A DNA stretch of 64,000 bases, from positions 136,793 to 200,792 of the forward strand of contig JAJVIQ010000019.1 in the NCBI GenBank assembly GCA_022071965.1. The letters are read 5' to 3'. Below, piece by piece: positions 1 through 64,000 of the stretch. Position 1 is the stretch's first letter; each line of letters begins with the position of its first letter. This DNA comes from Gammaproteobacteria bacterium. Lineage in GTDB: Bacteria; Pseudomonadota; Gammaproteobacteria; JAJPIJ01. The position numbers and the translations under genes are program-made. The notes below the pieces were generated by a model. The model ran no database searches and had not been told where the DNA came from. It worked only from the letters and a program-made list of their open reading frames with translations.

Positions 1-1755
<1,755 letters not shown>

Positions 1756-2085
1756 GGGGCGCGAATGTTAACAGGCGACGGCCGGGCCTCCCGCCGCGCT
1801 GGCCGGCGGGCGGAAACTCCGATACCGGGATGGCTTCAGATATATGGACATTGCCATCGATTCTTTCACAGGACAACGGCGCTTATCTATAGTGGCCCGT
1901 ACAGTCGACGCTCCCCGGGCGCATGCCGGTGCCGGCGGATTGCCCCCCGCGCAAAGACCCTCTCGCCGGCGCCCGGTGCCGGCGGTCAGGGAAGCGGCCG
2001 GGTGACCGGAGGCATCACCCGGAGCACACTGTCCGGGCAGCCACCAGCCCGGCTTACCGATACGACCAACAAGAGGAGGTGACCC

Positions 2086-2745
2086 ATGGCATTACGCATA
2101 GGCGACGAGGCGCCGGACTTCACGGCGGAGACCACCGAGGGGTCCATACGCTTTCATGAGTGGATCGGGAACGGATGGGCGATCCTGTTCTCGCATCCCA
2201 AGGACTTCACGCCGGTCTGCACGACCGAGCTCGGCTACATGGCGCGGCTGAAGCCCGATTTCGAACGGCGCAACTGCAAGATCATCGGCCTGAGCGTCGA
2301 TCCGGTCAGCGACCACAAGCGCTGGGTCGGCGACATCCAGGAGACCCAGGGCCACGCGGTCAATTATCCGCTGATCGGCGATCCGGAGCTGAAGGTGGCG
2401 AAGCTCTACGACATGCTGCCCGCCGAGACACCGGGCAGCTCGCAGGGCCGCACGCCCGCGGACAACGCCACCGTGCGCTCGGTGTTCATCGTCGGGCCGG
2501 ACAGGAAGATCAAGGCGATGCTCGTCTACCCGATGACCTCGGGCCGCAACTTCGACGAGGTGTTGCGCCTGCTCGACTCGATACAGCTCACGGCCAGGCA
2601 CAAGGTCGCCACCCCGGTGAACTGGAAGCAGGGCGAGGACGTCATCATCGCCGGCTCGGTGAAGGACGAGGAAGCCAAGTCGATGTTCCCGGGCGGGTGG
2701 CGCGCGCCGAAGCCCTACCTGCGCATCGTCTCGCAGCCGAAGTAG
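2086..2745 (+). CDS. 1-Cys peroxiredoxin (Prx6-like)
   Basis: 219 aa. It carries the FTPVCTTE peroxidatic-cysteine motif and the thioredoxin fold pattern of 1-Cys Prx. A GGAGG-like RBS (aagaggagg) precedes the ATG. Confidence 0.85.
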   Translation: MALRIGDEAPDFTAETTEGSIRFHEWIGNGWAILFSHPKDFTPVCTTELGYMARLKPDFERRNCKIIGLSVDPVSDHKRWVGDIQETQGHAVNYPLIGDPELKVAKLYDMLPAETPGSSQGRTPADNATVRSVFIVGPDRKIKAMLVYPMTSGRNFDEVLRLLDSIQLTARHKVATPVNWKQGEDVIIAGSVKDEEAKSMFPGGWRAPKPYLRIVSQPK

Positions 2746-2830
2746 AGTTTCCTCCGCCGTCGTGTGGACAGAGATCTCTTGCCGTGATGCCCGCAACCCC
2801 GGCATCCGGCGGGGGATCGGTACGGTGGTG

Positions 2831-2858
2831 TTGCCGCCTTTGGCCTTCCTTTATACTG
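2831..2858 (+). promoter_or_regulatory. candidate sigma70 promoter for tRNA-Leu (TTGCCG, 16-nt spacer, TATACT)
   Basis: TTGCCG at 2831-2836 and TATACT at 2853-2858, about 20 nt upstream of the tRNA 5' end. Found by eye only. Confidence 0.3.
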
Positions 2859-2877
2859 GCCGCCCTCCCGACATCGC

Positions 2878-2965
2878 GCCGAGATGGCGGAACCGGCAGA
2901 CGCAGCGGACTCAAAATCCGCCGGGGTAACCCCCCGTGAGGGTTCGACTCCCTCTCTCGGCACCA
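2878..2965 (+). tRNA. leuX-like: tRNA-Leu(CAA), class II with long variable arm, CCA encoded
   Basis: GCCGAGATGGCGGAACCGGCAGACGCAGCGGACTCAAAATCCGCC...GGTTCGACTCCCTCTCTCGGCACCA. The acceptor stem GCCGAGA pairs with TCTCGGC, and the anticodon loop CUCAAAA gives anticodon CAA. It closely resembles E. coli leuX. Confidence 0.9.
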
Positions 2966-2966
2966 A
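2953..2966. repeat. attL-like copy of 14-bp direct repeat TCTCTCGGCACCAA (tRNA-Leu 3' end)
   Basis: Exact 14-mer shared with 10763..10776. This copy is the 3' end of the tRNA. Confidence 0.55.
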
Positions 2967-3157
2967 GTCCCCGTCCCCACGCCGCTCCAGCCGTCTCAGT
3001 CCGTCTACGTATCTAGCTGGAACTCAAGGTGTTTTTCGCGGTCTTACGCTCTACGCGTCCAAAATCGTCTCCATGAATCTCGTGTTTCGTGGGGGCATTT
3101 TTGGGGGCACCTGCCCCGCGAAATGGGGGCACATTTTTGCTGGGAGTCGAGTCCGAA

Positions 3158-4030
3158 ATGCCGTTGACAGTAGCCGCGATTAACCACGCCAGACCACGTG
3201 AGAAGGTCTACAAGCTCGCAGATGGTGGAGGCCTGTATCTTGAGGTCCATCCAACGGGCGCACGCTACTGGCGCTTGAAGTATCGCCACGCGAACAAAGA
3301 GCGTCGACTAGCAATTGGCGTATATCCCGATGTAACGCTCGCCGAGGCACGTACGGCGCGAGACAGTGCGCGCAAGCTCATCAAGAGCGGAAATGACCCG
3401 GTCGCGGTGAAGCGCGAGGTGCGCCGCAAAACCGAGTGCGAGGCGGCCAACACGTTCGAAATCATCGCCCGCGAATGGGTCGAGCACCAACGCGCACGCT
3501 GGACACCTGACCACGCAAGCACCGTCCTCCGGACCCTTGAGGCCAACGTGTTCCCAACCTTGGGGGCAAAGCCAATCACCAACATCACGGCGCCCGAACT
3601 GCTGGCGGCCATCCGCTCGGTTGAACGCCGCGATGCGCTGGAGGTTGCCTCCCGTGTGGCTCAGCGCTGCGGCGCGGTGTTCCGTTTCGCAATAGCGACG
3701 GGACCTACAACCCCGCTGCAGACCTTCGTGGCGCATTGAAGACAAGGAAGGTTACCCACCACCCCGCGCTCATGGCCAAGGACCTGCCGGAGTTCCTGGA
3801 TAACCTGGCTGCTTACGATGGCGATGAGCAGACTAAGAACGCCTTGAAACTCCTGATGCTAACCTTCGTCCGCACCGGTGAGCTTCGTGCCGCCGAGTGG
3901 AGCGAGTTCGACCTTGAGGGCGCGACTTGGCGCATACCGGCCGAGCGTATGAAGATGCGCGCACCTCACATCGTGCCGCTGTCGAAGCAGGCCGTCGAGG
4001 TCTTGAAGGCGCAGCAGGCACTTACCGGCC
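3158..4030 (+). pseudogene. int: P4-type tyrosine integrase, frameshifted and C-terminally truncated
   Basis: The N-terminus MPLTVAAINHARPREKVYKLADGGGLYLEVHPTGARYWRLKYR...RLAIGVYPDVTLAEARTARDSARKLIKSGNDP is the classic P4-integrase arm-binding domain. The reading frame breaks near 3712 at ...VFRFAIATG. The protein continues in the next frame (TYNPAADLRGALKTRKV...ELRAAEWSEFDLEGATWRIPAERMKMRAPHIVPLSKQAVEVL). Homology then ends near 4030, before the catalytic R..H..Y region. Confidence 0.75.
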
Positions 4031-4129
4031 TACCCGGGTTTCGAATTGTTGGCGGTTGGAAACCTGACAGCTCGGGAGCCTCCATAGCTAAACGCAAGAC
4101 GAATGGCACCAAGCCACCGCACCATCAAG

Positions 4130-4642
4130 ATGAACCGCGCCCCGGTGCTCACATTGTGGGCGGCCGTAGTGGCCGAGCGCTTGGGCTTCGACTGGGACGA
4201 GGCACTCACCATCGGTCGAGCCCTCGCCGGCCTGAACGCCTACGCCAAGGGCGTCTCCATCGGCCTGTTCCAGCCGACACCGAATGAGGTTAGGGAGCAG
4301 CGCCACAAGCTCCCCCCTGCGGAGACATTCACCGTCGACCTGCTGCATCGTGCGGTCCCGGCCGTCCATACCGGGCAGGGTGTGCGCGCACTGGACGAGG
4401 AGAAGCCCGCCGACCCGGCCAGCGTAAAGCAGTACCTGGAGGGCAAGTTCAAGGACGCCTTACCGGACGTGTACGAGGCTATGAAGACGCTTGCCGACGC
4501 CTACCCGCCAAGGAAACTCGCGGTAGAGGCCTACCACCTGTACGAGCAGTTCCGACCGGCCGTGCCCGCCGGGCAGCGTGGATGGGGTGCTGCCGGCGTA
4601 CTCGACCTCGACGCAATCAGAGGTCTGGCGCGGTTGGCCTAA
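4130..4642 (+). CDS. hypothetical protein (about 170 aa) of unknown function
   Basis: ORF 4103/4130..4642 (MNRAPVLTLWAAVVAERLGFDWDEALTIGRALAGLNAYAKGVSIG...). Its amino-acid composition looks coding. It is GC-rich, unlike the adjacent R-M genes. Its 3' end overlaps the res stop convergently by 26 bp. I recognise no family. Confidence 0.4.
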   Translation: MNRAPVLTLWAAVVAERLGFDWDEALTIGRALAGLNAYAKGVSIGLFQPTPNEVREQRHKLPPAETFTVDLLHRAVPAVHTGQGVRALDEEKPADPASVKQYLEGKFKDALPDVYEAMKTLADAYPPRKLAVEAYHLYEQFRPAVPAGQRGWGAAGVLDLDAIRGLARLA

Positions 4643-7600
4643 CATCCGCCGTTGCTGTCTCGGAGATCTGCGCCCCTACGTCACTTGCACGTTCCGCAAG
4701 CACGTACTGCCAGTAGCCGTAGGTTCCATCAGCATTCACTGCATTGGCCCACCGATGCGCCGCCTGCGCTTTCACGTCTTTCAGCGGGTCATACCCCTTC
4801 GTTTCAAATATCACAAACCGGTTGGATGTACCCTGCAGCCGGATGATGAAGTCGGGTATGTAGTCATGTGCCTGACCATCATGGAGATAAGGAATGGCAA
4901 ACCCGAGGTTGGCGTTCTTTACGAATGCTGAGACGTTGTCGTGAGTATCTATTGCGACAATAGCAGCCTGTTCCAGGCCGGAGTCGGCAACCATGAGGTT
5001 TAAATGACTCTTTTCAACTTGAACCACATTCTTGCTGGTCCAGAAATCGACTTCCGACGTGGTGCCCGGCCCGCGGTGCTTTTCAAACGACGGCAATTCC
5101 GCCGCCTCCCCTTGCATAACGTCCGGTTTAATGGCGGCGGTCAGTCGCTCGATGATCCAACCATAATAGGGGGATAGAAAGGCATCGAAGATGCTCGCGG
5201 GAGACAATGGCTTAACTCGCTCACGTAAATAACGGTCAACAATCTTCGCGATCTGCGGAAAAAGGGCGTGAGCTGGCGCTTCGCAGGAGGGTTGGGCGCA
5301 ATATTCTCGCGTCAGATCGCGCGCCATCTCAAACACCAGTGCCTGTAGGCGCTGGCCCGATCGGTAGGGATTGAGGTTCACGCTGACGATCTTTCCGGGG
5401 CCAAGCAACGAGTAGCGACCTTTGTTGCTTGGCACCCCGGCCTTCATTTCAACTTGTGGCGGGATTCTTACCGGATCCAGATCCAACGTTGCCACAGAGT
5501 TCCAATCAACGACAATACGATTAAGGATTTTTTGCCTGTATCCCATTACGCGAGGAAATTGAATTTCAAACTGCTTTTTCTGCGGAAGTGCATGGACGTG
5601 GAATCGCTTAGCGCGCGGTTGAGTAGGCGCACCCTGATTGGCCTTGAACGGAATGACCTCAAACGGCACTCCAAATATCTTCGCAACTTCCTCGCTGAGT
5701 AGCCCCGTGGTCTCGTCAATTTCGTAACTAGAACGCCGTAGCCCGCGACCCACCACCTGTTCGCACAGCAACTGCGACATGAATGGTCGCAGTCCGACGA
5801 TGTGAGTGACTGTGTTGCAGTCCCACCCTTCCGTCAGCATGCCGACGCTGACGATGCAGCGTATATCCCGACCCGGCGGGTGCGACGGGCGGCCGAGTTC
5901 TTTTGCCAGATCCTCGAAGCCATCGGGGTAAATTGGCCGCCCCGACCGATCGTTTGGCCAATTTACTTTGCCCACGGTGTCAAGCGTCAGCCGCATCCAA
6001 CGCATCTCGTCTGACTTCGCTTCATCGCTGTCTGTCTCGTGCACAACTTTGGTATCGACGCGAATTGTATGCGTCAACACGTCAGTGTTGCGTAGTTGCT
6101 CCAGCCGCGCCGACGCGATACCGGTTGGCGGTTTATCCTCTGCGAGCCACTCGTAGACTACCTTCGCGATTCGGGTGTTCTTGCAGACCAGAATAAACAC
6201 CGGCGGTCTTGGATCGTCAGTATTCCGGAGCCATTCCTTACGGGTCTGCTCCCACAACCCCCCCAACATGACTATCGGTGTGTATGCATACTGCAAGATT
6301 GCATCAGGTCTTGGATTGGCGCGCCGTCCACCACGCTGAGCAGCCGTCAGTTGAGGCAAAATCCAATGCCAGATGTTGAAGTACCCAGGAATCTCCTTGC
6401 CTGCCGTATCTCGCACCGCCAATTGCGGGATTTTCACCAGTCCCGACTCAATCGCGTCCGTCAACCCGAAATCGCTCACCACCCAAGGGAAGGTGCGATT
6501 GGTGTCCTGTCCGACCCGTCCGAGGTAATAGGGTGTCGCCGATAGATCCACACAGAAATTGATTCCTCGCAGCTTGTGAATACGGTCCAACCCGTCAATC
6601 CAGACAGTAGCTTCCTTGAAGAATTCGTCGATTTCCTCTTCATCGAATAAATCTTCCTCGCCCTCATCTGGCTCCGGTTTGCGGATGCGGTAGGCGTGAT
6701 GCGCCTCATCATTCAGCACGAGGATGTTTTTCTTTCCCCCAACCTCGCGCCCGAGTATTCGGTGAACGAGGGCCGTGTCGCTTTCAACGTACTTGCGCGA
6801 TTCGATGATTACTTTCTTCAGATTGCCGTCTATGTCGCACTCTTCCTCGATAATCTCAATCATTCCTGCATTAACCTGCCGCCGTAAATCCTCCAACGTC
6901 AGGTAGCGCGTGCCACGTGCCGTCGTCGACTTTTCTCCGATGGCGATCTTTTCCTTCACCCGTACCGGCTTGCCTGCCTTGGCAACCTTGGCGCTTGTCC
7001 CGCCAACTTGCACGGACTTCGGCTCGAATACGTGCCAGTTTGTGACTAGCACGCGCCCCTGCGTCATGAGCGGCATAAGGTGCTCAGGAATAAGGTCGCG
7101 GGTGCGGTAAAGACTCGCCTCGCCCGCCTCGGGATTCAACTCCGCCAAGCGGTTGCGGATGGTGACGTTGGGACAGACCACCAGCACCACATCGGAGAAC
7201 CGCCCGTCACTGCGATTGTTGAGCTTGTTAAGTATGCTCCACACGACCAACATGCCCATGACGGTCGTCTTGCCACTGCCAGTTGCCATCTTGCAGGCGT
7301 AGCGACGGAAGGCGCGATAGCCCTCGGCTCGGCGTTCCTCACTCATTTCATCCAGTGGCACATCGATACCTTGCAGGAAGTCCGACCGCGCCTCGGTGAG
7401 GAAAATAATCGTCTCCGCGGCTTCAAGCTGCGCGAAAAACAAACGATGCTTGCGTCCGTCGCGTCTCCAGTATTGAAGCAATTCTAATGAGGTGCGACTG
7501 ACACCGGGCCACTGCTGATCTCGCCACTCGCTGATCTGTTTTCGGACCTGATTTACCAACGTTAGATCTTGCCACTGCCCGCGCGCCTCATGTTCGCCAG

Positions 7601-7757
7601 CGTTGGATGTCCCCCGAGGTTCGCGATAGAAGTAACCGGCCGGACGGCGGCCTTTCCGCTCCTCTGGTGGTTCGCCTTCTGATATATACCAATATCGCGC
7701 CGGCTCCTCGTAGGGGCAGTTAAGGATTGGCTGCGGGACCTCGTAAGCCTCAGGCAC
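4617..7757 (-). CDS. res: Type III restriction enzyme Res subunit (SF2 helicase with C-terminal PD-(D/E)xK nuclease)
   Basis: 1046 aa. Walker A is CKMATGSGKTT and the DEAH box is LNDEAHHA. Helicase motif VI-like is QVVGRGLRR. The C-terminal YIPDFIIRL...FVIFETKG is a nuclease motif. It starts 2 bp after the mod stop. The region has visibly lower GC than its flanks. Confidence 0.85.
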   Translation of the reverse strand: MPEAYEVPQPILNCPYEEPARYWYISEGEPPEERKGRRPAGYFYREPRGTSNAGEHEARGQWQDLTLVNQVRKQISEWRDQQWPGVSRTSLELLQYWRRDGRKHRLFFAQLEAAETIIFLTEARSDFLQGIDVPLDEMSEERRAEGYRAFRRYACKMATGSGKTTVMGMLVVWSILNKLNNRSDGRFSDVVLVVCPNVTIRNRLAELNPEAGEASLYRTRDLIPEHLMPLMTQGRVLVTNWHVFEPKSVQVGGTSAKVAKAGKPVRVKEKIAIGEKSTTARGTRYLTLEDLRRQVNAGMIEIIEEECDIDGNLKKVIIESRKYVESDTALVHRILGREVGGKKNILVLNDEAHHAYRIRKPEPDEGEEDLFDEEEIDEFFKEATVWIDGLDRIHKLRGINFCVDLSATPYYLGRVGQDTNRTFPWVVSDFGLTDAIESGLVKIPQLAVRDTAGKEIPGYFNIWHWILPQLTAAQRGGRRANPRPDAILQYAYTPIVMLGGLWEQTRKEWLRNTDDPRPPVFILVCKNTRIAKVVYEWLAEDKPPTGIASARLEQLRNTDVLTHTIRVDTKVVHETDSDEAKSDEMRWMRLTLDTVGKVNWPNDRSGRPIYPDGFEDLAKELGRPSHPPGRDIRCIVSVGMLTEGWDCNTVTHIVGLRPFMSQLLCEQVVGRGLRRSSYEIDETTGLLSEEVAKIFGVPFEVIPFKANQGAPTQPRAKRFHVHALPQKKQFEIQFPRVMGYRQKILNRIVVDWNSVATLDLDPVRIPPQVEMKAGVPSNKGRYSLLGPGKIVSVNLNPYRSGQRLQALVFEMARDLTREYCAQPSCEAPAHALFPQIAKIVDRYLRERVKPLSPASIFDAFLSPYYGWIIERLTAAIKPDVMQGEAAELPSFEKHRGPGTTSEVDFWTSKNVVQVEKSHLNLMVADSGLEQAAIVAIDTHDNVSAFVKNANLGFAIPYLHDGQAHDYIPDFIIRLQGTSNRFVIFETKGYDPLKDVKAQAAHRWANAVNADGTYGYWQYVLAERASDVGAQISETATADVRPTAPDL

Positions 7758-7759
7758 GT

Positions 7760-10537
7760 CTACCGAGCCTCCTTCAGCGACTTCACGACCATTAACTCAT
7801 TGCCGCGGTCGTCGATGACTTTTACCGCCACTTGACCATGCTCGCCAGCTTCGAACGGTGCACTGACACTGCCGGCGAGATGTTCCCACACCGAGTCTTG
7901 GAACTCCCCTTTAAGCGCCCTCTTGAGGGAATCCCAAGCGCCTGTGCGGGGGAAAAATGCCTGGCAGACGTGAAAGCACAGGCCGTTGTAATCGGTGTCG
8001 AGGAACCAGGCCGGCACATCGTCACCTTTTCGCTGGTCCACCTCCATCGTCACGGGATCGAAAACATCCAGACCAAGCAATTTGACGGCATAGCACAATG
8101 GCTCATCCGCGACAGTCTTAACCTTGCTCACCTTGACCTCGGGAAGTCCACAGACGCTAAAGATCTGGCTGGAACGCATGTTCTTGAGCAAATCACCCAT
8201 GAGCAAATCGGGCGTTGCTTGCACGTACGTCGCGGGCACACCTACCGCCGCCTCGCACTTCTCGATCAGTTTTCGTGCGTCAGGCTGAATCGCAAAGCCG
8301 ATTACGTACAAGTAATCATAATGCTTGGCATGTGCCTCACGCGCCGCTTCGTAAACCAGTTTCTCGCTGACGGCACCACCCTCTGGTCCGAATACGATGG
8401 CAACAGGACGGCCGGATAAAGGCAACGTGCTGCTGTTCTCCTCGTCTGCGACCTGCAATGCCTCGTCAATCGATATCGGGCCTGGTATGTGCGCGACCTC
8501 AACAATCGCCTCAGCAGAAAGCGTGAGGGTCTTCGCTGGTGGGCGGACATTGCGCAGGGTGGCCGACTTACCGCCATCGATATGTAGCGCCGGCGAGCGG
8601 CGTAGCACTTCAAGCATGCGGTCGACGAAGCTGCCGTGCGACTCCGCCACGGTGGCGACGCCGGAATCCTCGACGCCGTCTCCCTCCCAGTCTATAGGCG
8701 TGGGGATGGTCGCCTCGACACAGAAGGGACCGGTGACTCTCGTGATTTTGTCATTAGTCTCTGGTCGGTCCACCAGCACCTCTTCAGCGGGCGGTTCGTC
8801 ATTGGCGATACTCCCGAGCGTAATATGCGGCACGATACCGCCGACCTCCTCGCCCTTGCTGTTCTGTCTCCGCTTGTAGACGAAACCGCCGGCAGGGCCG
8901 CGGTCGCACTCCTTCAGTTCGTAGTACGGGAACGTGGCAGTGAGCAGCCGTTGCCTCGCCAAAGCCAGTGGGACTCGGCTTGTATCAACGGTTATCCAGC
9001 GCCGCCCCCACTGTTCGGCGACATAAGCTGTGGTGCCGCTACCGCAAGTCGGATCCACGACAAGATCACCTGGGTCTGTGGTCATCAGCATGCAGCGTTG
9101 TATGACCTTGGCCGTTGTCTGAACCACATATGACTGCTCTTCCGTGAAGCTCCCGGCCCCGCTATCGGTCCATACGTTGTTCAAATACGCCACCGGGAAA
9201 TCATCGAGAAAAGATGCCGCCCGAACGTTATCCCCTACGGGGAAAACACGTCCAAGTTCCGCAAGACGCTGGAGACCACTCATGGTGAACCTCCAATGTT
9301 TGTTGTGCGGAACTCGGTATGAGCGACCCTTAAACTCGAAGACTTCGTCCGAGTTCTTGCTCGCGCCCTGAGCATATAGGGCCATACTCTGAAACAGGCG
9401 AATCCCCTTCGGTACCTTGTCGGGGTGCTGTTGCTCACCCATAGAAACTGTCTTGACGTCGCCAGCCGAATCAAAGTAGTACCGGAATGCTGCCAATCCT
9501 GCAGGCGCCTGATCCCGAGGAAAGAACAACTGCCGATATTTCATCCGCGACGGGTCTTTGGAGTACCAAAGAAGGTAGTCGCACACTGTCGGTAGACGTC
9601 CTGTATCTAACCCTCCCGTTTTCTTGAATGAAATTTGGCTCACGAACGATTCCGCTCCGAAAATTTCATCCATTACCTCGCGAACATGATGCACATTCTC
9701 ATCTGAGATCTGCACGAATATGCTGCCGGACGGTGCAAGTAAGTCGCGGGAGAGCAATATCCGGTCGCGCAAATAGGTGAGATAGGAGTGCAGGCCCAAC
9801 TCCCAGGTGTCGCGGTAGGCCTTAACCATCTCCGGCTCGCGCGTCATGTCCTCGTCGTCATTGTGGGCTACGTCGCGCCTGCGCACGAATGGTTGGAAAT
9901 TACTCCCGAATTTCACCCCGTAGGGCGGGTCCATATATATCATCTGCACCTGCCCTCCCATGCCCTCATAGTGCAGAAGCGAGTTCATCGCTGCGAGCGA
10001 GTCCCCGAGCACCATACGGTTTGTCCAGCCGTTCATGTGCTCGTAGGCGCGGAGCACCTGTTCGTGAATCGGATGCTGCCGGTCCCCGAACAGGTCAAAC
10101 AGGTCGATCTGCCTATCGCGCTTGTGGCCTTTCAGCGTTTCGAGGATGGCGCGGGTGCTTAGTCGTTCATGGATGAACAGCGGCAATGTCGGCACGTCGA
10201 ATGACAGGCGCTCGGCCTTGCCAGCCCAGTTAAGGAAGGGCTTGCTGAAAGCGCGAAGTTTCTCGGCGGCGGCCTTGGCCTCGCCCAAATCCTTGGCTTC
10301 AAGAATCTGGCGAATCAGCGTCTCACCTTGCTCCCTCGTCGGGTTCTGTCCATCCCAATCCAACGCCGGAGACAGTGAAGAATCGAATCGGTATGTTTTT
10401 GGTGGCTTCTTCTTCCTGAACTGTGCCTGTGTGCCGACCTCTGGGCGCAGTAGCAATGAGGCGGTAGGGTGACTGTAATTTTCAGTTTGTTTTCCTGGTT
10501 GGCCAGTAGCTTTCTCTCGGCCCTTTTTCCTCGGCAT
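7760..10537 (-). CDS. mod: Type III R-M Mod subunit (beta-class N6-adenine/N4-cytosine DNA methyltransferase), unusually long
   Basis: Motif IV IYMDPPYGVKFGSNF precedes motif I VVDPTCGSGTTAYVAEQWGRRWITVD, a circular permutation typical of Type III Mod. There are about 400 aa after motif I. The ORF is open to 10612 (alternative starts at 10612 and 10570). The ATG at 10537 (MPRKKGREK) follows a G-rich RBS. Confidence 0.85.
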   Translation of the reverse strand: MPRKKGREKATGQPGKQTENYSHPTASLLLRPEVGTQAQFRKKKPPKTYRFDSSLSPALDWDGQNPTREQGETLIRQILEAKDLGEAKAAAEKLRAFSKPFLNWAGKAERLSFDVPTLPLFIHERLSTRAILETLKGHKRDRQIDLFDLFGDRQHPIHEQVLRAYEHMNGWTNRMVLGDSLAAMNSLLHYEGMGGQVQMIYMDPPYGVKFGSNFQPFVRRRDVAHNDDEDMTREPEMVKAYRDTWELGLHSYLTYLRDRILLSRDLLAPSGSIFVQISDENVHHVREVMDEIFGAESFVSQISFKKTGGLDTGRLPTVCDYLLWYSKDPSRMKYRQLFFPRDQAPAGLAAFRYYFDSAGDVKTVSMGEQQHPDKVPKGIRLFQSMALYAQGASKNSDEVFEFKGRSYRVPHNKHWRFTMSGLQRLAELGRVFPVGDNVRAASFLDDFPVAYLNNVWTDSGAGSFTEEQSYVVQTTAKVIQRCMLMTTDPGDLVVDPTCGSGTTAYVAEQWGRRWITVDTSRVPLALARQRLLTATFPYYELKECDRGPAGGFVYKRRQNSKGEEVGGIVPHITLGSIANDEPPAEEVLVDRPETNDKITRVTGPFCVEATIPTPIDWEGDGVEDSGVATVAESHGSFVDRMLEVLRRSPALHIDGGKSATLRNVRPPAKTLTLSAEAIVEVAHIPGPISIDEALQVADEENSSTLPLSGRPVAIVFGPEGGAVSEKLVYEAAREAHAKHYDYLYVIGFAIQPDARKLIEKCEAAVGVPATYVQATPDLLMGDLLKNMRSSQIFSVCGLPEVKVSKVKTVADEPLCYAVKLLGLDVFDPVTMEVDQRKGDDVPAWFLDTDYNGLCFHVCQAFFPRTGAWDSLKRALKGEFQDSVWEHLAGSVSAPFEAGEHGQVAVKVIDDRGNELMVVKSLKEAR

Positions 10538-10762
10538 AACTACCCCCCAACTGAAGATTTCCTTGTTCATCACCGACGGTCCCCAGTCGGTTGCCAATTG
10601 TTCACGACACATAGAGTACAGGTGACTGCCTCAGATTCCCAAGCTTGGCAGCGAAGTCAATCGCGCCACTTAGGCTTCTGCTGCAACTAGATGCCGACGG
10701 CCACTGTACCGCTCGCCCATCCCGCCCCAAGCTGGTTCAATTTCCGCCCAACGGCGGTTGAG

Positions 10763-10776
10763 TCTCTCGGCACCAA
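10763..10776. repeat. attR-like copy of 14-bp direct repeat TCTCTCGGCACCAA
   Basis: Exact match to the tRNA-Leu 3' end (2953..2966), in the intergenic region just beyond the mod start. A given 14-mer is expected about 5e-4 times by chance in 64 kb. Confidence 0.55.
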
Positions 10777-10996
10777 TTGCTAGCCGGATCGGGTATCATC
10801 ATACTGCGCCGATTTGAAGTGACCAGCTTGCGGGCGCGTAACAAATACAGCTAACGCGGGCAGGAACTCATGAACCCGCCTTGGCTGCCAAGCTGACGCG
10901 GGTCTTCTATTGCACCGCATAGTTAGATAGACAACTTGCCATTGCCACGGTCTATCCGGCCCTCCGTGCCGCGGATGCGCGGCATGATTTCCCCGA

Positions 10997-12042
10997 TCAT
11001 GCGTCGGTGTCCTCTGGCACCAGCATCCACACGCGCTTCAGCGGCAGTTCGGCCTGTATCTCCGCCGGCAGTCGCTCATAAGTCCGGTAAATCGCCTCGA
11101 CGAGATCGCGGCTCTCCCATAACCGCACCGTGAAATGGCCCTGCCGAGCCTCACTCAGCACTGACCCTTTGAAACCGCCCCAACACACGAGCAAGCCTTG
11201 CTCCGCCTTGAAGGTCTGCATCGAGCCCTGCAACGTCCGGTAAATCGTGACGTCAGCGGGACTGTTTTGCGACTTCACCTGCACGCAGAGTCGCGGGACG
11301 TCAAGGCCGAGGGGACCGCGTCCACCTAGGATGTCGACACCTCCATCCGCCCCGGGAGGCGACACTTTTGTTACCCAACCGTCGGCCTGTAGCACCGCAT
11401 CCACGAGGCTCGCTAACGCGTGACCCGCAAACCGTGTCTGGATATGTGCCACGATTTGGTCATGGGCGAGCTGCGCGAGATCGGGAACTTCCTCGGGTTC
11501 GAGTGTGGGTGGGGCCGCGCCCGCCTTTTTCGGCTTGCCGAGCGCTACCGAGGGGCCGGGATCCGGCTTGCCGGCCAGCACCGCTGCGACACGCCGCTCC
11601 GCGTCGTTGCGTGAGATGTTGCAGACCGTCATGAAGGCGCCGAACGAGTGCAGCAGGTCTTGCTCGAACGCGGTGCGCGGCACGTCCGGCCGCAACCATT
11701 CCACCGCTCGGGTATGGCGCAAATCGCTGCCGACCTTCTGGTATCGGTAAGGCCCTTTCACACGCCCGATGGCAATCTGTGATGTCAACTTGCGTGGTAG
11801 CACGACGAGGTCGCCCTCGTTCATCGCAATCACAAATGCCCCGTGATATTGCCGACAGCGCGCGGCTTGGCACCCGGCAGGCTGGCTTCGACGATCTTGA
11901 AGATGGCATCGTAATCCTTCGCCCCCTCCAGTGATGGGATGTGCCGGAAACCGATAATGGCGAGATTACCTTCTAGAGCGGCCTCCTCGTCCTCCCCCAG
12001 CCTGCCCGCTCGCGTCAGATAGACCTTTGGTACCTCACTCAT
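10997..12042 (-). pseudogene. mrr-like: Mrr-like (Type IV) restriction endonuclease, split by a frameshift
   Basis: The upstream 70-aa ORF (MSEVPKVYLTRAGRLGEDEEAALEGNLAIIGF...AKPRAVGNITGHL) matches the N-terminus of Mrr-cat family restriction enzymes. The downstream 278-aa ORF continues the same family (MNEGDLVVLP...) and carries the Mrr catalytic core GGVDILG...LCVQVKSQ. The two ORFs are joined by an ATGA start/stop overlap at 11830-11833. Confidence 0.65.
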
Positions 12043-12169
12043 TGCATTCCTCCGGAAGTTTCAAATAGCAAAGCATAAATAGGTACCAGTTGAAGGAACT
12101 CGGGTGGCGCTTGGAGAGCGGATCGTTTGCGAAGACCAAACCGTGCGCAAGGAGGCTACCCGATGAAAG

Positions 12170-12420
12170 TAAGTGTACTGGAGATGCCGTGGCCCGTCTG
12201 GCGGCAACTGCAGCGCGTGGTGAAGAAGTCGCGAGACGTCGACCATGTATGATGTGCGCCGAGGTTGCTGAGGCTGCACGTACTGGGCGGTAATGTGAGC
12301 GCGGCCGCGCAGGTGTGTGGCGCCTCACGCGGGGCACTGCGGCATTGCCCAACGCTCTACGAGAGCGGCGGTAAGCAGCCCTCGCACCGAAGTGGCGTGG
12401 GCTCAAAAATATTAGCTCAG
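12170..12420 (+). pseudogene. IS630/IS481-like transposase N-terminal HTH remnant
   Basis: Frame-broken peptide ELPWPVWRQLQRVVKKSRDV ... RLLRLHVLGGNVSAAAQVCGASRGALRHCPTLYESGG resembles the N-terminal HTH of IS630/IS481-family transposases. No DDE domain follows. Confidence 0.35.
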
Positions 12421-12425
12421 AGATC

Positions 12426-13112
12426 ATGCGCTACGCCATAGCCACAGGCCGTCGCAAGGACGACCCGGCCGCGGCTTTGAAAGGAGCATTCAAGACCCGA
12501 ACAGCTGAGAATCACCCCCACCTCGAACGCGCCGACCTGGGGCCATTCCTGCGCAAACTCCATGACTACGCTGGTCGGCACGAAACACGGATCGCCGTAC
12601 AACTGCTGATGCTGACTGCCGTTCGGACTGGCGAGCTGCGGGCCGCCAAGTGGACCGAGATAGATTTCAGCGCCAAAGAATGGAGCATCCCGGCGGATCG
12701 GATGAAGATGCGGTCACCGCACGTCGTTCCGCTCTCCCGGCAGGCCATTCGATTGCTGGAAGAACTGAAGACCTACACCGGCTACAGCGAGTACCTGTTC
12801 CCCAACCATGGCAAGCACCCGCACATGAGCGAGAACACGGTCAACAAGGCACTGCACGGCCTCGGTTACAAGGGCGAGCTCGTGGGCCACGGCTTTCGCG
12901 CCACATTCAGCACAATCGCCAATGAATCCGGGAAGTTCAATCCGGATGCCATCGAGCGGTCGCTGGCGCATAAGGACAAGAACCCTGTTCGGGACATATA
13001 CAACCGCGCCAAGTACCTGCCGGAGCGACGGAAGCTGATGCAGTGGTGGGCAGACGATCTCGATGCTGCCCAGAATGGAGCGAAGATTGTGCGCCTCACA
13101 CGACGTGATTAG
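12426..13112 (+). pseudogene. int: P4-type integrase fragment (catalytic domain only, N-terminal half missing)
   Basis: Begins MRYAIATGRRKDDPAAALKGAFKTR..., corresponding to the middle of P4-type integrases. It includes HVVPLSRQAIRLL, HGFRATFST and a C-terminal RD-containing tail. There is no arm-binding domain. Confidence 0.75.
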
Positions 13113-13208
13113 CCGCACAAACGCGGTTTCGGCCTCTTTGACTATTGCCAGACGAGATCCTAAACTTCTACCCGACTACTACCCCGATGGTTTCGACTGT
13201 CGGGCGCG

Positions 13209-13235
13209 GGGCCCCTTCGGGGGCCCTAGCTTTTT
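13209..13235 (+). terminator. Rho-independent terminator (7-bp GC stem, UUCG tetraloop, T5)
   Basis: GGGCCCC-TTCG-GGGGCCC followed by TAGCTTTTT, located between the integrase fragment and the NYN gene. Confidence 0.55.
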
Positions 13236-13250
13236 CTGAGGGCATGGACG

Positions 13251-13889
13251 ATGAATAAGGCGCCCCTCCGCACCTACGTCTATATCGACGGGTTCAATTT
13301 TTACTACGGGCAAGTCAAAGGCACCCCCTGGAAGTGGCTCGATCCCGTCGCCCTGTTTCGGAAAGTCCTCCGCCCTCAAAACGACATTCGCAAGATCAAG
13401 TATTTCACCGCACGAGTCGAACCCACACCCTACGACCCTGACGCGAACGTTCGACAGGACACATACCTCAGGGCACTGACGGCTCACTGCCCAAACGTAG
13501 AGCTACATTTTGGTCACTTTCTCCGTCATCAGATTTTCATGGAGAACGCCAATCCACCGCCTGGCAAGGTCTGCGTTTGGAAGAACGAAGAGAAGGGCTC
13601 CGACGTAAACCTCGCGCTGCACCTGCTGAATGATGCCTGGAGGGATGAGTACGACTGCGCCGTCGTCGTCTCGAATGACTCCGATCTTGCTGAGGCACTT
13701 AGAATGGTTCGCGAACAGAACGGCAAAGTCATCGGTGTGGTTACTCCAGGCGCACCGAAACGGAGAACATCATGCCAACTCGCCAAGTATGCTCACTTCA
13801 TCAGCCCGATAAGAAAGTGGGCTCTGCAGGCCAGTCAGCTACCTTCCCCGATTCCTGGAACGACGATCAGGAAGCCGGATACCTGGTAG
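13251..13889 (+). CDS. NYN-domain (PIN-like) ribonuclease family protein
   Basis: 212 aa. Motifs YIDGFNFYYG, GSDVNLALHL and VVSNDSDL are typical of the NYN/LabA-like nuclease fold. A GAGGG RBS precedes the ATG. Confidence 0.75.
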   Translation: MNKAPLRTYVYIDGFNFYYGQVKGTPWKWLDPVALFRKVLRPQNDIRKIKYFTARVEPTPYDPDANVRQDTYLRALTAHCPNVELHFGHFLRHQIFMENANPPPGKVCVWKNEEKGSDVNLALHLLNDAWRDEYDCAVVVSNDSDLAEALRMVREQNGKVIGVVTPGAPKRRTSCQLAKYAHFISPIRKWALQASQLPSPIPGTTIRKPDTW

Positions 13890-13948
13890 CTTCACAGTTG
13901 CCTCGGTGCAGAGCCTGGGGGTGCGGCCTTGCTGCTCGTGCGCATGCG

Positions 13949-14037
13949 GATTCCGGTCGATGCCGGGCAGTGATTCCGGTCCATGCCGGCACGGATTCCG
14001 GCTGATGCCGGCAGCGATTCCGGCGCATGCCGGCAGG
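13949..14037. repeat. four tandem 22-bp direct repeats (GATTCCGGYNNATGCCGGSASN), consistent with IS21-family multiple terminal repeats
   Basis: Repeats at 13949-13970, 13972-13993, 13994-14015 and 14016-14037, lying 60 bp upstream of the istA fragment. No spacers, so not CRISPR. Confidence 0.7.
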
Positions 14038-14099
14038 TTCGGTGGGACGGGTAACCAACGCTACCGTAGCGCCTTTTCCAACGTGGAGAGGGGGCGACG

Positions 14100-14669
14100 G
14101 TGGCGCAAACGAGGTTACCCATGCGAAAGATCCGCGAGGTATTGCGACTCAGGTATGAGCACGGCCTGAAGGACGGCCAGATCGCCGCGGCCATTGGCTC
14201 GGCGCGCTCCACGGTGCAAGAGTGCGTGCGCCGGGCACAGCAGGCAGGGTTGAGCTGGCCGCTGCCCGAGGGGTTGGACGAGCTGGCGCTGCAGTCGCTG
14301 TTGTATCGGCGCGAGGTGCCGCTGTCGCGCACGCCGGCACCGGATTTCGCCAGGCTGCATGCCGAGCTCAAACGTCCCGGGGTGACACGGCTGCTGCTGC
14401 GGCAGGAGTACAAGGCCGAGCGCCCCGATGGCTGGCAGTACAGCGTGTTCTGCGATCAGTACCGTCGCTGGCTGGCGCGTCAGGATGTGGTGCTGCGCCA
14501 GCAGCACGTGCCCGGCGAGAAGCTGTTCGTGGACTACGCCGGGCAGACGGTGGCGGTCATCGATCGGCACACCGGTGAGAGCCGCCCCGCGCAGATCTTC
14601 GTGGCCGTGCTCGGCGCCTCCAGCCACACCTATGCCACTTGTTCTTCGTGGACGGCGGGGCGGCAATGA
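14100..14669 (+). mobile_element. istA: IS21-family transposase IstA, N-terminal fragment (truncated)
   Basis: MRKIREVLRLRYEHGLKDGQIAAAIGSARSTVQECVRRAQQAGLSWPLPEGLDE... matches the IstA N-terminus. The ORF is interrupted after about 180 aa, where an IS5-family fragment begins on the opposite strand. Confidence 0.75.
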
Positions 14670-15105
14670 TGGTGGCATCGACGATCGTGCCGGTGCCGAT
14701 CTTGACCCCCTGCGCCTCCAGGTGACGATGCACCTGCTGGAACAGCTTCACGCCCAGGTTGTGCTCCTCCAGCAGATGGCGGAAGCGCAGCACCGTGGAT
14801 TCATCCGGCGCCGGCGCATCGGCCAGATCCACCCCGGCGAAGCGGCGCATCGAGGCCGAATCGTACAGCGCCTCTTCCACGCCCGGATCCGAGAGATTGA
14901 ACCATTGCTGCAGGAAGTACACCCGCAGCATCATCTCCAGTTCCTTGGGCGGGCGACCGTCGCCGGCCTTCGGGTATTTCGGCGCAATCAGCCTGCACAG
15001 CTCGGCCCATGGCACGATGCGCTCCATCTCGGCCAGAAACTTCGCCCGCTTCGTCGTCCTGGAGAACTTCTCAAAGCCCGTGCCCAGGGTCAGCTGTTTG
15101 CTCAA
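14557..15105 (-). mobile_element. IS5-family (IS1182/IS5-like) transposase N-terminal fragment
   Basis: MSKQLTLGTGFEKFSRTTKRAKFLAEMERIVPWAELCRLIAPKYPKAGDGRPPKELEMMLRVYFLQQWFNLSD is the hallmark IS5-family N-terminus. The DDE domain is missing. An imperfect inverted repeat at about 15140-15180 may be the IS end. Confidence 0.65.
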
Positions 15106-15251
15106 TGCCGTCTCCGATGTGTTTCGGTGTGCCTACCGATCAGATCGTGGACTTTTGCAGAGGTTCCTTAGACTGCTTCTAGGCAGAACCTCTTCTGGCC
15201 GCATCGATCAGCGGTAAGCAATTCCCGCAAGAAAGAGCGACAGATCGTGCC

Positions 15252-16028
15252 TTACCCTGCTTGCCTCAGGTTCGCGCCGAGGACATCGCTGACCAGTTCG
15301 CCCCCGCCTTCGCGAATGGCATCGTGCAAGATCACTCTTACTTCGCGTAGAAACTCCTCGGAGTGCGCGTCAAGAGCCGGTCCAGGCACAGGCGCGGAAT
15401 TCTCGTAAATCATGCGAATGACGCTAGCGCGGTCATAGGTGGACCCGCGTCCGCGATAGTCAAACGCTCTCATCCAGTCCCTGCGCGGGACGCGCAACAG
15501 CTTCTGTTCCACATAGCCGTGCAACCGAGCGAAAACAGCGCGCTGGACCTGGGACAGCGCGGCGTCGGCTTCCGGCTCGCTCGGCGCACGCGGCTGCCAG
15601 CGGATCGGCTTGTCGAGAAACTTAGTAATCGATTCCGACAGGCGCGCCACGAGATCCGCGACGGGCTTAAGATCCTTGTACTCGCCCTCATTGATGTCGA
15701 GCACCACGCGGCGGTTCATCGCCTTGACTTCTGCCCAATGCGCCTTGCGGACAGTGGACGATCCCGTAAACAGGATGGCGTTCCAGCGCGCATGAAACTC
15801 GGCAGCAGCCGCTTGGATGGCGAGAACGAGTCCAGCCGTATCGTAAACGGGACAGACTTCCGCAACGTCCGCCGGCATGATGGCGGCTTCGCAGAAATCC
15901 ATCAGCTTGAGCAACTCGCTTACGGGTCCGCGCTGCTTCTCTGTCAGGGGGCGGTTGAGGAAACCGAGCATGAAGCAGCGTTCATCAAGCCCGCGTTCAA
16001 TCGCCCGGCGGTGGTGCTCCGAGATCAT
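15252..16028 (-). CDS. hypothetical protein, 258 aa, unknown function
   Basis: The ORF has a balanced, coding-like composition (MISEHHRRAIERGLDERCFMLGFLNRPLTEKQRGPVSELLKLMDFCEAAIMP...). The opposite-strand ORF is Arg-rich junk. I recognise no family. Confidence 0.45.
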   Translation of the reverse strand: MISEHHRRAIERGLDERCFMLGFLNRPLTEKQRGPVSELLKLMDFCEAAIMPADVAEVCPVYDTAGLVLAIQAAAAEFHARWNAILFTGSSTVRKAHWAEVKAMNRRVVLDINEGEYKDLKPVADLVARLSESITKFLDKPIRWQPRAPSEPEADAALSQVQRAVFARLHGYVEQKLLRVPRRDWMRAFDYRGRGSTYDRASVIRMIYENSAPVPGPALDAHSEEFLREVRVILHDAIREGGGELVSDVLGANLRQAG

Positions 16029-16200
16029 GCGCTACGCCATTGCCACCGGCCGGCGTCGCGACGACCCTGCAGCCGCTCTCAAGGGAGCGTTCCGGACACG
16101 CGCGGCCACACACCTCCCCGCCCTGTCACGCACCGAACTCGGTCCCTTCCTGCGGGCGCTGGTCGAATACCCCGGCCGTACCGTGCGGGTGGTAAAGACG
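16027..16200 (+). pseudogene. int: third P4-type integrase remnant (short internal fragment)
   Basis: MRYAIATGRRRDDPAAALKGAFRTRAATHLPALSRTELGPFLRALVEY... begins at the same residue as the fragment at 12426. Homology is lost after about 55 aa. Confidence 0.55.
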
Positions 16201-16311
16201 ATATCCAAGGACCTCGGATCGTCTCATTACGAGCCATATTGGCCGTTGACCCGATCATTCGACGCATGGATACGCGGGAGGACGCCCGAATCGATGGCTC
16301 TGGAAGTTCGT

Positions 16312-18756
16312 TCAAAACGTGGCGCACAAGGTCCGCCACATCACCTCGGCAGGCAGCGGTTCGCTGAACAGATAGCCCTGTGCTATATCGCAGTGGTTGG
16401 CACGCAGGAAATCGCGCTGCAGTTCGTTTTCGACGCCTTCGGCCACCACCTCCAATCGTAGCTGCCGCGCCATTGCCAGGATGGTCTGGACGATGACCAC
16501 GCTGTTGCCGTCCTCGGGCACGTCCTTGATAAAGGAACGATCGATCTTCAGCCTATCTAACGGCAGATGCCTCAGCATGCTTAGAGAGGAATATCCGGTC
16601 CCGAAGTCGTCGATGGCGATCGAAATCCCTAGCTTGCGTAACTCGCGTAGATGACTGGAATCCTGGCCCAATGCTTGCAGCGTACTTTCGGTGATCTCCA
16701 GTTCAAGCAGGTACGGTGGAAGTCCGCTGTCCTGAAGGGCCTCGATGACAATCCGATCGAAGCTACGATTGATGAGCTGTCGTGCCGACACATTGACTGC
16801 CAGTCGCGTCGGAGGCAGGCCATCTCGATGCCACTGCGCTACATCGCGACAGGCCTGGTCGAGCACAAAACGTCCGATCGGATCGATGAGCCCGTTCTCC
16901 TCTGCGATGGGAATGAACCTCACGGGCGGGATGAACCCACCTTGCGGCTGCGGCCAGCGCACCAGAGCCTCGACCGCGGCTACGCGCGCTGTGGCGAACT
17001 CCACCTGCGGCTGATAGTAAACGCGGAACTCCTTCTGTCTTAGCCCTCTGCGGATCCCCTGTTCAAGGGTCACGCGCTCCTTGGCTCGATGTGACATCTC
17101 CGGGGTGTAGAAACAGTATTGATTTCGCCCGATCGATTTTGCCGTATACATCGCGGTATCCGCCGCGCTTAACAGGCCTGCAATCGTCTCGCCGTCATTC
17201 GGATAAACCGACAGGCCCATGCTGGCAGTGATTGTCACTGTTTCGTTGCCCACGTCCATAATCTCCGAGATCGCCTCCTGCAGCTTGCGAGCGATCTTGG
17301 CAACATCCTCGGCGTGCGAAATGGAGTCGAGCAGGATCACGAACTCGTCGCCACCGAGTCTCGCTGCCGTATCGCCGCGCCGCAGGGCCGACTTGACCCT
17401 AACCGTTACCGTCTTAAGGACGGCGTCCCCAGCGGCGTGCCCGAGCGTATCGTTGATGAACTTGAACTCATCCAGATCCAGATAGATGAGACCGAATATC
17501 CCCTTCGCACGAGCCGCGCGCTGAATCGTCTGCTCAAGCCTATCGCTCAACAGCAAGCGGTTCGGCAGACCGGTCAGGGCATCGTGATGAACGAGGAAGT
17601 TGAGTTGCTCCTCTGTCTGGCGGATGGCGCTGATATCGGAGAACGCGATTATGTAGCGCAATACCGCCCCCTGCTTGTCGCGAACAACGGCGGTGCTGCA
17701 CCAGATCGGAAACACGCGATCCCCCTTGTGTCGGCAGAGCATTTCGCCAGACCAGCTGCTCTTCGTGTCGGTGATGACCAGCGGCGACACCCGATCGTCC
17801 GGTGAACGCGTGTGCAGAAGGTCGTGCATTCTTTGTCCGACCACCTCGGTCGCGGTGTATCCCGTGATCCGACTGAAGGCGGGATTGATGGAGAGAATCT
17901 GCTGTGCGGCATCCAGCACGAGAACGCCCTCCGCGATGCCATCATATATGGCTGCCGCCTGTCGCAACTGCTCCTGCGCACTCATGAGCGCGGTAATGTC
18001 ACGAATGACGCCGATCAGCCGCAGAGCGTTCCCGCGATGCTCGAAGCGTACGGACGCCTGAACCTCCAGGTAATGGAGTTCTCTGCCATGCATTCTCCGG
18101 TATACGCGACGCACCGCATGGCCCGCAGCCTTCGCGGCCTCCAATAACTTTCCAACCGGCTCACGATCCTCCGGGTGTAGATCCGCGATGAAGCACTCGC
18201 CGGCAACAGCCTGGACGTACAAAAATCCTCTCTCGGGGATACCGCCTCCGTCATGCACCAAATTGCCGGTTGCAGGATCCCATTCCCACACGCTCATCTC
18301 GGCCGCCGACAGAGCCAGCCGCAGACGCTCTTCGCTCCGCGCACGCGCCGATTCAGCTGCATGTCGCGCCAGGGCCATTTGCAACGTGCCGTGCAATTCA
18401 CGCACCGTACAAGGCTTCACGAGATAGCCGAAAGGGGAGGTGGTCTTGGCCCGCTCAATCGTCTCATTTTCGGCGTAGGCAGTGAGGAAGATTACCGGAG
18501 TGCGGAAGTTCTTCTGGATGTAGTCGGCAGTGTCGATGCCGTCGAGCATGCCCTCCAGATGGATGTCCATGAGTACCAGGTCCGGGTTCCCATTTTCGAT
18601 CTGATGGATCGCCTGCTCGCCGGTAGCCGCCATTCCACTCACAAAATAGCCCAGAGTCTCGAGTTGCTGCTTCAGGTCCAGCGCGACGATACGCTCGTCC
18701 TCCACCAGCAATATGTTCGTCCGCGCATTCATCGATTTTCTCCGCTGATGGGACAC
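16312..18756 (-). CDS. response regulator with REC, PAS, GGDEF and EAL domains (c-di-GMP turnover)
   Basis: 814 aa. The N-terminal REC domain is LLVEDERIVALD...LMDIHLEG. The GGDEF motif RLGGDEFVILL is intact. EAL motifs EALVRW and DDFGTGYSS are present. Confidence 0.85.
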   Translation of the reverse strand: MSHQRRKSMNARTNILLVEDERIVALDLKQQLETLGYFVSGMAATGEQAIHQIENGNPDLVLMDIHLEGMLDGIDTADYIQKNFRTPVIFLTAYAENETIERAKTTSPFGYLVKPCTVRELHGTLQMALARHAAESARARSEERLRLALSAAEMSVWEWDPATGNLVHDGGGIPERGFLYVQAVAGECFIADLHPEDREPVGKLLEAAKAAGHAVRRVYRRMHGRELHYLEVQASVRFEHRGNALRLIGVIRDITALMSAQEQLRQAAAIYDGIAEGVLVLDAAQQILSINPAFSRITGYTATEVVGQRMHDLLHTRSPDDRVSPLVITDTKSSWSGEMLCRHKGDRVFPIWCSTAVVRDKQGAVLRYIIAFSDISAIRQTEEQLNFLVHHDALTGLPNRLLLSDRLEQTIQRAARAKGIFGLIYLDLDEFKFINDTLGHAAGDAVLKTVTVRVKSALRRGDTAARLGGDEFVILLDSISHAEDVAKIARKLQEAISEIMDVGNETVTITASMGLSVYPNDGETIAGLLSAADTAMYTAKSIGRNQYCFYTPEMSHRAKERVTLEQGIRRGLRQKEFRVYYQPQVEFATARVAAVEALVRWPQPQGGFIPPVRFIPIAEENGLIDPIGRFVLDQACRDVAQWHRDGLPPTRLAVNVSARQLINRSFDRIVIEALQDSGLPPYLLELEITESTLQALGQDSSHLRELRKLGISIAIDDFGTGYSSLSMLRHLPLDRLKIDRSFIKDVPEDGNSVVIVQTILAMARQLRLEVVAEGVENELQRDFLRANHCDIAQGYLFSEPLPAEVMWRTLCATF

Positions 18757-20654
18757 ATGAAGTCAATCCGATACGCGGTTCCCTCACCCTCCTGCAGGAC
18801 GATGGCAAGTCTTGCCTGATCGGCCAGCAATGGCACGATCTGCAGACCCAGTGAAGGTGACTTTCCGAGTGCTATGTTCGGCGGCAATCCCACGCCGTCA
18901 TCGGCAATCAACAGGCGCCGCGGCCTGCCGCTCTCGACCTCAAGCCTGATGTGAATGCGGCCGTCCCGATTGCACGGGAATGCATGCTGTAGGGCATTCG
19001 ACAAGAGTTCGTTCACGAGCAGCCCGCAGGGAATCGCGCGCTGCAGCTCCAGGTGGGCCTCAGGCAGAGCCGCGTCGATCACGATGCGCGGTACTGCGGT
19101 GTCGGGCATTGAGCTGCGAAAGACATTCTCAACCAGACGCCGCAGGTATTCGCCGAGATTCACGCGCGAATGTTCCTTGCGCTCGTAGAGCAGCTCATGC
19201 GTCAAGGCCATCGCCGCGATACGGTTGCGCGATTCAGTGAGGGCCGCTTTGACAACTTCGTCCCGGCTGCTGTCCGCCTGCAGGCTGAGCAGACTGGAAA
19301 TCACCTGCAGATTGTTTTTCACGCGGTGATGTATCTCGTCGAGCAGAAGGGTTTTCTCCTTGAGTGCGGCCTCCACGTGCTCTTGCGCCTGCCGGCGCAG
19401 CGTGATGTCCGTGATTGCGGCGAGCACGGCAGGACCGGCACCCGTGTCGATGAGGCTCAGTCCGACCTCCACGGGAAACTCGGTACCGTCCTTGCGGATC
19501 GCGTACACGTCACGGCCGGCTCCCATTTGGCGGGTTACGGGATCGCGGAAGAACTCCGCGCGCAGACCTACATGCTCGCTGCGCGCGCGCTGCGGCACCA
19601 ACATTTCAATCGACTTGCCCAACAGCTCGTCGCGCATATAGCCGAACAGCCGCTCCGCCTGGTTGTTGACTAACAATATGACTCCACTTTGATCGGTTAT
19701 AAGCATGGAGGTGGGTGCCGCAAGCACGGCGTTTCGGAAACGCTCCTCGCTATCACGCAGGGCTTTTTCGGTGCGTTTGAGATCGCTGATGTCGGCGTAG
19801 GTGCCCAGCATTCCGCCGGCCTGGCCGTGCTGATTGAGCAGAGGCACCTTGGAGATGGACAGCCACACCTGAGCGCCTTCGGCGTCGAGCCTTTCTTCGA
19901 CAACATTGAGCATCGGCTTACGAGAGTCGATCACCCGTGCACGGCTGTCGGCAAGAGACTCGGCGATGGAGGCGCGGGCGGGAATGTCGGTGTCGACCAG
20001 TCCAACGACGTTGCTTCTGCGGACATCGCGTCGAAACGCGCGGTTGGCGCCGAGGAAACGGCCGTCGAGGTCCTGCCAAAAGATTGGCTGCGGTATGACG
20101 TCAATTATCGACCGCAACCAGTGCTCCGAAGCGATTGCCCGATCACCCTGTTTGGTCAGTTCATGCATGACGCCGATCTGCTCGGCAGCAAGGGATAATG
20201 CGTCTACGCAGCCACGACAGTCCTGTCGCGGCTCACCATCCAAAACGGCGAGGAAACCCACCGATCTGCCTCTCTCTTCGAGGATGGCGACGCTGGTCAG
20301 AAAGCGCATCGCGCCGTCGCTGCCTTCCGCAAGCTCGCGAAAGCGCGGATCGGCAAGGGTATCTTTGACAATCAAAGGGACATCCGCCTGCGGTGCATGA
20401 CATGCAAGCAGCCGGACTGCGGCAGAGGTCGACGCGACTCCATGACCCGCCTCCAGCCCGCCTAGACCCTCTAGGCCGAGGCGTACGTACGCCCTCGCCA
20501 CGCGGCAGAGCCGCGCCGACAACCGTACAGCACTTTGCAGAAATCGCCGCCGAACCTCGGCGCCGTGCGTTGTTTGGACGAAGGGTTCAGTGCCGTTATC
20601 CGCGACCATGGCTTGCGCCCAATCAGACATATACGATCGCAGCATTTCCACCAA
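18729..20654 (-). CDS. sensor histidine kinase, HisKA_2/HWE-type, with GAF and PAS domains
   Basis: 641 aa. The H-box EIHHRVKNNLQVISSLLSLQ is HisKA_2. A C-terminal HATPase region (LLVNELLSNALQHAF...DDGVGLPP) is present. It overlaps the downstream response-regulator gene by 28 bp. Confidence 0.8.
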   Translation of the reverse strand: MVEMLRSYMSDWAQAMVADNGTEPFVQTTHGAEVRRRFLQSAVRLSARLCRVARAYVRLGLEGLGGLEAGHGVASTSAAVRLLACHAPQADVPLIVKDTLADPRFRELAEGSDGAMRFLTSVAILEERGRSVGFLAVLDGEPRQDCRGCVDALSLAAEQIGVMHELTKQGDRAIASEHWLRSIIDVIPQPIFWQDLDGRFLGANRAFRRDVRRSNVVGLVDTDIPARASIAESLADSRARVIDSRKPMLNVVEERLDAEGAQVWLSISKVPLLNQHGQAGGMLGTYADISDLKRTEKALRDSEERFRNAVLAAPTSMLITDQSGVILLVNNQAERLFGYMRDELLGKSIEMLVPQRARSEHVGLRAEFFRDPVTRQMGAGRDVYAIRKDGTEFPVEVGLSLIDTGAGPAVLAAITDITLRRQAQEHVEAALKEKTLLLDEIHHRVKNNLQVISSLLSLQADSSRDEVVKAALTESRNRIAAMALTHELLYERKEHSRVNLGEYLRRLVENVFRSSMPDTAVPRIVIDAALPEAHLELQRAIPCGLLVNELLSNALQHAFPCNRDGRIHIRLEVESGRPRRLLIADDGVGLPPNIALGKSPSLGLQIVPLLADQARLAIVLQEGEGTAYRIDFMCPISGENR

Positions 20655-21768
20655 TAAGGCAGGAGTTCCGTGATTGGCCTGCCATCAAACCTCTATCATC
20701 AGCATAGAACGATTTGATCTTGATGCAATATCGGGCATCGATCGCACTGCTATTTCAGTGAGTTGCTCGACCACGCCGTTGCGCCGCGGCGGGGTGCCCA
20801 GGTACCGAGAGCAGGAACTGATCCGCGGTTTCGGCCAGCGGCGCGGCACGCCAATGCCGGACGTCAATGCAAACCCCAATGCCGTCGTAGAAAGAATGGG
20901 ACAGGAACTCCTAGTCAACCGGGCTCACGTCAGAAGCCTGTGCCTCCCTACTGTGAGGTGGACACATAGACGTGGGGACCATCGCTGCCGATACTACCTT
21001 GCGTCGCTGTATGAAGAACCGACAGCGCATTGCATCGCAGCCTTGTAGGGGCATTCAGTTGGTGTTTCGGGGCTATTGGCAAGAAGGTCGGCATCGCGCA
21101 GATTGCGCTCGGCAGCGGCGAGCCGCCTCTGCACCTCGTCGCAATCCGGCGGATGCTGTTTCCGTTGCCCAGTCGTCAATAGGTTCTCAGCGCTCATCGA
21201 CTCCGCCGATCAGCATGGGGCTGGGTTCGGCATCACGCTGGAGACGAATCAGTCCTTAGCCTTGCGCTTGCGCGCGATGTCAGTGACGTGGTAGTGCTCC
21301 GGATTACCGATGCGGGCAGTGGTGATCAGGCTCACCTGCTCCATGCGCTTCGTCACTTGGGGGGCGTTGCGGGCACTCACGCCCGTGAGCCGCGCGATCG
21401 CGCGAATGTGAAGGCGCTACTCGCCGTGTATCAGCAACAGCTCCAGCAGGCGTCGGTGGTTGTCGCCAAACAGCGGGACAGCGGGATCGGTGGGGCTTTG
21501 GGTCTGCCTTGCCGCAGGCGCAACGATCGTTGTCCACACGACAACGCCTTGTAAGGCCTGTTTCCCGACTCGCTGTCGCGAGGCTCGTGTGCCGGACGCC
21601 CGGCAGAGGTCGGGAACCGGGCGAGAGGCGGGCGAATCCGGGGCACTCGCGGGGTAACCAACGGCAATGACCGAGCCCTGTTGTTCCGTCTCGATAGGGG
21701 GTGACGTTCGGTTTTCGATTCCCCTCGCTGCCCAGCAATCGCAGACTATGCTCGAAAGCCCCGCACCG

Positions 21769-22686
21769 TCATTGGCGCATCACGGTCAGCAGCACCTCGT
21801 TGCCGCGGCCGCGGTATTCCACGTCGTCGAAGCACATCAGGCGGCTCATCGCGATGCCGCGGCCATGCAGATCGAAGGCGCGCGCCGGATTGAAGTCGAG
21901 GTAGGCCTGCCAGTCGAATCCGGCCCCCTCGTCGAAGATCGTCAGCGTCACACGGTCAGCGAGATTCTCCAGGATGATCCGCGCCTGGCGCCTGGCGAAT
22001 CGCGGCAGGGAGAGGCGCCGCTCGATCTCCGCCTGCCAGGCGCCGTCGCGCAGCAGCGCCGATTTGTCCTCGTAGGTCAGCTCGAGATTGCCGTGCTCGA
22101 CGGCATTCAGCAGGAACTCCGAGACGCCGGTCACCACGCGCTGCGGGTCCGGGAAGAACAGCGCCAGGTGCGCCGCGAGCGTGCTCACCTCCTCCAGCGT
22201 GCGGCATCTGAACTCTGCGAGGTGCAGCATCGCGTTTCCATGCGCCTGGCGGTTGAGACGCGCCTGAAGATCGCGGTGATTCTTGCCATCGCTGACCGCG
22301 GCGGCGACGATCGCGCGCAGCACGTCGCTGTTGAACGGCTTGGCAAGGTAGTAGTAGGCGCCCTTGGCGATCCCCTCGGCCACCTGCCGCGGCTCCGCCA
22401 GGCCGGTCTGGATGATGACGGGCACGTCGCGCAGGCTCGGATCGGACTTGATCCTGCCGAGAAACTGCATGCCATCCTCGCCTGGCATGTTCCGATCCAG
22501 CAGCACGGCGTCGAAGGCGGGCTGCAGCGGCTGCTTCAGCAGTTCCCATGCGCGATCGCTGCTTTCGGCCACGACCACCTCGAATCCCTCCGGCGCGAGG
22601 TACTTGTCGATGAGCTTGAGATAAAAGGCCTCGTCGTCGACCGCGAGGACGCGGGCCGGGCCGGCCGTCGTCGCCGACAGGCTCAT
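21769..22686 (-). CDS. response regulator: REC domain fused to a HATPase (anti-sigma-factor kinase-like) domain
   Basis: REC is VLAVDDEAFYLKL...LLDRNMPGEDG. The C-terminal half carries NAVEHGN, DEGAGFD and GRGIAMS motifs, as in RsbW/SpoIIAB-like HATPases. A strong GGAGGTGG RBS precedes the ATG at 22686. A GTG at 22722 is an alternative start. Confidence 0.75.
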   Translation of the reverse strand: MSLSATTAGPARVLAVDDEAFYLKLIDKYLAPEGFEVVVAESSDRAWELLKQPLQPAFDAVLLDRNMPGEDGMQFLGRIKSDPSLRDVPVIIQTGLAEPRQVAEGIAKGAYYYLAKPFNSDVLRAIVAAAVSDGKNHRDLQARLNRQAHGNAMLHLAEFRCRTLEEVSTLAAHLALFFPDPQRVVTGVSEFLLNAVEHGNLELTYEDKSALLRDGAWQAEIERRLSLPRFARRQARIILENLADRVTLTIFDEGAGFDWQAYLDFNPARAFDLHGRGIAMSRLMCFDDVEYRGRGNEVLLTVMRQ

Positions 22687-22725
22687 GCATCCACCTCCAT
22701 CATCGTTTCTCTCCCGCGCCACGGG

Positions 22726-23946
22726 CTATTCGTCCGCCGGCGGTTGCCAGGCGATGGCCCAGGCGTGGAGATCCGGCGCCGGCAGGGGGCGGCTGACGAG
22801 AAATCCCTGCGCCAGGTGACATCCGCGTGCCTTCAGCCATCGCCACTGCCCGGCAGTCTGCACACCCTCGGCGATCACCTTCATCCCGAGCTGTTTTGCG
22901 AGCTCGATGGAATTCTCGACGATGGCGCGCGCGACCCCGTCGGTCTCCGCCGCCTGCACGAACTGCATGTCGATCTTCAACTCCGTGAACGGCAGGCGGT
23001 GCAGCGACTCCAGCGACGAGTACCCGGTGCCGAAGTCGTCGATCGAGAGGTTGAATCCCTTGATGCGCAGCCGCGCGAGGATGTCGGCGGCCACGGTGGG
23101 CTGGTTGGCCAGCGAGGTCTCGGTGACCTCGAAGACGATGTGACGATGCGTCATCCCGCGCGAGCCGATGCGCGCCATGACGTGCTCGGGCAAGTGCACG
23201 TCGGAGAGTGCGCTGCCCGGTATGTTGACGGCGAGCACGCCGCTGTAGCCGGCGGTTTCGACCATCTCGGAATAACCGGCCAGCGCGAGCTCCAGCACGC
23301 GTTCGGTCACCGGAACGGCGAACTCCCCGGTCTGCGCGACGGGAATGAACTCCGCGGGGTGGATGAGGCCGTAATGCGGATGCTGCCATCGCACCAGCGC
23401 CTCCACGCCGCGCCAGCTTCCGTCCCCGAAATCGACCTGCGGCTGAAAATGCACCACCAGTTCGTCGGCGTCGAGCGCTCGCCGCAGTTCGCCGGCGGTG
23501 ATCTCCGGCCGGACAGTGCTGCGCCCCGGCGCCTGCTGTTCGGCCCGCAGCAGCGCCAGCAGGTCGGTAACGCTGAAGGGCTTCGGAAGCGCGCCCTTGA
23601 GGTTCAATCCCAGGCCGGTCGCGAGACGCGCGGCCGTGTCGAGCACGCGCCGGTCGAAGCCGCTGATGAGGATGAGTCTGGCCTTGCAGCCGGACTGCGC
23701 CAGCTCGCGTATCACCTCGATGCCGTCGACGTCCGGCATCGCAAGATCCAGCGCAATCACGTCCTGGGCCTGCTGCAGGCCGGCGCGCAGTTCCACCGCC
23801 GCACCGGCCTCCTGCACCTCGAAGCCCGCCTGCCGGCCGACGCGCCGCACCAGCGTCCGTATGCCGGCCTCGTCATCGATGACCAGCAGTCGCGGGCGCG
23901 CCGCCGGGGCTTCCTCCGGCATGTTCAATGCTGCGAGACCTGACAT
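22726..23946 (-). CDS. response regulator REC-EAL (c-di-GMP phosphodiesterase)
   Basis: 406 aa. REC is LLVIDDEAGIR...LDLAMPDVDG. EAL motifs are EALVRW, DDFGTGYSSL and EGVQT. Confidence 0.85.
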   Translation of the reverse strand: MSGLAALNMPEEAPAARPRLLVIDDEAGIRTLVRRVGRQAGFEVQEAGAAVELRAGLQQAQDVIALDLAMPDVDGIEVIRELAQSGCKARLILISGFDRRVLDTAARLATGLGLNLKGALPKPFSVTDLLALLRAEQQAPGRSTVRPEITAGELRRALDADELVVHFQPQVDFGDGSWRGVEALVRWQHPHYGLIHPAEFIPVAQTGEFAVPVTERVLELALAGYSEMVETAGYSGVLAVNIPGSALSDVHLPEHVMARIGSRGMTHRHIVFEVTETSLANQPTVAADILARLRIKGFNLSIDDFGTGYSSLESLHRLPFTELKIDMQFVQAAETDGVARAIVENSIELAKQLGMKVIAEGVQTAGQWRWLKARGCHLAQGFLVSRPLPAPDLHAWAIAWQPPADE

Positions 23947-24061
23947 TGCGAATACTCACCTCCCGCCGCCCGGCGCGGGGCGCGGCGGCAGATTTCTGCG
24001 CGCGGGCTCGCCGGGCGGGAGCCCGGTGCCCGCGACGCGCGTGTCGTGTTCATGACATTCC

Positions 24062-27000
24062 TCATGCCGGCTGGGCGTCACGCTGATCGAGCTCGCGGCG
24101 CACGGCGCGGGCGAGCTCATCACGCCGGAACGGCTTTTCCAGCACCGCCCACTGCTGCTTGACGCCACCGAGCGCATCGTCGGCAAAACCGCTCATCAGC
24201 AGCACGCGCGTGCCCGGATGCTGCCGCATGACCGTTCGCGCGAGCACCGCGCCGTCCATCGGGCCGGGCATGACCACGTCGGTCAGCATCAGATCGAAAC
24301 GCTCGGCCTGCAACCGCCTCAATGCCTCCGCGGGCGAGTCCGCGAGCGCCACCCGGTAGCCGGCCCCGACGAGCCATTCCCGGATGATCCTGCGCAGGTC
24401 GAACTCGTCGTCGACCACCAGCACCGTCTCTCCCGCCCGCGCCACCGGCCGATCGCCCGGCGCCGCCACGGCCTCGTCCTGCCGAGCCGGCGTCGCCGCC
24501 ACCGGCAGCACGAGCCTTACGCAGGTCCCTCTACCCACCGTGCTGCGTATGGTCGCGACGCCGCCGGACTGCCGTGCGAAGCCGTAGACCATCGCCAGAC
24601 CAAGCCCGGTGCCCTTGCCGCGCTCCTTGGTGGTGAAGAACGGGTCGAAGGCGCGCTCGATCGCCTCCGGCGGCATGCCGCAGCCGGTGTCCTCGATCCG
24701 CACCTCGATGTAAGTCCCGGGATCGAGGTCCGCGGCGAGGTGGGTGTCGGCGGCATTGATCAATGCGGTGCCGATGCGCAGCTCGCCGCCGGCGGGCATG
24801 GCGTCGCGCGCGTTGATCACCGTGTTGAGAACGGCGTTGTTGAAGCTGCCCGGGTCGACGTAGGCGCACATGCCGGAAACGCCGCGCTCCAGACGAACCT
24901 CGACCCGCTTGCCGGCGGTCTGACGCAACAGCGGTTCCATCTCGGTCAGGGCGGTGTCGATCTCCACGACCTTCGGCGCCAGCGCCTGGCGCCGCGCCAC
25001 CGCCAGCAGCGACTTGGTCACCTCGACCCCTCGATGCGCCGCCGACATCGCGGTGCCGATGAGCTCGCGCGCCTCGGCGTCGGTCTGCTCCAGCGACAGC
25101 AGGTCGAGACTGCCGACGATGATGCCGAGCATGTTGTTGAAGTCGTGCGCCAGGCCGCCGGTGAGCTGACCGATGGCCTCCATGCGCTGCGCCTGCGCCA
25201 GTTGCTGCTCGGCCAGCACACGGCCGCTGATGTCACGAATGAAGCTGGTGAAGCGGCAGCGGCTGCCGATGCGCACCACGCTCACCTGCAGCTCCACCGG
25301 GAACTCCTGCCCGCCCCTGCGCAGCGCGGCCATGCGCATCACCCGACCGATGATGCGCGGCTCGCCGCCGCGCAGGAAGCGGCGCATGCCCTCCACGTGC
25401 AGGTCCCGGTACGCCGGCGGCACGATGGTCTCGTGCAGGGACCGGCCCATGACCTCGCCCGCCGGCCATCCGAAGAGCTGCTCGGCGCGCGGACTCCAGT
25501 CGACGATGCGGCCGTCCTCGTCGACGGCGACGAAGGCGTCCGGCGAAGACTCGATGACGCTGCGATAGAGGATCTCGGTCTTGCGGCGCTCGGTGACGTC
25601 CCGGAATGACCAAACCCGCCCGGCGACCACGCCGTCGCGCAGCAGCGGGCTGGAGTAGCGTGCGATCAGCCGTCCGTCCCCGACCTGCAGCAGGTGATAG
25701 TCCCGCCACTGATCCTGCGGGCGCAGGTCCGCGGTCTTCGCGGGCGGATCGGTGTTGGTGGCGAGCTGCGCCTGCACGTAATCATGCAGCGCGCGATGCC
25801 CACCGGACTCCGGGACGGCGGCGGGGATGTTCCACATGTCCTGGAAGCAGCGATTGGTGACCAGCGCGTTGCCGCTCCTGTCTTCCACCAGTATGCCGTC
25901 GGAGGTCGACTCGATGACGTCGCGCAGGAACTGCTCGGCGTGCCGGCGCTCGGTGTTGTCGCGCACGATGACCAGCGCCGATGGCCGGCCGTTGAACAGC
26001 ATCCGCGAGGCGATGAGCTCGGCCCACATCTCGGTCCCGTCGCGGCGGGAAAGCCTGACCTCGTAACGTCGCGGCGGATCCTCCTCGCTGTTTACCCGGT
26101 GTTCGTAGCGCCCTACGACGAGATCCCGGAAATCCGGCGCCACCACCTCCGCCAGGGGCATCCCGATCAGCTCCTCGCGGCGGTATCCGAGCAGGGCGGC
26201 AAGCGCGGCGTTCACGATCACCAGGCGGTAGTCCTGCACGACCCACACACCGTCGGCCATCTCATCGAGCAGGTTGCGGTATTTCTGCTCGCTCTCGGCC
26301 AGCGCCCGCTCGGTGCGCACGCGCTCGATGGCAATGCCTGCGAGCCGGGATTTCAGCGCGATGAGCGCCAGGTCGGCCTCGCCGGGGCGGCGCGGCGCGG
26401 CGTAATACAGGGCGAACGTGCCGAGCACCACACCGTCACTGCCGAAGATCGGCATGGACCAGCACGCCACGATGCCGGCACGGGCGGCAAGGTCCCGATA
26501 CGGCGCCCAGTAGGGATGCGTCCGCACGTCTTCGACAACCAGGAGTTCGCGGCGATGGGCGGCGGACCCGCAACTGCCGCACTCCGGCCCGATCTCGATG
26601 CCATCGATTGCCTCGGAGTAAAAGGCCGGCAGGCTGGGCGCGGCGCCGTGGAGCAGGCGGCGCCCGGAGTCGTCGAGCAGAAGGATCGAGCACCGCACGT
26701 CGGGGTCCATCTTCTCGACGCTGGACGCGATGCGGTCGAGCACGACCCCCAGCGACTCGCCCCTCGCCACCATCTCGAGGATCGCGGCGCGCGAGCTGTC
26801 CTGCATCTGCAGGTGCCTGCGCTCGGAGATGTCGAGGCACGACCCGATGAAGCCGCACAGCACTCCCTCGGCGGTGTAGCGCGCCCGTCCCGCATCGAGC
26901 ACCCACCGCCAGACGCCATCGTGGCGGCGCCGCCGGTATTCCACGCTGAAGTCCTCGCCCGATCTGAACCCATCGCGATAGCCCGCCTGCGCCGAGTCGA

Positions 27001-28918
27001 GGTCATCGGGATGCATGTCGCGCCGCCAGTCCTCGGCGACCTCCGCCTCCAGGGTGCGCCCGGAGAATTCCAGCCACGCGCGGTTGAAATACGTGCCGTG
27101 TCCGTCGGTGCCCGCCACCCAGATCATCACGGCGGTGGAGTCGGCCAGAGAGCGGAACCGCGCCTCGCTCTCGATCAGCGACAGCTCCGCGAGCCTGCGG
27201 ACCGTGACGTCGCGGGCGACGCCGAGCAGGCCGATCAGGCAGCCGTCCGGGCCACGCATGGGCAGCTTGATGGTCTCCGTGCACAGGCGGCTGCCGTCGG
27301 GGTTTACGAGGTCCTCCTCTCTTCGTGTCGCTTCGCTGCCAGCCATCGCGACCAGGTCATCGCGCCTGAAACCGGCCGCGGTCGCGGCGTCGACCAGCTC
27401 GAAGTCCGTGCGTCCGACTATCTCCTGCTCGGGCCTGCCGAAATAGCGCTCGACGGCCGAATTGCACAGGCGGTACACGCCCGCCTCGTCCTTCAGGAAC
27501 ACGTAATCGGGTATGGCGTTGAGAATCGTCCGCAGCAGATTGTGCTCGGCGGCGAGCGCCTCCTCGGCGATCTTCCTGGCGGAGGTGTCGAGCACGGTGC
27601 CGAAGGCCCGCACGGGCACGCCCCTGGCGTCCTTCACCGTGCGGGCGCGGGCGCGCACCCATCGGACCTGTCCGCCGACGACGATGCGATGCTCGATGTC
27701 GAAGCCTCCCCCCTGCCCCGCCTGCCGCCAGGCCGCGTGGACCCGGGCGCGGTCCGCCGAATGCACGATGCCGTCGAACGCCTCGCGCGAAGCGGGCGTG
27801 GACGGATCGATGCCGAGCAGGCGGTACATGTTCGGCGACCAGCGCACGCCGCCCGTGGCTGCCTCCGCCTCCCAGTGCGCGAGTCCGCTCACCGATTCGG
27901 CCTCCTGCAGCGCCTGCGTGCTGTCCCGCAGCAAGGCCTCGCTGCGCATGCGCCGGCGCAACATGCAGACGAGCGACACCAGCAACACGGCCGCGGCGGT
28001 CCCCGACAGCAGTGCGCGTTGCGCCCACGGCGCGAGATACTCGCGCGTGGCGAGACCGACGGCGATGTACAGCGGGTAGCCGCCGACGCGCCGGAATCCG
28101 TAGATCCTCTCCGCTCCGTCGACCGGCGAGACGTAGCGTTCCACGCCGGCGTACTCGCCCCGCGCGATGCGCCTGTATGACGGCGTCCCCGGCGCCGTCG
28201 CTCCGGGGTCCTGAAACGGCGGCCGCCGCAGCAGCAGGCCGTCGTCGTCCACGCGGCGCAGCACGATGGCGCCCTCCCCGCCCAGATCGACGTCCCGGAA
28301 CAGCCGTTCGAGTTGGCCGGTGTCGAGGATCAGGGCTACCGCACCGTTTACCGCGCCCGCCGTGTCCCTCGTGAGGCGGTAGAAAAGCAATGGCAGTCCG
28401 CCGCCCGCCGGCCCGCGCACCGGGCTGCCGACAATGAGGCCCCCGGCGCCCCCGAAATCGATCTGCTCGGTGATCGCGGGTCCGGCGGGCGTCGTCGCGC
28501 CGCTTGCCGGATCCACGAGGATCCAGCCGCTGCGGTCCGGCGCGACGACGGCAAGCCGCCCGAGATCGGTCTCCGTCAACGCACCCCGGCGAAGGTCCGC
28601 GCTCGCCAACAGGGAGTGCAAATCCGACGGGTCGCGAGACGCCTCGCCGGCCAACATGGCCGCCGCCGCGGCGAGATCGCGGTCGGCGCGTGCCACGGTG
28701 AAGCGCAGCTCGTGCTCGATGACGCGCGCAAGGTTTTCCACGGTGGTGCGGGCCACGCGATGCGCGTCGCGATAGCCTGACCAGATGAAATAGCCGAACA
28801 GCGCCAGCGTCGCCAGCAGGACGACGGCGAACGCCGCCCCCTCCCGGCGAATGTCCGCGGGGATCGCGGCTGTCCCGCCCGTGCAGATCGGATCTCTCGT
28901 TGGTTCGTGACGCATCAT
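24062..28918 (-). CDS. hybrid sensor histidine kinase: two TM helices flanking a periplasmic sensor domain, multiple PAS and GAF domains, HisKA, HATPase and a C-terminal REC
   Basis: About 1600 aa. The H-box is [19 protein letters not shown]. HATPase contains [18 protein letters not shown]. The C-terminal REC is [11 protein letters not shown]...TDVVMPG. The RBS GAGGGAGA sits before ATGATG at about 28918. The ORF is open to 28960. Confidence 0.85.
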
Positions 28919-29256
28919 TCTCCCTCGTCCCGACGCCGCGGTTGCAGCCCCGCTGGCCAATGACGACGGCCGGGCGCAACGTCATTTCGGCGCCCTGGGC
29001 GCCGATACGCTCCCTCTCCAGCCCATTTACAGTCTAAGCCCTGACCCGCAGCCGGCCATGTTGTCTAGCAAGATAGGGACCGTTGTAGCGCATCAGGAGC
29101 CACTGCGCCGGGTGCGGTCGGGATGCGGCCGTGGCGTCCCACGACGAGACCCCACCGCCGCCCGTCCGATCTGGCCCATCCGGCCCATAGAATTTCGGCG
29201 CCGGAATGTGGTCCAATCGCGCACCAACCAGGAGGCCGCCCGGGCGAGAAGGCGAC

Positions 29257-29877
29257 ATGGGAGAGCACTTCCTCTACACAGATCAGAGCAGCGACCGGCT
29301 GCTGTGGCGCCGCCGCCAGTTCCTGCTCTCGCTGCTGGCGGGCGCCGGGGCCGTGGCCACCGGGCGCGCGGTCGCCGACGTCCTGCCCATGGCGCCGGGC
29401 GGCGGCCTGCCCTCGCCGCTCGCCCACGTGCTCGAGGAGGCGCCCTGGCCGCTGCTGGAGGGGGTGCAATCGCACCTGCTGCCCACCGAGGCCGACAGTC
29501 CCGGCGCGGCGCAGGTGAACGCGCTCGCCTATCTGCAGGACGCGCTCGGCCGCGACGACGCCGATGCGATCGAGGATCGAAAATTCATCACGGCCGGCGC
29601 GGTCTTCCTGCGCAAGCGGATCGCGCTCGACTACGGCGGCCGCGTCTTCGAGGAGCTCGGTGAGGAGGAGCGCGAGGCGGCGCTGCGCAAGATGGCCGGG
29701 AGCGCCGACGGCGGCAACTGGATCTCGCTGGTGATGTACTACCTGCTCGAGGCCCTGCTGGCCGACCCGGTCTACGGCGGCAACACCGACGAGGTCGGCT
29801 GGAAGTGGCTGGGATACACGGCCGGATTCCCGCGGCCGCCGATCGGCAAGCGCTATTTCGAGATCAGGCCGGCATGA
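29257..29877 (+). CDS. gluconate 2-dehydrogenase subunit 3-like small subunit with Tat signal
   Basis: A twin-arginine motif WRRRQFLLSLLAGAGA is present, and GAGAAGG is a likely RBS. ATGA overlap with the downstream GMC oxidoreductase. Confidence 0.7.
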   Translation: MGEHFLYTDQSSDRLLWRRRQFLLSLLAGAGAVATGRAVADVLPMAPGGGLPSPLAHVLEEAPWPLLEGVQSHLLPTEADSPGAAQVNALAYLQDALGRDDADAIEDRKFITAGAVFLRKRIALDYGGRVFEELGEEEREAALRKMAGSADGGNWISLVMYYLLEALLADPVYGGNTDEVGWKWLGYTAGFPRPPIGKRYFEIRPA

Positions 29878-31556
29878 AAGACTTCGACGTGTGCGTCATC
29901 GGCAGCGGTGCCGGCGGCGGTCCCATCGCCTGGGAGGCCGCGCGCGCCGGCCGATCGGTCGTCGTCCTGGAGAAGGGGCCGTGGTTCGACGAGCGCGATT
30001 TCTACAAGGACGAGGTCACCTGCAATCATCGCCGCGTGTTCCGTTCCGACTACAAGACCGAGCCGCAGGTGATCGAGGAGCCGGGCGCGGACGGGCAGTG
30101 GTCGGCCCTGCCGACCTCGGATCCGAATTCCGGGCATGACTACTGGAACGGCAACTGCGTGGGCGGGTCGTCGAACTTCATGAGCGGGCACTTCTACCGC
30201 CTGAAACCCGATGACTTCCGGCTGTTGAGCACCTTCGGTCCCATCGCCGGCGCCAACATCGCCGACTGGCCGATCGCCTACGAGGATCTCGAGCCCTACT
30301 ACACCAGGGTGGAGACGGAGATCGGCATCTCCGGCCGCGTGGTGCCGCACAAGTTTCTCGAACCGCGATCCACGCCGGATTTTCCCTACACGCCGACCAC
30401 GGAGCACCTGTTCGCGCAGTGGGTGGACAAGGCGGCGGCGGAGATGGGCTACACGCCGCTGACCGTGGCGCGCGCCATCCTCACCCGGCCGAAGGACGAG
30501 CGGCGCCCCTGCGAATACTCCGGCTTCTGCGGCAGCTTCGGCTGCTCGAGCGGCGCCAAGGGCAGCTCGCGCGTGGCGCTGCTCAACCGCGCGGTGGCCA
30601 CCGGCCGCTGCGAGGTCCGCCCACAGGCGCACGTCTACAGGATCGAGTCCGGCGCCGACGGCCGCGCCACCGGTGCGCTGTACTACGACAAGGACGGGCA
30701 GGCGCAGCGCGTGGACGCCAGGGTGTTCGTGGTCGCCTGCCAGGCCATCGAGTCCTCCCGGCTGCTGCTGCTGTCGAGCGGCCCTAAGCACCCCAACGGC
30801 CTCGGCAACAATCGCGGGCAGGTCGGCCGCAACCTCATCTTCTCCGCCGGCGCCACCGGCGCCGGCCACGTGCTGCTGAAGGACTACGACGAGGCGACGG
30901 TGCGGCGGATTGAACTCCTCGGGCCGTTCGTCAATCGCGGTCTGCAGGATTTCTACCATGTCGATGATCCGGCGTTCGGCGGCCGCGCCAAGGGCGGCAC
31001 CATCGCCTTCGTCGGCAATTCGCCGAGCTTCATCCACCGGGCCATGCCCGAGCGGCGCGACGCGGACGGCGGGCTGGTCTGGGGCCGGGAGTTCAAGCGC
31101 CGCCTGGAATCCGTCTTCTGGAACAACCGGGTCCTGCGGTACGAGATCTTCTGCGACTGGCTGCCGAACGACGACTGCCACGTGGCACTCGACCCGGAGG
31201 TGAAGGACAAGTGGGGGCTGCCGGTCTCGCGCGTGCGCATCGGCCACCATCCGCATGACGACAAGGTGTCGCAGTATCTCGTCGACCGCGCCCGCCCGGT
31301 GATGGAGCGGATGGGGTTCCGCAACGTCATCGCCAATCTCAACGGCGCGCCGACGCCGAATCTGCAGGCAGGCGGCTGCCGCTTCGGTGCCGACCCGGCG
31401 ACCTCCGTGCTCGACGCGGACTGCCGCGTGCACGATTGCGAGAACGTCTACGTCAGCGACGGCAGCTTCATGCCCACCGGCGGCAGCGTGCCGTTCACCT
31501 GGACCATCTACGCCAACGCATATCGGGTGGCCGAGAGGCTGATCGCCAGTCTTTGA
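29874..31556 (+). CDS. GMC-family FAD-dependent oxidoreductase (large subunit)
   Basis: MKDFDVCVIGSGAGGGPIAWEAARAG is an FAD Rossmann motif. A C-terminal GMC signature is present. About 560 aa. Confidence 0.85.
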   Translation: MKDFDVCVIGSGAGGGPIAWEAARAGRSVVVLEKGPWFDERDFYKDEVTCNHRRVFRSDYKTEPQVIEEPGADGQWSALPTSDPNSGHDYWNGNCVGGSSNFMSGHFYRLKPDDFRLLSTFGPIAGANIADWPIAYEDLEPYYTRVETEIGISGRVVPHKFLEPRSTPDFPYTPTTEHLFAQWVDKAAAEMGYTPLTVARAILTRPKDERRPCEYSGFCGSFGCSSGAKGSSRVALLNRAVATGRCEVRPQAHVYRIESGADGRATGALYYDKDGQAQRVDARVFVVACQAIESSRLLLLSSGPKHPNGLGNNRGQVGRNLIFSAGATGAGHVLLKDYDEATVRRIELLGPFVNRGLQDFYHVDDPAFGGRAKGGTIAFVGNSPSFIHRAMPERRDADGGLVWGREFKRRLESVFWNNRVLRYEIFCDWLPNDDCHVALDPEVKDKWGLPVSRVRIGHHPHDDKVSQYLVDRARPVMERMGFRNVIANLNGAPTPNLQAGGCRFGADPATSVLDADCRVHDCENVYVSDGSFMPTGGSVPFTWTIYANAYRVAERLIASL

Positions 31557-31592
31557 TTGGCGGCGCGGGGTACGGCTCGCATCCCGTCGCGG

Positions 31593-32537
31593 CTACTGCG
31601 CGCCGAGCGTCTCGCTGACATCCTGCACCACCCAGCGGCCGTCTTCGCGCAACAGTGTCGCCGTGCCCCTGGAGGTGCCGCCTCCGGCATAGTGTCCGGT
31701 GAAGTCGATCGTCGCCGTCTCGCCGTTGACGCGGCCACCGCCGATCGCCACGGATTGCGCCGCCATGTTCTTCATCATCTCCAGCATCGCCGGGAATTCC
31801 GGCTTGCCGCGATCGGCCAGCATCTGCTCCCTCTGCGCCTGGCTGCTGACGCTCAGCATGGCGTCGAAATCGCCCTCGCGCTGCGCCTTCATGGCCTTCA
31901 GGAACACCACGCCCGGCTCGCCGCCGTCCTGCGGGAGCGGATCGCCGGCCGCCTGCGCCGCGACCGGGCTTTCCTGCCCGCCGCCTGCTTGCGCTTCCGG
32001 AGCACCGGCGGGCGCCGCGCCCATCGGCGCCACGTCGGCGGCGAAGGTCAATGCGATCGTGCGCGGCTTGCCGTTCATGTCGGTGTCATCGAGCCGGAAG
32101 CTGCCCTCGACGCGCTCCGGCGTATTGGCAGTCAGCTCGGCACTGGCCCCGCCGTAGTTGAAGTTGTACCCGGGCGGAACGTAGACATAGAGCTCGGTGT
32201 TGCCGTCCTCATGCAGCCTGAGCTTGGCGAACGCGCCCTCGACCTTCTCCCACAGCACCGAGGTGGTGGAGCCGTTGCCCCGGGCCTGCATGCCGGCGGC
32301 GATCGCGGCCGCGTCGAGCGGCTGCTCGCCGAACACCAGTTCGGTGTACTGGACAGGGTCGTCTTCGTCCGCCACGCGATAGGCGTAGAGATGCTCGAAG
32401 CTCGCCTTCGCGTCCTCGGTGACGTAGCTGCCCGATCCGGCGGACGCGGCCAGGGGCGCCGGGGAATAGTGGGCCGCGGCGAGCAGGCAGGTGCTGAGCA
32501 GCAGGTGGCGGACACGGGCGATTGCGGGCGTGATCAT
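31593..32537 (-). CDS. secreted hypothetical protein (signal peptide)
   Basis: The start MITPAIARVRHLLLSTCLLAAAHYSPAPLAASAG looks like a signal peptide. About 314 aa. No family recognised. The longer ORF open to 32936 is Arg/Pro-rich upstream of this Met and is probably not translated. Confidence 0.5.
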   Translation of the reverse strand: MITPAIARVRHLLLSTCLLAAAHYSPAPLAASAGSGSYVTEDAKASFEHLYAYRVADEDDPVQYTELVFGEQPLDAAAIAAGMQARGNGSTTSVLWEKVEGAFAKLRLHEDGNTELYVYVPPGYNFNYGGASAELTANTPERVEGSFRLDDTDMNGKPRTIALTFAADVAPMGAAPAGAPEAQAGGGQESPVAAQAAGDPLPQDGGEPGVVFLKAMKAQREGDFDAMLSVSSQAQREQMLADRGKPEFPAMLEMMKNMAAQSVAIGGGRVNGETATIDFTGHYAGGGTSRGTATLLREDGRWVVQDVSETLGAQ

Positions 32538-32975
32538 CGCAGGCCTTTCGGTCGCAGGGGATGAAGCGCCATCGCAGTCAAGCCGGTCGCGATCAGGTGG
32601 CTGCCGGGGCACGCGCCGGCTACGTTCGGGGCGACGAAGCGCACGACCCCGGCCGGTGCCGCGAGGAACCGCAGGTGGCCCGGCACCAGCGACTGCGGGT
32701 ACGGCAGACGCAGGCGACGATTGCCGAACCCGGCCACCGGCGAGGCGACGAACGCGAGAAACTGAATATTGTATGCCGCCGCGCCGCCCCTCCCGTTTCG
32801 GCTCGCCGCTCCGGTGATGCAGGCCCGCCGTTGCCCGGGATTCCCCGGTTCGGCGATGATGGGGCGCGCTCCCCGGCAGATTGGCAGGAAGCTTGCCTCG
32901 CGAGGTGCGGGATCGACGAACGATCGCGCACCGCAACGCCCCTTACGGGCGCATGACTCGCATGGAGACGACGCA

Positions 32976-33560
32976 ATGACCACCCTGATCCGCAACCTGC
33001 TGTCGGCCGCCGCCGTATCCCTTTTGACCGGCTGTGTCGTGTGGATGGGGCAGCCGCTTTCGGACACGGGCGTCGCAACCATCGACGAGGCCCTGCTCGG
33101 CGCGTGGGAAAACTCCGATGTCGATGGCGACCACGTCGAGCTCGACGTCACTCGCTCCGGGGAACACCTGGTGCTGATCGCGCTGACGACCGTGAAGCCC
33201 GACGGCGGGCGAAACATCGCGCAGTACAAGGCCCAGACGACGGTCGCGGGCGAGCGCCGCTACCTGAGCGTCATGGACATGAGGCCGGGCCGGCGGGAGA
33301 TCGGCTTCATGATCGTGAAATACGAGGCCGCGCCCGGAGCGCTCGCGATCGCGCTCATCGACGAGGACGCGGTGAAGCGGGCCATACGCGCGGGGGAGAT
33401 CGAAGGCATGGTCGACGCCGGCTCCGAGTTCGCCGACGCGACGATCGAGGCCCCGCCCGGAAAGCTGCTGGCCTTCCTCGCGGGCGGCGATGCGGCGCTG
33501 TTCCCGAAGACGATCACCTTCACGCGCCGCGAGGAGCCGCCGGCCGCGACCACACCCTGA
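32976..33560 (+). CDS. hypothetical lipoprotein
   Basis: MTTLIRNLLSAAAVSLLTGCVVW contains a lipobox (LTGC). About 194 aa. Confidence 0.5.
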   Translation: MTTLIRNLLSAAAVSLLTGCVVWMGQPLSDTGVATIDEALLGAWENSDVDGDHVELDVTRSGEHLVLIALTTVKPDGGRNIAQYKAQTTVAGERRYLSVMDMRPGRREIGFMIVKYEAAPGALAIALIDEDAVKRAIRAGEIEGMVDAGSEFADATIEAPPGKLLAFLAGGDAALFPKTITFTRREEPPAATTP

Positions 33561-33585
33561 CCCGTCGCGGCGGTGCGCCCGCCGA

Positions 33586-34341
33586 TCAGCCTCGCTCGAT
33601 GTCGGCGGCGGCGGCCCCCAGGTCCCGCATCAGCGCGGCCACCTCCGAGGCCGCGCCGTCCAGCCGCGTCTCATCGGTGCCGCGCAACACGATGCTGACG
33701 GCCACCCGGCCCTCCCTGGCAAAGGGGTAGCTGCCGATGGCGATATCCGGATGGCGGCGCTGGATCTCCGAGAGTCCCTCGGCCAGCCGGCTCTCGCCCA
33801 GCGGGGCGGTGAGGCTGCGCGCACGGATCGGCGCACCGTCCTGCAGTTGAGCCAGCAGTGTCTCGAACATCGCCTGCATGATGACCGGCACGCCGGCGAG
33901 CACGAACACGTTGCCCACCCGGAATCCCGGCGCGCCGCTGACGCGGTTGTCGATGAGCACGCTGCCCTCCGGCACCGTAGCCATCTTCAATCGGGGCGCG
34001 GACAACGCGTCGACCCCGTAGTATTTCTTCAGTCTTTCCTCGGCGGCAGGCTCGACGAGGAGCCTGCGCCCGAAGGCACGCGCGATCGCCGCGGTGGTCG
34101 TGTCGTCATGGGTGGGACCGATTCCACCGGTGGTGAAGACATAGGTGTAGCGCTCGCTGAGCGCACGCGCCGCGACGGCGATCTCCTCTTCCTCGTCGCT
34201 GACGACACGGGCCTCGGCCAGGCGTACCCCGCGCGCGGACAGCCTCTGCCCGAGGTAGGCGAGGTTGATGTCCTGCGTCCGCCCGCAGAGCAGCTCGTTG
34301 CCGATCAACAGCACCGCGGCCGTGGCCGCCTTCTGGCTCAT
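33586..34341 (-). CDS. molybdopterin-binding (MoCF_biosynth/CinA-N-like) domain protein
   Basis: MSQKAATAAVLLIGNELLCGRTQDINLAYLGQRL...FTTGGIGPTHDDTT matches the MoaB/MogA/CinA N-terminal domain. About 252 aa. Confidence 0.65.
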   Translation of the reverse strand: MSQKAATAAVLLIGNELLCGRTQDINLAYLGQRLSARGVRLAEARVVSDEEEEIAVAARALSERYTYVFTTGGIGPTHDDTTTAAIARAFGRRLLVEPAAEERLKKYYGVDALSAPRLKMATVPEGSVLIDNRVSGAPGFRVGNVFVLAGVPVIMQAMFETLLAQLQDGAPIRARSLTAPLGESRLAEGLSEIQRRHPDIAIGSYPFAREGRVAVSIVLRGTDETRLDGAASEVAALMRDLGAAAADIERG

Positions 34342-34633
34342 CACCGGCATCCCGCATCGTTGGAGAACGCATATGGTAGCGGCAGCGGTGCCCTCCGGCG
34401 AGCCGTCCGCCGGCAACGGACCACGACGTCCCGCGGGGCGACCACCATCATCCGGGTGCAGAGCGCCACGGCCATCCCCGCCCGCGGCGCCGCCTTCCAA
34501 AAACAAAGGGCAGACAGGTCTCCCCGTCTGCCCCACTCCTCATGAACGTCGTGTTTGTTGTTCGGACCGCCGCGTTTCCGCCGCTTGTTGTCGTTGTGGC
34601 GGCGGGCAACGGCCGATGTTTTCGACGTCAGAT

Positions 34634-36673
34634 CTACAGCAACGGAACGATCAGCAACGCAACGATGTTGATGATCTTGATGAGCGGGTTCACCGCCGGG
34701 CCTGCCGTATCCTTGTACGGATCGCCGACCGTGTCACCCGTCACCGCGGCCTTGTGGGCATCCGAACCCTTGCCGCCGTGGTTCCCCTCCTCGATGTATT
34801 TCTTGGCGTTGTCCCAGGCGCCGCCACCGGTGCACATGGAGATGGCGACGAAGATGCCGGTGACGATGGTCCCCATCAGCAGTCCGCCGACCGCCATGCG
34901 GGCGGCATGCTCGCCCATCGCGACGCGGATGATGAGCGCGAGCACGATGGGGGTCAATACCGGCAGCAGCGACGGGACGACCATCTCCTTGATCGCCGCC
35001 CGGGTGAGCAGGTCCACCGCCCGGCCGTACTCCGGCTTGGCCGTACCCTCCATGATGCCCTTGATCTCGCGGAACTGGCGGCGCACCTCGATCACCACCG
35101 ATCCCGCCGCGCGGCCCACCGCCTCCATCGCCATCGCCCCGAAGAGGTAGGGAATGAGGCCGCCGACGAACAGACCGATGATGACCGCCGGTGTGTCGAG
35201 ATTGAAGTCCACGAGCTTGCCCGCGGATTCCAGGCTGTGAGTGAAGTCCGCGAACAGCACCAGGGCCGCGAGGCCGGCGGACCCGATCGCGTAACCCTTG
35301 GTGACCGCCTTGGTGGTGTTGCCGACCGCGTCGAGCGGATCGGTGATGTTACGGATGTCCGGACCGAGCTCGGCCATCTCGGCGATGCCGCCGGCGTTGT
35401 CGGTGATGGGGCCGTAGGCGTCCAGCGCCACGATGATGCCGGCCATCGACAGCATGGAGGTCGCCGCAATCGCGATGCCGAAGAGACCGGCGAGCGTATA
35501 GGAGGCCCAGATCGCGATGCACACGAAGATGACCGGCCAGGCCGTGGACTTCATCGACACGGCGATGCCGGCGATGATGTTGGTCGCGTGCCCGGTGGTC
35601 GATGCCTGCGCGACGTAGCGCACCGGCTTGAAATCGGTGCCGGTGTAGTACTCGGTGATCCAGACCATCGCCGCGGTCAGCGCCAGGCCGATGAGCGCGC
35701 AGCCGTAGTAGGCGTTGACGCCGTGATCGCCGATGCCGGCCATGAACTTCTGCGTGACCGGGTAGAAGGCGATCGCCGCCAGCACGCCGGCGACGATGAG
35801 GCCGCGGTACAGGGCGTTCATGATCTTCCCGCCGTCGCGGGCCTTGACGAAGAAGGAACCGATCACCGAGGCGATGATGGAGACGCCGCCGATCACCAGC
35901 GGATAGAGCACCGCCCCGTCGGCCTTCAGCAGCAGGCCGCCGAGCAGCATGGTGGCGATCACGGTCACCGCGTAGGTCTCGAACAGGTCGGCGGCCATGC
36001 CGGCACAGTCGCCGACGTTGTCACCGACGTTGTCGGCAATCACCGCCGGGTTGCGCGGGTCGTCCTCCGGGATGCCGGCCTCGACTTTGCCGACGAGATC
36101 GGCGCCCACGTCCGCGCCCTTGGTGAAGATGCCGCCGCCCAGTCGCGCGAAGATGGAGATGAGCGAGGAGCCGAAGGCGAGGCCCACCAGCGGGTGCAGG
36201 TCGACCTCCTGCCCGGCCGGCGTCGCGCTCACCAGGTAGGCGTAGTAGCCGGCGACGCCGAGCAGTCCCAGGCCCACCACCAGCAGGCCGGTGATCGAGC
36301 CGCCGCGGAAGGCAACCTGCAGCGCGGCGTTCAGCCCCTGCCGGGCCGCCTCGGCGGTGCGCAGGTTCGACCGCACGGAGATGTTCATGCCGATGTAACC
36401 GGCCGCGCCCGAGAGCAGCGCGCCGATGAGGAAACCGATCGCCGTCGGCCAGTGCAGCACGAAACCGATGAGGAGGAACAGCACCACGCCGGCGATCGCG
36501 ATGGTGGTGTACTGGCGGTTCAGATAGGCCGAGGCGCCCTGCTGCACGGCCGCGGCGATCTCGCGCATGCGTTCGTTGCCCTGCGCCTGGGCGAGGATCC
36601 ACTTCACCGACCACGCCCCGTAAAGGATCGCCAGCACGCCGCAGGCCAGCGCAAACACGAGTGCTCCAGACAT
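34634..36673 (-). CDS. hppA: membrane-bound proton-translocating pyrophosphatase
   Basis: Signatures [12 protein letters not shown] and [12 protein letters not shown] are present, with many TM segments. AAGGGGGA is the RBS before ATG 36673. Confidence 0.9.
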
Positions 36674-36903
36674 TGAGAAAAATCCCCCTTGTAGTGAGTG
36701 TTGTTCGTAGCGATGCGATCGCGGGCCGCGAAGAGCGTGCACCGGCGCCGGGCCATGGCCGGCCCGGCCGCCAACGGCCAGGGCCGCTGCACGAGGACTG
36801 CTCTTGACCTACCGACGAGACGGTCCGACCACGGACCCGCCGGCACGGGGCCGCCGCAGCGACGGCCCCGGCCCGGCCGACAGCGGCGGGATTCTACCCT
36901 GCA

Positions 36904-38181
36904 TCACTTCAGAGCAAAACCGGTCCTGAGCCTTTTCTTCACAGGCGCGTTCTTCAGACGCACGTACAGCGGCAAGCCGTTCCGGTACGGCGGGTAGTCC
37001 TCGCCCTGGATGAGCGGCGCCAGGTAGCCGCGGCACTTCCGGGTGATGCCCAGGCCGTCCTCGGTGATGAAGTCCCGCGGCATCATCTTCTCCCTGTTGG
37101 CCACGTCCTCGAGCTCGGCCACGCCGACAGCCCACCTGTAGGGGCTGGAGGACTTGCGCACGATGGTCGGCATCACCGAGTTGCGGCCCTTCACGGCCAG
37201 CTCGACGGCGGCCTTGCCGACCGCATAGGCCTGGTTGACGTCGGTCTTCGAGGCGATGTGGCGGGCGGCGCGCTGCAGGTAATCGGCCACCGCCCAGTGG
37301 TATTTCACCTTGAGCTTCTCGCGCACCAGGCTGGCGATGACCGGCGCCACGCCGCCCAGCTGCGCGTGCCCGAAGGCATCGCGCAGGCCCTGATCGGAGA
37401 GGAACTTGCCATCCGGTCCGCGCACCCCCTCGGAGACGACCACCGAGCAGTAACCGTAGCGGGCGACGTTGGCCTCGACCCTGGCCAGGAAACGCTCCTG
37501 ATCGAAGGCGACCTCCGGGAAGAGGATGACGATCGGCAGCTCGAGATCCTTGTCGGAGGCGAGCCCCCCGGCCGCGGCAATCCATCCGGCATGGCGGCCC
37601 ATGACCTCCAGCACGAACACCTTGGTGGAGGTCCTGCACATGCTGGCCACGTCCAGGGAGGCCTCGCGCGTGGAGACGGCCACGTACTTGGCCACCGATC
37701 CGAAGCCCGGGCAGCAGTCGGTGATCGGCAGGTCATTGTCCACCGTCTTGGGCACGTGCACGCAGGTGATGGGGTAGCCCATGGTCTCGGAGAGCTGCGA
37801 GACCTTCAGGCAGGTGTCCGCCGAGTCCCCACCGCCGTTATAGAAGAAATAGCCGATGTCGTGGGCCCTGAAGACCTCGATCAGGCGCTCGTACTCGGCG
37901 CGATTCTGATCCAGCCCCTTGAGCTTGTAGCGGCAGGAGCCGAAGGCCCCGGAGGGCGTGTGGCGCAGTGCCTTCAGCGCCGCGCGGGACTCCTTGCCGG
38001 TGTCGATCAGATCCTCGGTGAGCGCGCCGATGATGCCGTCGCGTCCGGCATAGAGCTTGCCGATCCGGTTCCTGTGCCTGCGCGCAGTCTCGATGATGCC
38101 GGCGGCGCTGGCGTTGATGACGGCGGTGACGCCTCCGGACTGGGCGTAAAGGGCGTTTCGAATTCCGCTGAGCTTTGCCAT
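36904..38181 (-). CDS. pfp: pyrophosphate-dependent 6-phosphofructokinase
   Basis: MAKLSGIRNALYAQSGGVTAVINASAAGIIETARR...GGDGS-like PFK family motifs are present. It has the long PPi-PFK form of about 425 aa. AAGGAG is the RBS. Confidence 0.85.
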   Translation of the reverse strand: MAKLSGIRNALYAQSGGVTAVINASAAGIIETARRHRNRIGKLYAGRDGIIGALTEDLIDTGKESRAALKALRHTPSGAFGSCRYKLKGLDQNRAEYERLIEVFRAHDIGYFFYNGGGDSADTCLKVSQLSETMGYPITCVHVPKTVDNDLPITDCCPGFGSVAKYVAVSTREASLDVASMCRTSTKVFVLEVMGRHAGWIAAAGGLASDKDLELPIVILFPEVAFDQERFLARVEANVARYGYCSVVVSEGVRGPDGKFLSDQGLRDAFGHAQLGGVAPVIASLVREKLKVKYHWAVADYLQRAARHIASKTDVNQAYAVGKAAVELAVKGRNSVMPTIVRKSSSPYRWAVGVAELEDVANREKMMPRDFITEDGLGITRKCRGYLAPLIQGEDYPPYRNGLPLYVRLKNAPVKKRLRTGFALK

Positions 38182-38355
38182 GGTGATCTATAATGCTCCT
38201 TATTGGTGATGGTCGTCGTGAACGGCAACGGCCAGGGTGCGGGGATGTTAGCCCGGCGAGCCGGCCGGCGAGAAGCGAGCAGGCACCATCGGCACGACCC
38301 CATCACGCCCGATTGGAACTCCCCCGTCCCCGGCCGGTCCACCCACATACGTTCC

Positions 38356-39825
38356 ATGTCCCGTAGATCCCCCGTGCGTCGCCTGTTCAGCATCCTGCCG
38401 ATCTGTCTGGCGTCGATCGCCGGGGCCGCCCATTGCGCGGACGACCTTCCGGATTTCGGGGACTCCGCGGGCGCATTCATCTCGCCGGACCAGGAGTACA
38501 GGATCGGACGCGCCTTCGTGCGCGACCTGCGCAGCAAGGGCGTGATCCTCGAGGACCCGGAGTTGGAGGTCTACCTGCAGGGGCTGGGCTCGCGGCTGGC
38601 GAGCCATGCCGACACGCAGGGGAATCCGTTCGATTTTTTCATCGTGCAAAGCCCGGTGCTCAACGCCTTCGCGGTGCCGGGCGGCTTCATCGGCGTGCAC
38701 ACCGGCCTCATCCGCGAGACACAATCCGAGAGTGAGCTGGCCGGCGTCCTGGCGCACGAAATCTCGCACGTCACCCAGCGCCACGCCGCACGCATGTTCG
38801 AGGCCGCGAGCCGGCTCAGCATCCCCTCGGCCGTCGGCATGCTCGGCGCCATACTCCTCGGTGTCGTCTCGCCGCAGGCCGGCCAGGCCGCCATGGCCGC
38901 CGTGGCCGCGGGCCAGCAGCAATACGCGTTGAACTTCACGCGCGCCAACGAGCAGGAGGCCGACCGTATCGGCATCCAGGTCATGGCGCGCTCCGGCTTC
39001 AACCCCCAGGGCATGCCGGACTTCTTCGAGCGCATGCAGACGGCGAACCGCTACAACGACCCGGCGAGCGTACCGGAGTTCCTGCGCACGCACCCGGTGA
39101 CCACCAACCGTATCGCCGAATCGCGTGAGCGCGCCGACGCGATGAAACCGAGCCGCTACGAGGAGAACCCCGATTTCCGCCTCATGCGCGCCAAGGTGAT
39201 CGTGGCCGACACCAGGGAGCCGCGTGACGCGGTCAATTACTACGCCGAATCGTTGCGGGCGGGTCAGTTCAAGGACGAACTGGTCGCCCGTTACGGTTAC
39301 GCGCTGGCGCTGACGGCCGCGGGCGACTACGGCAAGGCCCGCCTGCAGATCGACCGGCTGCTCGAAGCCGAGCCCGAGAACGTGCACTTCCGGCTGGCCT
39401 CGGCGCGGCTGCAGGTCGCACAGCGCGCCTACGAGCCCGCGCTCGCCGTCTATGACGGGATACTGCACGACTACCCGGACTACCGGCCGGCCGTGCTGGG
39501 CAAGGTGGAGACGTTGCTCGCCGCGCGTGAGGGCAGGACCGCGCGCACCGTCCTGCGCGACTACATGACGTTGTACGGTTCCGAGCCGCGCACCTACCGG
39601 CTGCTGGCGGAGGCCGAGGGCATGACGGGATCGAAGATCGAATCGCATATCGCCCAGGCCGAGTATTACTACGGCAGCGGCGAGCTCGGGCTGGCCATCG
39701 AGCAGTTGAAGGTCGCCAAGGACGCCCCCGGCATCACCTATTATCAGAGCGAGCGGGTGCAGGCTCGGCTGGATCAGTTGCAGAAGGAATTCGACGCGGA
39801 GAAAAAGGACAAGGACAAGTTCTGA
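38356..39825 (+). CDS. bepA: M48-family zinc metalloprotease with TPR repeats (BepA/YfgC-like)
   Basis: A signal peptide is present. HEISH is the zinc motif, with NEQEADRIG downstream. The C-terminal half contains TPR repeats. Confidence 0.8.
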   Translation: MSRRSPVRRLFSILPICLASIAGAAHCADDLPDFGDSAGAFISPDQEYRIGRAFVRDLRSKGVILEDPELEVYLQGLGSRLASHADTQGNPFDFFIVQSPVLNAFAVPGGFIGVHTGLIRETQSESELAGVLAHEISHVTQRHAARMFEAASRLSIPSAVGMLGAILLGVVSPQAGQAAMAAVAAGQQQYALNFTRANEQEADRIGIQVMARSGFNPQGMPDFFERMQTANRYNDPASVPEFLRTHPVTTNRIAESRERADAMKPSRYEENPDFRLMRAKVIVADTREPRDAVNYYAESLRAGQFKDELVARYGYALALTAAGDYGKARLQIDRLLEAEPENVHFRLASARLQVAQRAYEPALAVYDGILHDYPDYRPAVLGKVETLLAAREGRTARTVLRDYMTLYGSEPRTYRLLAEAEGMTGSKIESHIAQAEYYYGSGELGLAIEQLKVAKDAPGITYYQSERVQARLDQLQKEFDAEKKDKDKF

Positions 39826-39844
39826 TCCGCGGACTCCGATCGCC

Positions 39845-40327
39845 ATGACCATGCGCCCTCCCGTCAATCGTTCGCGGCGCCGCCTGCTCGCCGCATGGGC
39901 GAGCGGCATGGCCGCGCTGCCCGTCGCGGGCTGGCTGTTCCCGCGGGCGGCGCGCGCGGCGTGGCCGAAGGCCGCGTTCGCGGCCACGACGGCCGAGGGC
40001 GCGCTGAGGGAGCTCTTCGGCGGAGCCGCGATCGAGCCGAGCGACCGCGTCCGCATCACCCTGCCCGACGTCGCCGAGGACGGTGCCGTGGTCCCGCTCA
40101 CCATCGAGACCGATCTCGAGCCGGTGCGGTCGATCGTCGTGGTCTCGGAGAAGAACCCGGTGCCGCTCATCGCGCGCTTCGATTTCGGCGAGGACGCGCT
40201 CGCCGACACGCTGGCCACGCGCATCAAGCTCGCGGAGTCCGAGAACATCATCGTCGTCGTGCAGACCCCCGAACGCCTCTGCACCGCGCGGCGCTACGTG
40301 GAAGTGCTGATCGGCGGCTGCAGCTGA
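39845..40327 (+). CDS. soxY: thiosulfate-oxidation carrier protein SoxY-like (Tat signal), atypical C-terminus
   Basis: A Tat motif SRRRLLAAWASG is present. The SoxY-like beta-sandwich region includes ITLPDVAEDGAVVPL. The protein ends ...VEVLIGGCS rather than the canonical GGCGG. Confidence 0.7.
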   Translation: MTMRPPVNRSRRRLLAAWASGMAALPVAGWLFPRAARAAWPKAAFAATTAEGALRELFGGAAIEPSDRVRITLPDVAEDGAVVPLTIETDLEPVRSIVVVSEKNPVPLIARFDFGEDALADTLATRIKLAESENIIVVVQTPERLCTARRYVEVLIGGCS

Positions 40328-40333
40328 GAGCTC

Positions 40334-40657
40334 ATGACCGACACGCCCTCCACCACCAGGGTGCGCACGAGCATCGCCGATGGGATCTGCACCGTGCGCG
40401 CGATGATGCGGCACGTCATGGAGACCGGCAACCGCAGGGACAAGCTGACCGGAGCCCTCATCCCCGCGCACCACATCACCGAGGTGGCCTGCGAGCACAA
40501 CGGCCGCGTGGTGATGTCCTGCGCGTGGGGCACCGGCATCGCGCGCAATCCGCTGCTGTCGTTCCGATTCCGGGGTGCACGCCCGGGCGATGTCCTGACG
40601 CTGCGCTGGGTCGACAACCGCGGCGCCACCGACGTCACGCACGTCACCATCGAATGA
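40334..40657 (+). CDS. soxZ: SoxZ sulfur-carrier partner
   Basis: 107 aa. MRHVMETGNRRDKLTGALIPAHHITEVACEHNGRVVMSCAWGTGIARNPLLSFRF matches SoxZ. It lies 6 bp after soxY. Confidence 0.7.
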   Translation: MTDTPSTTRVRTSIADGICTVRAMMRHVMETGNRRDKLTGALIPAHHITEVACEHNGRVVMSCAWGTGIARNPLLSFRFRGARPGDVLTLRWVDNRGATDVTHVTIE

Positions 40658-40900
40658 CCGGGGCCGGGCAGGCCGACGCATCCGGCCGGAGGCCCGACCG
40701 TGGTGCCCATCATGGCGGCGGTTCGGGCCGGGGGCCGCTGGTCGGTCTGCCACAGGTTTGGCCGCGACGCGCCGCCGGCCACCGGGGAGCGGCGCGCGCC
40801 GCGCGGCAGGCGTCTTCTTGCTCGGGATCATCCGGCCGCAACCGTCGCGGGGGTACGCTGCCCCTGTCGCTGCCGGCCCCCGGGACGCCAACGATCCGCC

Positions 40901-42091
40901 ATGTTCGAGAGCATCGTCCGCATCTTCGGCAGCGACCTGCCCAGCCTGCCGCGGGCCAGCCTCACACGACGCGAGCAGCTCTGGCTCCTCGACGCCCGCG
41001 ACCACGATCCCCTGCTGCGCACCCGGCGTGCAGGGATGGTGGCGGCCCGCGCACGGCTGCTGGCCGGGCTGTTCCTCGCGCTGACGCCGGTGTGGATGCT
41101 CGTGGAATACCTCACCCTGCCGCGCAGTCTGTGGCTGGCCGTGGGCATCGCGCGCCTGGGGATCATCGTGCCCTTCCTGGCGATGCTCTGGGCGCTGCGC
41201 GCCCGCGCCCGCCACCGCCGCGTCGTGATCATCGCGCTCTTCGCGCTGTTCGCCGTGCCCGCCGTCTTCTATGTCTGGACCATGAAGATCCTGGGCGCCG
41301 GCAGCGGGACCGGGGTGGCACAGGCCGTGGTGGCCACGCACACATTCTTCCCCCTGCTGCTGGTGGCGGGCCTGGGCCTGTTTCCGCTGACGGTGACGGA
41401 ATCGCTGGCCCTGTCGCTGCCCATTTTTCTCGCGCGCGGCTGGGTCCTCTGGCAGGTGCTCGCACCCGGCAACGTCTACGCCCTGCTGGGCGCCCTCTGG
41501 TTCCTGCTGCTCGTGGCGGCCGCGGGCGCGCTCGCGGCAGGCAGCCAGCTCGCCCTGCTCATCGCGCTGCTGCGCCAGTCGATCCGCGATCCGCTGACCG
41601 GCGCCTTCTCGCGCGCCAGCGGCGAGGAGCTGCTCGCGCTGGAGACGACGATCGCGCAGCGCGGCGACAAGCCCTTCGCCCTCGCCTTCATCGACCTGGA
41701 TCGGTTCAAAGACGTGAACGATCGCCACGGGCACGATGCCGGCGATCGCGTGCTCGCGGCCGCCGCGGCCAGCATCGCCGGCAGCCTGCGCACCACCGAC
41801 GCGCTGCTGCGCTGGGGGGGCGAGGAATTCGTCGTGCTCATGCCGAACACCGACTGCGTGCAGGCCATGATCGGCCTGGAGCGGTTGCGTGTGCGAGGTT
41901 TCGGCCTGCGCCCGGACGGGCAGCGGCAGACGGCCAGCATCGGCGTGGCGGAACGCCTCGCCGACGGGCGGGTGGACGCCGCGAAGCTCGTCGAGCTCGC
42001 CGACCGGCGCATGTACGAGGCCAAACGCGCCGGCCGCGACCGGCTGATCGGCTGCCGGCCCCCTGCGGGCGACAGGCAGCCGCGTTCTTGA
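40901..42091 (+). CDS. membrane-anchored diguanylate cyclase (GGDEF)
   Basis: Multiple N-terminal TM helices are present. The active-site motif RWGGEEFVVLMP is intact, and DRFKDVNDRHGHDAGD is also present. Confidence 0.8.
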   Translation: MFESIVRIFGSDLPSLPRASLTRREQLWLLDARDHDPLLRTRRAGMVAARARLLAGLFLALTPVWMLVEYLTLPRSLWLAVGIARLGIIVPFLAMLWALRARARHRRVVIIALFALFAVPAVFYVWTMKILGAGSGTGVAQAVVATHTFFPLLLVAGLGLFPLTVTESLALSLPIFLARGWVLWQVLAPGNVYALLGALWFLLLVAAAGALAAGSQLALLIALLRQSIRDPLTGAFSRASGEELLALETTIAQRGDKPFALAFIDLDRFKDVNDRHGHDAGDRVLAAAAASIAGSLRTTDALLRWGGEEFVVLMPNTDCVQAMIGLERLRVRGFGLRPDGQRQTASIGVAERLADGRVDAAKLVELADRRMYEAKRAGRDRLIGCRPPAGDRQPRS

Positions 42092-42152
42092 TGCGTGAGG
42101 TCATGAGCTCCACCGTGGTGCCCGACCGCAGTCGTTCGATTATTCTGTCTCC

Positions 42153-45100
42153 ATGACCGGGCAACGCGAGTATCCGGCCGGGGCTGCGGCCAGCGGGCGG
42201 CATGAGGCGATGACGAATCACACCGGGGGCGTCCTCCGCGTCGTCCTCTACTACGCCGCGTTCGCCAGCCTGTGGATCCTGGTTTCCGACAAGGTGCTGG
42301 AGACGCTTGTCCGGGACGGTGCGGCCTATGCGCAGTGGTCGATATACAAGGGCTGGGCCTTCGTCGTCATCACCAGCGCGCTGCTGGCGGTCGTTCTGCG
42401 CGGCGAGTTGCGGCAGCGGGAGCGCGCCGGGGCGGCACTGCGGGACAGCCGCGAGGAGACACGGCGTTACGAGACGCTGCTCGAGCACGTCAGCGAGGGT
42501 ACACCCGATGCCGTCTACGTGAAGGACACCGACGGCCGCTACCTGCTGTTCAACACCGGGGCCTGCCACATCGTCGGTCGCCCGCGCGCGGAGGTGCTCG
42601 GCCGGGATGACACCGCCCTCCTGCAGCCGGAGGAGGCCCGGGCGGTCATGGCGAAGGATGGTCATATCATGGCCACGGGAACCACGGACACCTTCGAAGA
42701 GACCGTCACGCTCGGCGGCAAGGCGCGCACGTTCCTGACCACGAAAGGCCCGGTGCGCGACGCGCACGGCGGCATCGTCGGCCTGTTCGGCATCGCCCGG
42801 GACATCACCGAGCGCCGACGGGCCCAGGTGGCCCTCGCCGAGGCCAACCGGCTGCGGGAGCTCATCCTCGAGTCGGTCGGCGACGGCATACACGGCATCG
42901 ACCTCGCCGGAAGGATCGCCTTCGAAAATGCTACGGCACTGACGATGTTCGGCCGGGAGGCGCAGGAGATGATCGGCCAGGAGGCCCACGCGCTCACCCA
43001 CCATCATCACCCCGACGGCAGCGTCTATCCGGCCGAGGACTGTCCCATTAACCGAACCCTGCGCGACGGGAAGACGCGCCATGTCGAGAACGAGGTGTAC
43101 TTCCGCCGGGACGGCACGAGCTTTCCCGTCGAGTACACCTGCTGCGCGATGAGGAACGAGGCCGGTGTCATATCCGGCGCAGTGATCGTCTTCCGTGACG
43201 CGACCGAGCGGCGGCGCGCCGAGGCGGAGATCCAGAAGGAGCGGCTGCTGTCCGACTCGATACTGAGGAGCCTGCCCGGCATCTTCTACCTGTTCGACGA
43301 GCAGGGACGCTACCTGCGCTGGAATCAGAATCTCGTGCGCCTGAGCGGCTACTCGGAGGAGGAGTTCCGGCAGCGTCATCCCCTGGAATTCTTCACCGGC
43401 GAGGAGAAGACGTTGATCCGTGAACGCATCGGGCGTGTCTTCACCGAAGGCATGGCGGACGCCGAGGCGCACTTCACGGCCCGCGACGGGACACTCACGC
43501 CGTTTTATTTCACCGGCGTGCGGCTCGAACTGGACGGACGGCCGCACCTGGCGGGCGTGGGCATCGAGCTCACCGAGCGCAACCGTGCCGAGGCCGAGTC
43601 GCGCCTGCTGCAGGCCATCGCATCCGGCATCGCCGAGGCGGCCGACCTCAACGACGCGCTGGCGTTCGTGCTGAGGAAGGTCTGCGACGAGACCGGATGG
43701 GCCATGGGCGAGGTGTGGCTGCCAACCCGCGACCGGGCGCGGCTGGAGTGCCACCCGGTGTGGCACAGCCGGGCCCCGGGGCTGGAGCCGTTCCGGCAGG
43801 TGAGCCGCAGCAGCACCTTCGCACCCGGCGAGGGCCTGCCGGGGCTCGTATGGAGCACCGGGCGGACGGCATGGATCGAGGATGTGCGGAGATGGTCCCC
43901 CTTCAGGCGCATGCAGGCAGCGGAGGCGGCAGGGCTCAAGGCAGCGGTCGGCCTGCCGGTGCTCGCGCGCGAACAGGTCGTGCTCGTGATGGACTTCTTC
44001 CTGTTGGAGAAGGGTGCGCAGGATCGGCGGATGACGGGCCTGGTCGCGGCCGTCGCGGCGCAGATCGGGCTGCTCATCGAGCGCAGGCTGGCCGAGTCGC
44101 GCGTGCAGCACCTCGCCCGCCTGTACGCCGCACTGACCGACGTGAACCAGATCATCGTGCGTGTGAAGAGTCGCGACGAGCTGTTCGCGGGCATCTGCCG
44201 CGTGGCGGTGGAGCGCGGCGGCATGGCGCTGGCATGGATAGGCCTGCTCGATCACGACGCCGGCGTGCTGACGCCCGTCTGCGCCCACGGCGCCGATCGC
44301 GATCGTCTGCCGCGCCGGGGGATCGACGTCACGGGGCCGGCTTTCGGCGCAAGCTCCATGGCCGTGGCCATCGCCTCGGGGCGCGTGACCTACAACCGTG
44401 ACATGCGGTCGGACCCGGCCATGCAGCACTGGGAGGGGCCGGAGGTCCCCCCGGACTTCCTGGCGACCGCCTCCGTGCCCATACGCCTGAGCCGCCAGGT
44501 CGTCGGCCTTCTGAACCTGTACACGAAGGACCCGGACCTCGTCGCCGACCCCGACCAGCAGCGACTGCTGGAGGAGATGGCGGAGGACGTGTCCTTCGCG
44601 CTCGACGCGCTGCATCGCGAGGCCAGGCGCCGGCTGGCGGAAGACGGGCTGCGCGAGAGCGAGACGCGGCTGCGACTGGCGTTGGACGCCGCGCGCATGG
44701 GTACCTTCGAGTGGGACATGCCGGGGAAGCGGATGACCTGGTCAGGCAGGCACGAGGAGCTCTGGGGCTACGCGCCGGGGGAGTTCGACGGAACCTATGA
44801 CGCCTTCGCGCAGCGTGTACATCCGGAGGACCTGGCAGGCCTCGAGGCGGAGATCGACCGCTGCACGGCCACGAAGGTGCCCTTCAGGCGTGAGTACCGC
44901 GTCGTGTGGCCGGACGGCAGCGTGCACTGGGTACTGGGACAGGGAGAGGCCGCTTTTGACGATCCGGACCGGCCCGGGCTGCTGCGCGGCACGGTGATGG
45001 AGATCACCCCTCGCAAGCAGGCGGAGCAGCAGCTGCACCTGCAGAGCACCGCGCTGGCCTCATCGGCCAACGCCATCATGATCACGGACACCGGCGGCAC

Positions 45101-47222
45101 GATCCTGTGGGTGAACGACGCGTACTGCGCCCTCACCGGATACGGCATGGGCGAGGTCGTGGGCCGCAACCCCCGCGAGCTGGTCAAGTCCGGGCGGCAG
45201 GACGAGGCCTATTACCGTAGGCTGTGGGACACCATCCTCGCCGGCGACGTCTGGCACGACGAGATTGTCAATCGCCGCAAGGACGGCAGCCTCTACACCG
45301 AGGACCAGACCATCACCCCGGTGCGTAACGAGCAGGGCGAGATCACGCATTTCGTCGCCGTCAAGGTCGACGTCACCGAACGGAAGGAGGCGCAGGACAG
45401 GATCCTCAGGCTGAATCGCGTCTACAAGATGCTGAGCGCGATCAACGCCCTGATCGTGCATATCCGCGACCGCGAGGAGCTGCTGCGGGAGGCCTGCCGC
45501 ATCGCGGTGGAGGACGGCGGCTTCCGCATGGCCTGGATCGGCACCGTGCCGGAGGGCGGGAAGACCATCACTCCCCGCTCCTGGGCGGGGCCGGTGGAGG
45601 GATACCTGGAGCACGTCCACCTCTCCCTGGACGGCGGGATGCCGGAGAAGGACTGCGTGTGCAGCCGGGCGGCGCGAACCGGGCAGCCGGCGGTCCTCAA
45701 CAACCTCGCGACGGCCGGCAGCGCCGACGCTGCCTGGCTCGAGGCGGCGCGGTCACGGGGCTTCCGCGCCGCCGCCGCCCTGCCGCTCAATGTCGGGCGC
45801 GCGCTCGAGGGCGTGCTCGCCCTCTATGCCTCCGAGACGGACCTCTTCGATGCCGAGGAGATGAGGCTGCTCGTCGAGCTGGCCGAGGACATTTCCTACG
45901 CGCTGGAGAACATCGCCAGATCCGAGCAGCTCGAATACCTGTCGTCCTACGACGCGCTCACGGGGCTCGCAAACCGCACACTCTTCAATGCCCACCTGAA
46001 TGCCGTGCTGGACAGGGCCCGCCAGTCCCGCAAGCAGGTCGCGCTGCTGGTCTGCGATCCGAAGAACTTCCGCCATGTCAACAACGTCTACGGTGAGAAG
46101 TCCGGTGACCTGATCCTCAGGACGACGGCCGAGAGGCTGCGCCATCTGGCGGGCGATCCGGTGAACCTCGGACGCATCACCGGGGATTACTTCGCGATGA
46201 TCCTGCATGACGTCCGTGATGCGACCGGCATCGGCTACATGTTCGCGAACTCGCTGTTCCCCGCGCTGTGCGAACCGGTCTCGCTGGGCGAGGAGGAGGT
46301 GCAGGTCGGCTTCCACGGCGGTATCGCCGTGTACCCCACGGACGGCGAGGATGCGGATGCCCTGTACCGCAACGCGGAGGCGGCGCTCAAGAAGGCCAAG
46401 GCCGGCGGCGAGCGGTACCTGTTCTATCGGCCCGAGATGACCGCGAGGATCGCCGAGAATCTGCAGCTCGAACGCCGCTTGCGGGTGGCGCTGGCCAACG
46501 GGCAGTTCGTCCTCCATTACCAGCCCAAGGTCGACGCCGTCACGCAACGCGTCACGGGCGTGGAGGCGCTGATACGATGGCAGGATCCCGACACGGGGCT
46601 CGTGCCGCCGGGAAAGTTCATCCCCATCCTCGAGGAAACCGGTCTCATCCTGGAGGTGGGCCTGTGGGCCCTGGACCGCGCCGCCCGCGACTACCGGGTC
46701 TGGCGCAGGGAACTCGGCGAGGCGCCGCGGATCGCGGTGAACGTCTCCGCAATACAGCTGCAGCGGCACGATTTCGCGGAGAGCGTGATGGAGGCGATAC
46801 AGCGCAGCGGCGATCCGGTGCCTCTCGATCTGGAGATCACCGAGTCGATGATCATGGTGGACATCGAGCAGAACATCGCCAAGCTCGGCAGCCTGCGCGC
46901 GGCCGGCATGGGCGTGGCGATCGATGACTTCGGCACGGGCTACTCGTCCCTGAGCTACATTTCGAGGCTGCCGGTCGATGCGCTGAAGATCGATCGTTCC
47001 TTCGTGATGAACATGACGGGCCACCGGGAGAGCATGACGATCGTCTCCTCGGTGATCACCCTGGCGCATTCCCTGAATCTCAAGGTGATCGCCGAGGGGG
47101 TCGAGACGGAGGAACAGGCGAAATTCCTCGCGCTGCTGAAGTGTGACCAGATGCAGGGATATCTCTTCGGCAGGCCCGTGCCGCCGGAGACGATACTCGA
47201 GCGTCTGCGCGCCCATCCATGA
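42153..47222 (+). CDS. giant membrane-anchored multi-PAS/GAF signalling protein with degenerate GGDEF and an EAL domain
   Basis: 1689 aa. The N-terminal TM region is followed by at least six PAS and about three GAF segments. The GGDEF position reads RITGDYFAMIL, which is degenerate. EAL motifs EALIRW, DDFGTGYSS and EGVETE are present. Confidence 0.85.
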   Translation: MTGQREYPAGAAASGRHEAMTNHTGGVLRVVLYYAAFASLWILVSDKVLETLVRDGAAYAQWSIYKGWAFVVITSALLAVVLRGELRQRERAGAALRDSREETRRYETLLEHVSEGTPDAVYVKDTDGRYLLFNTGACHIVGRPRAEVLGRDDTALLQPEEARAVMAKDGHIMATGTTDTFEETVTLGGKARTFLTTKGPVRDAHGGIVGLFGIARDITERRRAQVALAEANRLRELILESVGDGIHGIDLAGRIAFENATALTMFGREAQEMIGQEAHALTHHHHPDGSVYPAEDCPINRTLRDGKTRHVENEVYFRRDGTSFPVEYTCCAMRNEAGVISGAVIVFRDATERRRAEAEIQKERLLSDSILRSLPGIFYLFDEQGRYLRWNQNLVRLSGYSEEEFRQRHPLEFFTGEEKTLIRERIGRVFTEGMADAEAHFTARDGTLTPFYFTGVRLELDGRPHLAGVGIELTERNRAEAESRLLQAIASGIAEAADLNDALAFVLRKVCDETGWAMGEVWLPTRDRARLECHPVWHSRAPGLEPFRQVSRSSTFAPGEGLPGLVWSTGRTAWIEDVRRWSPFRRMQAAEAAGLKAAVGLPVLAREQVVLVMDFFLLEKGAQDRRMTGLVAAVAAQIGLLIERRLAESRVQHLARLYAALTDVNQIIVRVKSRDELFAGICRVAVERGGMALAWIGLLDHDAGVLTPVCAHGADRDRLPRRGIDVTGPAFGASSMAVAIASGRVTYNRDMRSDPAMQHWEGPEVPPDFLATASVPIRLSRQVVGLLNLYTKDPDLVADPDQQRLLEEMAEDVSFALDALHREARRRLAEDGLRESETRLRLALDAARMGTFEWDMPGKRMTWSGRHEELWGYAPGEFDGTYDAFAQRVHPEDLAGLEAEIDRCTATKVPFRREYRVVWPDGSVHWVLGQGEAAFDDPDRPGLLRGTVMEITPRKQAEQQLHLQSTALASSANAIMITDTGGTILWVNDAYCALTGYGMGEVVGRNPRELVKSGRQDEAYYRRLWDTILAGDVWHDEIVNRRKDGSLYTEDQTITPVRNEQGEITHFVAVKVDVTERKEAQDRILRLNRVYKMLSAINALIVHIRDREELLREACRIAVEDGGFRMAWIGTVPEGGKTITPRSWAGPVEGYLEHVHLSLDGGMPEKDCVCSRAARTGQPAVLNNLATAGSADAAWLEAARSRGFRAAAALPLNVGRALEGVLALYASETDLFDAEEMRLLVELAEDISYALENIARSEQLEYLSSYDALTGLANRTLFNAHLNAVLDRARQSRKQVALLVCDPKNFRHVNNVYGEKSGDLILRTTAERLRHLAGDPVNLGRITGDYFAMILHDVRDATGIGYMFANSLFPALCEPVSLGEEEVQVGFHGGIAVYPTDGEDADALYRNAEAALKKAKAGGERYLFYRPEMTARIAENLQLERRLRVALANGQFVLHYQPKVDAVTQRVTGVEALIRWQDPDTGLVPPGKFIPILEETGLILEVGLWALDRAARDYRVWRRELGEAPRIAVNVSAIQLQRHDFAESVMEAIQRSGDPVPLDLEITESMIMVDIEQNIAKLGSLRAAGMGVAIDDFGTGYSSLSYISRLPVDALKIDRSFVMNMTGHRESMTIVSSVITLAHSLNLKVIAEGVETEEQAKFLALLKCDQMQGYLFGRPVPPETILERLRAHP

Positions 47223-47391
47223 CCGTGATTCGCCCGTGGCGGGCGCCTGGCGCCGAGACACCGTCGGCATCGTCTTCCACGACGCCCGGTGACCGATGGC
47301 CGCGATGGCATTCCACTGCGGGCACCGGAGTTCCGCGGCGAGCGACGGCGCCCGGGGCGCCGCGCATCATCCACCATCGGAAGACACGTAC

Positions 47392-48354
47392 ATGAGCAGG
47401 AGAGCAGAGAAGAGCGCCGGCGAGGCTGCGCCGACGCTCCTTTCGTGCGCGGTCGCCCTGCCGCGGCGTTACCGTAATGACGGCGTCCTCGCGTACCACC
47501 GGCGCGACGCGCAGCAGCTTTCCGAGCGGGTGAGCGGGCGGTCGCTTGAAAAGGCCTTCGTCTGGCGGAGTCTGCCGGCCTGCCTGTCCATCCGTTTCGA
47601 GCGTGATCGCGCGCGCGCCGAACTGGCGATCGACGGCGCTGTCGCGTGGAAACCACGAGCCGAGTTCGAGGCGATGATACGGCGCATGCTCGGCCTCGAT
47701 CAGCCGATCGAGCAGTTCGAGCGCAGGTACGGCCGTCACCCGGAACTCGGTCCGCTGGTCGCACGGCAGCGTGGATTGCGCGTGCCGGTCGCGGCAACAC
47801 CGTTCGAGGCCCTGAGCTGGGCGATCACCGGTCAGCAGATCAGCGTCGCAGCCGCGGTGACGTTGCGACGCCGACTGATCAGCGCCGCAGGCGTGCGGCA
47901 TTCCAGCGGCCTGCTGTGTTACCCGCAGGCCGATCAAGTCGCCGCCTTGTCCGAGCAGCGTCTGCGCGAGGCGGGCTATACACGGGCGAAGGCAGCGACC
48001 CTGTTCGCCTTGTCAAAACGCATCGTCGCGCGGGAGCTGCCGCTCGACACATGGCTCGATACGCTTCCCGTCGAGGAGATGACGGAGACGCTCGGAAGCG
48101 TGCGCGGAATCGGTCCCTGGACCATCCACTACACGTTGCTGCGCGGGTTCGGCTGGCTCGACGGCTCGTTGCACGGCGATGTTGCCGCCCGTCGCGGCTT
48201 GGCCATCCTGCTGCGCAGGCCCGATCGCATCGAGGCGAAGGACACCTGCGAATGGCTGGCGCAATTCTCGCCGTGGCGCGCCCTGGTCGCGGCGCATCTG
48301 TGGGCCATGCAGTCATCGGCGAGACACCGCGGGCGCGGCGTTCCGGATTGCTGA
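47392..48354 (+). CDS. alkA: DNA-3-methyladenine glycosylase II (HhH-GPD family)
   Basis: The AlkA N-terminal domain is followed by the HhH-GPD region LGSVRGIGPWTIHYTLLRGFGWLD. About 320 aa. Confidence 0.75.
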   Translation: MSRRAEKSAGEAAPTLLSCAVALPRRYRNDGVLAYHRRDAQQLSERVSGRSLEKAFVWRSLPACLSIRFERDRARAELAIDGAVAWKPRAEFEAMIRRMLGLDQPIEQFERRYGRHPELGPLVARQRGLRVPVAATPFEALSWAITGQQISVAAAVTLRRRLISAAGVRHSSGLLCYPQADQVAALSEQRLREAGYTRAKAATLFALSKRIVARELPLDTWLDTLPVEEMTETLGSVRGIGPWTIHYTLLRGFGWLDGSLHGDVAARRGLAILLRRPDRIEAKDTCEWLAQFSPWRALVAAHLWAMQSSARHRGRGVPDC

Positions 48355-49143
48355 TGCACCGGACGGCGTCCGGCAATCCCGGGAACCGGAGGACTCGCGT
48401 CCCCGGGGGTCCTGATGCGATCGCCTGCGACGTACCGCGCACGGGCCGGTTTCCCGGCGGGAGCAGCCCGAGCTGTTGCAGCGCCGTCAATGCGCCCTCC
48501 TCGCCGATCTCCCCGGCGGTCTTTCCGTTGACGACACCAGATACCCTCGTGCCGGCGAATTTCATCTGGCGCCCCGGGCCGGCAGGAAGCGCGCCGACCG
48601 GCTGATCCTCGAACGCCGGCGCGTTATGCGTACCGCCTCCGTCCTGGCGTCCGACGATGAAGTCGCCCTCGGCAATCAATCCGCCCGCCCCCGGAAGTTC
48701 AAATCGGGGGAAGCCGCGCGCAACTCCGCCATCGTCCTCCTGCCGTTTCCCCTGCCCCGGAATGGACCGCGCATCGGACGGTGCACGGGCGGGTCCGGAG
48801 TACCCGGCCGATCGACAATGCAGGTGTCCGCCCGGCAACCCCGGGATCTGCGGAGATGGCTTCAGGAGACAGCCGCGTCCATGAACGACAGATGCGGAGC
48901 TATCTCGTGCAAAAGGGCATCCTCGGCCGCGTCCCGCCGAATGGGAACATCGGAAATGAATAGCGGCAGCCCGGGAATTCGCCGATGTTAGGGGTCCATG
49001 CGTGCAATCGACGAGGTCGCAGGGTTCTTCTCCTGTCCGCAGGGCTCCCCCGCGGCCGCTTCGCATCCCGCTGCTGAACCGCCACCAACGGCATGCCAGC
49101 CACGTGGAACGATGAGAACTGCGATAAACGATCGCTTTTCGAT

Positions 49144-49219
49144 GGTGGGCCGTGCAGGAGTCGAACCTGCGACCAACGGATTAAAAGTCCGCTGCTCTAC
49201 CGACTGAGCTAACGGCCCG
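49144..49219 (-). tRNA. tRNA-Lys(TTT)
   Basis: Reverse complement GGGCCGTTAGCTCAGTCGGTAGAGCAGCGGACTTTTAATCCGTTGGTCGCAGGTTCGACTCCTGCACGGCCCACCA. It is near-identical in form to E. coli tRNA-Lys. Confidence 0.9.
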
Positions 49220-49414
49220 AGCTTGACTGCCAGGACGAGATCCGCGGTACGCTGCAAAGGGCGGCGATGATACCGCGGCGCCCGGGCGCTGGGAAGCACG
49301 CGCGGCGCCGGGATCCGGACGCGCGCATGGCCTTGATTTTTTTGTGTCAGCCCCTATTTTGCCGGTACCCGGATTGCGACTGCATGTCGCTGCCACGAAT
49401 AACGGGAGATGCGA

Positions 49415-49762
49415 ATGCCGATTTACGAGTACGCCTGTACGAGCTGCGGTCACCACCTCGAGGTCATGCAATCGATCAAGGATCCGCCGCTGACCGAATG
49501 CCCCAAGTGCAGGAAGAGGAAACTTCGGAAGCTGGTCTCGGCGGCCGGTTTCCAGCTCAAGGGCACCGGCTGGTACGTGACGGACTTTCGCGACAAGGGC
49601 AAGCCGGCTGCCGAGAAGAAAAAGGAAGGCGAGGAAGGCGCCGCCGGGAAGTCCGCGGAGGCCAAGGAGGCAGGCTCCAAGCCGGAAGCGGCCAGCGAAC
49701 CCGCCAAACCCGCCGCGAAGGGTGAGAAGAAAAAAAAGAAGGCCGCGGGCGACGGCGCCTGA
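49415..49762 (+). CDS. FmdB-family zinc-ribbon protein with K/E/A-rich C-terminal tail
   Basis: MPIYEYACTSCGHHLEVMQSIKDPPLTECPKCRKRKLRKLVS carries CxxC...CxxC. Conserved position upstream of aspS. GGGAGA is the RBS. Confidence 0.7.
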   Translation: MPIYEYACTSCGHHLEVMQSIKDPPLTECPKCRKRKLRKLVSAAGFQLKGTGWYVTDFRDKGKPAAEKKKEGEEGAAGKSAEAKEAGSKPEAASEPAKPAAKGEKKKKKAAGDGA

Positions 49763-50055
49763 CCGGCGCGCGCCGTTCGACGGCCAGCGCCTGACCGCCC
49801 CGGTCGCAGGCGCCGGGGCCGCTGCGCTCCGGAGCGCCGCCGCGTTGCGTTGCCGCAGCGCTGCCCGTACCATTCCCGGGCTTTCGACCCGGTCGCCACG
49901 CGCGCCGTGGCGAAGGCCCGGCCCCGCACGTCGTCGCGGGCCGGGTGGAAGGAAAATCGGACCACGATCCCGCCGTGCGCCGAGCAACCTCCTCTCCAGT
50001 GCCTCGCCCCGCCGGGCCGGGGCGGAAATACCGAATTCGAACCGCTGAGGTCCCT

Positions 50056-51843
<1,788 letters not shown>

Positions 51844-51872
51844 TCACGCGTTTCAGTGCCGCACGCGCACCC

Positions 51873-51892
51873 TGCATGCGAGTGCGCATGCA
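51873..51892 (+). terminator. candidate hairpin after aspS (8-bp stem TGCATGCG/CGCATGCA, loop AGTG), no U-tract
   Basis: Perfect inverted repeat 30 bp after the aspS stop. Weak as an intrinsic terminator. Confidence 0.3.
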
Positions 51893-52183
51893 AACTGCAG
51901 CCTGCCGTCATGTCGGCATCGACTGATCCCGGTACTGCCATCGGCCGCCTTGGCACGCCATGACCTCGCGTGGTGGCCACCTCCGCCCGTGTGCCGGACA
52001 CCGTGCCGTGCCTGCCGTTGGCGCTGCGCACTGTCCGCGTGGATGTAGCGTCGATCGGAGGGCGCCGCGAGCGGCTTCGGCTTCCGCCGAACCGGCCGGT
52101 CGTGCCCGCCGCACGCGAGCTGCCCTGGCCGGCGCGGGCGCCAGCGCCTGCCGATCGCCCGCGCCGATCCCTATAATCGGGGC

Positions 52184-52804
52184 ATGCCGTACGTCTACGA
52201 ATATCCGCACCCGGCGGTCACCACCGACGCGGTGCTGTTCACCGTCCGCGACGGCCGGCTCGAGGTCCTGCTCATCCAGCGCCGGCACGAACCCTACGCA
52301 GGCCGCTGGGCGTTTCCCGGCGGCTTCCTCGACTACGAGGAGGACCTGCTGGACTGCGCGCTGCGCGAGCTCGAGGAGGAGACCGGGGTGAGCGGCGTGG
52401 AGCTCGAGCAGTTCCACGCCGCCGGCACGCCGGGGCGCGACCCGCGCGAGCGCAACATCTCCATCCTGCACATGGGGCTGGTGCGTCCGGACGAGGTGAA
52501 CCCGGTCGCCGACGATGATGCCGGTGAGGTCGGCTGGTTCGACGCTCGCCGACCACCGCCGCTCGCCTTCGATCACGGGGAGCTTCTGCCGCTGGCGGTC
52601 CGCCATCTCACCGCGCGCATCATGCACTCGGATGCCGCGCTTCGGTTCCTGCCGCCGCGCTTCACGCTGACGGAACTTCAGGGCGTCTACGAGGCCGTAT
52701 TGAGCAAGCCCATCGGGCGCGGTGACTTCCGCCGCGTGATCCGCGCGCTGGACTGGCTGCAGCCGACCGGCGAATATGCGCGCGCGGGGCGCACCCGCGA
52801 GTAG
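52184..52804 (+). CDS. nrtR: NrtR-family Nudix-related transcriptional regulator
   Basis: The Nudix box GGFLDYEEDLLDCALRELEEETGV is present. The C-terminal winged HTH reads FTLTELQGVYEAVLSKPIGRGDFRRVI, characteristic of NrtR. nadA lies immediately downstream. Confidence 0.75.
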   Translation: MPYVYEYPHPAVTTDAVLFTVRDGRLEVLLIQRRHEPYAGRWAFPGGFLDYEEDLLDCALRELEEETGVSGVELEQFHAAGTPGRDPRERNISILHMGLVRPDEVNPVADDDAGEVGWFDARRPPPLAFDHGELLPLAVRHLTARIMHSDAALRFLPPRFTLTELQGVYEAVLSKPIGRGDFRRVIRALDWLQPTGEYARAGRTRE

Positions 52805-52929
52805 CTGTTCCAGTCCGCGAGGAGCGGGACGACGCCGCAGGCGCCGCGGCGGACAGCCCGCGACGCGACTGACATCGCCGCGCGCCGGCACCGAACGAAC
52901 AAGAATCCATCAGACCGCGAAAGGCGACC

Positions 52930-54003
52930 ATGAGCAGCATCCCGAAGATCATCATCCCCAGGACGCCGAAGTTCGAAGTGCCGCCGACGATCTCCGAGTC
53001 GCTGGAGCCAGGGGAGCGCGAGCCGCTTCGCGCCCGCATCAGGGATCTGCTGCGCGAGAAGGACGCGGTGCTCATCGCGCACTACTACACCGACCCCGAC
53101 ATCCAGCTGCTGGCCGAGGAGACCGGCGGCTACGTCTCCGATTCGCTGGACATGGCGCGCTTCGGCCATGAGCACGAGGCCACGACGCTGGTGGTCGCGG
53201 GCGTGCGCTTCATGGGCGAGACGGCCAAGATCCTCAATCCGGAGAAGCGCGTGCTGATGCCGGAGCTGCAGGCCGAGTGCTCGCTCGATCTGGGCTGCCC
53301 ACCCAAGGAGTTCGCGGAATTCTGCGACCGGCACCCCGATCGCACCGTCGTGGTCTATGCCAACACGAGCGCGGCGGTGAAGGCGCGCGCGGACTGGATG
53401 GTGACCTCCAGCGTGGCCGTCGACATCGTGAGATTCCTGCACGAGCGCGGCGAGAAGATCCTGTGGGCGCCCGACAAGTATCTCGGCGACTACGTCCAGC
53501 GCCAGAGCGGCGCCGACATGATCCTCTGGAACGGCTCGTGCATCGTGCACGAGGAGTTCAAGAGCCTGGAGCTCGAGGACATGCGCCGGCGGTACCCGGA
53601 CGCGAAGATCCTGGTGCACCCGGAGTCGCCCGAGGCGGTCATACGCCAGGCCGACGTGGTCGGATCGACGACCCAGCTCATCAAGGCGGCGCAAGCGCTG
53701 GACGCCCGGCGATTCATCGTCGCCACCGACAAGGGCATCTTCCACAAGATGCAGAAGGCGGCGCCCGGGAAGGAGTTCATCGAGGCGCCGACCGCGGGCC
53801 GCGGCGCGACCTGCCGCTCCTGCGCGCACTGCCCGTGGATGGCGATGAACGGCCTGCGCAACCTCGAGCACGCGCTCGTCACCGGCAGCGGCGAGGTCTT
53901 CGTCGACGAGGACATCCGGGTGCAGGCCGTGGTGCCGATACAGCGCATGCTCGAGTTCGCGATGACCCGCAAGAAGCAGGTGCTCGGCGCCAGCGACGCC
54001 TGA
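52930..54003 (+). CDS. nadA: quinolinate synthase A
   Basis: 357 aa, a long-form NadA. Conserved motifs include [29 protein letters not shown] and the C-terminal [13 protein letters not shown]. Confidence 0.9.
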
Positions 54004-54023
54004 GTCTCGTCCATCCGCAGGTT

Positions 54024-54557
54024 TCAGGATAGCCGCGTCGGCGTGATTGCCGCGCCACAGAGCGGCGAGCGCGTGATCTCCAGCGTCCGCGCGTAGGTCA
54101 TCTGCAGCACGCGCGCTTCGAGGCTGGCGCGATGGCGCGCACAGGCGAGCTCGGTGGCCACCCGCTCCTTCACCGGATCCCAGATCGCGGCCTGATCCTC
54201 GGAGAGCAGCGCCCGCAGGGACTTCACGCGAAAGCGCCTCTTCGATCGCGCGCTGCCGAACAGCAGTGCGAGCCAGCCGCCCTCCTCGGTCCAGGCCTCG
54301 CTGTAGACGGTCTTGTCGCGCAGGATCTCGTTCAGTTGCCGCGCCAACTCGGGCGCCTTGCGCCCGTACATATAAAGCGCCTCGCGGCGTATCCCATGCG
54401 CGCGCTCGGCATCGGTGTCCCAGCGATCCCATTCCGGCTGCGGATGTATCAGCGAACAAAACGGCGTTCCGCACGGAAGCACCAGACCGACCTCTATCGG
54501 GTAGCTGCCCGGGCCGAAGCCGCAGGCTTCAACATCTATAATGGCGGGCATGTCCAT
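54024..54557 (-). CDS. DnaQ-like 3'-5' exonuclease family protein
   Basis: MDMPAIIDVEACGFGPGSYPIEVGLV... resembles the Exo I motif of DEDD exonucleases. About 177 aa. The longer open frame upstream is Arg-rich and implausible. Confidence 0.5.
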   Translation of the reverse strand: MDMPAIIDVEACGFGPGSYPIEVGLVLPCGTPFCSLIHPQPEWDRWDTDAERAHGIRREALYMYGRKAPELARQLNEILRDKTVYSEAWTEEGGWLALLFGSARSKRRFRVKSLRALLSEDQAAIWDPVKERVATELACARHRASLEARVLQMTYARTLEITRSPLCGAAITPTRLS

Positions 54558-54671
54558 GGGGCGGGAACGGCGTCCGGGTCGATCGACGACGGCAATGACT
54601 CGTCTGAGTGTAGTCCCGGCGTGCGCGCGCTGCCCAGCCCTTGGCGCCGGACAGACCGGCAGGAGAGATCG

Positions 54672-55313
54672 ATGACTCCCGGGACCCGGCCAACCGTCGT
54701 GCTCGTCCACGGGCTGTTCCTGCACGGGACGGCCATGCTGCCGATGGCGGCACAGCTTCGCCATGCCGGATTCGCGACGCGCAACTTCTCCTATCCGACA
54801 CGGGAGCAGTCGCCGCGCGACAACGCCTATGCGCTGAAGCGGCTGTGCGAGGACATCGACGCGCCCGTCGTGCATTTCGTCGGCCACAGCCTCGGCGGCC
54901 TGGTGCTGCGCCATTTCTTCGCGGCGTTCCCGCAGCGGCGACCGGGCCGCGTGGTCACGCTGGGCACGCCGCACCGCTACAGCCAGGCCGCCCGTGTGCT
55001 GGCGCGCTTCGAGTTGGCGCGCAGGTTTCTCAACAAGAGTCTGGAGCACGGACTGCTGGGCGGCGTGCCGCCCTGGGACGGGGCCCACGAGCTCGGCTCG
55101 ATCGCGGGGACCCTGCCGGTCGGACTCGGACGGGTCGTCGGCGGGCTCCCCGCGCCCAACGACGGCACGGTGGCGGTCGAGGAGACGCGCATGGACGGCA
55201 TGAGCGATCACATCTGTCTGCCGATCTCCCACCTGGCGCTGATGTTCGCGCCACCGGCCGCCTATCAGACCGCGTACTTCCTGCGCCACGGCCGCTTCCG
55301 GCATGAACCGTGA
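54672..55313 (+). CDS. alpha/beta-hydrolase fold protein
   Basis: VVLVHGLF is followed by the nucleophile elbow GHSLGG. AGGAGAG is the RBS. About 213 aa. Confidence 0.7.
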   Translation: MTPGTRPTVVLVHGLFLHGTAMLPMAAQLRHAGFATRNFSYPTREQSPRDNAYALKRLCEDIDAPVVHFVGHSLGGLVLRHFFAAFPQRRPGRVVTLGTPHRYSQAARVLARFELARRFLNKSLEHGLLGGVPPWDGAHELGSIAGTLPVGLGRVVGGLPAPNDGTVAVEETRMDGMSDHICLPISHLALMFAPPAAYQTAYFLRHGRFRHEP

Positions 55314-55373
55314 ACAGGCGTGATGGTACACTTCCTCGCATCGGGATCAGGGCATTCACAAGGGCATTCAGAC

Positions 55374-56120
55374 ATGGCCGGCCACAGCAAATGGGCCAAC
55401 ATTCAACACCGCAAGAACACGCAGGACGCCAGGCGCGGCAAGCTGTTCACCAAGCTCATCCGTGAGATCACCGTCGCCGCGCGCATGGGCGGCGGCGACT
55501 CCGGCTCCAACCCGCGCCTGCGCGCGGCGATCGACGCGGCCCTGTCGGCCAACATGACCAAGGACACCGTCGAGCGCGCGATCAGACGCGGCACCGGCGA
55601 GACGGGCGCGGAGAACTACGAGGAGGTGCGTTACGAGGGCTACGGACCGGGCGGGGTAGCGGTGATGGTCGACTGCATGACCGACAACCGCAACCGCACG
55701 GTCGGCGAGATACGGCACGCCTTCAGCAAGCACGGCGGCAACCTCGGCAGTGACGGCTCGGTCGCCTTCATGTTCACCAAGAGCGGCGTCCTGAGCTTTC
55801 TCCCCGGCGCCTCCGAGGATCGCATCCTGGAGGTGGCGCTGGACGGCGGTGCGCAGGACGTCGTCACCAACGACGACGGCAGCATCGATGTCCTGACCGC
55901 GCCGGAGGATTTCGGCGCGGTGAAGGATGCACTGGAGGCGGCCGGGCTGATGCCGGAAGCCGCGGAGGTGACCATGCGCGCCGCCAACAGCGTCGCCATC
56001 GACGGCGAGAACGCCGAGAGGATGATGAGGCTGCTCGACGTGCTGGAGGACCTCGACGACGTGCAGAAGGTGTACTCCAACGCCGACATCAGCGACGAGG
56101 TGCTGGCGAAGCTCGCCTGA
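55374..56120 (+). CDS. yebC: YebC/PmpR family DNA-binding transcriptional regulator
   Basis: [37 protein letters not shown] is the canonical YebC N-terminus. It lies upstream of ruvCAB. Confidence 0.9.
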
Positions 56121-56145
56121 CGATGCGATACCGCCCCTCCACCGC

Positions 56146-56691
56146 ATGCGCATACTGGGCATAGACCCTGGATCACGGATCACCGGCTACGGCGTCATCA
56201 GCCTGGAGCGCGGGCAGGCACGCCACATCGCCAACGGCTGCATCCGCACTCCCGATGGCGAGATGGCCGAGCGCCTGCGCGCGATCTACGAGGGCGTGCG
56301 CGCGGTGATCGCCGCGTATGAGCCGCGCGAGATGGCCATCGAGAAGGTATTCGTGAACCGCAACGTCGACTCCGCGCTGAAGCTCGGGCAGGCGCGCGGC
56401 GCGGCGATCGTCGCCGGCGCGAGCCACGGCCTGCGCGTCTTCGAGTTCTCGCCCGCGGAGGTCAAGCAGGCGATCGTCGGCCATGGTCGCGCCGAGAAGG
56501 CGCAGATCCAGCACATGATCAAGGTGCTGCTGAAGCTCGCGGAGTGCGCCGGGAGCGATGCCGCCGATGCGCTCGCCGTGGCGATCTGCCATGGCCACGG
56601 CCGCGAGGCGATGCAGCGGATGACCGCGCCGGCGGAGCTGCTCGCAGGCATGCGCACCGGACGCCGCCGCGCCGGGGGCCTGCGCCGATGA
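56146..56691 (+). CDS. ruvC: crossover junction endodeoxyribonuclease RuvC
   Basis: MRILGIDPGSRITGYGVI...KQAIVGHGRAEKAQIQHMIK. Confidence 0.9.
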   Translation: MRILGIDPGSRITGYGVISLERGQARHIANGCIRTPDGEMAERLRAIYEGVRAVIAAYEPREMAIEKVFVNRNVDSALKLGQARGAAIVAGASHGLRVFEFSPAEVKQAIVGHGRAEKAQIQHMIKVLLKLAECAGSDAADALAVAICHGHGREAMQRMTAPAELLAGMRTGRRRAGGLRR

Positions 56692-57299
56692 TCGGACGGT
56701 TGCGCGGCATCATCGTGGAAAAACGCCCGCCGTTCCTGCTCATCGACGTGCACGGCGTGGGCTACGAGCTCGAGGCGCCGATGACCACGTTCTACCGGCT
56801 GCCGGAGGTCAATCGCGAGACCGCACTGCACACGCACCTGGTCGTGCGCGAGGACGCGCAGCTGCTCTTTGGTTTCGGCACCGAGGACGAACGCCGGCTG
56901 TTCCGCGACCTGCTCAAGGTGAGCGGGATCGGACCGAAGGTCGCGCTCGCGATCCTCTCGGGCATCGAGACCGAGCAGTTCGCCGCCTGCGTGCAGCAGG
57001 GCGACGTGACGCGGCTGACGCGCCTGCCGGGCGTCGGCAAGAAGACCGCCGAGCGCCTCATCGTCGAGATGCGCGATCGCCTGCACGACTGGCGGCAGCA
57101 GCCCGCCATCGCCGCGGCTCCCGGTCAGCCCCCCGCGGCGCCCGGCGATCCGGTGGCCGACGCCGTCAGCGCGCTCATCGCGCTCGGCTACAGGCCCAAC
57201 GAGGCCAGCCGCTACGTCCACGGCGTGGCCGCCGCGGGCATGACGAGCGAGGCGATCATCCGCGAGGCGCTGCGCAATGTCGCGCGCGCGGGCGGCTAG
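56688..57299 (+). CDS. ruvA: Holliday junction DNA helicase RuvA
   Basis: MIGRLRGIIVEKRPPFLLIDVHGVGYELEAP...LTRLPGVGKKTAERLIVEM. It overlaps the ruvC stop by 4 bp. Confidence 0.9.
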   Translation: MIGRLRGIIVEKRPPFLLIDVHGVGYELEAPMTTFYRLPEVNRETALHTHLVVREDAQLLFGFGTEDERRLFRDLLKVSGIGPKVALAILSGIETEQFAACVQQGDVTRLTRLPGVGKKTAERLIVEMRDRLHDWRQQPAIAAAPGQPPAAPGDPVADAVSALIALGYRPNEASRYVHGVAAAGMTSEAIIREALRNVARAGG

Positions 57300-57315
57300 A
57301 GGTTGACGGGAAGAC

Positions 57316-58359
<1,044 letters not shown>

Positions 58360-58409
58360 TGGCGGGACGCACTGACGCGGTCCGTGCGGGACAGGGAGCC
58401 ACGACGCCG

Positions 58410-58952
58410 GCCACGACACGCCGTGAATACATCCATTTACGCTCCGCGGCCGCGCCCCTGCAGAAGAGGAACCTCGGAGGCGCGGCGACTTGCGGTTCAC
58501 GTGCCACGCCGGGGGCCGTGACGCCCGCCGCGACACGCTGTGAATACATCCATGTACGCTCCGCGGCCGCATCCCTGCGGCCGAGGGTCGTGGCGCGCAT
58601 CACGGCCCCCTGCCCGAACGTCCTCGATCGCGTTGAGCCCACTTGCGGCAGGGCTGCGGCGATCGTGTGCGGACGGGACTCCTCATCTGCTCCGAGAGCG
58701 CTGACGCGGTCGCTGACCGGTTTCGACGGTGCCGGGCCGAGGGGCCTGCGGAGTGCGGCGACCCTCGGCCGCAGGGATGCGGCCGCGGAGCCTACAGGGA
58801 CGTATCTACGGCGTGTCGCGGCAGTCCGCAGGCCCCTCGGCTCTCGACTTGCGCGACGAGCTCGGCGGTTGGGGGTGCGAGCGGAGACGACCCTATGCGG
58901 CAGGGATGCCGCATTCGAGCGTGCATGGACGTATTCACAGCGTGGCGTCGCC
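58410..58952. repeat. cluster of four roughly 65-bp REP/MITE-like repeats in the arrangement + + - -
   Basis: Copies at about 58410-58463 and 58526-58590 (direct), and 58759-58822 and 58888-58952 (inverted). The shared core is ACGC(T/C)GTGAATACATCCATGTACGCTCCGCGGCCGCATCCCTGCGGCCGAGGGTCG. The ORFs called across this region are spurious. Confidence 0.7.
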
Positions 58953-58993
58953 GTTCGTACCTCCACCCGCTGCCGGAGCCTCCCGTGAGCGGC

Positions 58994-59431
58994 AGGCGCG
59001 CGGCGGCGGGCGCCGCGGATTTCGTCTGGCCGGTGCGCGTCTACTACGAGGACACCGACGCCGGCGGCGTGGTCTACCACGCCAACTACCTGAAATTCAT
59101 GGAAAGAGCGCGGACCGAGTGGCTGCGCTCCCTGGGCTGGCAGCAGGACCGCCTGCTCGCGGAGGAGCGCGTGGTGTTCGCCGTGCGGCACCTGGCGGTC
59201 GACTATCTCAGGCCGGCACGGTTTAATGACGCGCTGAATGTACGCTCGCGCGTGGGGAGGCTCGGTTCAGCGAGCATTGAATTCGAACAGGACATCGTGC
59301 GCGCCGACTGCGACCTGCTGTGCCGCGGCGTCGTGGTCGTGGCCTGCATCGATACCGATGCATTCCGGCCTCGCGCCATTCCGGATCCGATGTACGACGC
59401 CATGAAGAGGTTCCGAAAACATGCAGACTGA
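58994..59431 (+). CDS. ybgC: Tol-Pal-associated acyl-CoA thioesterase
   Basis: The GTG start gives ...FVWPVRVYYEDTDAGGVVYHANYLKFMERARTEWL (4HBT fold). It is first in the ybgC-tolQRAB-pal order. Confidence 0.8.
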   Translation, partial: RRAAAGAADFVWPVRVYYEDTDAGGVVYHANYLKFMERARTEWLRSLGWQQDRLLAEERVVFAVRHLAVDYLRPARFNDALNVRSRVGRLGSASIEFEQDIVRADCDLLCRGVVVVACIDTDAFRPRAIPDPMYDAMKRFRKHAD

Positions 59432-60095
59432 TTTATCGGTTGCAAGTCTGATCCTGCACGCAAGCTGGCTGGTGAAGTTCGTCATGCTGGTGCTGGTGCT
59501 GGCGTCGCTTGCCTCCTGGACGATCATCTTCTCCAAGCGCAGCATGATGAAGCGCGCGCGGCGGGGCGCGGAGGACTTCGAGAACCGCTTCTGGAACTCC
59601 GAGGATCTCGCGACGCTGTACTCGCGGCTGAACGCCGGCGGCCGCGAGGCGCGCGGCATGGAGAAGATCTTCGAGGCCGGGTTCAAGGAGTTCGCGCGCT
59701 TGCGCAAGCGCGAGGGCATCGAACCCATGGCGGTGCTGGAGGGCGCGCAGCGCGCCATGCGCGTGGCCATCAGCCGGGAGATCGAGGATCTCGAGGCGAG
59801 CCTGCCGTTTCTCGCGACCGTCGGATCCGTGAGCCCCTATATAGGCCTGTTCGGCACCGTCTGGGGCATCATGAATTCCTTCCAGGCGCTGCAGAACGTG
59901 CACCAGGCGACGCTGGCGATGGTGGCGCCCGGCATCTCGGAGGCACTGATCGCCACCGCGATGGGCCTGTTCGCCGCCATCCCGGCCTTCGTCGCCTACA
60001 ATCGCTACTCCAGCGACATCGATCGTCTCTACAACCGCTACGACATCTTCCTGGAGGAGTTCTCCTCCATCCTGCAGCGGCAGGCGCACAGTTGA
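59421..60095 (+). CDS. tolQ: Tol-Pal system protein TolQ
   Basis: Three TM helices. MotA/TolQ/ExbB signature ...LFGTVWGIMNSFQAL.... Confidence 0.9.
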   Translation: MQTDLSVASLILHASWLVKFVMLVLVLASLASWTIIFSKRSMMKRARRGAEDFENRFWNSEDLATLYSRLNAGGREARGMEKIFEAGFKEFARLRKREGIEPMAVLEGAQRAMRVAISREIEDLEASLPFLATVGSVSPYIGLFGTVWGIMNSFQALQNVHQATLAMVAPGISEALIATAMGLFAAIPAFVAYNRYSSDIDRLYNRYDIFLEEFSSILQRQAHS

Positions 60096-60150
60096 TGAAC
60101 CCCGTCACGCACATGACCGGAGTCTATCCCCCGGCCGGGACACAGCGACC

Positions 60151-60585
60151 ATGGAGCCGATGAAATCGGGCCGCCGCGGGCGGCGCAGGAAGCTGGTGGC
60201 GGAGATGAACGTGGTGCCGTACATCGACGTCATGCTGGTGCTGCTCATCATCTTCATGGCCACCGCGCCGCTGGTGACGCAAGGCGTGCGGGTGGAGCTG
60301 CCCAAGGCGGTCTCCGAGCCGGTGGAATCGGATTCGCAGCCGCACGTGATCACCGTCAACGCCGCCGGCGAGTACTTCATCGGCTGGGACGAGAACGATG
60401 AGAAACCCGTCGATCTCGAGACCGTGGCCGCCAAGATCCTGGCCGTGCGCAGCACGAGTCCGGACGAACCCGTGTTCATCAAGGGCGACAGGAATGCCGC
60501 CTACGGGAAGATCGTGCACCTGCTCGCGAGTCTGAGCGCCGCGGGGGTCACCGGCGTGGGCCTGCTCACCGAACCCGAGGGTTGA
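60151..60585 (+). CDS. tolR: Tol-Pal system protein TolR
   Basis: NVVPYIDVMLVLLIIFM is the ExbD/TolR TM region with the conserved Asp. Confidence 0.85.
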   Translation: MEPMKSGRRGRRRKLVAEMNVVPYIDVMLVLLIIFMATAPLVTQGVRVELPKAVSEPVESDSQPHVITVNAAGEYFIGWDENDEKPVDLETVAAKILAVRSTSPDEPVFIKGDRNAAYGKIVHLLASLSAAGVTGVGLLTEPEG

Positions 60586-60618
60586 CCCCGCGAACCCCTC
60601 GTCCGCGTTCTACTGACC

Positions 60619-61767
60619 GTGCCACTCAACCGCGCGCAGAAATTCCAGGCGTTCCTGTTCGCCGTGGCGATCCACTTGGCGGCGCTGTTCCTGCTGCTGT
60701 TCAGTATCGACTTCAGCGAGCCGCCGTCGCTCACGCCGCCAACCACCGCGCCGATCGTGGAGGCGGTAGCCGTGGATCAGACGCAGATCGAGGCCGAGGT
60801 GAAGAAGCTGCGCGAGGCCGAACGCAGGAAGCGCGAGGCCGAGGAGCAGCGGCAGCAGGAGCTCGAAAGCAAGGCCGAGGAGGCGCGCAGGCAGCGTGAG
60901 GCCGAGGAGCAGCGCCTGAGGCAGGTGCGGGAAGAGCAGAGACTGGCCGAGGAGACCCGCAAGGAGACCGAGGAGGCGCGCAAGCGCGCCGAGCTCGAGA
61001 AACAGGTGCAGGAAGACGAGCGCCGCAAGGCCGAGGAGCAGAAGCGGCTGGCGATCGAGGAAACGCAGAAGGCCGAGGAGGAGCGGCTGAAGGCCGAGGC
61101 GGAGAAGAAGAAGCTCGAGAACGAAAAGCGCCTCGTCCTGGCGGAGAAACAGAAGGCCGAGGAGGAGCGCAAGCGCGTCGAAGAGGAGAAACGGCGCATC
61201 GAGGAGGAGAAGCGCCAGCGCGAGGAGGAAAGGAAACGGGCCGAGGAAGAACGGCAGAAGGCCGAAGAGGAGAAGAAGAGGGTCGAGGAGGAGCGGCAGA
61301 AGGCCGAGGCGGAGAAAAAGCGCATCGAGGAGGAGAAACAGAAGGCGCTGGAAGAGAGGCAGCGGCAGGAGGAGGCGGCGCGCAAGGCGCGCGAGGAGGC
61401 CGAGGAGGCGCGGCGCCAGAGGGAACTCCAGGCAGCGATGCTGGCCGAAGAGGAGGCGCAGCGGCTCAACAACCTGATCCGTGACGCGCTCAGCGAGTAC
61501 ACGGCGATATGGCAGAGCAGAATTACGTCCAACTTCACCAACCCGCGCCCGGGCGGCGGCCTGCGCTGCACCCTGAAGGTGAAGCTGACCACCAACGGCG
61601 AGGTGACGGACGTACGCGTGGATCCATCCAGCGGCGATCCGGCCTTCGACCGCCAGGCTGAACTGGCCGTGCTGAAGTCCTCGCCGCTGCCGGTCCCGAC
61701 CGATCCGCAGGTTCAGAAGGGCCTGGCCGGCAAGATACTTTCCATCACTTTCAAACCCGAGGGGTAA
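60619..61767 (+). CDS. tolA: Tol-Pal system protein TolA (repetitive K/E/R/A-rich helical domain II)
   Basis: An N-terminal TM helix is followed by about 230 aa of EEERK/KAEEE repeats and a C-terminal TolA-III-like domain. The start codon is uncertain. Confidence 0.8.
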   Translation: MPLNRAQKFQAFLFAVAIHLAALFLLLFSIDFSEPPSLTPPTTAPIVEAVAVDQTQIEAEVKKLREAERRKREAEEQRQQELESKAEEARRQREAEEQRLRQVREEQRLAEETRKETEEARKRAELEKQVQEDERRKAEEQKRLAIEETQKAEEERLKAEAEKKKLENEKRLVLAEKQKAEEERKRVEEEKRRIEEEKRQREEERKRAEEERQKAEEEKKRVEEERQKAEAEKKRIEEEKQKALEERQRQEEAARKAREEAEEARRQRELQAAMLAEEEAQRLNNLIRDALSEYTAIWQSRITSNFTNPRPGGGLRCTLKVKLTTNGEVTDVRVDPSSGDPAFDRQAELAVLKSSPLPVPTDPQVQKGLAGKILSITFKPEG

Positions 61768-61773
61768 GTCACG

Positions 61774-63090
61774 ATGCAATCCAGACGCACTGTGATGTCG
61801 TTACTGCTTTGTGGACTGGCGCTGCTGCCGGGTATGTCGCAGTCGCTCCGGGCCCAGGAGGAGATCTCGATCGATATCACCCAGGGCGCCGACAACCCGC
61901 TGCCGATCGCGGTGGTGCCCTTCCGCACCGCCGGCGCGCTGCCCGAGGATGTCGCGGCGGTGATCTCCGCGGATCTCCGGCGCAGCGGCCGATTCGACAC
62001 CATGACTACCGATCGCATGCCGGGCCGGCCCGCCGCGCTGCCGGAGATCGACCTCCCGGCGTGGAAGTCGCTGGGCATGGAGAACATGGTGGTCGGCACC
62101 GTCACGCCGTCGGCCAGCGGCTACAACGTGGAGTTCACCCTGGTCGACGTCTTCAAGGGCCAGAAGCTCTATGCCTTTCGCGGCGCCACCACCGAGGCCA
62201 ACCTGCGCTACACCGCGCATCAGATCGCCGACATCGTCTACGAGCAATTGACCGGCGAGAAGGGGGCGTTCGCCACGCGCATCGCCTATGTCACCGTTCG
62301 CGGCAGCGGCGCCGGCCGCAAGATCTACACGCTGCAGGTCTCCGACAGCGACGGTTACAACCCGCATACGGTGCTGGAGTCGCCGGCGGAGATCTTCTCC
62401 CCGGCCTGGTCGCCGGACGGCCGCCAGATCGCCTACGCCTCGCTCGAGGGACGGACCTCGGCGGTCTACGTGCAGGACATCGCCACCGGTCAGCGTCGCG
62501 CGGTGGCCAAGGGACAGGGCATCAACAGCGCACCGGATTTCTCGCCCGACGGCACCAAGCTCGCGCTGCGCCGCTCCGTGGACGGCAATCCGGAGATCTA
62601 CGTGCTGTACCTGGACAGCGGCCTGTTCCAGCGCCTGACCAGCGATCCGGCTATCGACACCGAGCCGACCTGGTCCCCGGACGGCCAGCGCATCGCCTTC
62701 ACCTCCGACCGCGCCGGCGGGCCGCAGATCTACGAGGTGAGCCTGTTCAACCCCACGGCGAAACGTATCACTTTCAATCTAGGGCCTTATAATGCGAGGC
62801 CAAGATACTCACCGGACGGCAAGTATCTGGCAGTGGTGAACGGCGGCAGCGGCGGGTACCGCATAGGCGTGCTCAACCTGCGCGATGGCGGGTTTCGCAT
62901 CGTCAGCGATTCCAGCCAGGCGGAGTCGCCGAGCTTCGCGCCCAACGGCACCATGCTGCTGTACTCCACGGCGGGCAGCGGCGGCACCGCACTCGCCGCC
63001 GTGTCGGTCGACGGCCGAGTGCGCCAGCGCATCGACCTGCCCGGCGGGGCGCAGGTGCGCGAACCGGCGTGGGGTCCGTTCAGAAGATAA
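61774..63090 (+). CDS. tolB: Tol-Pal system beta-propeller protein TolB
   Basis: A signal peptide is followed by the N-terminal TolB domain and WD-like propeller repeats (SPDG...IA/ SPDG...LA). Confidence 0.9.
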   Translation: MQSRRTVMSLLLCGLALLPGMSQSLRAQEEISIDITQGADNPLPIAVVPFRTAGALPEDVAAVISADLRRSGRFDTMTTDRMPGRPAALPEIDLPAWKSLGMENMVVGTVTPSASGYNVEFTLVDVFKGQKLYAFRGATTEANLRYTAHQIADIVYEQLTGEKGAFATRIAYVTVRGSGAGRKIYTLQVSDSDGYNPHTVLESPAEIFSPAWSPDGRQIAYASLEGRTSAVYVQDIATGQRRAVAKGQGINSAPDFSPDGTKLALRRSVDGNPEIYVLYLDSGLFQRLTSDPAIDTEPTWSPDGQRIAFTSDRAGGPQIYEVSLFNPTAKRITFNLGPYNARPRYSPDGKYLAVVNGGSGGYRIGVLNLRDGGFRIVSDSSQAESPSFAPNGTMLLYSTAGSGGTALAAVSVDGRVRQRIDLPGGAQVREPAWGPFRR

Positions 63091-63190
63091 ACCGGGCGGG
63101 CCCCCGGTGGCCCGAAACGACGGGAACGTGTATCACCAAGGCTGCCGCCGCGAGTCGCGACAGCCGTGAAACCAAGACAGGAGAAGGCCC

Positions 63191-63730
63191 ATGTACAAGC
63201 GAGTGTTGCAGGTATTGGTTCTCGTCGTCGCCGGCAGTCTCGTCTATGGCTGCTCCAAGAACACCAAGGAGGACGCCTCCTCGACCGAACAGGGACTGAG
63301 CCCCGAGGAACTGGCCGCGCAGACTCAGGGCACCGCCGAATCGCAGGGCCTGGAGGGCGGCGCGGTGAACGAGGGCACGGGCACGGATCTGACCGGCGCC
63401 GTCGGTTCCGACCGCATCATCTATTTCGACTACGACAGCAGCGAGGTTCGCGAGGAATTCCGCCCCATCATCGAGGCGGCGGTGAGCCACGTGGCGGCAA
63501 ACCCCGGCGCCGTGGTCTCGCTCGAGGGCCATACCGACGAGCGCGGCTCGCGTGAATACAACCTCGCCCTCGGCGAGCGCCGCGCGCAGGCGGTGCAGCG
63601 GCAGATGGTGCTGCTCGGCGCCGCCGGCACGCAGATCCGCACCATGAGCTACGGCGAGGAGCGGCCGCGGGATCCGGGTCACGACGAGGCCGCCTACGCC
63701 CAGAATCGCCGCGTGGAGGTCGCCTACTAG
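63191..63730 (+). CDS. pal: peptidoglycan-associated lipoprotein Pal
   Basis: The lipobox is SLVYGCS. The OmpA-like C-terminus reads IYFDYDSSEV...LEGHTDERGSREYNLALGERRAQAV. Confidence 0.9.
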   Translation: MYKRVLQVLVLVVAGSLVYGCSKNTKEDASSTEQGLSPEELAAQTQGTAESQGLEGGAVNEGTGTDLTGAVGSDRIIYFDYDSSEVREEFRPIIEAAVSHVAANPGAVVSLEGHTDERGSREYNLALGERRAQAVQRQMVLLGAAGTQIRTMSYGEERPRDPGHDEAAYAQNRRVEVAY

Positions 63731-63732
63731 TC

Positions 63733-64000
63733 ATGCGTCCCATGGTCGCGATGCGACGCGCTCGCCCGGGCGCACTCCGATTGCCCGCCCTGGCGGCTGC
63801 CATCGCCGCGATGCTGCACGTGCCCGGCGCCCCCGCCCAGGACGTGCCGGTGGTCGAGGCCGGCTACGGCGAGAACGTCGAGGCCCGGCTGCAGAAGCTC
63901 GAGCAATCGCTGCAGGGCCAGGGGCTGCTCGACCTGGCCAACCAGGTGGAGGCGCTGCAGCGCCAGGTGCGGCAGCTGCGCGGGCAGGTCGAGCAGCAGC
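63733..64000 (+). CDS. cpoB: CpoB/YbgF (cell division coordinator), 3' end runs off the window
   Basis: A signal peptide is followed by a coiled-coil N-terminus (LQKLEQSLQGQGLLDLANQVEALQRQVRQLRGQVEQQ). It lies immediately after pal. Confidence 0.8.
   Translation, partial: MRPMVAMRRARPGALRLPALAAAIAAMLHVPGAPAQDVPVVEAGYGENVEARLQKLEQSLQGQGLLDLANQVEALQRQVRQLRGQVEQQ

Follow-up and report, generated by a model that had tools for sequence, protein, structure and literature searches.

A SoxY sulfur carrier whose GGCS ending is typical of one lineage of uncultivated high-GC Gammaproteobacteria

The soxYZ pair at 39845-40657 encodes a SoxY whose carrier arm ends in GGCS, and this ending is a natural, lineage-wide variant, the normal form of the protein in one lineage of uncultivated high-GC Gammaproteobacteria. 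The pair was analysed within the window, the whole stretch of 64,000 nucleotides under study. The identity of the genes, the conservation of the ending, purifying selection on both genes, the synteny of the locus and the presence of a GGCS SoxY beside SoxX and SoxA in a relative are direct observations. The window SoxY is very probably a genuine, selected carrier with a lineage-typical ending, and the pair probably operates as a functional SoxYZ carrier with partner enzymes encoded at other genomic sites. As a sequence variant the feature is modest: the carrier is well known and stands where such carriers are usually found, and the current understanding of the Sox pathway is not overturned. 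The features of the locus are as follows.

34634-36742, minus strand: H+-pyrophosphatase (H+-PPase; Pfam H_PPase, 1.8e-270)
36904-38181, minus strand: PPi-type phosphofructokinase (PFK), divergent from the protease gene
38203-39825, plus strand: BepA-like M48 metalloprotease with TPR repeats (Pfam Peptidase_M48, 1.8e-38, plus TPR)
39845-40327, plus strand: soxY, periplasmic sulfur-carrier subunit, 160 aa, C-terminus VLIGGCS-stop
39863-39958, plus strand: Tat signal peptide of SoxY, VNRSRRRLLAA ... PRAARA / AWPK, read from the translation
40313-40327, plus strand: end of the SoxY carrier arm, G157 G158 C159 S160 stop, read from the codons
40334-40657, plus strand: soxZ, carrier partner subunit, 107 aa (Pfam SoxZ, 8.4e-32)
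40901, most likely start: membrane GGDEF gene, downstream, 244 nt after soxZ
42153-47222: PAS/GAF-GGDEF-EAL gene, 1,689 aa, downstream

The preliminary description of this DNA had placed the two reading frames here with SoxY ending in GGCS, and the coordinates, the codons and the Pfam and NCBIfam matches agree with it. The C-terminal stretch of the 160-aa product is ...RRYVEVLIGGCS-stop, and the last codons of soxY read GGC GGC TGC AGC TGA, in which 40319-40321 encodes C159, 40322-40324 encodes S160 and 40325-40327 is the stop. The match to the Pfam SoxY profile (PF13501) spans profile positions 2-112 of 112, with an E-value of 1.1e-29 and 103.3 bits against a gathering score of 28.4. The protein also matches four solved SoxY chains, 2NNC (2.7e-19), 4UWQ (1.6e-13), 2OXG and 2OX5, and these matches settle the fold. 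C159 aligns with the carrier cysteine of the solved chains and is the predicted sulfur-binding cysteine of the window SoxY. Both SoxY paralogue models score below their cut-offs, TIGR04487 (AACIE-arm) with 55.8 bits against 172 and TIGR04557 (fused SoxYZ-like) with 73.3 bits against 140. On the NCBIfam model TIGR04488 (SoxY_true_GGCGG), the window SoxY reaches 125.1 bits at a curated cut-off of 125, compared with 178.6 bits for a canonical Thiohalomonas SoxY and 123.8 bits for the GGCS SoxY of locus L099. The protein does not carry the C-terminal GGCGG of the canonical SoxY; its GGC motif lies at the extreme C-terminus, with the cysteine one residue from the end. The arm reads VLIGGC and differs from the VTIGGC of signature S1a as defined in PMC11237559. 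The cluster look-up for the window SoxY leads to MCG3202388.1 (locus tag NFCOHLIN_02270), and its deposited annotation is hypothetical protein.

The twin arginine of the SoxY signal peptide (R11 and R12) is invariant in an alignment of 23 sequences (alignment A1). The soxZ gene starts 6 nt past the soxY stop, and its product scores 113.8 bits on TIGR04490 (SoxZ_true), above the cut-off of 76. SoxZ reads as free of a signal peptide, and a SoxY with a predicted Tat signal adjoined by an apparently signal-less SoxZ is the arrangement expected of the family. A second cysteine, Cys147 (40283-40285, RLCTARR), lies 12 residues ahead of the carrier cysteine in the window SoxY. It is shared only with the closest homologue, P0002, and is replaced by Tyr in all other homologues aligned; it could form a disulfide bond with the arm cysteine, or be neutral.

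A departure from the textbook motif in a single gene, together with a borderline TIGR04488 score, could be read as a sequencing error that hides a true GGCGG ending, or as the mark of a gene pair that is an unselected relic. These two features are all that points in this direction, and the reading has a negligible probability. The identical SoxY is encoded on contigs of six independent sequencing runs, and the identical SoxZ was found in three further runs. Eleven homologues (P0001-P0011), ranging from 100% down to 59% identity to the window SoxY, retain the GGCS ending. A single substitution at the end of soxY gives GGCG at best, and GGCGG needs an inserted codon. All seven syntenic relatives carry exactly one codon between the cysteine and the stop, and this codon differs between them (AGC, AGT, GCC, GAT, GGC and AAT, encoding S, S, A, D, G and N). 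The sequencing error suggested in the preliminary description is therefore dismissed by the six runs, the 11 GGCS homologues and the differing codons of the one-codon tails. Pairwise dN/dS values are 0.25-0.43 for soxY and 0.18-0.48 for soxZ, well under 1; with GC3 at ~0.9 and constraint on synonymous sites, they probably overstate the true ratios. The residues A77, E78, G80, V83, P84, K103, N104, P105 and the GGC are invariant in alignment A1, and the core motifs AE(D/N)G..VP and KNP.PL.A are intact in the window SoxY, as is the Tat signal. Thus, the dN/dS values and the invariant core motifs and GGC indicate that both genes are under selection.

The block H+-PPase, PPi-PFK, BepA-like M48 protease, soxY and soxZ recurs in relatives of the window. 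Five of the relatives carry both PFK and PPase, and their SoxY ends in GGCS (L001, 83% identical to the window SoxY), GGCA (L005), GGCD (L007), GGCG (L009) or GGCN (L098). Two others, L097 and L099, end in GGCS and carry the PFK, with the PPase not found in the flank. In the lineage of the window, the SoxY cysteine is in every case followed by a single small residue (S, A, D, G or N). Among the loci listed, the upstream PFK and H+-PPase occur only in this lineage; A. vinosum lies outside those loci. The two genes mark the organismal lineage and are not a functional part of the carrier. The MoCF/PPase/PFK block has upstream of it genes for a gluconate 2-dehydrogenase subunit-3-like protein and a GMC oxidoreductase (29206-31556). 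L001 and L007 carry a GMC oxidoreductase in the corresponding place, so the conserved synteny reaches beyond the sox locus.

The GGCGG ending had been described as invariant in SoxY. A full HMMER scan of 1.84 billion 50%-identity cluster representatives showed otherwise when the C-termini of the best 150 matches were tabulated. The cysteine is followed by GG in only 49 of these representatives, by G in 23, by A in 8, by D in 7 and by S in 4; six end at the cysteine without a tail, and the remaining 53 have a longer or mixed tail or no terminal GC motif. As the ranking of the best 150 reflects similarity to the query, these counts over-sample the part of the SoxY family to which the query belongs. 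The Thermus chain in 4UWQ likewise ends in GGCG. In a rough neighbour-joining tree of 122 residues, the non-GG sequences nearest the window form their own clade, apart from a large clade that is almost uniformly KVTIGGCGG. Thus, the invariance of GGCGG holds only within the canonical SoxY clade. According to PMC11237559, a survey of 1,631 SoxY sequences treated GGC as the functional motif and described several natural variants of the swinging arm. The literature found holds no experiment on a non-glycine SoxY tail. Further departures were seen at single loci whose SoxY genes are otherwise canonical and come from species-representative genomes: L031 ends at the cysteine (GGC-stop), L056 ends in NGCGN, L090 ends in GGCGV, and the SoxY of L061 has no arm at all, possibly owing to a frameshift or an assembly error.

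The small one-residue tails (G, S, A, D and N) amount to a natural mutagenesis set, and such a series could reveal what SoxAX and SoxB demand of the carrier arm. They also bear on annotation. The GGCGG hallmark, written even into the name of the NCBIfam model, is too strict, as a different ending is found in two thirds of the 50%-identity SoxY clusters nearest to the window protein. The lineage with one-residue tails sits exactly on the TIGR04488 cut-off, and the choice between calling a member SoxY or "hypothetical" is consequently almost random.

The most informative relative is locus L099, from the genome of an uncultured gammaproteobacterium (MAG GCA_050740855.1), which by its sequence likeness belongs to the broad lineage of the window. 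Its gene order is protease-soxX-soxY-soxZ-soxA, and stop and start codons overlap within it. On the NCBIfam models, SoxX reaches 90.6 bits (cut-off 61) and SoxA 191.8 bits (cut-off 110). L099 resembles the window in the GGCS ending, the one-codon tail and the protease-PFK context, with 76% identity between the PFKs and 49% between the proteases. It differs in that soxX and soxA are kept at the locus. Its SoxY (P0036) is ~43-47% identical to the window SoxY, and its arm reads VTIGGCS. The same ending therefore occurs inside a Sox gene cluster, which is the observation that the preliminary description had called for; the evidence is genomic rather than biochemical. The possibility of a functional variant of the swinging arm, raised in the preliminary description, gains support from this soxXYZA cluster, from purifying selection and from the lineage-wide conservation of the ending.

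A scan with one genome per species gave at least 80 loci, which together with other loci make up a sample of 86 non-redundant loci listed. Among the 75 listed loci with a GG tail, the protease lies upstream of soxY in 41 and soxX or soxA is present at the locus in 51; for the 11 with a non-GG tail, the corresponding numbers are 8 and 1. The 41 canonical protease-linked loci listed have soxX or soxA in cis in 24 cases and soxYZ alone in 17. Complete protease-soxX-soxY-soxZ-soxA-soxB clusters are found in seven loci (L021, L034, L037, L048, L064, L071 and L093), and the arrangement of protease and soxYZ alone includes Thiocapsa, Rhabdochromatium, Imhoffiella, Lamprocystis and Thiodiazotropha. 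In Thiohalomonas, the order protease-soxXYZA was confirmed with NCBIfam models. L009, L024 and L097-L099 are also among the listed loci in which the protease is the immediate upstream neighbour of soxYZ, soxXYZA or soxXYZAB and is read in the same direction. The window pair thus shares its chromosomal position with ordinary Sox operons and is the positional orthologue of soxYZ, soxXYZA and soxXYZAB loci, and the stand-alone soxYZ position is the usual one in this bacterial group. The pair had been called an orphan. The term is overstated, since a soxYZ pair apart from soxAXB is the arrangement studied experimentally in A. vinosum (PMC8232776) and the site next to the protease holds soxYZ, soxXYZA or soxXYZAB in many gammaproteobacterial sulfur oxidisers.

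The gap between the protease gene and soxY is only 19 nt in the window, and the two genes are probably in one transcription unit. The protease start may lie further in, as 38209 is the start chosen by gene callers and a signal-peptide-like stretch follows Met52 (38356). The best NCBIfam model for the protein is M48_BAM_BepA (NF052400), with 423 bits against an equivalog cut-off of 570; the proteases beside canonical sox loci reach 364-389 bits on this model. "BepA-like" is accordingly the safe name, because BepA is the best model and the M48/TPR architecture is present while the score lies under the cut-off. The linkage to soxY is recurrent. In 49 of the 86 loci listed, an M48 protease gene of the same orientation lies upstream of soxY, and the linkage spans Chromatiaceae, Thiohalomonadaceae, Sedimenticolaceae, symbionts and the lineage of the window. 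In L009 and L099, the protease stop overlaps the start of the next sox gene. In the literature found, this linkage appears only as a passing mention, the adjacency to soxY-S1b in Sedimenticola noted in PMC11237559.

With such close spacing, the protease might be a functional partner that trims or quality-controls the C-terminal arm of SoxY or acts on the Sox complex, so that the gene order would reflect a functional module and not inherited synteny. This is very improbable. The protein resembles an ordinary housekeeping BepA in its domains and in its best NCBIfam model, 37 of the 86 loci listed have no M48 gene within the flank examined, and the literature found contains no biochemical link between BepA and Sox. 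Moreover, the pattern is accounted for just as well by an old insertion site that has been passed down vertically.

The preliminary description had also placed c-di-GMP signalling genes next to the pair. This holds for the downstream side; the upstream side is occupied by the BepA-like M48 protease, the PPi-PFK and the H+-PPase. A scan for terminators 3' of soxZ gave one weak site only (40796-40813), and shuffled sequence folds just as well as the GC-rich hairpin at 40657-40705 (z = 0.28). Downstream of soxZ, each syntenic locus has different genes, among them an opposite-strand HDOD-RR-GGDEF gene, acs, glcDEF, a YkuD-domain gene and an MFS transporter. The c-di-GMP neighbours are therefore incidental, and these genes were rejected as candidate partners of SoxYZ.

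The window encodes at least four GGDEF/EAL proteins, and signalling genes are unusually dense at 16312-28960 and 40901-47222. The set comprises an RR-PAS-GGDEF-EAL protein, a PAS histidine kinase, an RR-EAL protein and a 1,632-aa multi-PAS/GAF hybrid kinase, in addition to the membrane GGDEF protein and the 1,689-aa PAS/GAF-GGDEF-EAL protein. An island lies elsewhere in the window (2878-13112). Behind a tRNA gene (2878-2962) comes the N-terminal half of a tyrosine integrase with the arm-binding and central domains (3089-3739), and the catalytic half is found 8.7 kb away at 12426-13112. Between the halves is a minus-strand block of low GC (0.56-0.60) that encodes a ResIII helicase-like protein, a DNA methylase and an Mrr-type endonuclease; the integrase looks like it was split by an inserted restriction-modification cassette. 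An Rfam match to the alphaproteobacterial SAM riboswitch (10796-10875, plus strand, 36.4 bits against a gathering score of 36) lies in this island, with the methylase gene on one side and the Mrr gene on the other, and is probably a chance match in a gammaproteobacterium.

Partner enzymes were sought across the 64-kb window. Pfam scans of ~40 ORFs found none of soxX, soxA, soxB, dsr, hdr, sqr or fcc there, and tblastn of the window with SoxX, SoxA and SoxB from related loci, the SoxB query being the NCBIfam-confirmed SoxB of L073, gave a best E-value of 0.2. Both approaches bear out the earlier remark that the window has no soxAXB. A protein search with the Sedimenticola SoxB listed only relatives of the query, with at least 78% identity.

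The arrangement is most readily explained by partners encoded elsewhere in the genome, a reading we hold to be probable. SoxY would be exported through the Tat pathway by its RRRLL signal, with the signal-less SoxZ bound to it and carried along. Sulfur compounds would be held covalently on Cys159 at the tip of the arm as thiosulfonate or sulfane adducts, and SoxAX-type and SoxB-type enzymes encoded elsewhere would load and process these adducts, by analogy with Allochromatium vinosum. In the lineage, the arm would have been shortened to one small residue past the cysteine (S, A, D, G or N); in the branch of the window, soxX and soxA would no longer stand at this site, and soxYZ would be co-transcribed with the protease gene. 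The tail of SoxY would need only be short and small.

A different role of the pair also has to be considered. The carrier may have been re-purposed, so that SoxYZ would no longer serve the thiosulfate pathway of SoxAX and SoxB in this lineage and would act as a periplasmic carrier or buffer of sulfane or sulfite, for example by feeding rDsr or sHdr or by aiding sulfite oxidation. The loss of the GG tail would then be a release from the constraints set by SoxAX and SoxB. We regard this as possible but rather unlikely. No sox partner was found in the window or within 10 kb in L001, L005, L007, L009, L097 and L098, and the tail varies between S, A, D, G and N in the lineage, in contrast to the nearly uniform GG of the canonical clade. 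Among the loci listed, soxX and soxA are absent nearby in 7 of the 8 protease-linked non-GG loci, and non-GG tails occur in 10 of the 34 loci without soxX or soxA versus 1 of the 52 with them (Fisher p = 0.0003), a p value that overstates the case because the loci come mostly from one lineage and are not phylogenetically independent. This enrichment fits a relaxed or altered use of partners. Work on how SoxYZ bears on sulfite oxidation in A. vinosum is listed among the references of the review PMC8232776 (ref. 85). However, the GGCS SoxY of L099 is co-encoded and translationally coupled with SoxX and SoxA, canonical purple sulfur bacteria with a stand-alone soxYZ still use SoxAX and SoxB (PMC8232776), and SoxB was crystallised in complex with a Thermus SoxY whose tail is a single residue.

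A broader combination of these ideas, in which a distinct lineage-wide SoxY subtype that is mostly detached from soxX, soxA and soxB and co-transcribed with the protease gene works in a different, undescribed sulfur pathway, is improbable. Should the genomes prove to be without SoxAX and SoxB, SoxYZ would belong to an undescribed periplasmic sulfur pathway, with the protease possibly as a functional partner.

Among the systems compared, the SoxY signature variants described in PMC11237559 are natural changes of the swinging arm, and a BepA-type protease stands beside soxY-S1b as it does beside the window soxY. These signatures concern residues before the cysteine (VTIGGC), unlike the change in the tail of the window SoxY, and neither a one-residue non-glycine tail nor the lineage of the window is mentioned in the accessible part of that source. 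As in the window, soxY and soxZ of Allochromatium vinosum form a unit of two genes apart from the remaining sox genes; soxBXA and soxYZ lie in two DNA regions of this species, and thiosulfate oxidation requires both (PMC8232776, citing Hensen et al. 2006). In Thiocapsa, Rhabdochromatium, Imhoffiella and Lamprocystis, soxYZ likewise follows a BepA-like protease, with soxX and soxA not nearby. The canonical arm reads VKVTIGGCGG, compared with VEVLIGGCS in the window SoxY, and the identity to the canonical clade is 35-49%. The SoxY proteins of Paracoccus pantotrophus (SoxYZ, 2OXG and 2OX5) and Chlorobium (2NNC) are of the same family, with the cysteine ending a C-terminal arm, and belong to complete sox clusters; unlike the window SoxY, they end in GGCGG. 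The SoxY of Thermus thermophilus (4UWQ chain B, 136 aa as deposited) ends in ...VTVGGCG, one residue past the cysteine as in the window. It is a distant homologue, and its tail is a Gly where the window has a Ser. Since this Thermus SoxY ends in GGCG as deposited in the SoxB-SoxYZ complex, a one-residue tail is compatible with SoxB binding.

Follow-up and report, generated by a model that had tools for sequence, protein, structure and literature searches.

The 64,000-nt stretch of DNA analysed here (the window) carries, in the intergenic region between ruvB (stop at 58359) and ybgC (GTG start at 58985), an array of four related repeat units that spans positions 58387-58974 (Table 1). The ybgC orthologue, a protein of 148 aa with PF03061/PF13279, is also called in two of the related loci described below (L121 and L123); the 262-aa open reading frame that spans the repeats in L121 has no Pfam match and is a spurious gene call. 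A preliminary description of this DNA had recognized four copies in a + + - - order between the two genes, and this arrangement is borne out by a 22-nt degenerate core pattern which, with up to three mismatches allowed, occurs at these four sites only in the 64 kb, against 0 sites expected from 100 shuffles. Similarly, a covariance model built from homologues matches just the four units, in agreement with the earlier remark that the family does not recur elsewhere in the window. The limits initially assigned to the cluster (58410-58952) were too narrow, and the unit, initially put at ~65 nt, is ~110 nt long once stem, core and stem are included. The strand of a unit is given here as the strand bearing its GGA loops (the GGA strand), and the + + - - orientation of the cores hence corresponds to a GGA order of - - + +.

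Table 1. Features of the ruvB-ybgC region of the window. Scores are those of covariance model R1, whose training alignment included units B, C and D and did not include unit A.
Feature	Position	Strand	R1 score (bits)	P1 arms	Loop GGA	Folding of single unit (kcal/mol)	Remarks
ruvB	57316-58359	+					347-aa ORF; annotated as RuvB, with RuvB Pfam domains, in relatives 96% identical to it
Unit A	58387-58500	-	38.2 (E = 9e-9)				Decayed
Unit B	58504-58617	-	93.8	~58508-58534 and 58587-58613 (27-nt inverted arms, 85% complementary)	As the complement TCC: P2 58549-58551, P3 58572-58574	Minus strand -81.4 (z = -6.2); plus strand -72.1	Intact
B/C spacer	58618-58731						114 nt between the members of an inverted pair; conserved in L121, L123 and L127
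Unit C	58732-58845	+	95	58736-58762 and 58815-58841 (93% complementary)	P3 58775-58777 (loop CAGGGATG, 58772-58779); P2 58798-58800	-88.2 (z = -6.9)	Intact; GGA strand is the coding strand of ruvB and ybgC
Unit D	58861-58974	+	85.1		P3 58904-58906; P2 58927-58929	Plus strand -65.3; minus strand -50.0	Intact; own P1 arms and own P3 stem (TGCGGCA/TGCCGCA); ends 1 nt upstream of the ybgC Shine-Dalgarno GGAG (58975-58978)
ybgC-type 4HBT thioesterase gene	58985-59431	+					GTG start; first gene of ybgC-tolQRA

The repeat unit is a hairpin of ~110 nt in which a long stem of variable sequence (P1, 27 to ~31 bp) encloses a conserved three-way junction of ~54 nt, with its helices arranged in the order P1, P3, P2. 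In units B, C and D, this organization appears as a conserved core of ~54 nt flanked by ~27-nt arms that are complementary to each other and differ between copies, and each of these units folds on its own far better than shuffled sequences (z = -4.7 to -8). Unit A is a decayed copy that retains the P2 loop AUGGAU and has lost the GGA of the P3 loop (GGGGCG); most of its P1 pairs are broken, and its folding is at the level of shuffled sequences on both strands. A repeat search of the window aligns it with unit B as a direct pair (80% identity over 87 nt), and also returns the inverted pairs B/C (109 nt, 79%), B/D and A/C. The search further picked out a degenerate fragment at 58644-58676 (TGCGGCAGGGCTGCGGCG...), within the spacer between B and C, that resembles the P3 side of unit D (73% to 58896-58928). 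As a candidate fifth copy, this fragment was rejected, given that it was found by the repeat search only and went undetected by model R1 at E <= 10.

Comparative evidence for the proposed fold was drawn from an alignment of 85 units. Standard base pairs occupy 89% of the cells in this alignment, as opposed to 57% in shuffled sequences and to 33-43% when pairing partners are slid by 1-3 columns. Compensatory double changes are seen at all 27 P1 pairs, usually involving all four Watson-Crick types, and at eight of the nine P3 pairs. The P2 helix was fixed by the pattern used to search for the family, and its covariation was hence read from copies that the model located outside that pattern. In these copies, the UAC/GUA stem is replaced by CCC/GGG, CAC/GUG, UCC/GGA or CUC/GAG, and the inner stem changes from UA to CG 15 times and from AU to CG 11 times. 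All three helices therefore covary, identifying the unit as a three-way junction. When extended outward from the core, P1 reaches a mean of 31 bp, and unit length falls within 113-116 nt in 81 of 88 cases (30-nt arms). The sequence of the arms is highly variable, with a mean identity of 0.34 between loci, and outside the stems near-invariance is found in both hairpin loops and in a few junction nucleotides.

The invariant positions of the core were searched against one genome per species, yielding the core pattern at no fewer than 120 loci, and the matches listed all belong to Gammaproteobacteria or to unclassified MAGs. Among the carriers listed are Marinobacter, Cellvibrio, Microbulbifer, Rheinheimera, Alishewanella and Oceanisphaera, as well as Lysobacter, Thermomonas, Aquisalimonas, Nitrococcus and Kalamiella, and conservation of the core extends over several orders, with the junction kept from Yersinia to Lysobacter. 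All matches share the same layout, consisting of a variable arm, the core, a hairpin with a conserved loop and the complementary arm. Every copy is extragenic, and in some genomes copies are present on two contigs (L041/L053, L010/L024). The neighboring genes are ordinary and unrelated, with 177 Pfam families represented among 148 neighboring ORFs and none of them enriched. The core pattern returned zero matches in 2.9 million viral contigs and a unit-like query against 72,556 plasmids recovered two Yersinia records only, which rules out a phage- or plasmid-borne element. As far as our searches of the literature on CsrA with REP or MITE elements and on REPIN/RAYT conservation reach, this widespread structured repeat has not been described as such, and no paper on a link to CsrA was found.

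The array between ruvB and ybgC varies in copy number among close relatives, which were reached through RuvB homologues 92-96% identical to the RuvB of the window, a protein for which an exact look-up gave no record. There is a single unit (+) in L126, two units (-,+) in both L123/L124 and L127, four units (-,-,-,+) in L121, including a tandem duplicate of unit B plus spacer, and four units (-,-,+,+) in the window, for a series of 1, 2, 2, 4 and 4 copies. Unit B has an orthologue in L121 (97% identical), while orthologues of unit C are present in L121 (93%), L123 (83%) and L127. Unit D occurs only in the window and in L125, and is absent from L121, L123/L124, L126 and L127. These sets of units indicate that the array of the window expanded from an older unit, which underwent both tandem and inverted duplication, and that unit D was gained in addition.

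CsrA/RsmA ranks among the main post-transcriptional regulators of the Gammaproteobacteria, and the antagonists known for it are limited to a handful of dedicated small RNAs. On the GGA strand, both hairpins of the junction display the sequence C-A-N-G-G-A-Y-G, with the P3 loop reading CANGGAYG and the P2 loop UACAKGGAYGUA. The two loop GGAs lie 26 nt apart on the same strand, a spacing within the range that one CsrA dimer is reported to bridge (Mercante et al., 2009). The P3 loop lay outside the search pattern, and the three bases of its GGA are present in 85, 84 and 83 of the 85 units (98-100%). Retention is at least 90% for each loop GGA and for the GAGC and GCGUG segments in the 38 copies that depart from the ascertainment pattern. 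Furthermore, loop insertions in some P3 helices add hairpins of the ACAUGGAUGU type, such as CCCACAUGGAUGUGGG in L115. Both loop sequences coincide with the RsmE/CsrA consensus A/U-CANGGANG-U/A (Schubert, 2007) and with the CsrA SELEX consensus RUACARGGAUGU (Dubey, 2005), in the form in which PMC6849547 quotes them.

The wobble pairs of P1 provide evidence that the two strands of the unit are not equivalent. Read on the GGA strand, G·U pairs outnumber A·C pairs by 107 to 46, and an independent count gives 74 to 28. In 18 inverted pairs, with each member read on its own GGA strand, the G·U to A·C ratio is 36:8 for the left members and 28:16 for the right members, and in 34 of these 36 units the more stable fold is that of the GGA strand. 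It is also the better folder in units B, C and D of the window, and the plus strand of unit D owes its higher stability to the use of G·U pairs in the stem. The presence of the G·U excess in both members of inverted pairs excludes a replication- or transcription-linked mutation bias as its cause. The asymmetry is hence a property of the element itself and indicates that selection acts on a single strand, and it can be held with considerable confidence that the unit is a conserved folded element under selection on one strand. A G·T wobble also stabilizes single-stranded DNA hairpins, and the asymmetry therefore fits a DNA-level function equally well. The main reason to prefer RNA over single-stranded DNA is that the favored strand is the one that carries the CsrA-type loops.

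Two A-N-G-G-A-Y loops closed by C-G present the dual-site geometry suited to one CsrA/RsmA dimer, and on these grounds the unit is proposed to act as RNA. With some hesitation, we favor a reading in which the unit is a REP-like structured repeat that functions as an RNA module with putative CsrA binding, a proposal derived from sequence comparison. In this model, we infer that units are transcribed, that they bind CsrA and that this has a regulatory effect. The GGA strand would be transcribed within the neighboring mRNA and would capture CsrA, either titrating the protein or subjecting the adjacent message to control by CsrA, and the long stem would constitute a stable block that is nuclease-resistant or cleavable by RNase III. 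In the window, it is units C and D that are GGA-sense on the ruvB-to-ybgC strand, with unit D abutting the ybgC ribosome-binding site.

The proposed module shares with the Csr/Rsm sponges (CsrB, CsrC, RsmX/Y/Z) the presence of consensus-matching ANGGAN loops closed by C-G, of which there are two per unit, and the growth in hairpin number, which takes place by internal insertion in some copies of the unit. It differs from them in that the units are dozens of dispersed copies enclosed in a long stem, as opposed to one to three dedicated genes, in the restriction to only two sites per unit and in that a general promoter search found no promoter-like or terminator-like site in the intergenic region of the window, whereas a sponge gene has a GacA/UvrY-dependent promoter and an intrinsic terminator. 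The Rfam Csr/Rsm families have no match in the window region or in eight other loci. A further relative in form is the TwoAYGGAY RNA motif, which comprises two hairpins with AYGGAY loops and was reported from gammaproteobacteria among others (Weinberg et al., 2010, PMC2864571). Approximately half of the units described here have AUGGAU or AUGGAC loops; the TwoAYGGAY motif, however, includes neither the long outer stem nor the conserved junction, and a cmscan search with its model gave no match, either in the window region at E <= 10 or in eight loci at E <= 0.5.

Several observations weigh against the CsrA reading, among them the lack of Rfam matches to Csr/Rsm families and to TwoAYGGAY noted above. 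Single units in co-directional contexts present their GGA strand in the sense orientation in 16 cases and in the antisense orientation in 26, which, on the crude ORF-based gene call used, amounts to no preference, and no promoter enrichment was detected on either side of 83 units. Taken together, the lack of orientation preference and of promoters beside the units implies that many copies would be transcribed in the 'wrong' sense. Moreover, the conservation of the core (GAGC, GUAUUCAC-R-GCGUG, ACCGU) exceeds what CsrA binding needs, the near-perfect and fast-changing stems are suggestive of a palindrome-correcting process at the DNA level, and the model does not account for the constant polarity that inverted pairs display. 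This polarity is apparent in the adjacent inverted pairs found outside the lineage of the window (gaps of 47-200 nt), in which the 5' ends of the GGA strands face each other in 16 cases and are reversed in one (L108); the - - + + order of the window follows the same 5'-to-5' polarity.

The main rival to the CsrA reading is a REP-like single-stranded-DNA element, that is, REP/REPIN-like selfish DNA in which a single-stranded hairpin would be cut and copied by a host HUH/Y1 enzyme (RAYT) or by some other enzyme, with the likeness to CsrA sites being incidental. We regard this alternative as rather unlikely on balance, even though the evidence in its favor is varied. The polarity of inverted pairs, at 16 to 1, is in line with what an enzyme reading a single strand would bring about, and of all the observations it speaks most strongly for a process of some kind at the DNA level. 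The excess of G·T over A·C can also be explained by selection on a DNA hairpin. As in REP/BIME and REPIN sequences, the units are extragenic, palindromic and GC-rich, they form clusters of alternating or mixed orientation and inverted doublets with a preferred polarity, and they are gained and lost quickly at a local scale, as the changes in copy number among relatives with 92-96% identical RuvB proteins illustrate. Within a genome, P3 is often identical from copy to copy even though the arms differ, and a GTAG/GTAC motif similar to that of REPs precedes the P3 hairpin by 3 nt on the core strand. Lastly, accessory genes are found between inverted units, and sequence motifs, rather than database searches, identify these as HigBA (L008), a hydrolase-like protein and a KAP NTPase (L097), leading to the rejection of the idea that they are transposases.

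Against such a DNA element stands the negative outcome of a search for its enzyme in the DNA around the units, RAYT genes being typically flanked by REPs. With approximate queries, and hence with limited sensitivity, tblastn revealed no RAYT or IS200-like gene in the window and 124 loci (~1 Mb with more than 150 units), and there is no transposase among the top 25 Pfam families, comprising all those with at least two ORFs, of the 148 neighboring ORFs. REPs are species-specific, imperfect palindromes of 20-40 nt headed by a conserved GTAG-type tetranucleotide. The unit has three to four times that length and a core common to several orders, and no copy was found in complete E. coli genomes. The last base of the GTAG motif, in addition, is variable (G in 43, C in 35 and A in 7 of the 85 units) and covaries with its pairing partner. 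The distribution of conservation is also inverted with respect to REPINs, in which two inverted REP copies make up a conserved recognition stem and the loop is less conserved, whereas here the junction is the most conserved part and the arms are the least. The units bear a likeness to MITEs as well (ERIC/IRU, Correia, YPAL), which are intergenic elements of ~100-130 nt that form a long hairpin and are co-transcribed with their neighbors. The arms of the units, however, are not conserved terminal inverted repeats, comparison with the empty sites of L121, L123 and L127 reveals no recognizable target-site duplication around unit D, and no parent insertion sequence is known. The initial classification of the array as REP- or MITE-like is hence sustained in that the units form a dispersed, extragenic and palindromic family with its core at 120 or more unrelated loci, and should be abandoned with regard to MITE features.

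A second alternative dispenses with CsrA and envisages a purely structural RNA, in which the ~30-bp duplex would act, in either orientation, as an RNase III site or as a block to 3' exonucleases. REPs of E. coli have been described as separating or stabilizing neighboring cistrons, and a role of this kind would agree with the stability of near-perfect stems averaging 31 bp, with the absence of an orientation preference and with the position of the units, which typically lie 20-130 nt downstream of gene ends. Inverted pairs, too, follow closely on the end of a gene, and the genes on either side of them are co-directional or convergent and in no case divergent. A structural role would not explain, on the other hand, why a near-invariant 54-nt junction and both GGA loops should accompany a stem that is free to vary, nor would it explain the strand asymmetry of the wobble pairs, and this alternative is considered improbable. 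The preliminary description had also contemplated a function as terminator. Runs of four or more T within 12 nt after P1 were found in 0 of 85 cases on the GGA strand and in 3 of 85 on the other strand; with no U-tract after the stem, the unit does not qualify as an intrinsic terminator of the classic type.

A third alternative regards the units as separate small-RNA genes similar to Ysr224 (RF02770, Yersinia sRNA 224), every one of them driven by a promoter of its own and active in trans. When the region (at E <= 10) and 23 loci were searched with all Rfam families, the only matches were sub-threshold hits to Ysr224 and meaningless hits to miRNA precursors, the latter due to the long hairpins. 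The 3' half of the Ysr224 consensus (aCGCcGuaAAuaCauCCaUGUAgGCuCGagccGCGCCaUCCcuGGCGCggA) equals the core of the units, and the family is matched consistently, in one orientation, by units B, C and D and by units from Kalamiella, Marinobacter, Haliea and Thermomonas. The cmscan scores are 19.7-23.1 bits for the units of the window and 26.5-34.7 bits for eight other loci, with a gathering threshold of 70 that 0 of 15 loci pass, and these low values reflect a 5' half of the model that is specific to Yersinia. The Rfam structure of Ysr224 lacks the long P1 stem, its annotated strand is opposite to the favored GGA strand, which also speaks against the CsrA reading, and neither a function nor a link to CsrA is recorded for it. 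The Rfam 'sRNA' is a local variant within a repeat family of far wider distribution. In favor of independent genes, the Rfam entry for the Yersinia relative describes an sRNA that was detected by RNA-seq, Y. ruckeri has been reported to possess multiple copies of Ysr224 with differing expression profiles (PMC12112432) and few sRNA families are annotated more often than Ysr224 (PMC9029176). The units, nevertheless, are found directly after gene ends and lack a U-tract; in addition to the absence of promoter enrichment beside them, no sigma-70-like promoter or terminator was found in the intergenic region of the window, and no promoter-like signal in the gaps of inverted pairs. Independent small-RNA genes are thus a quite improbable account of the family.

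The array was originally envisaged as a set of nested inverted repeats, pairing A with D and B with C, that would form a cruciform or stem-loop of ~540 bp. The inner pairing is supported by the repeat search and by the minimum-free-energy fold of the whole region, which does bring B and C together. Units A and D, by contrast, are merely 53% identical, and long-range pairing therefore holds good for B and C alone. The conserved structure that emerges from comparative data is the hairpin of the single unit, since most members of the family are singletons whose own stem covaries at 27 of 27 positions, and such singleton homologues largely refute the nested 540-bp picture. An origin by local duplication of nested copies into one ~540-bp stem-loop or cruciform that terminates transcription between ruvB and ybgC is accordingly a very remote prospect, in spite of the low folding energy of the 631-nt region (-389.5 versus -315 kcal/mol for shuffles, z = -12) and of the restriction of the P3 variant of this lineage, in metagenomic relatives, to the ruvB-ybgC locus, for the element is kept in relatives with one unit (L126) or two, its core is found at 120 or more other loci, no U-tract follows the stem and ruvB and ybgC are co-oriented.

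Returning to the CsrA reading, its broadest version would posit a class-wide set of duplicating RNA modules in the untranslated regions of Gammaproteobacteria, each trapping one CsrA dimer, and this extension, put forward from sequence patterns, is best regarded as doubtful. If it were true, the amount of free CsrA would be tied to the overall production and turnover of mRNA, and acquiring a unit would be enough to bring a gene under CsrA control. Units could then represent the 'missing' antagonists of CsrA/RsmA in groups such as the Xanthomonadales, which are not known to have a CsrB/Rsm-type RNA. More generally, if the units bind CsrA, the protein would be subject to a further, genome-wide level of titration, and genes would have an easy way into or out of the regulon. 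Without CsrA, the family would still be an unusual relative of REPs, with a conserved junction, a free stem and a fixed pair polarity, and would provide a clean system for the study of palindrome maintenance. At the locus examined here, it is the polymorphic unit D that lies directly against the ribosome-binding site of ybgC, the leader gene of the tol-pal operon.

Two positions of the conserved three-way junction, columns 67 and 85 in the alignment of 85 units (A2), which correspond to 58793 and 58811 of unit C in the window, covary, being occupied by C-G in 43 units, G·A in 31, U-A in five and G-C in four, a pattern that suggests a base pair tolerating a sheared G·A. The same columns set two subfamilies, GAGCC...CACGG and GAGCG...CACAG, both of which are present in the window. 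In the head-to-tail arrays of two other loci, L014 and L120, the P3 stem has shrunk to A/T runs, showing that the base composition of the stem follows the GC content of the genome, with the loops remaining unchanged.

Variation is also seen as insertions of 45-80 nt in the P3 loop, found in units of six loci (L045, L047, L061, L086, L112 and L115). These insertions contain extra hairpins with ANGGAN loops, and in L045 and L061 the inserted hairpins are reversed in orientation, so that the units concerned carry GGA hairpins on both strands.

Inverted units may enclose genes. In L008, the HigB/HigA ORFs are placed exactly between two inverted units that are identical in core and P3 and unrelated in their arms, and the toxin-antitoxin pair looks like cargo with a repeat on either side. 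In L097, inverted units lie on both sides of an NTPase-like ORF in the usual (-,+) polarity, relative to the strand on which the P3 and P2 loops read ANGGAY.

Unit arrangements and insertions at loci from other genomes
Feature	Locus	Coordinates	Details
Head-to-tail array, four units	L014	3103-3754	period ~180 nt; low-GC genome
Head-to-tail array, three units	L120	2149-2513	period ~153 nt; low-GC genome
Unit with P3-loop insertion	L045	5913-6077	
Unit with P3-loop insertion	L047	6255-6410	
Unit with P3-loop insertion	L061	660-822	
Unit with P3-loop insertion	L086	6726-6895	
Units with P3-loop insertion	L115	5695-5860; 6059-6224	
Unit with P3-loop insertion	L112	3456-3649	
HigB/HigA toxin-antitoxin pair between two inverted units	L008	2271-3823	ORFs 2432-2767 and 2777-3466; assigned from recognisable sequence motifs
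KAP-family P-loop NTPase-like ORF, 446 aa	L097	5493-6833	region 5095-7166; sequence motifs only
Alpha/beta-hydrolase-like ORF, 403 aa	L057	6382-7593	inverted units on both sides, (-,+) as in L097

In the spacer between units B and C, positions 58644-58676 of the window hold a short degenerate fragment that over its 33 nt shows a 73% match to the P3 side of unit D and may be what is left of a fifth unit. The covariance model, built from homologues in other genomes, gave no match to this fragment.

Long spurious ORFs cross the repeat array on both strands, both in the window (58359-58988 and 58229-59191) and in L121, the same locus in a close relative (11044-11832), where the public record annotates one of them as a 262-aa gene returning no Pfam hits. 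This gene, like the other long ORFs through the array, is a gene-calling artefact due to the GC-richness of the repeats.

Elsewhere in the window, tolA (60619-61767) has a long repetitive central region rich in Glu, Lys and Ala, whose low-complexity sequence leaves the opposite strand with long shadow ORFs, as is usual for TolA.
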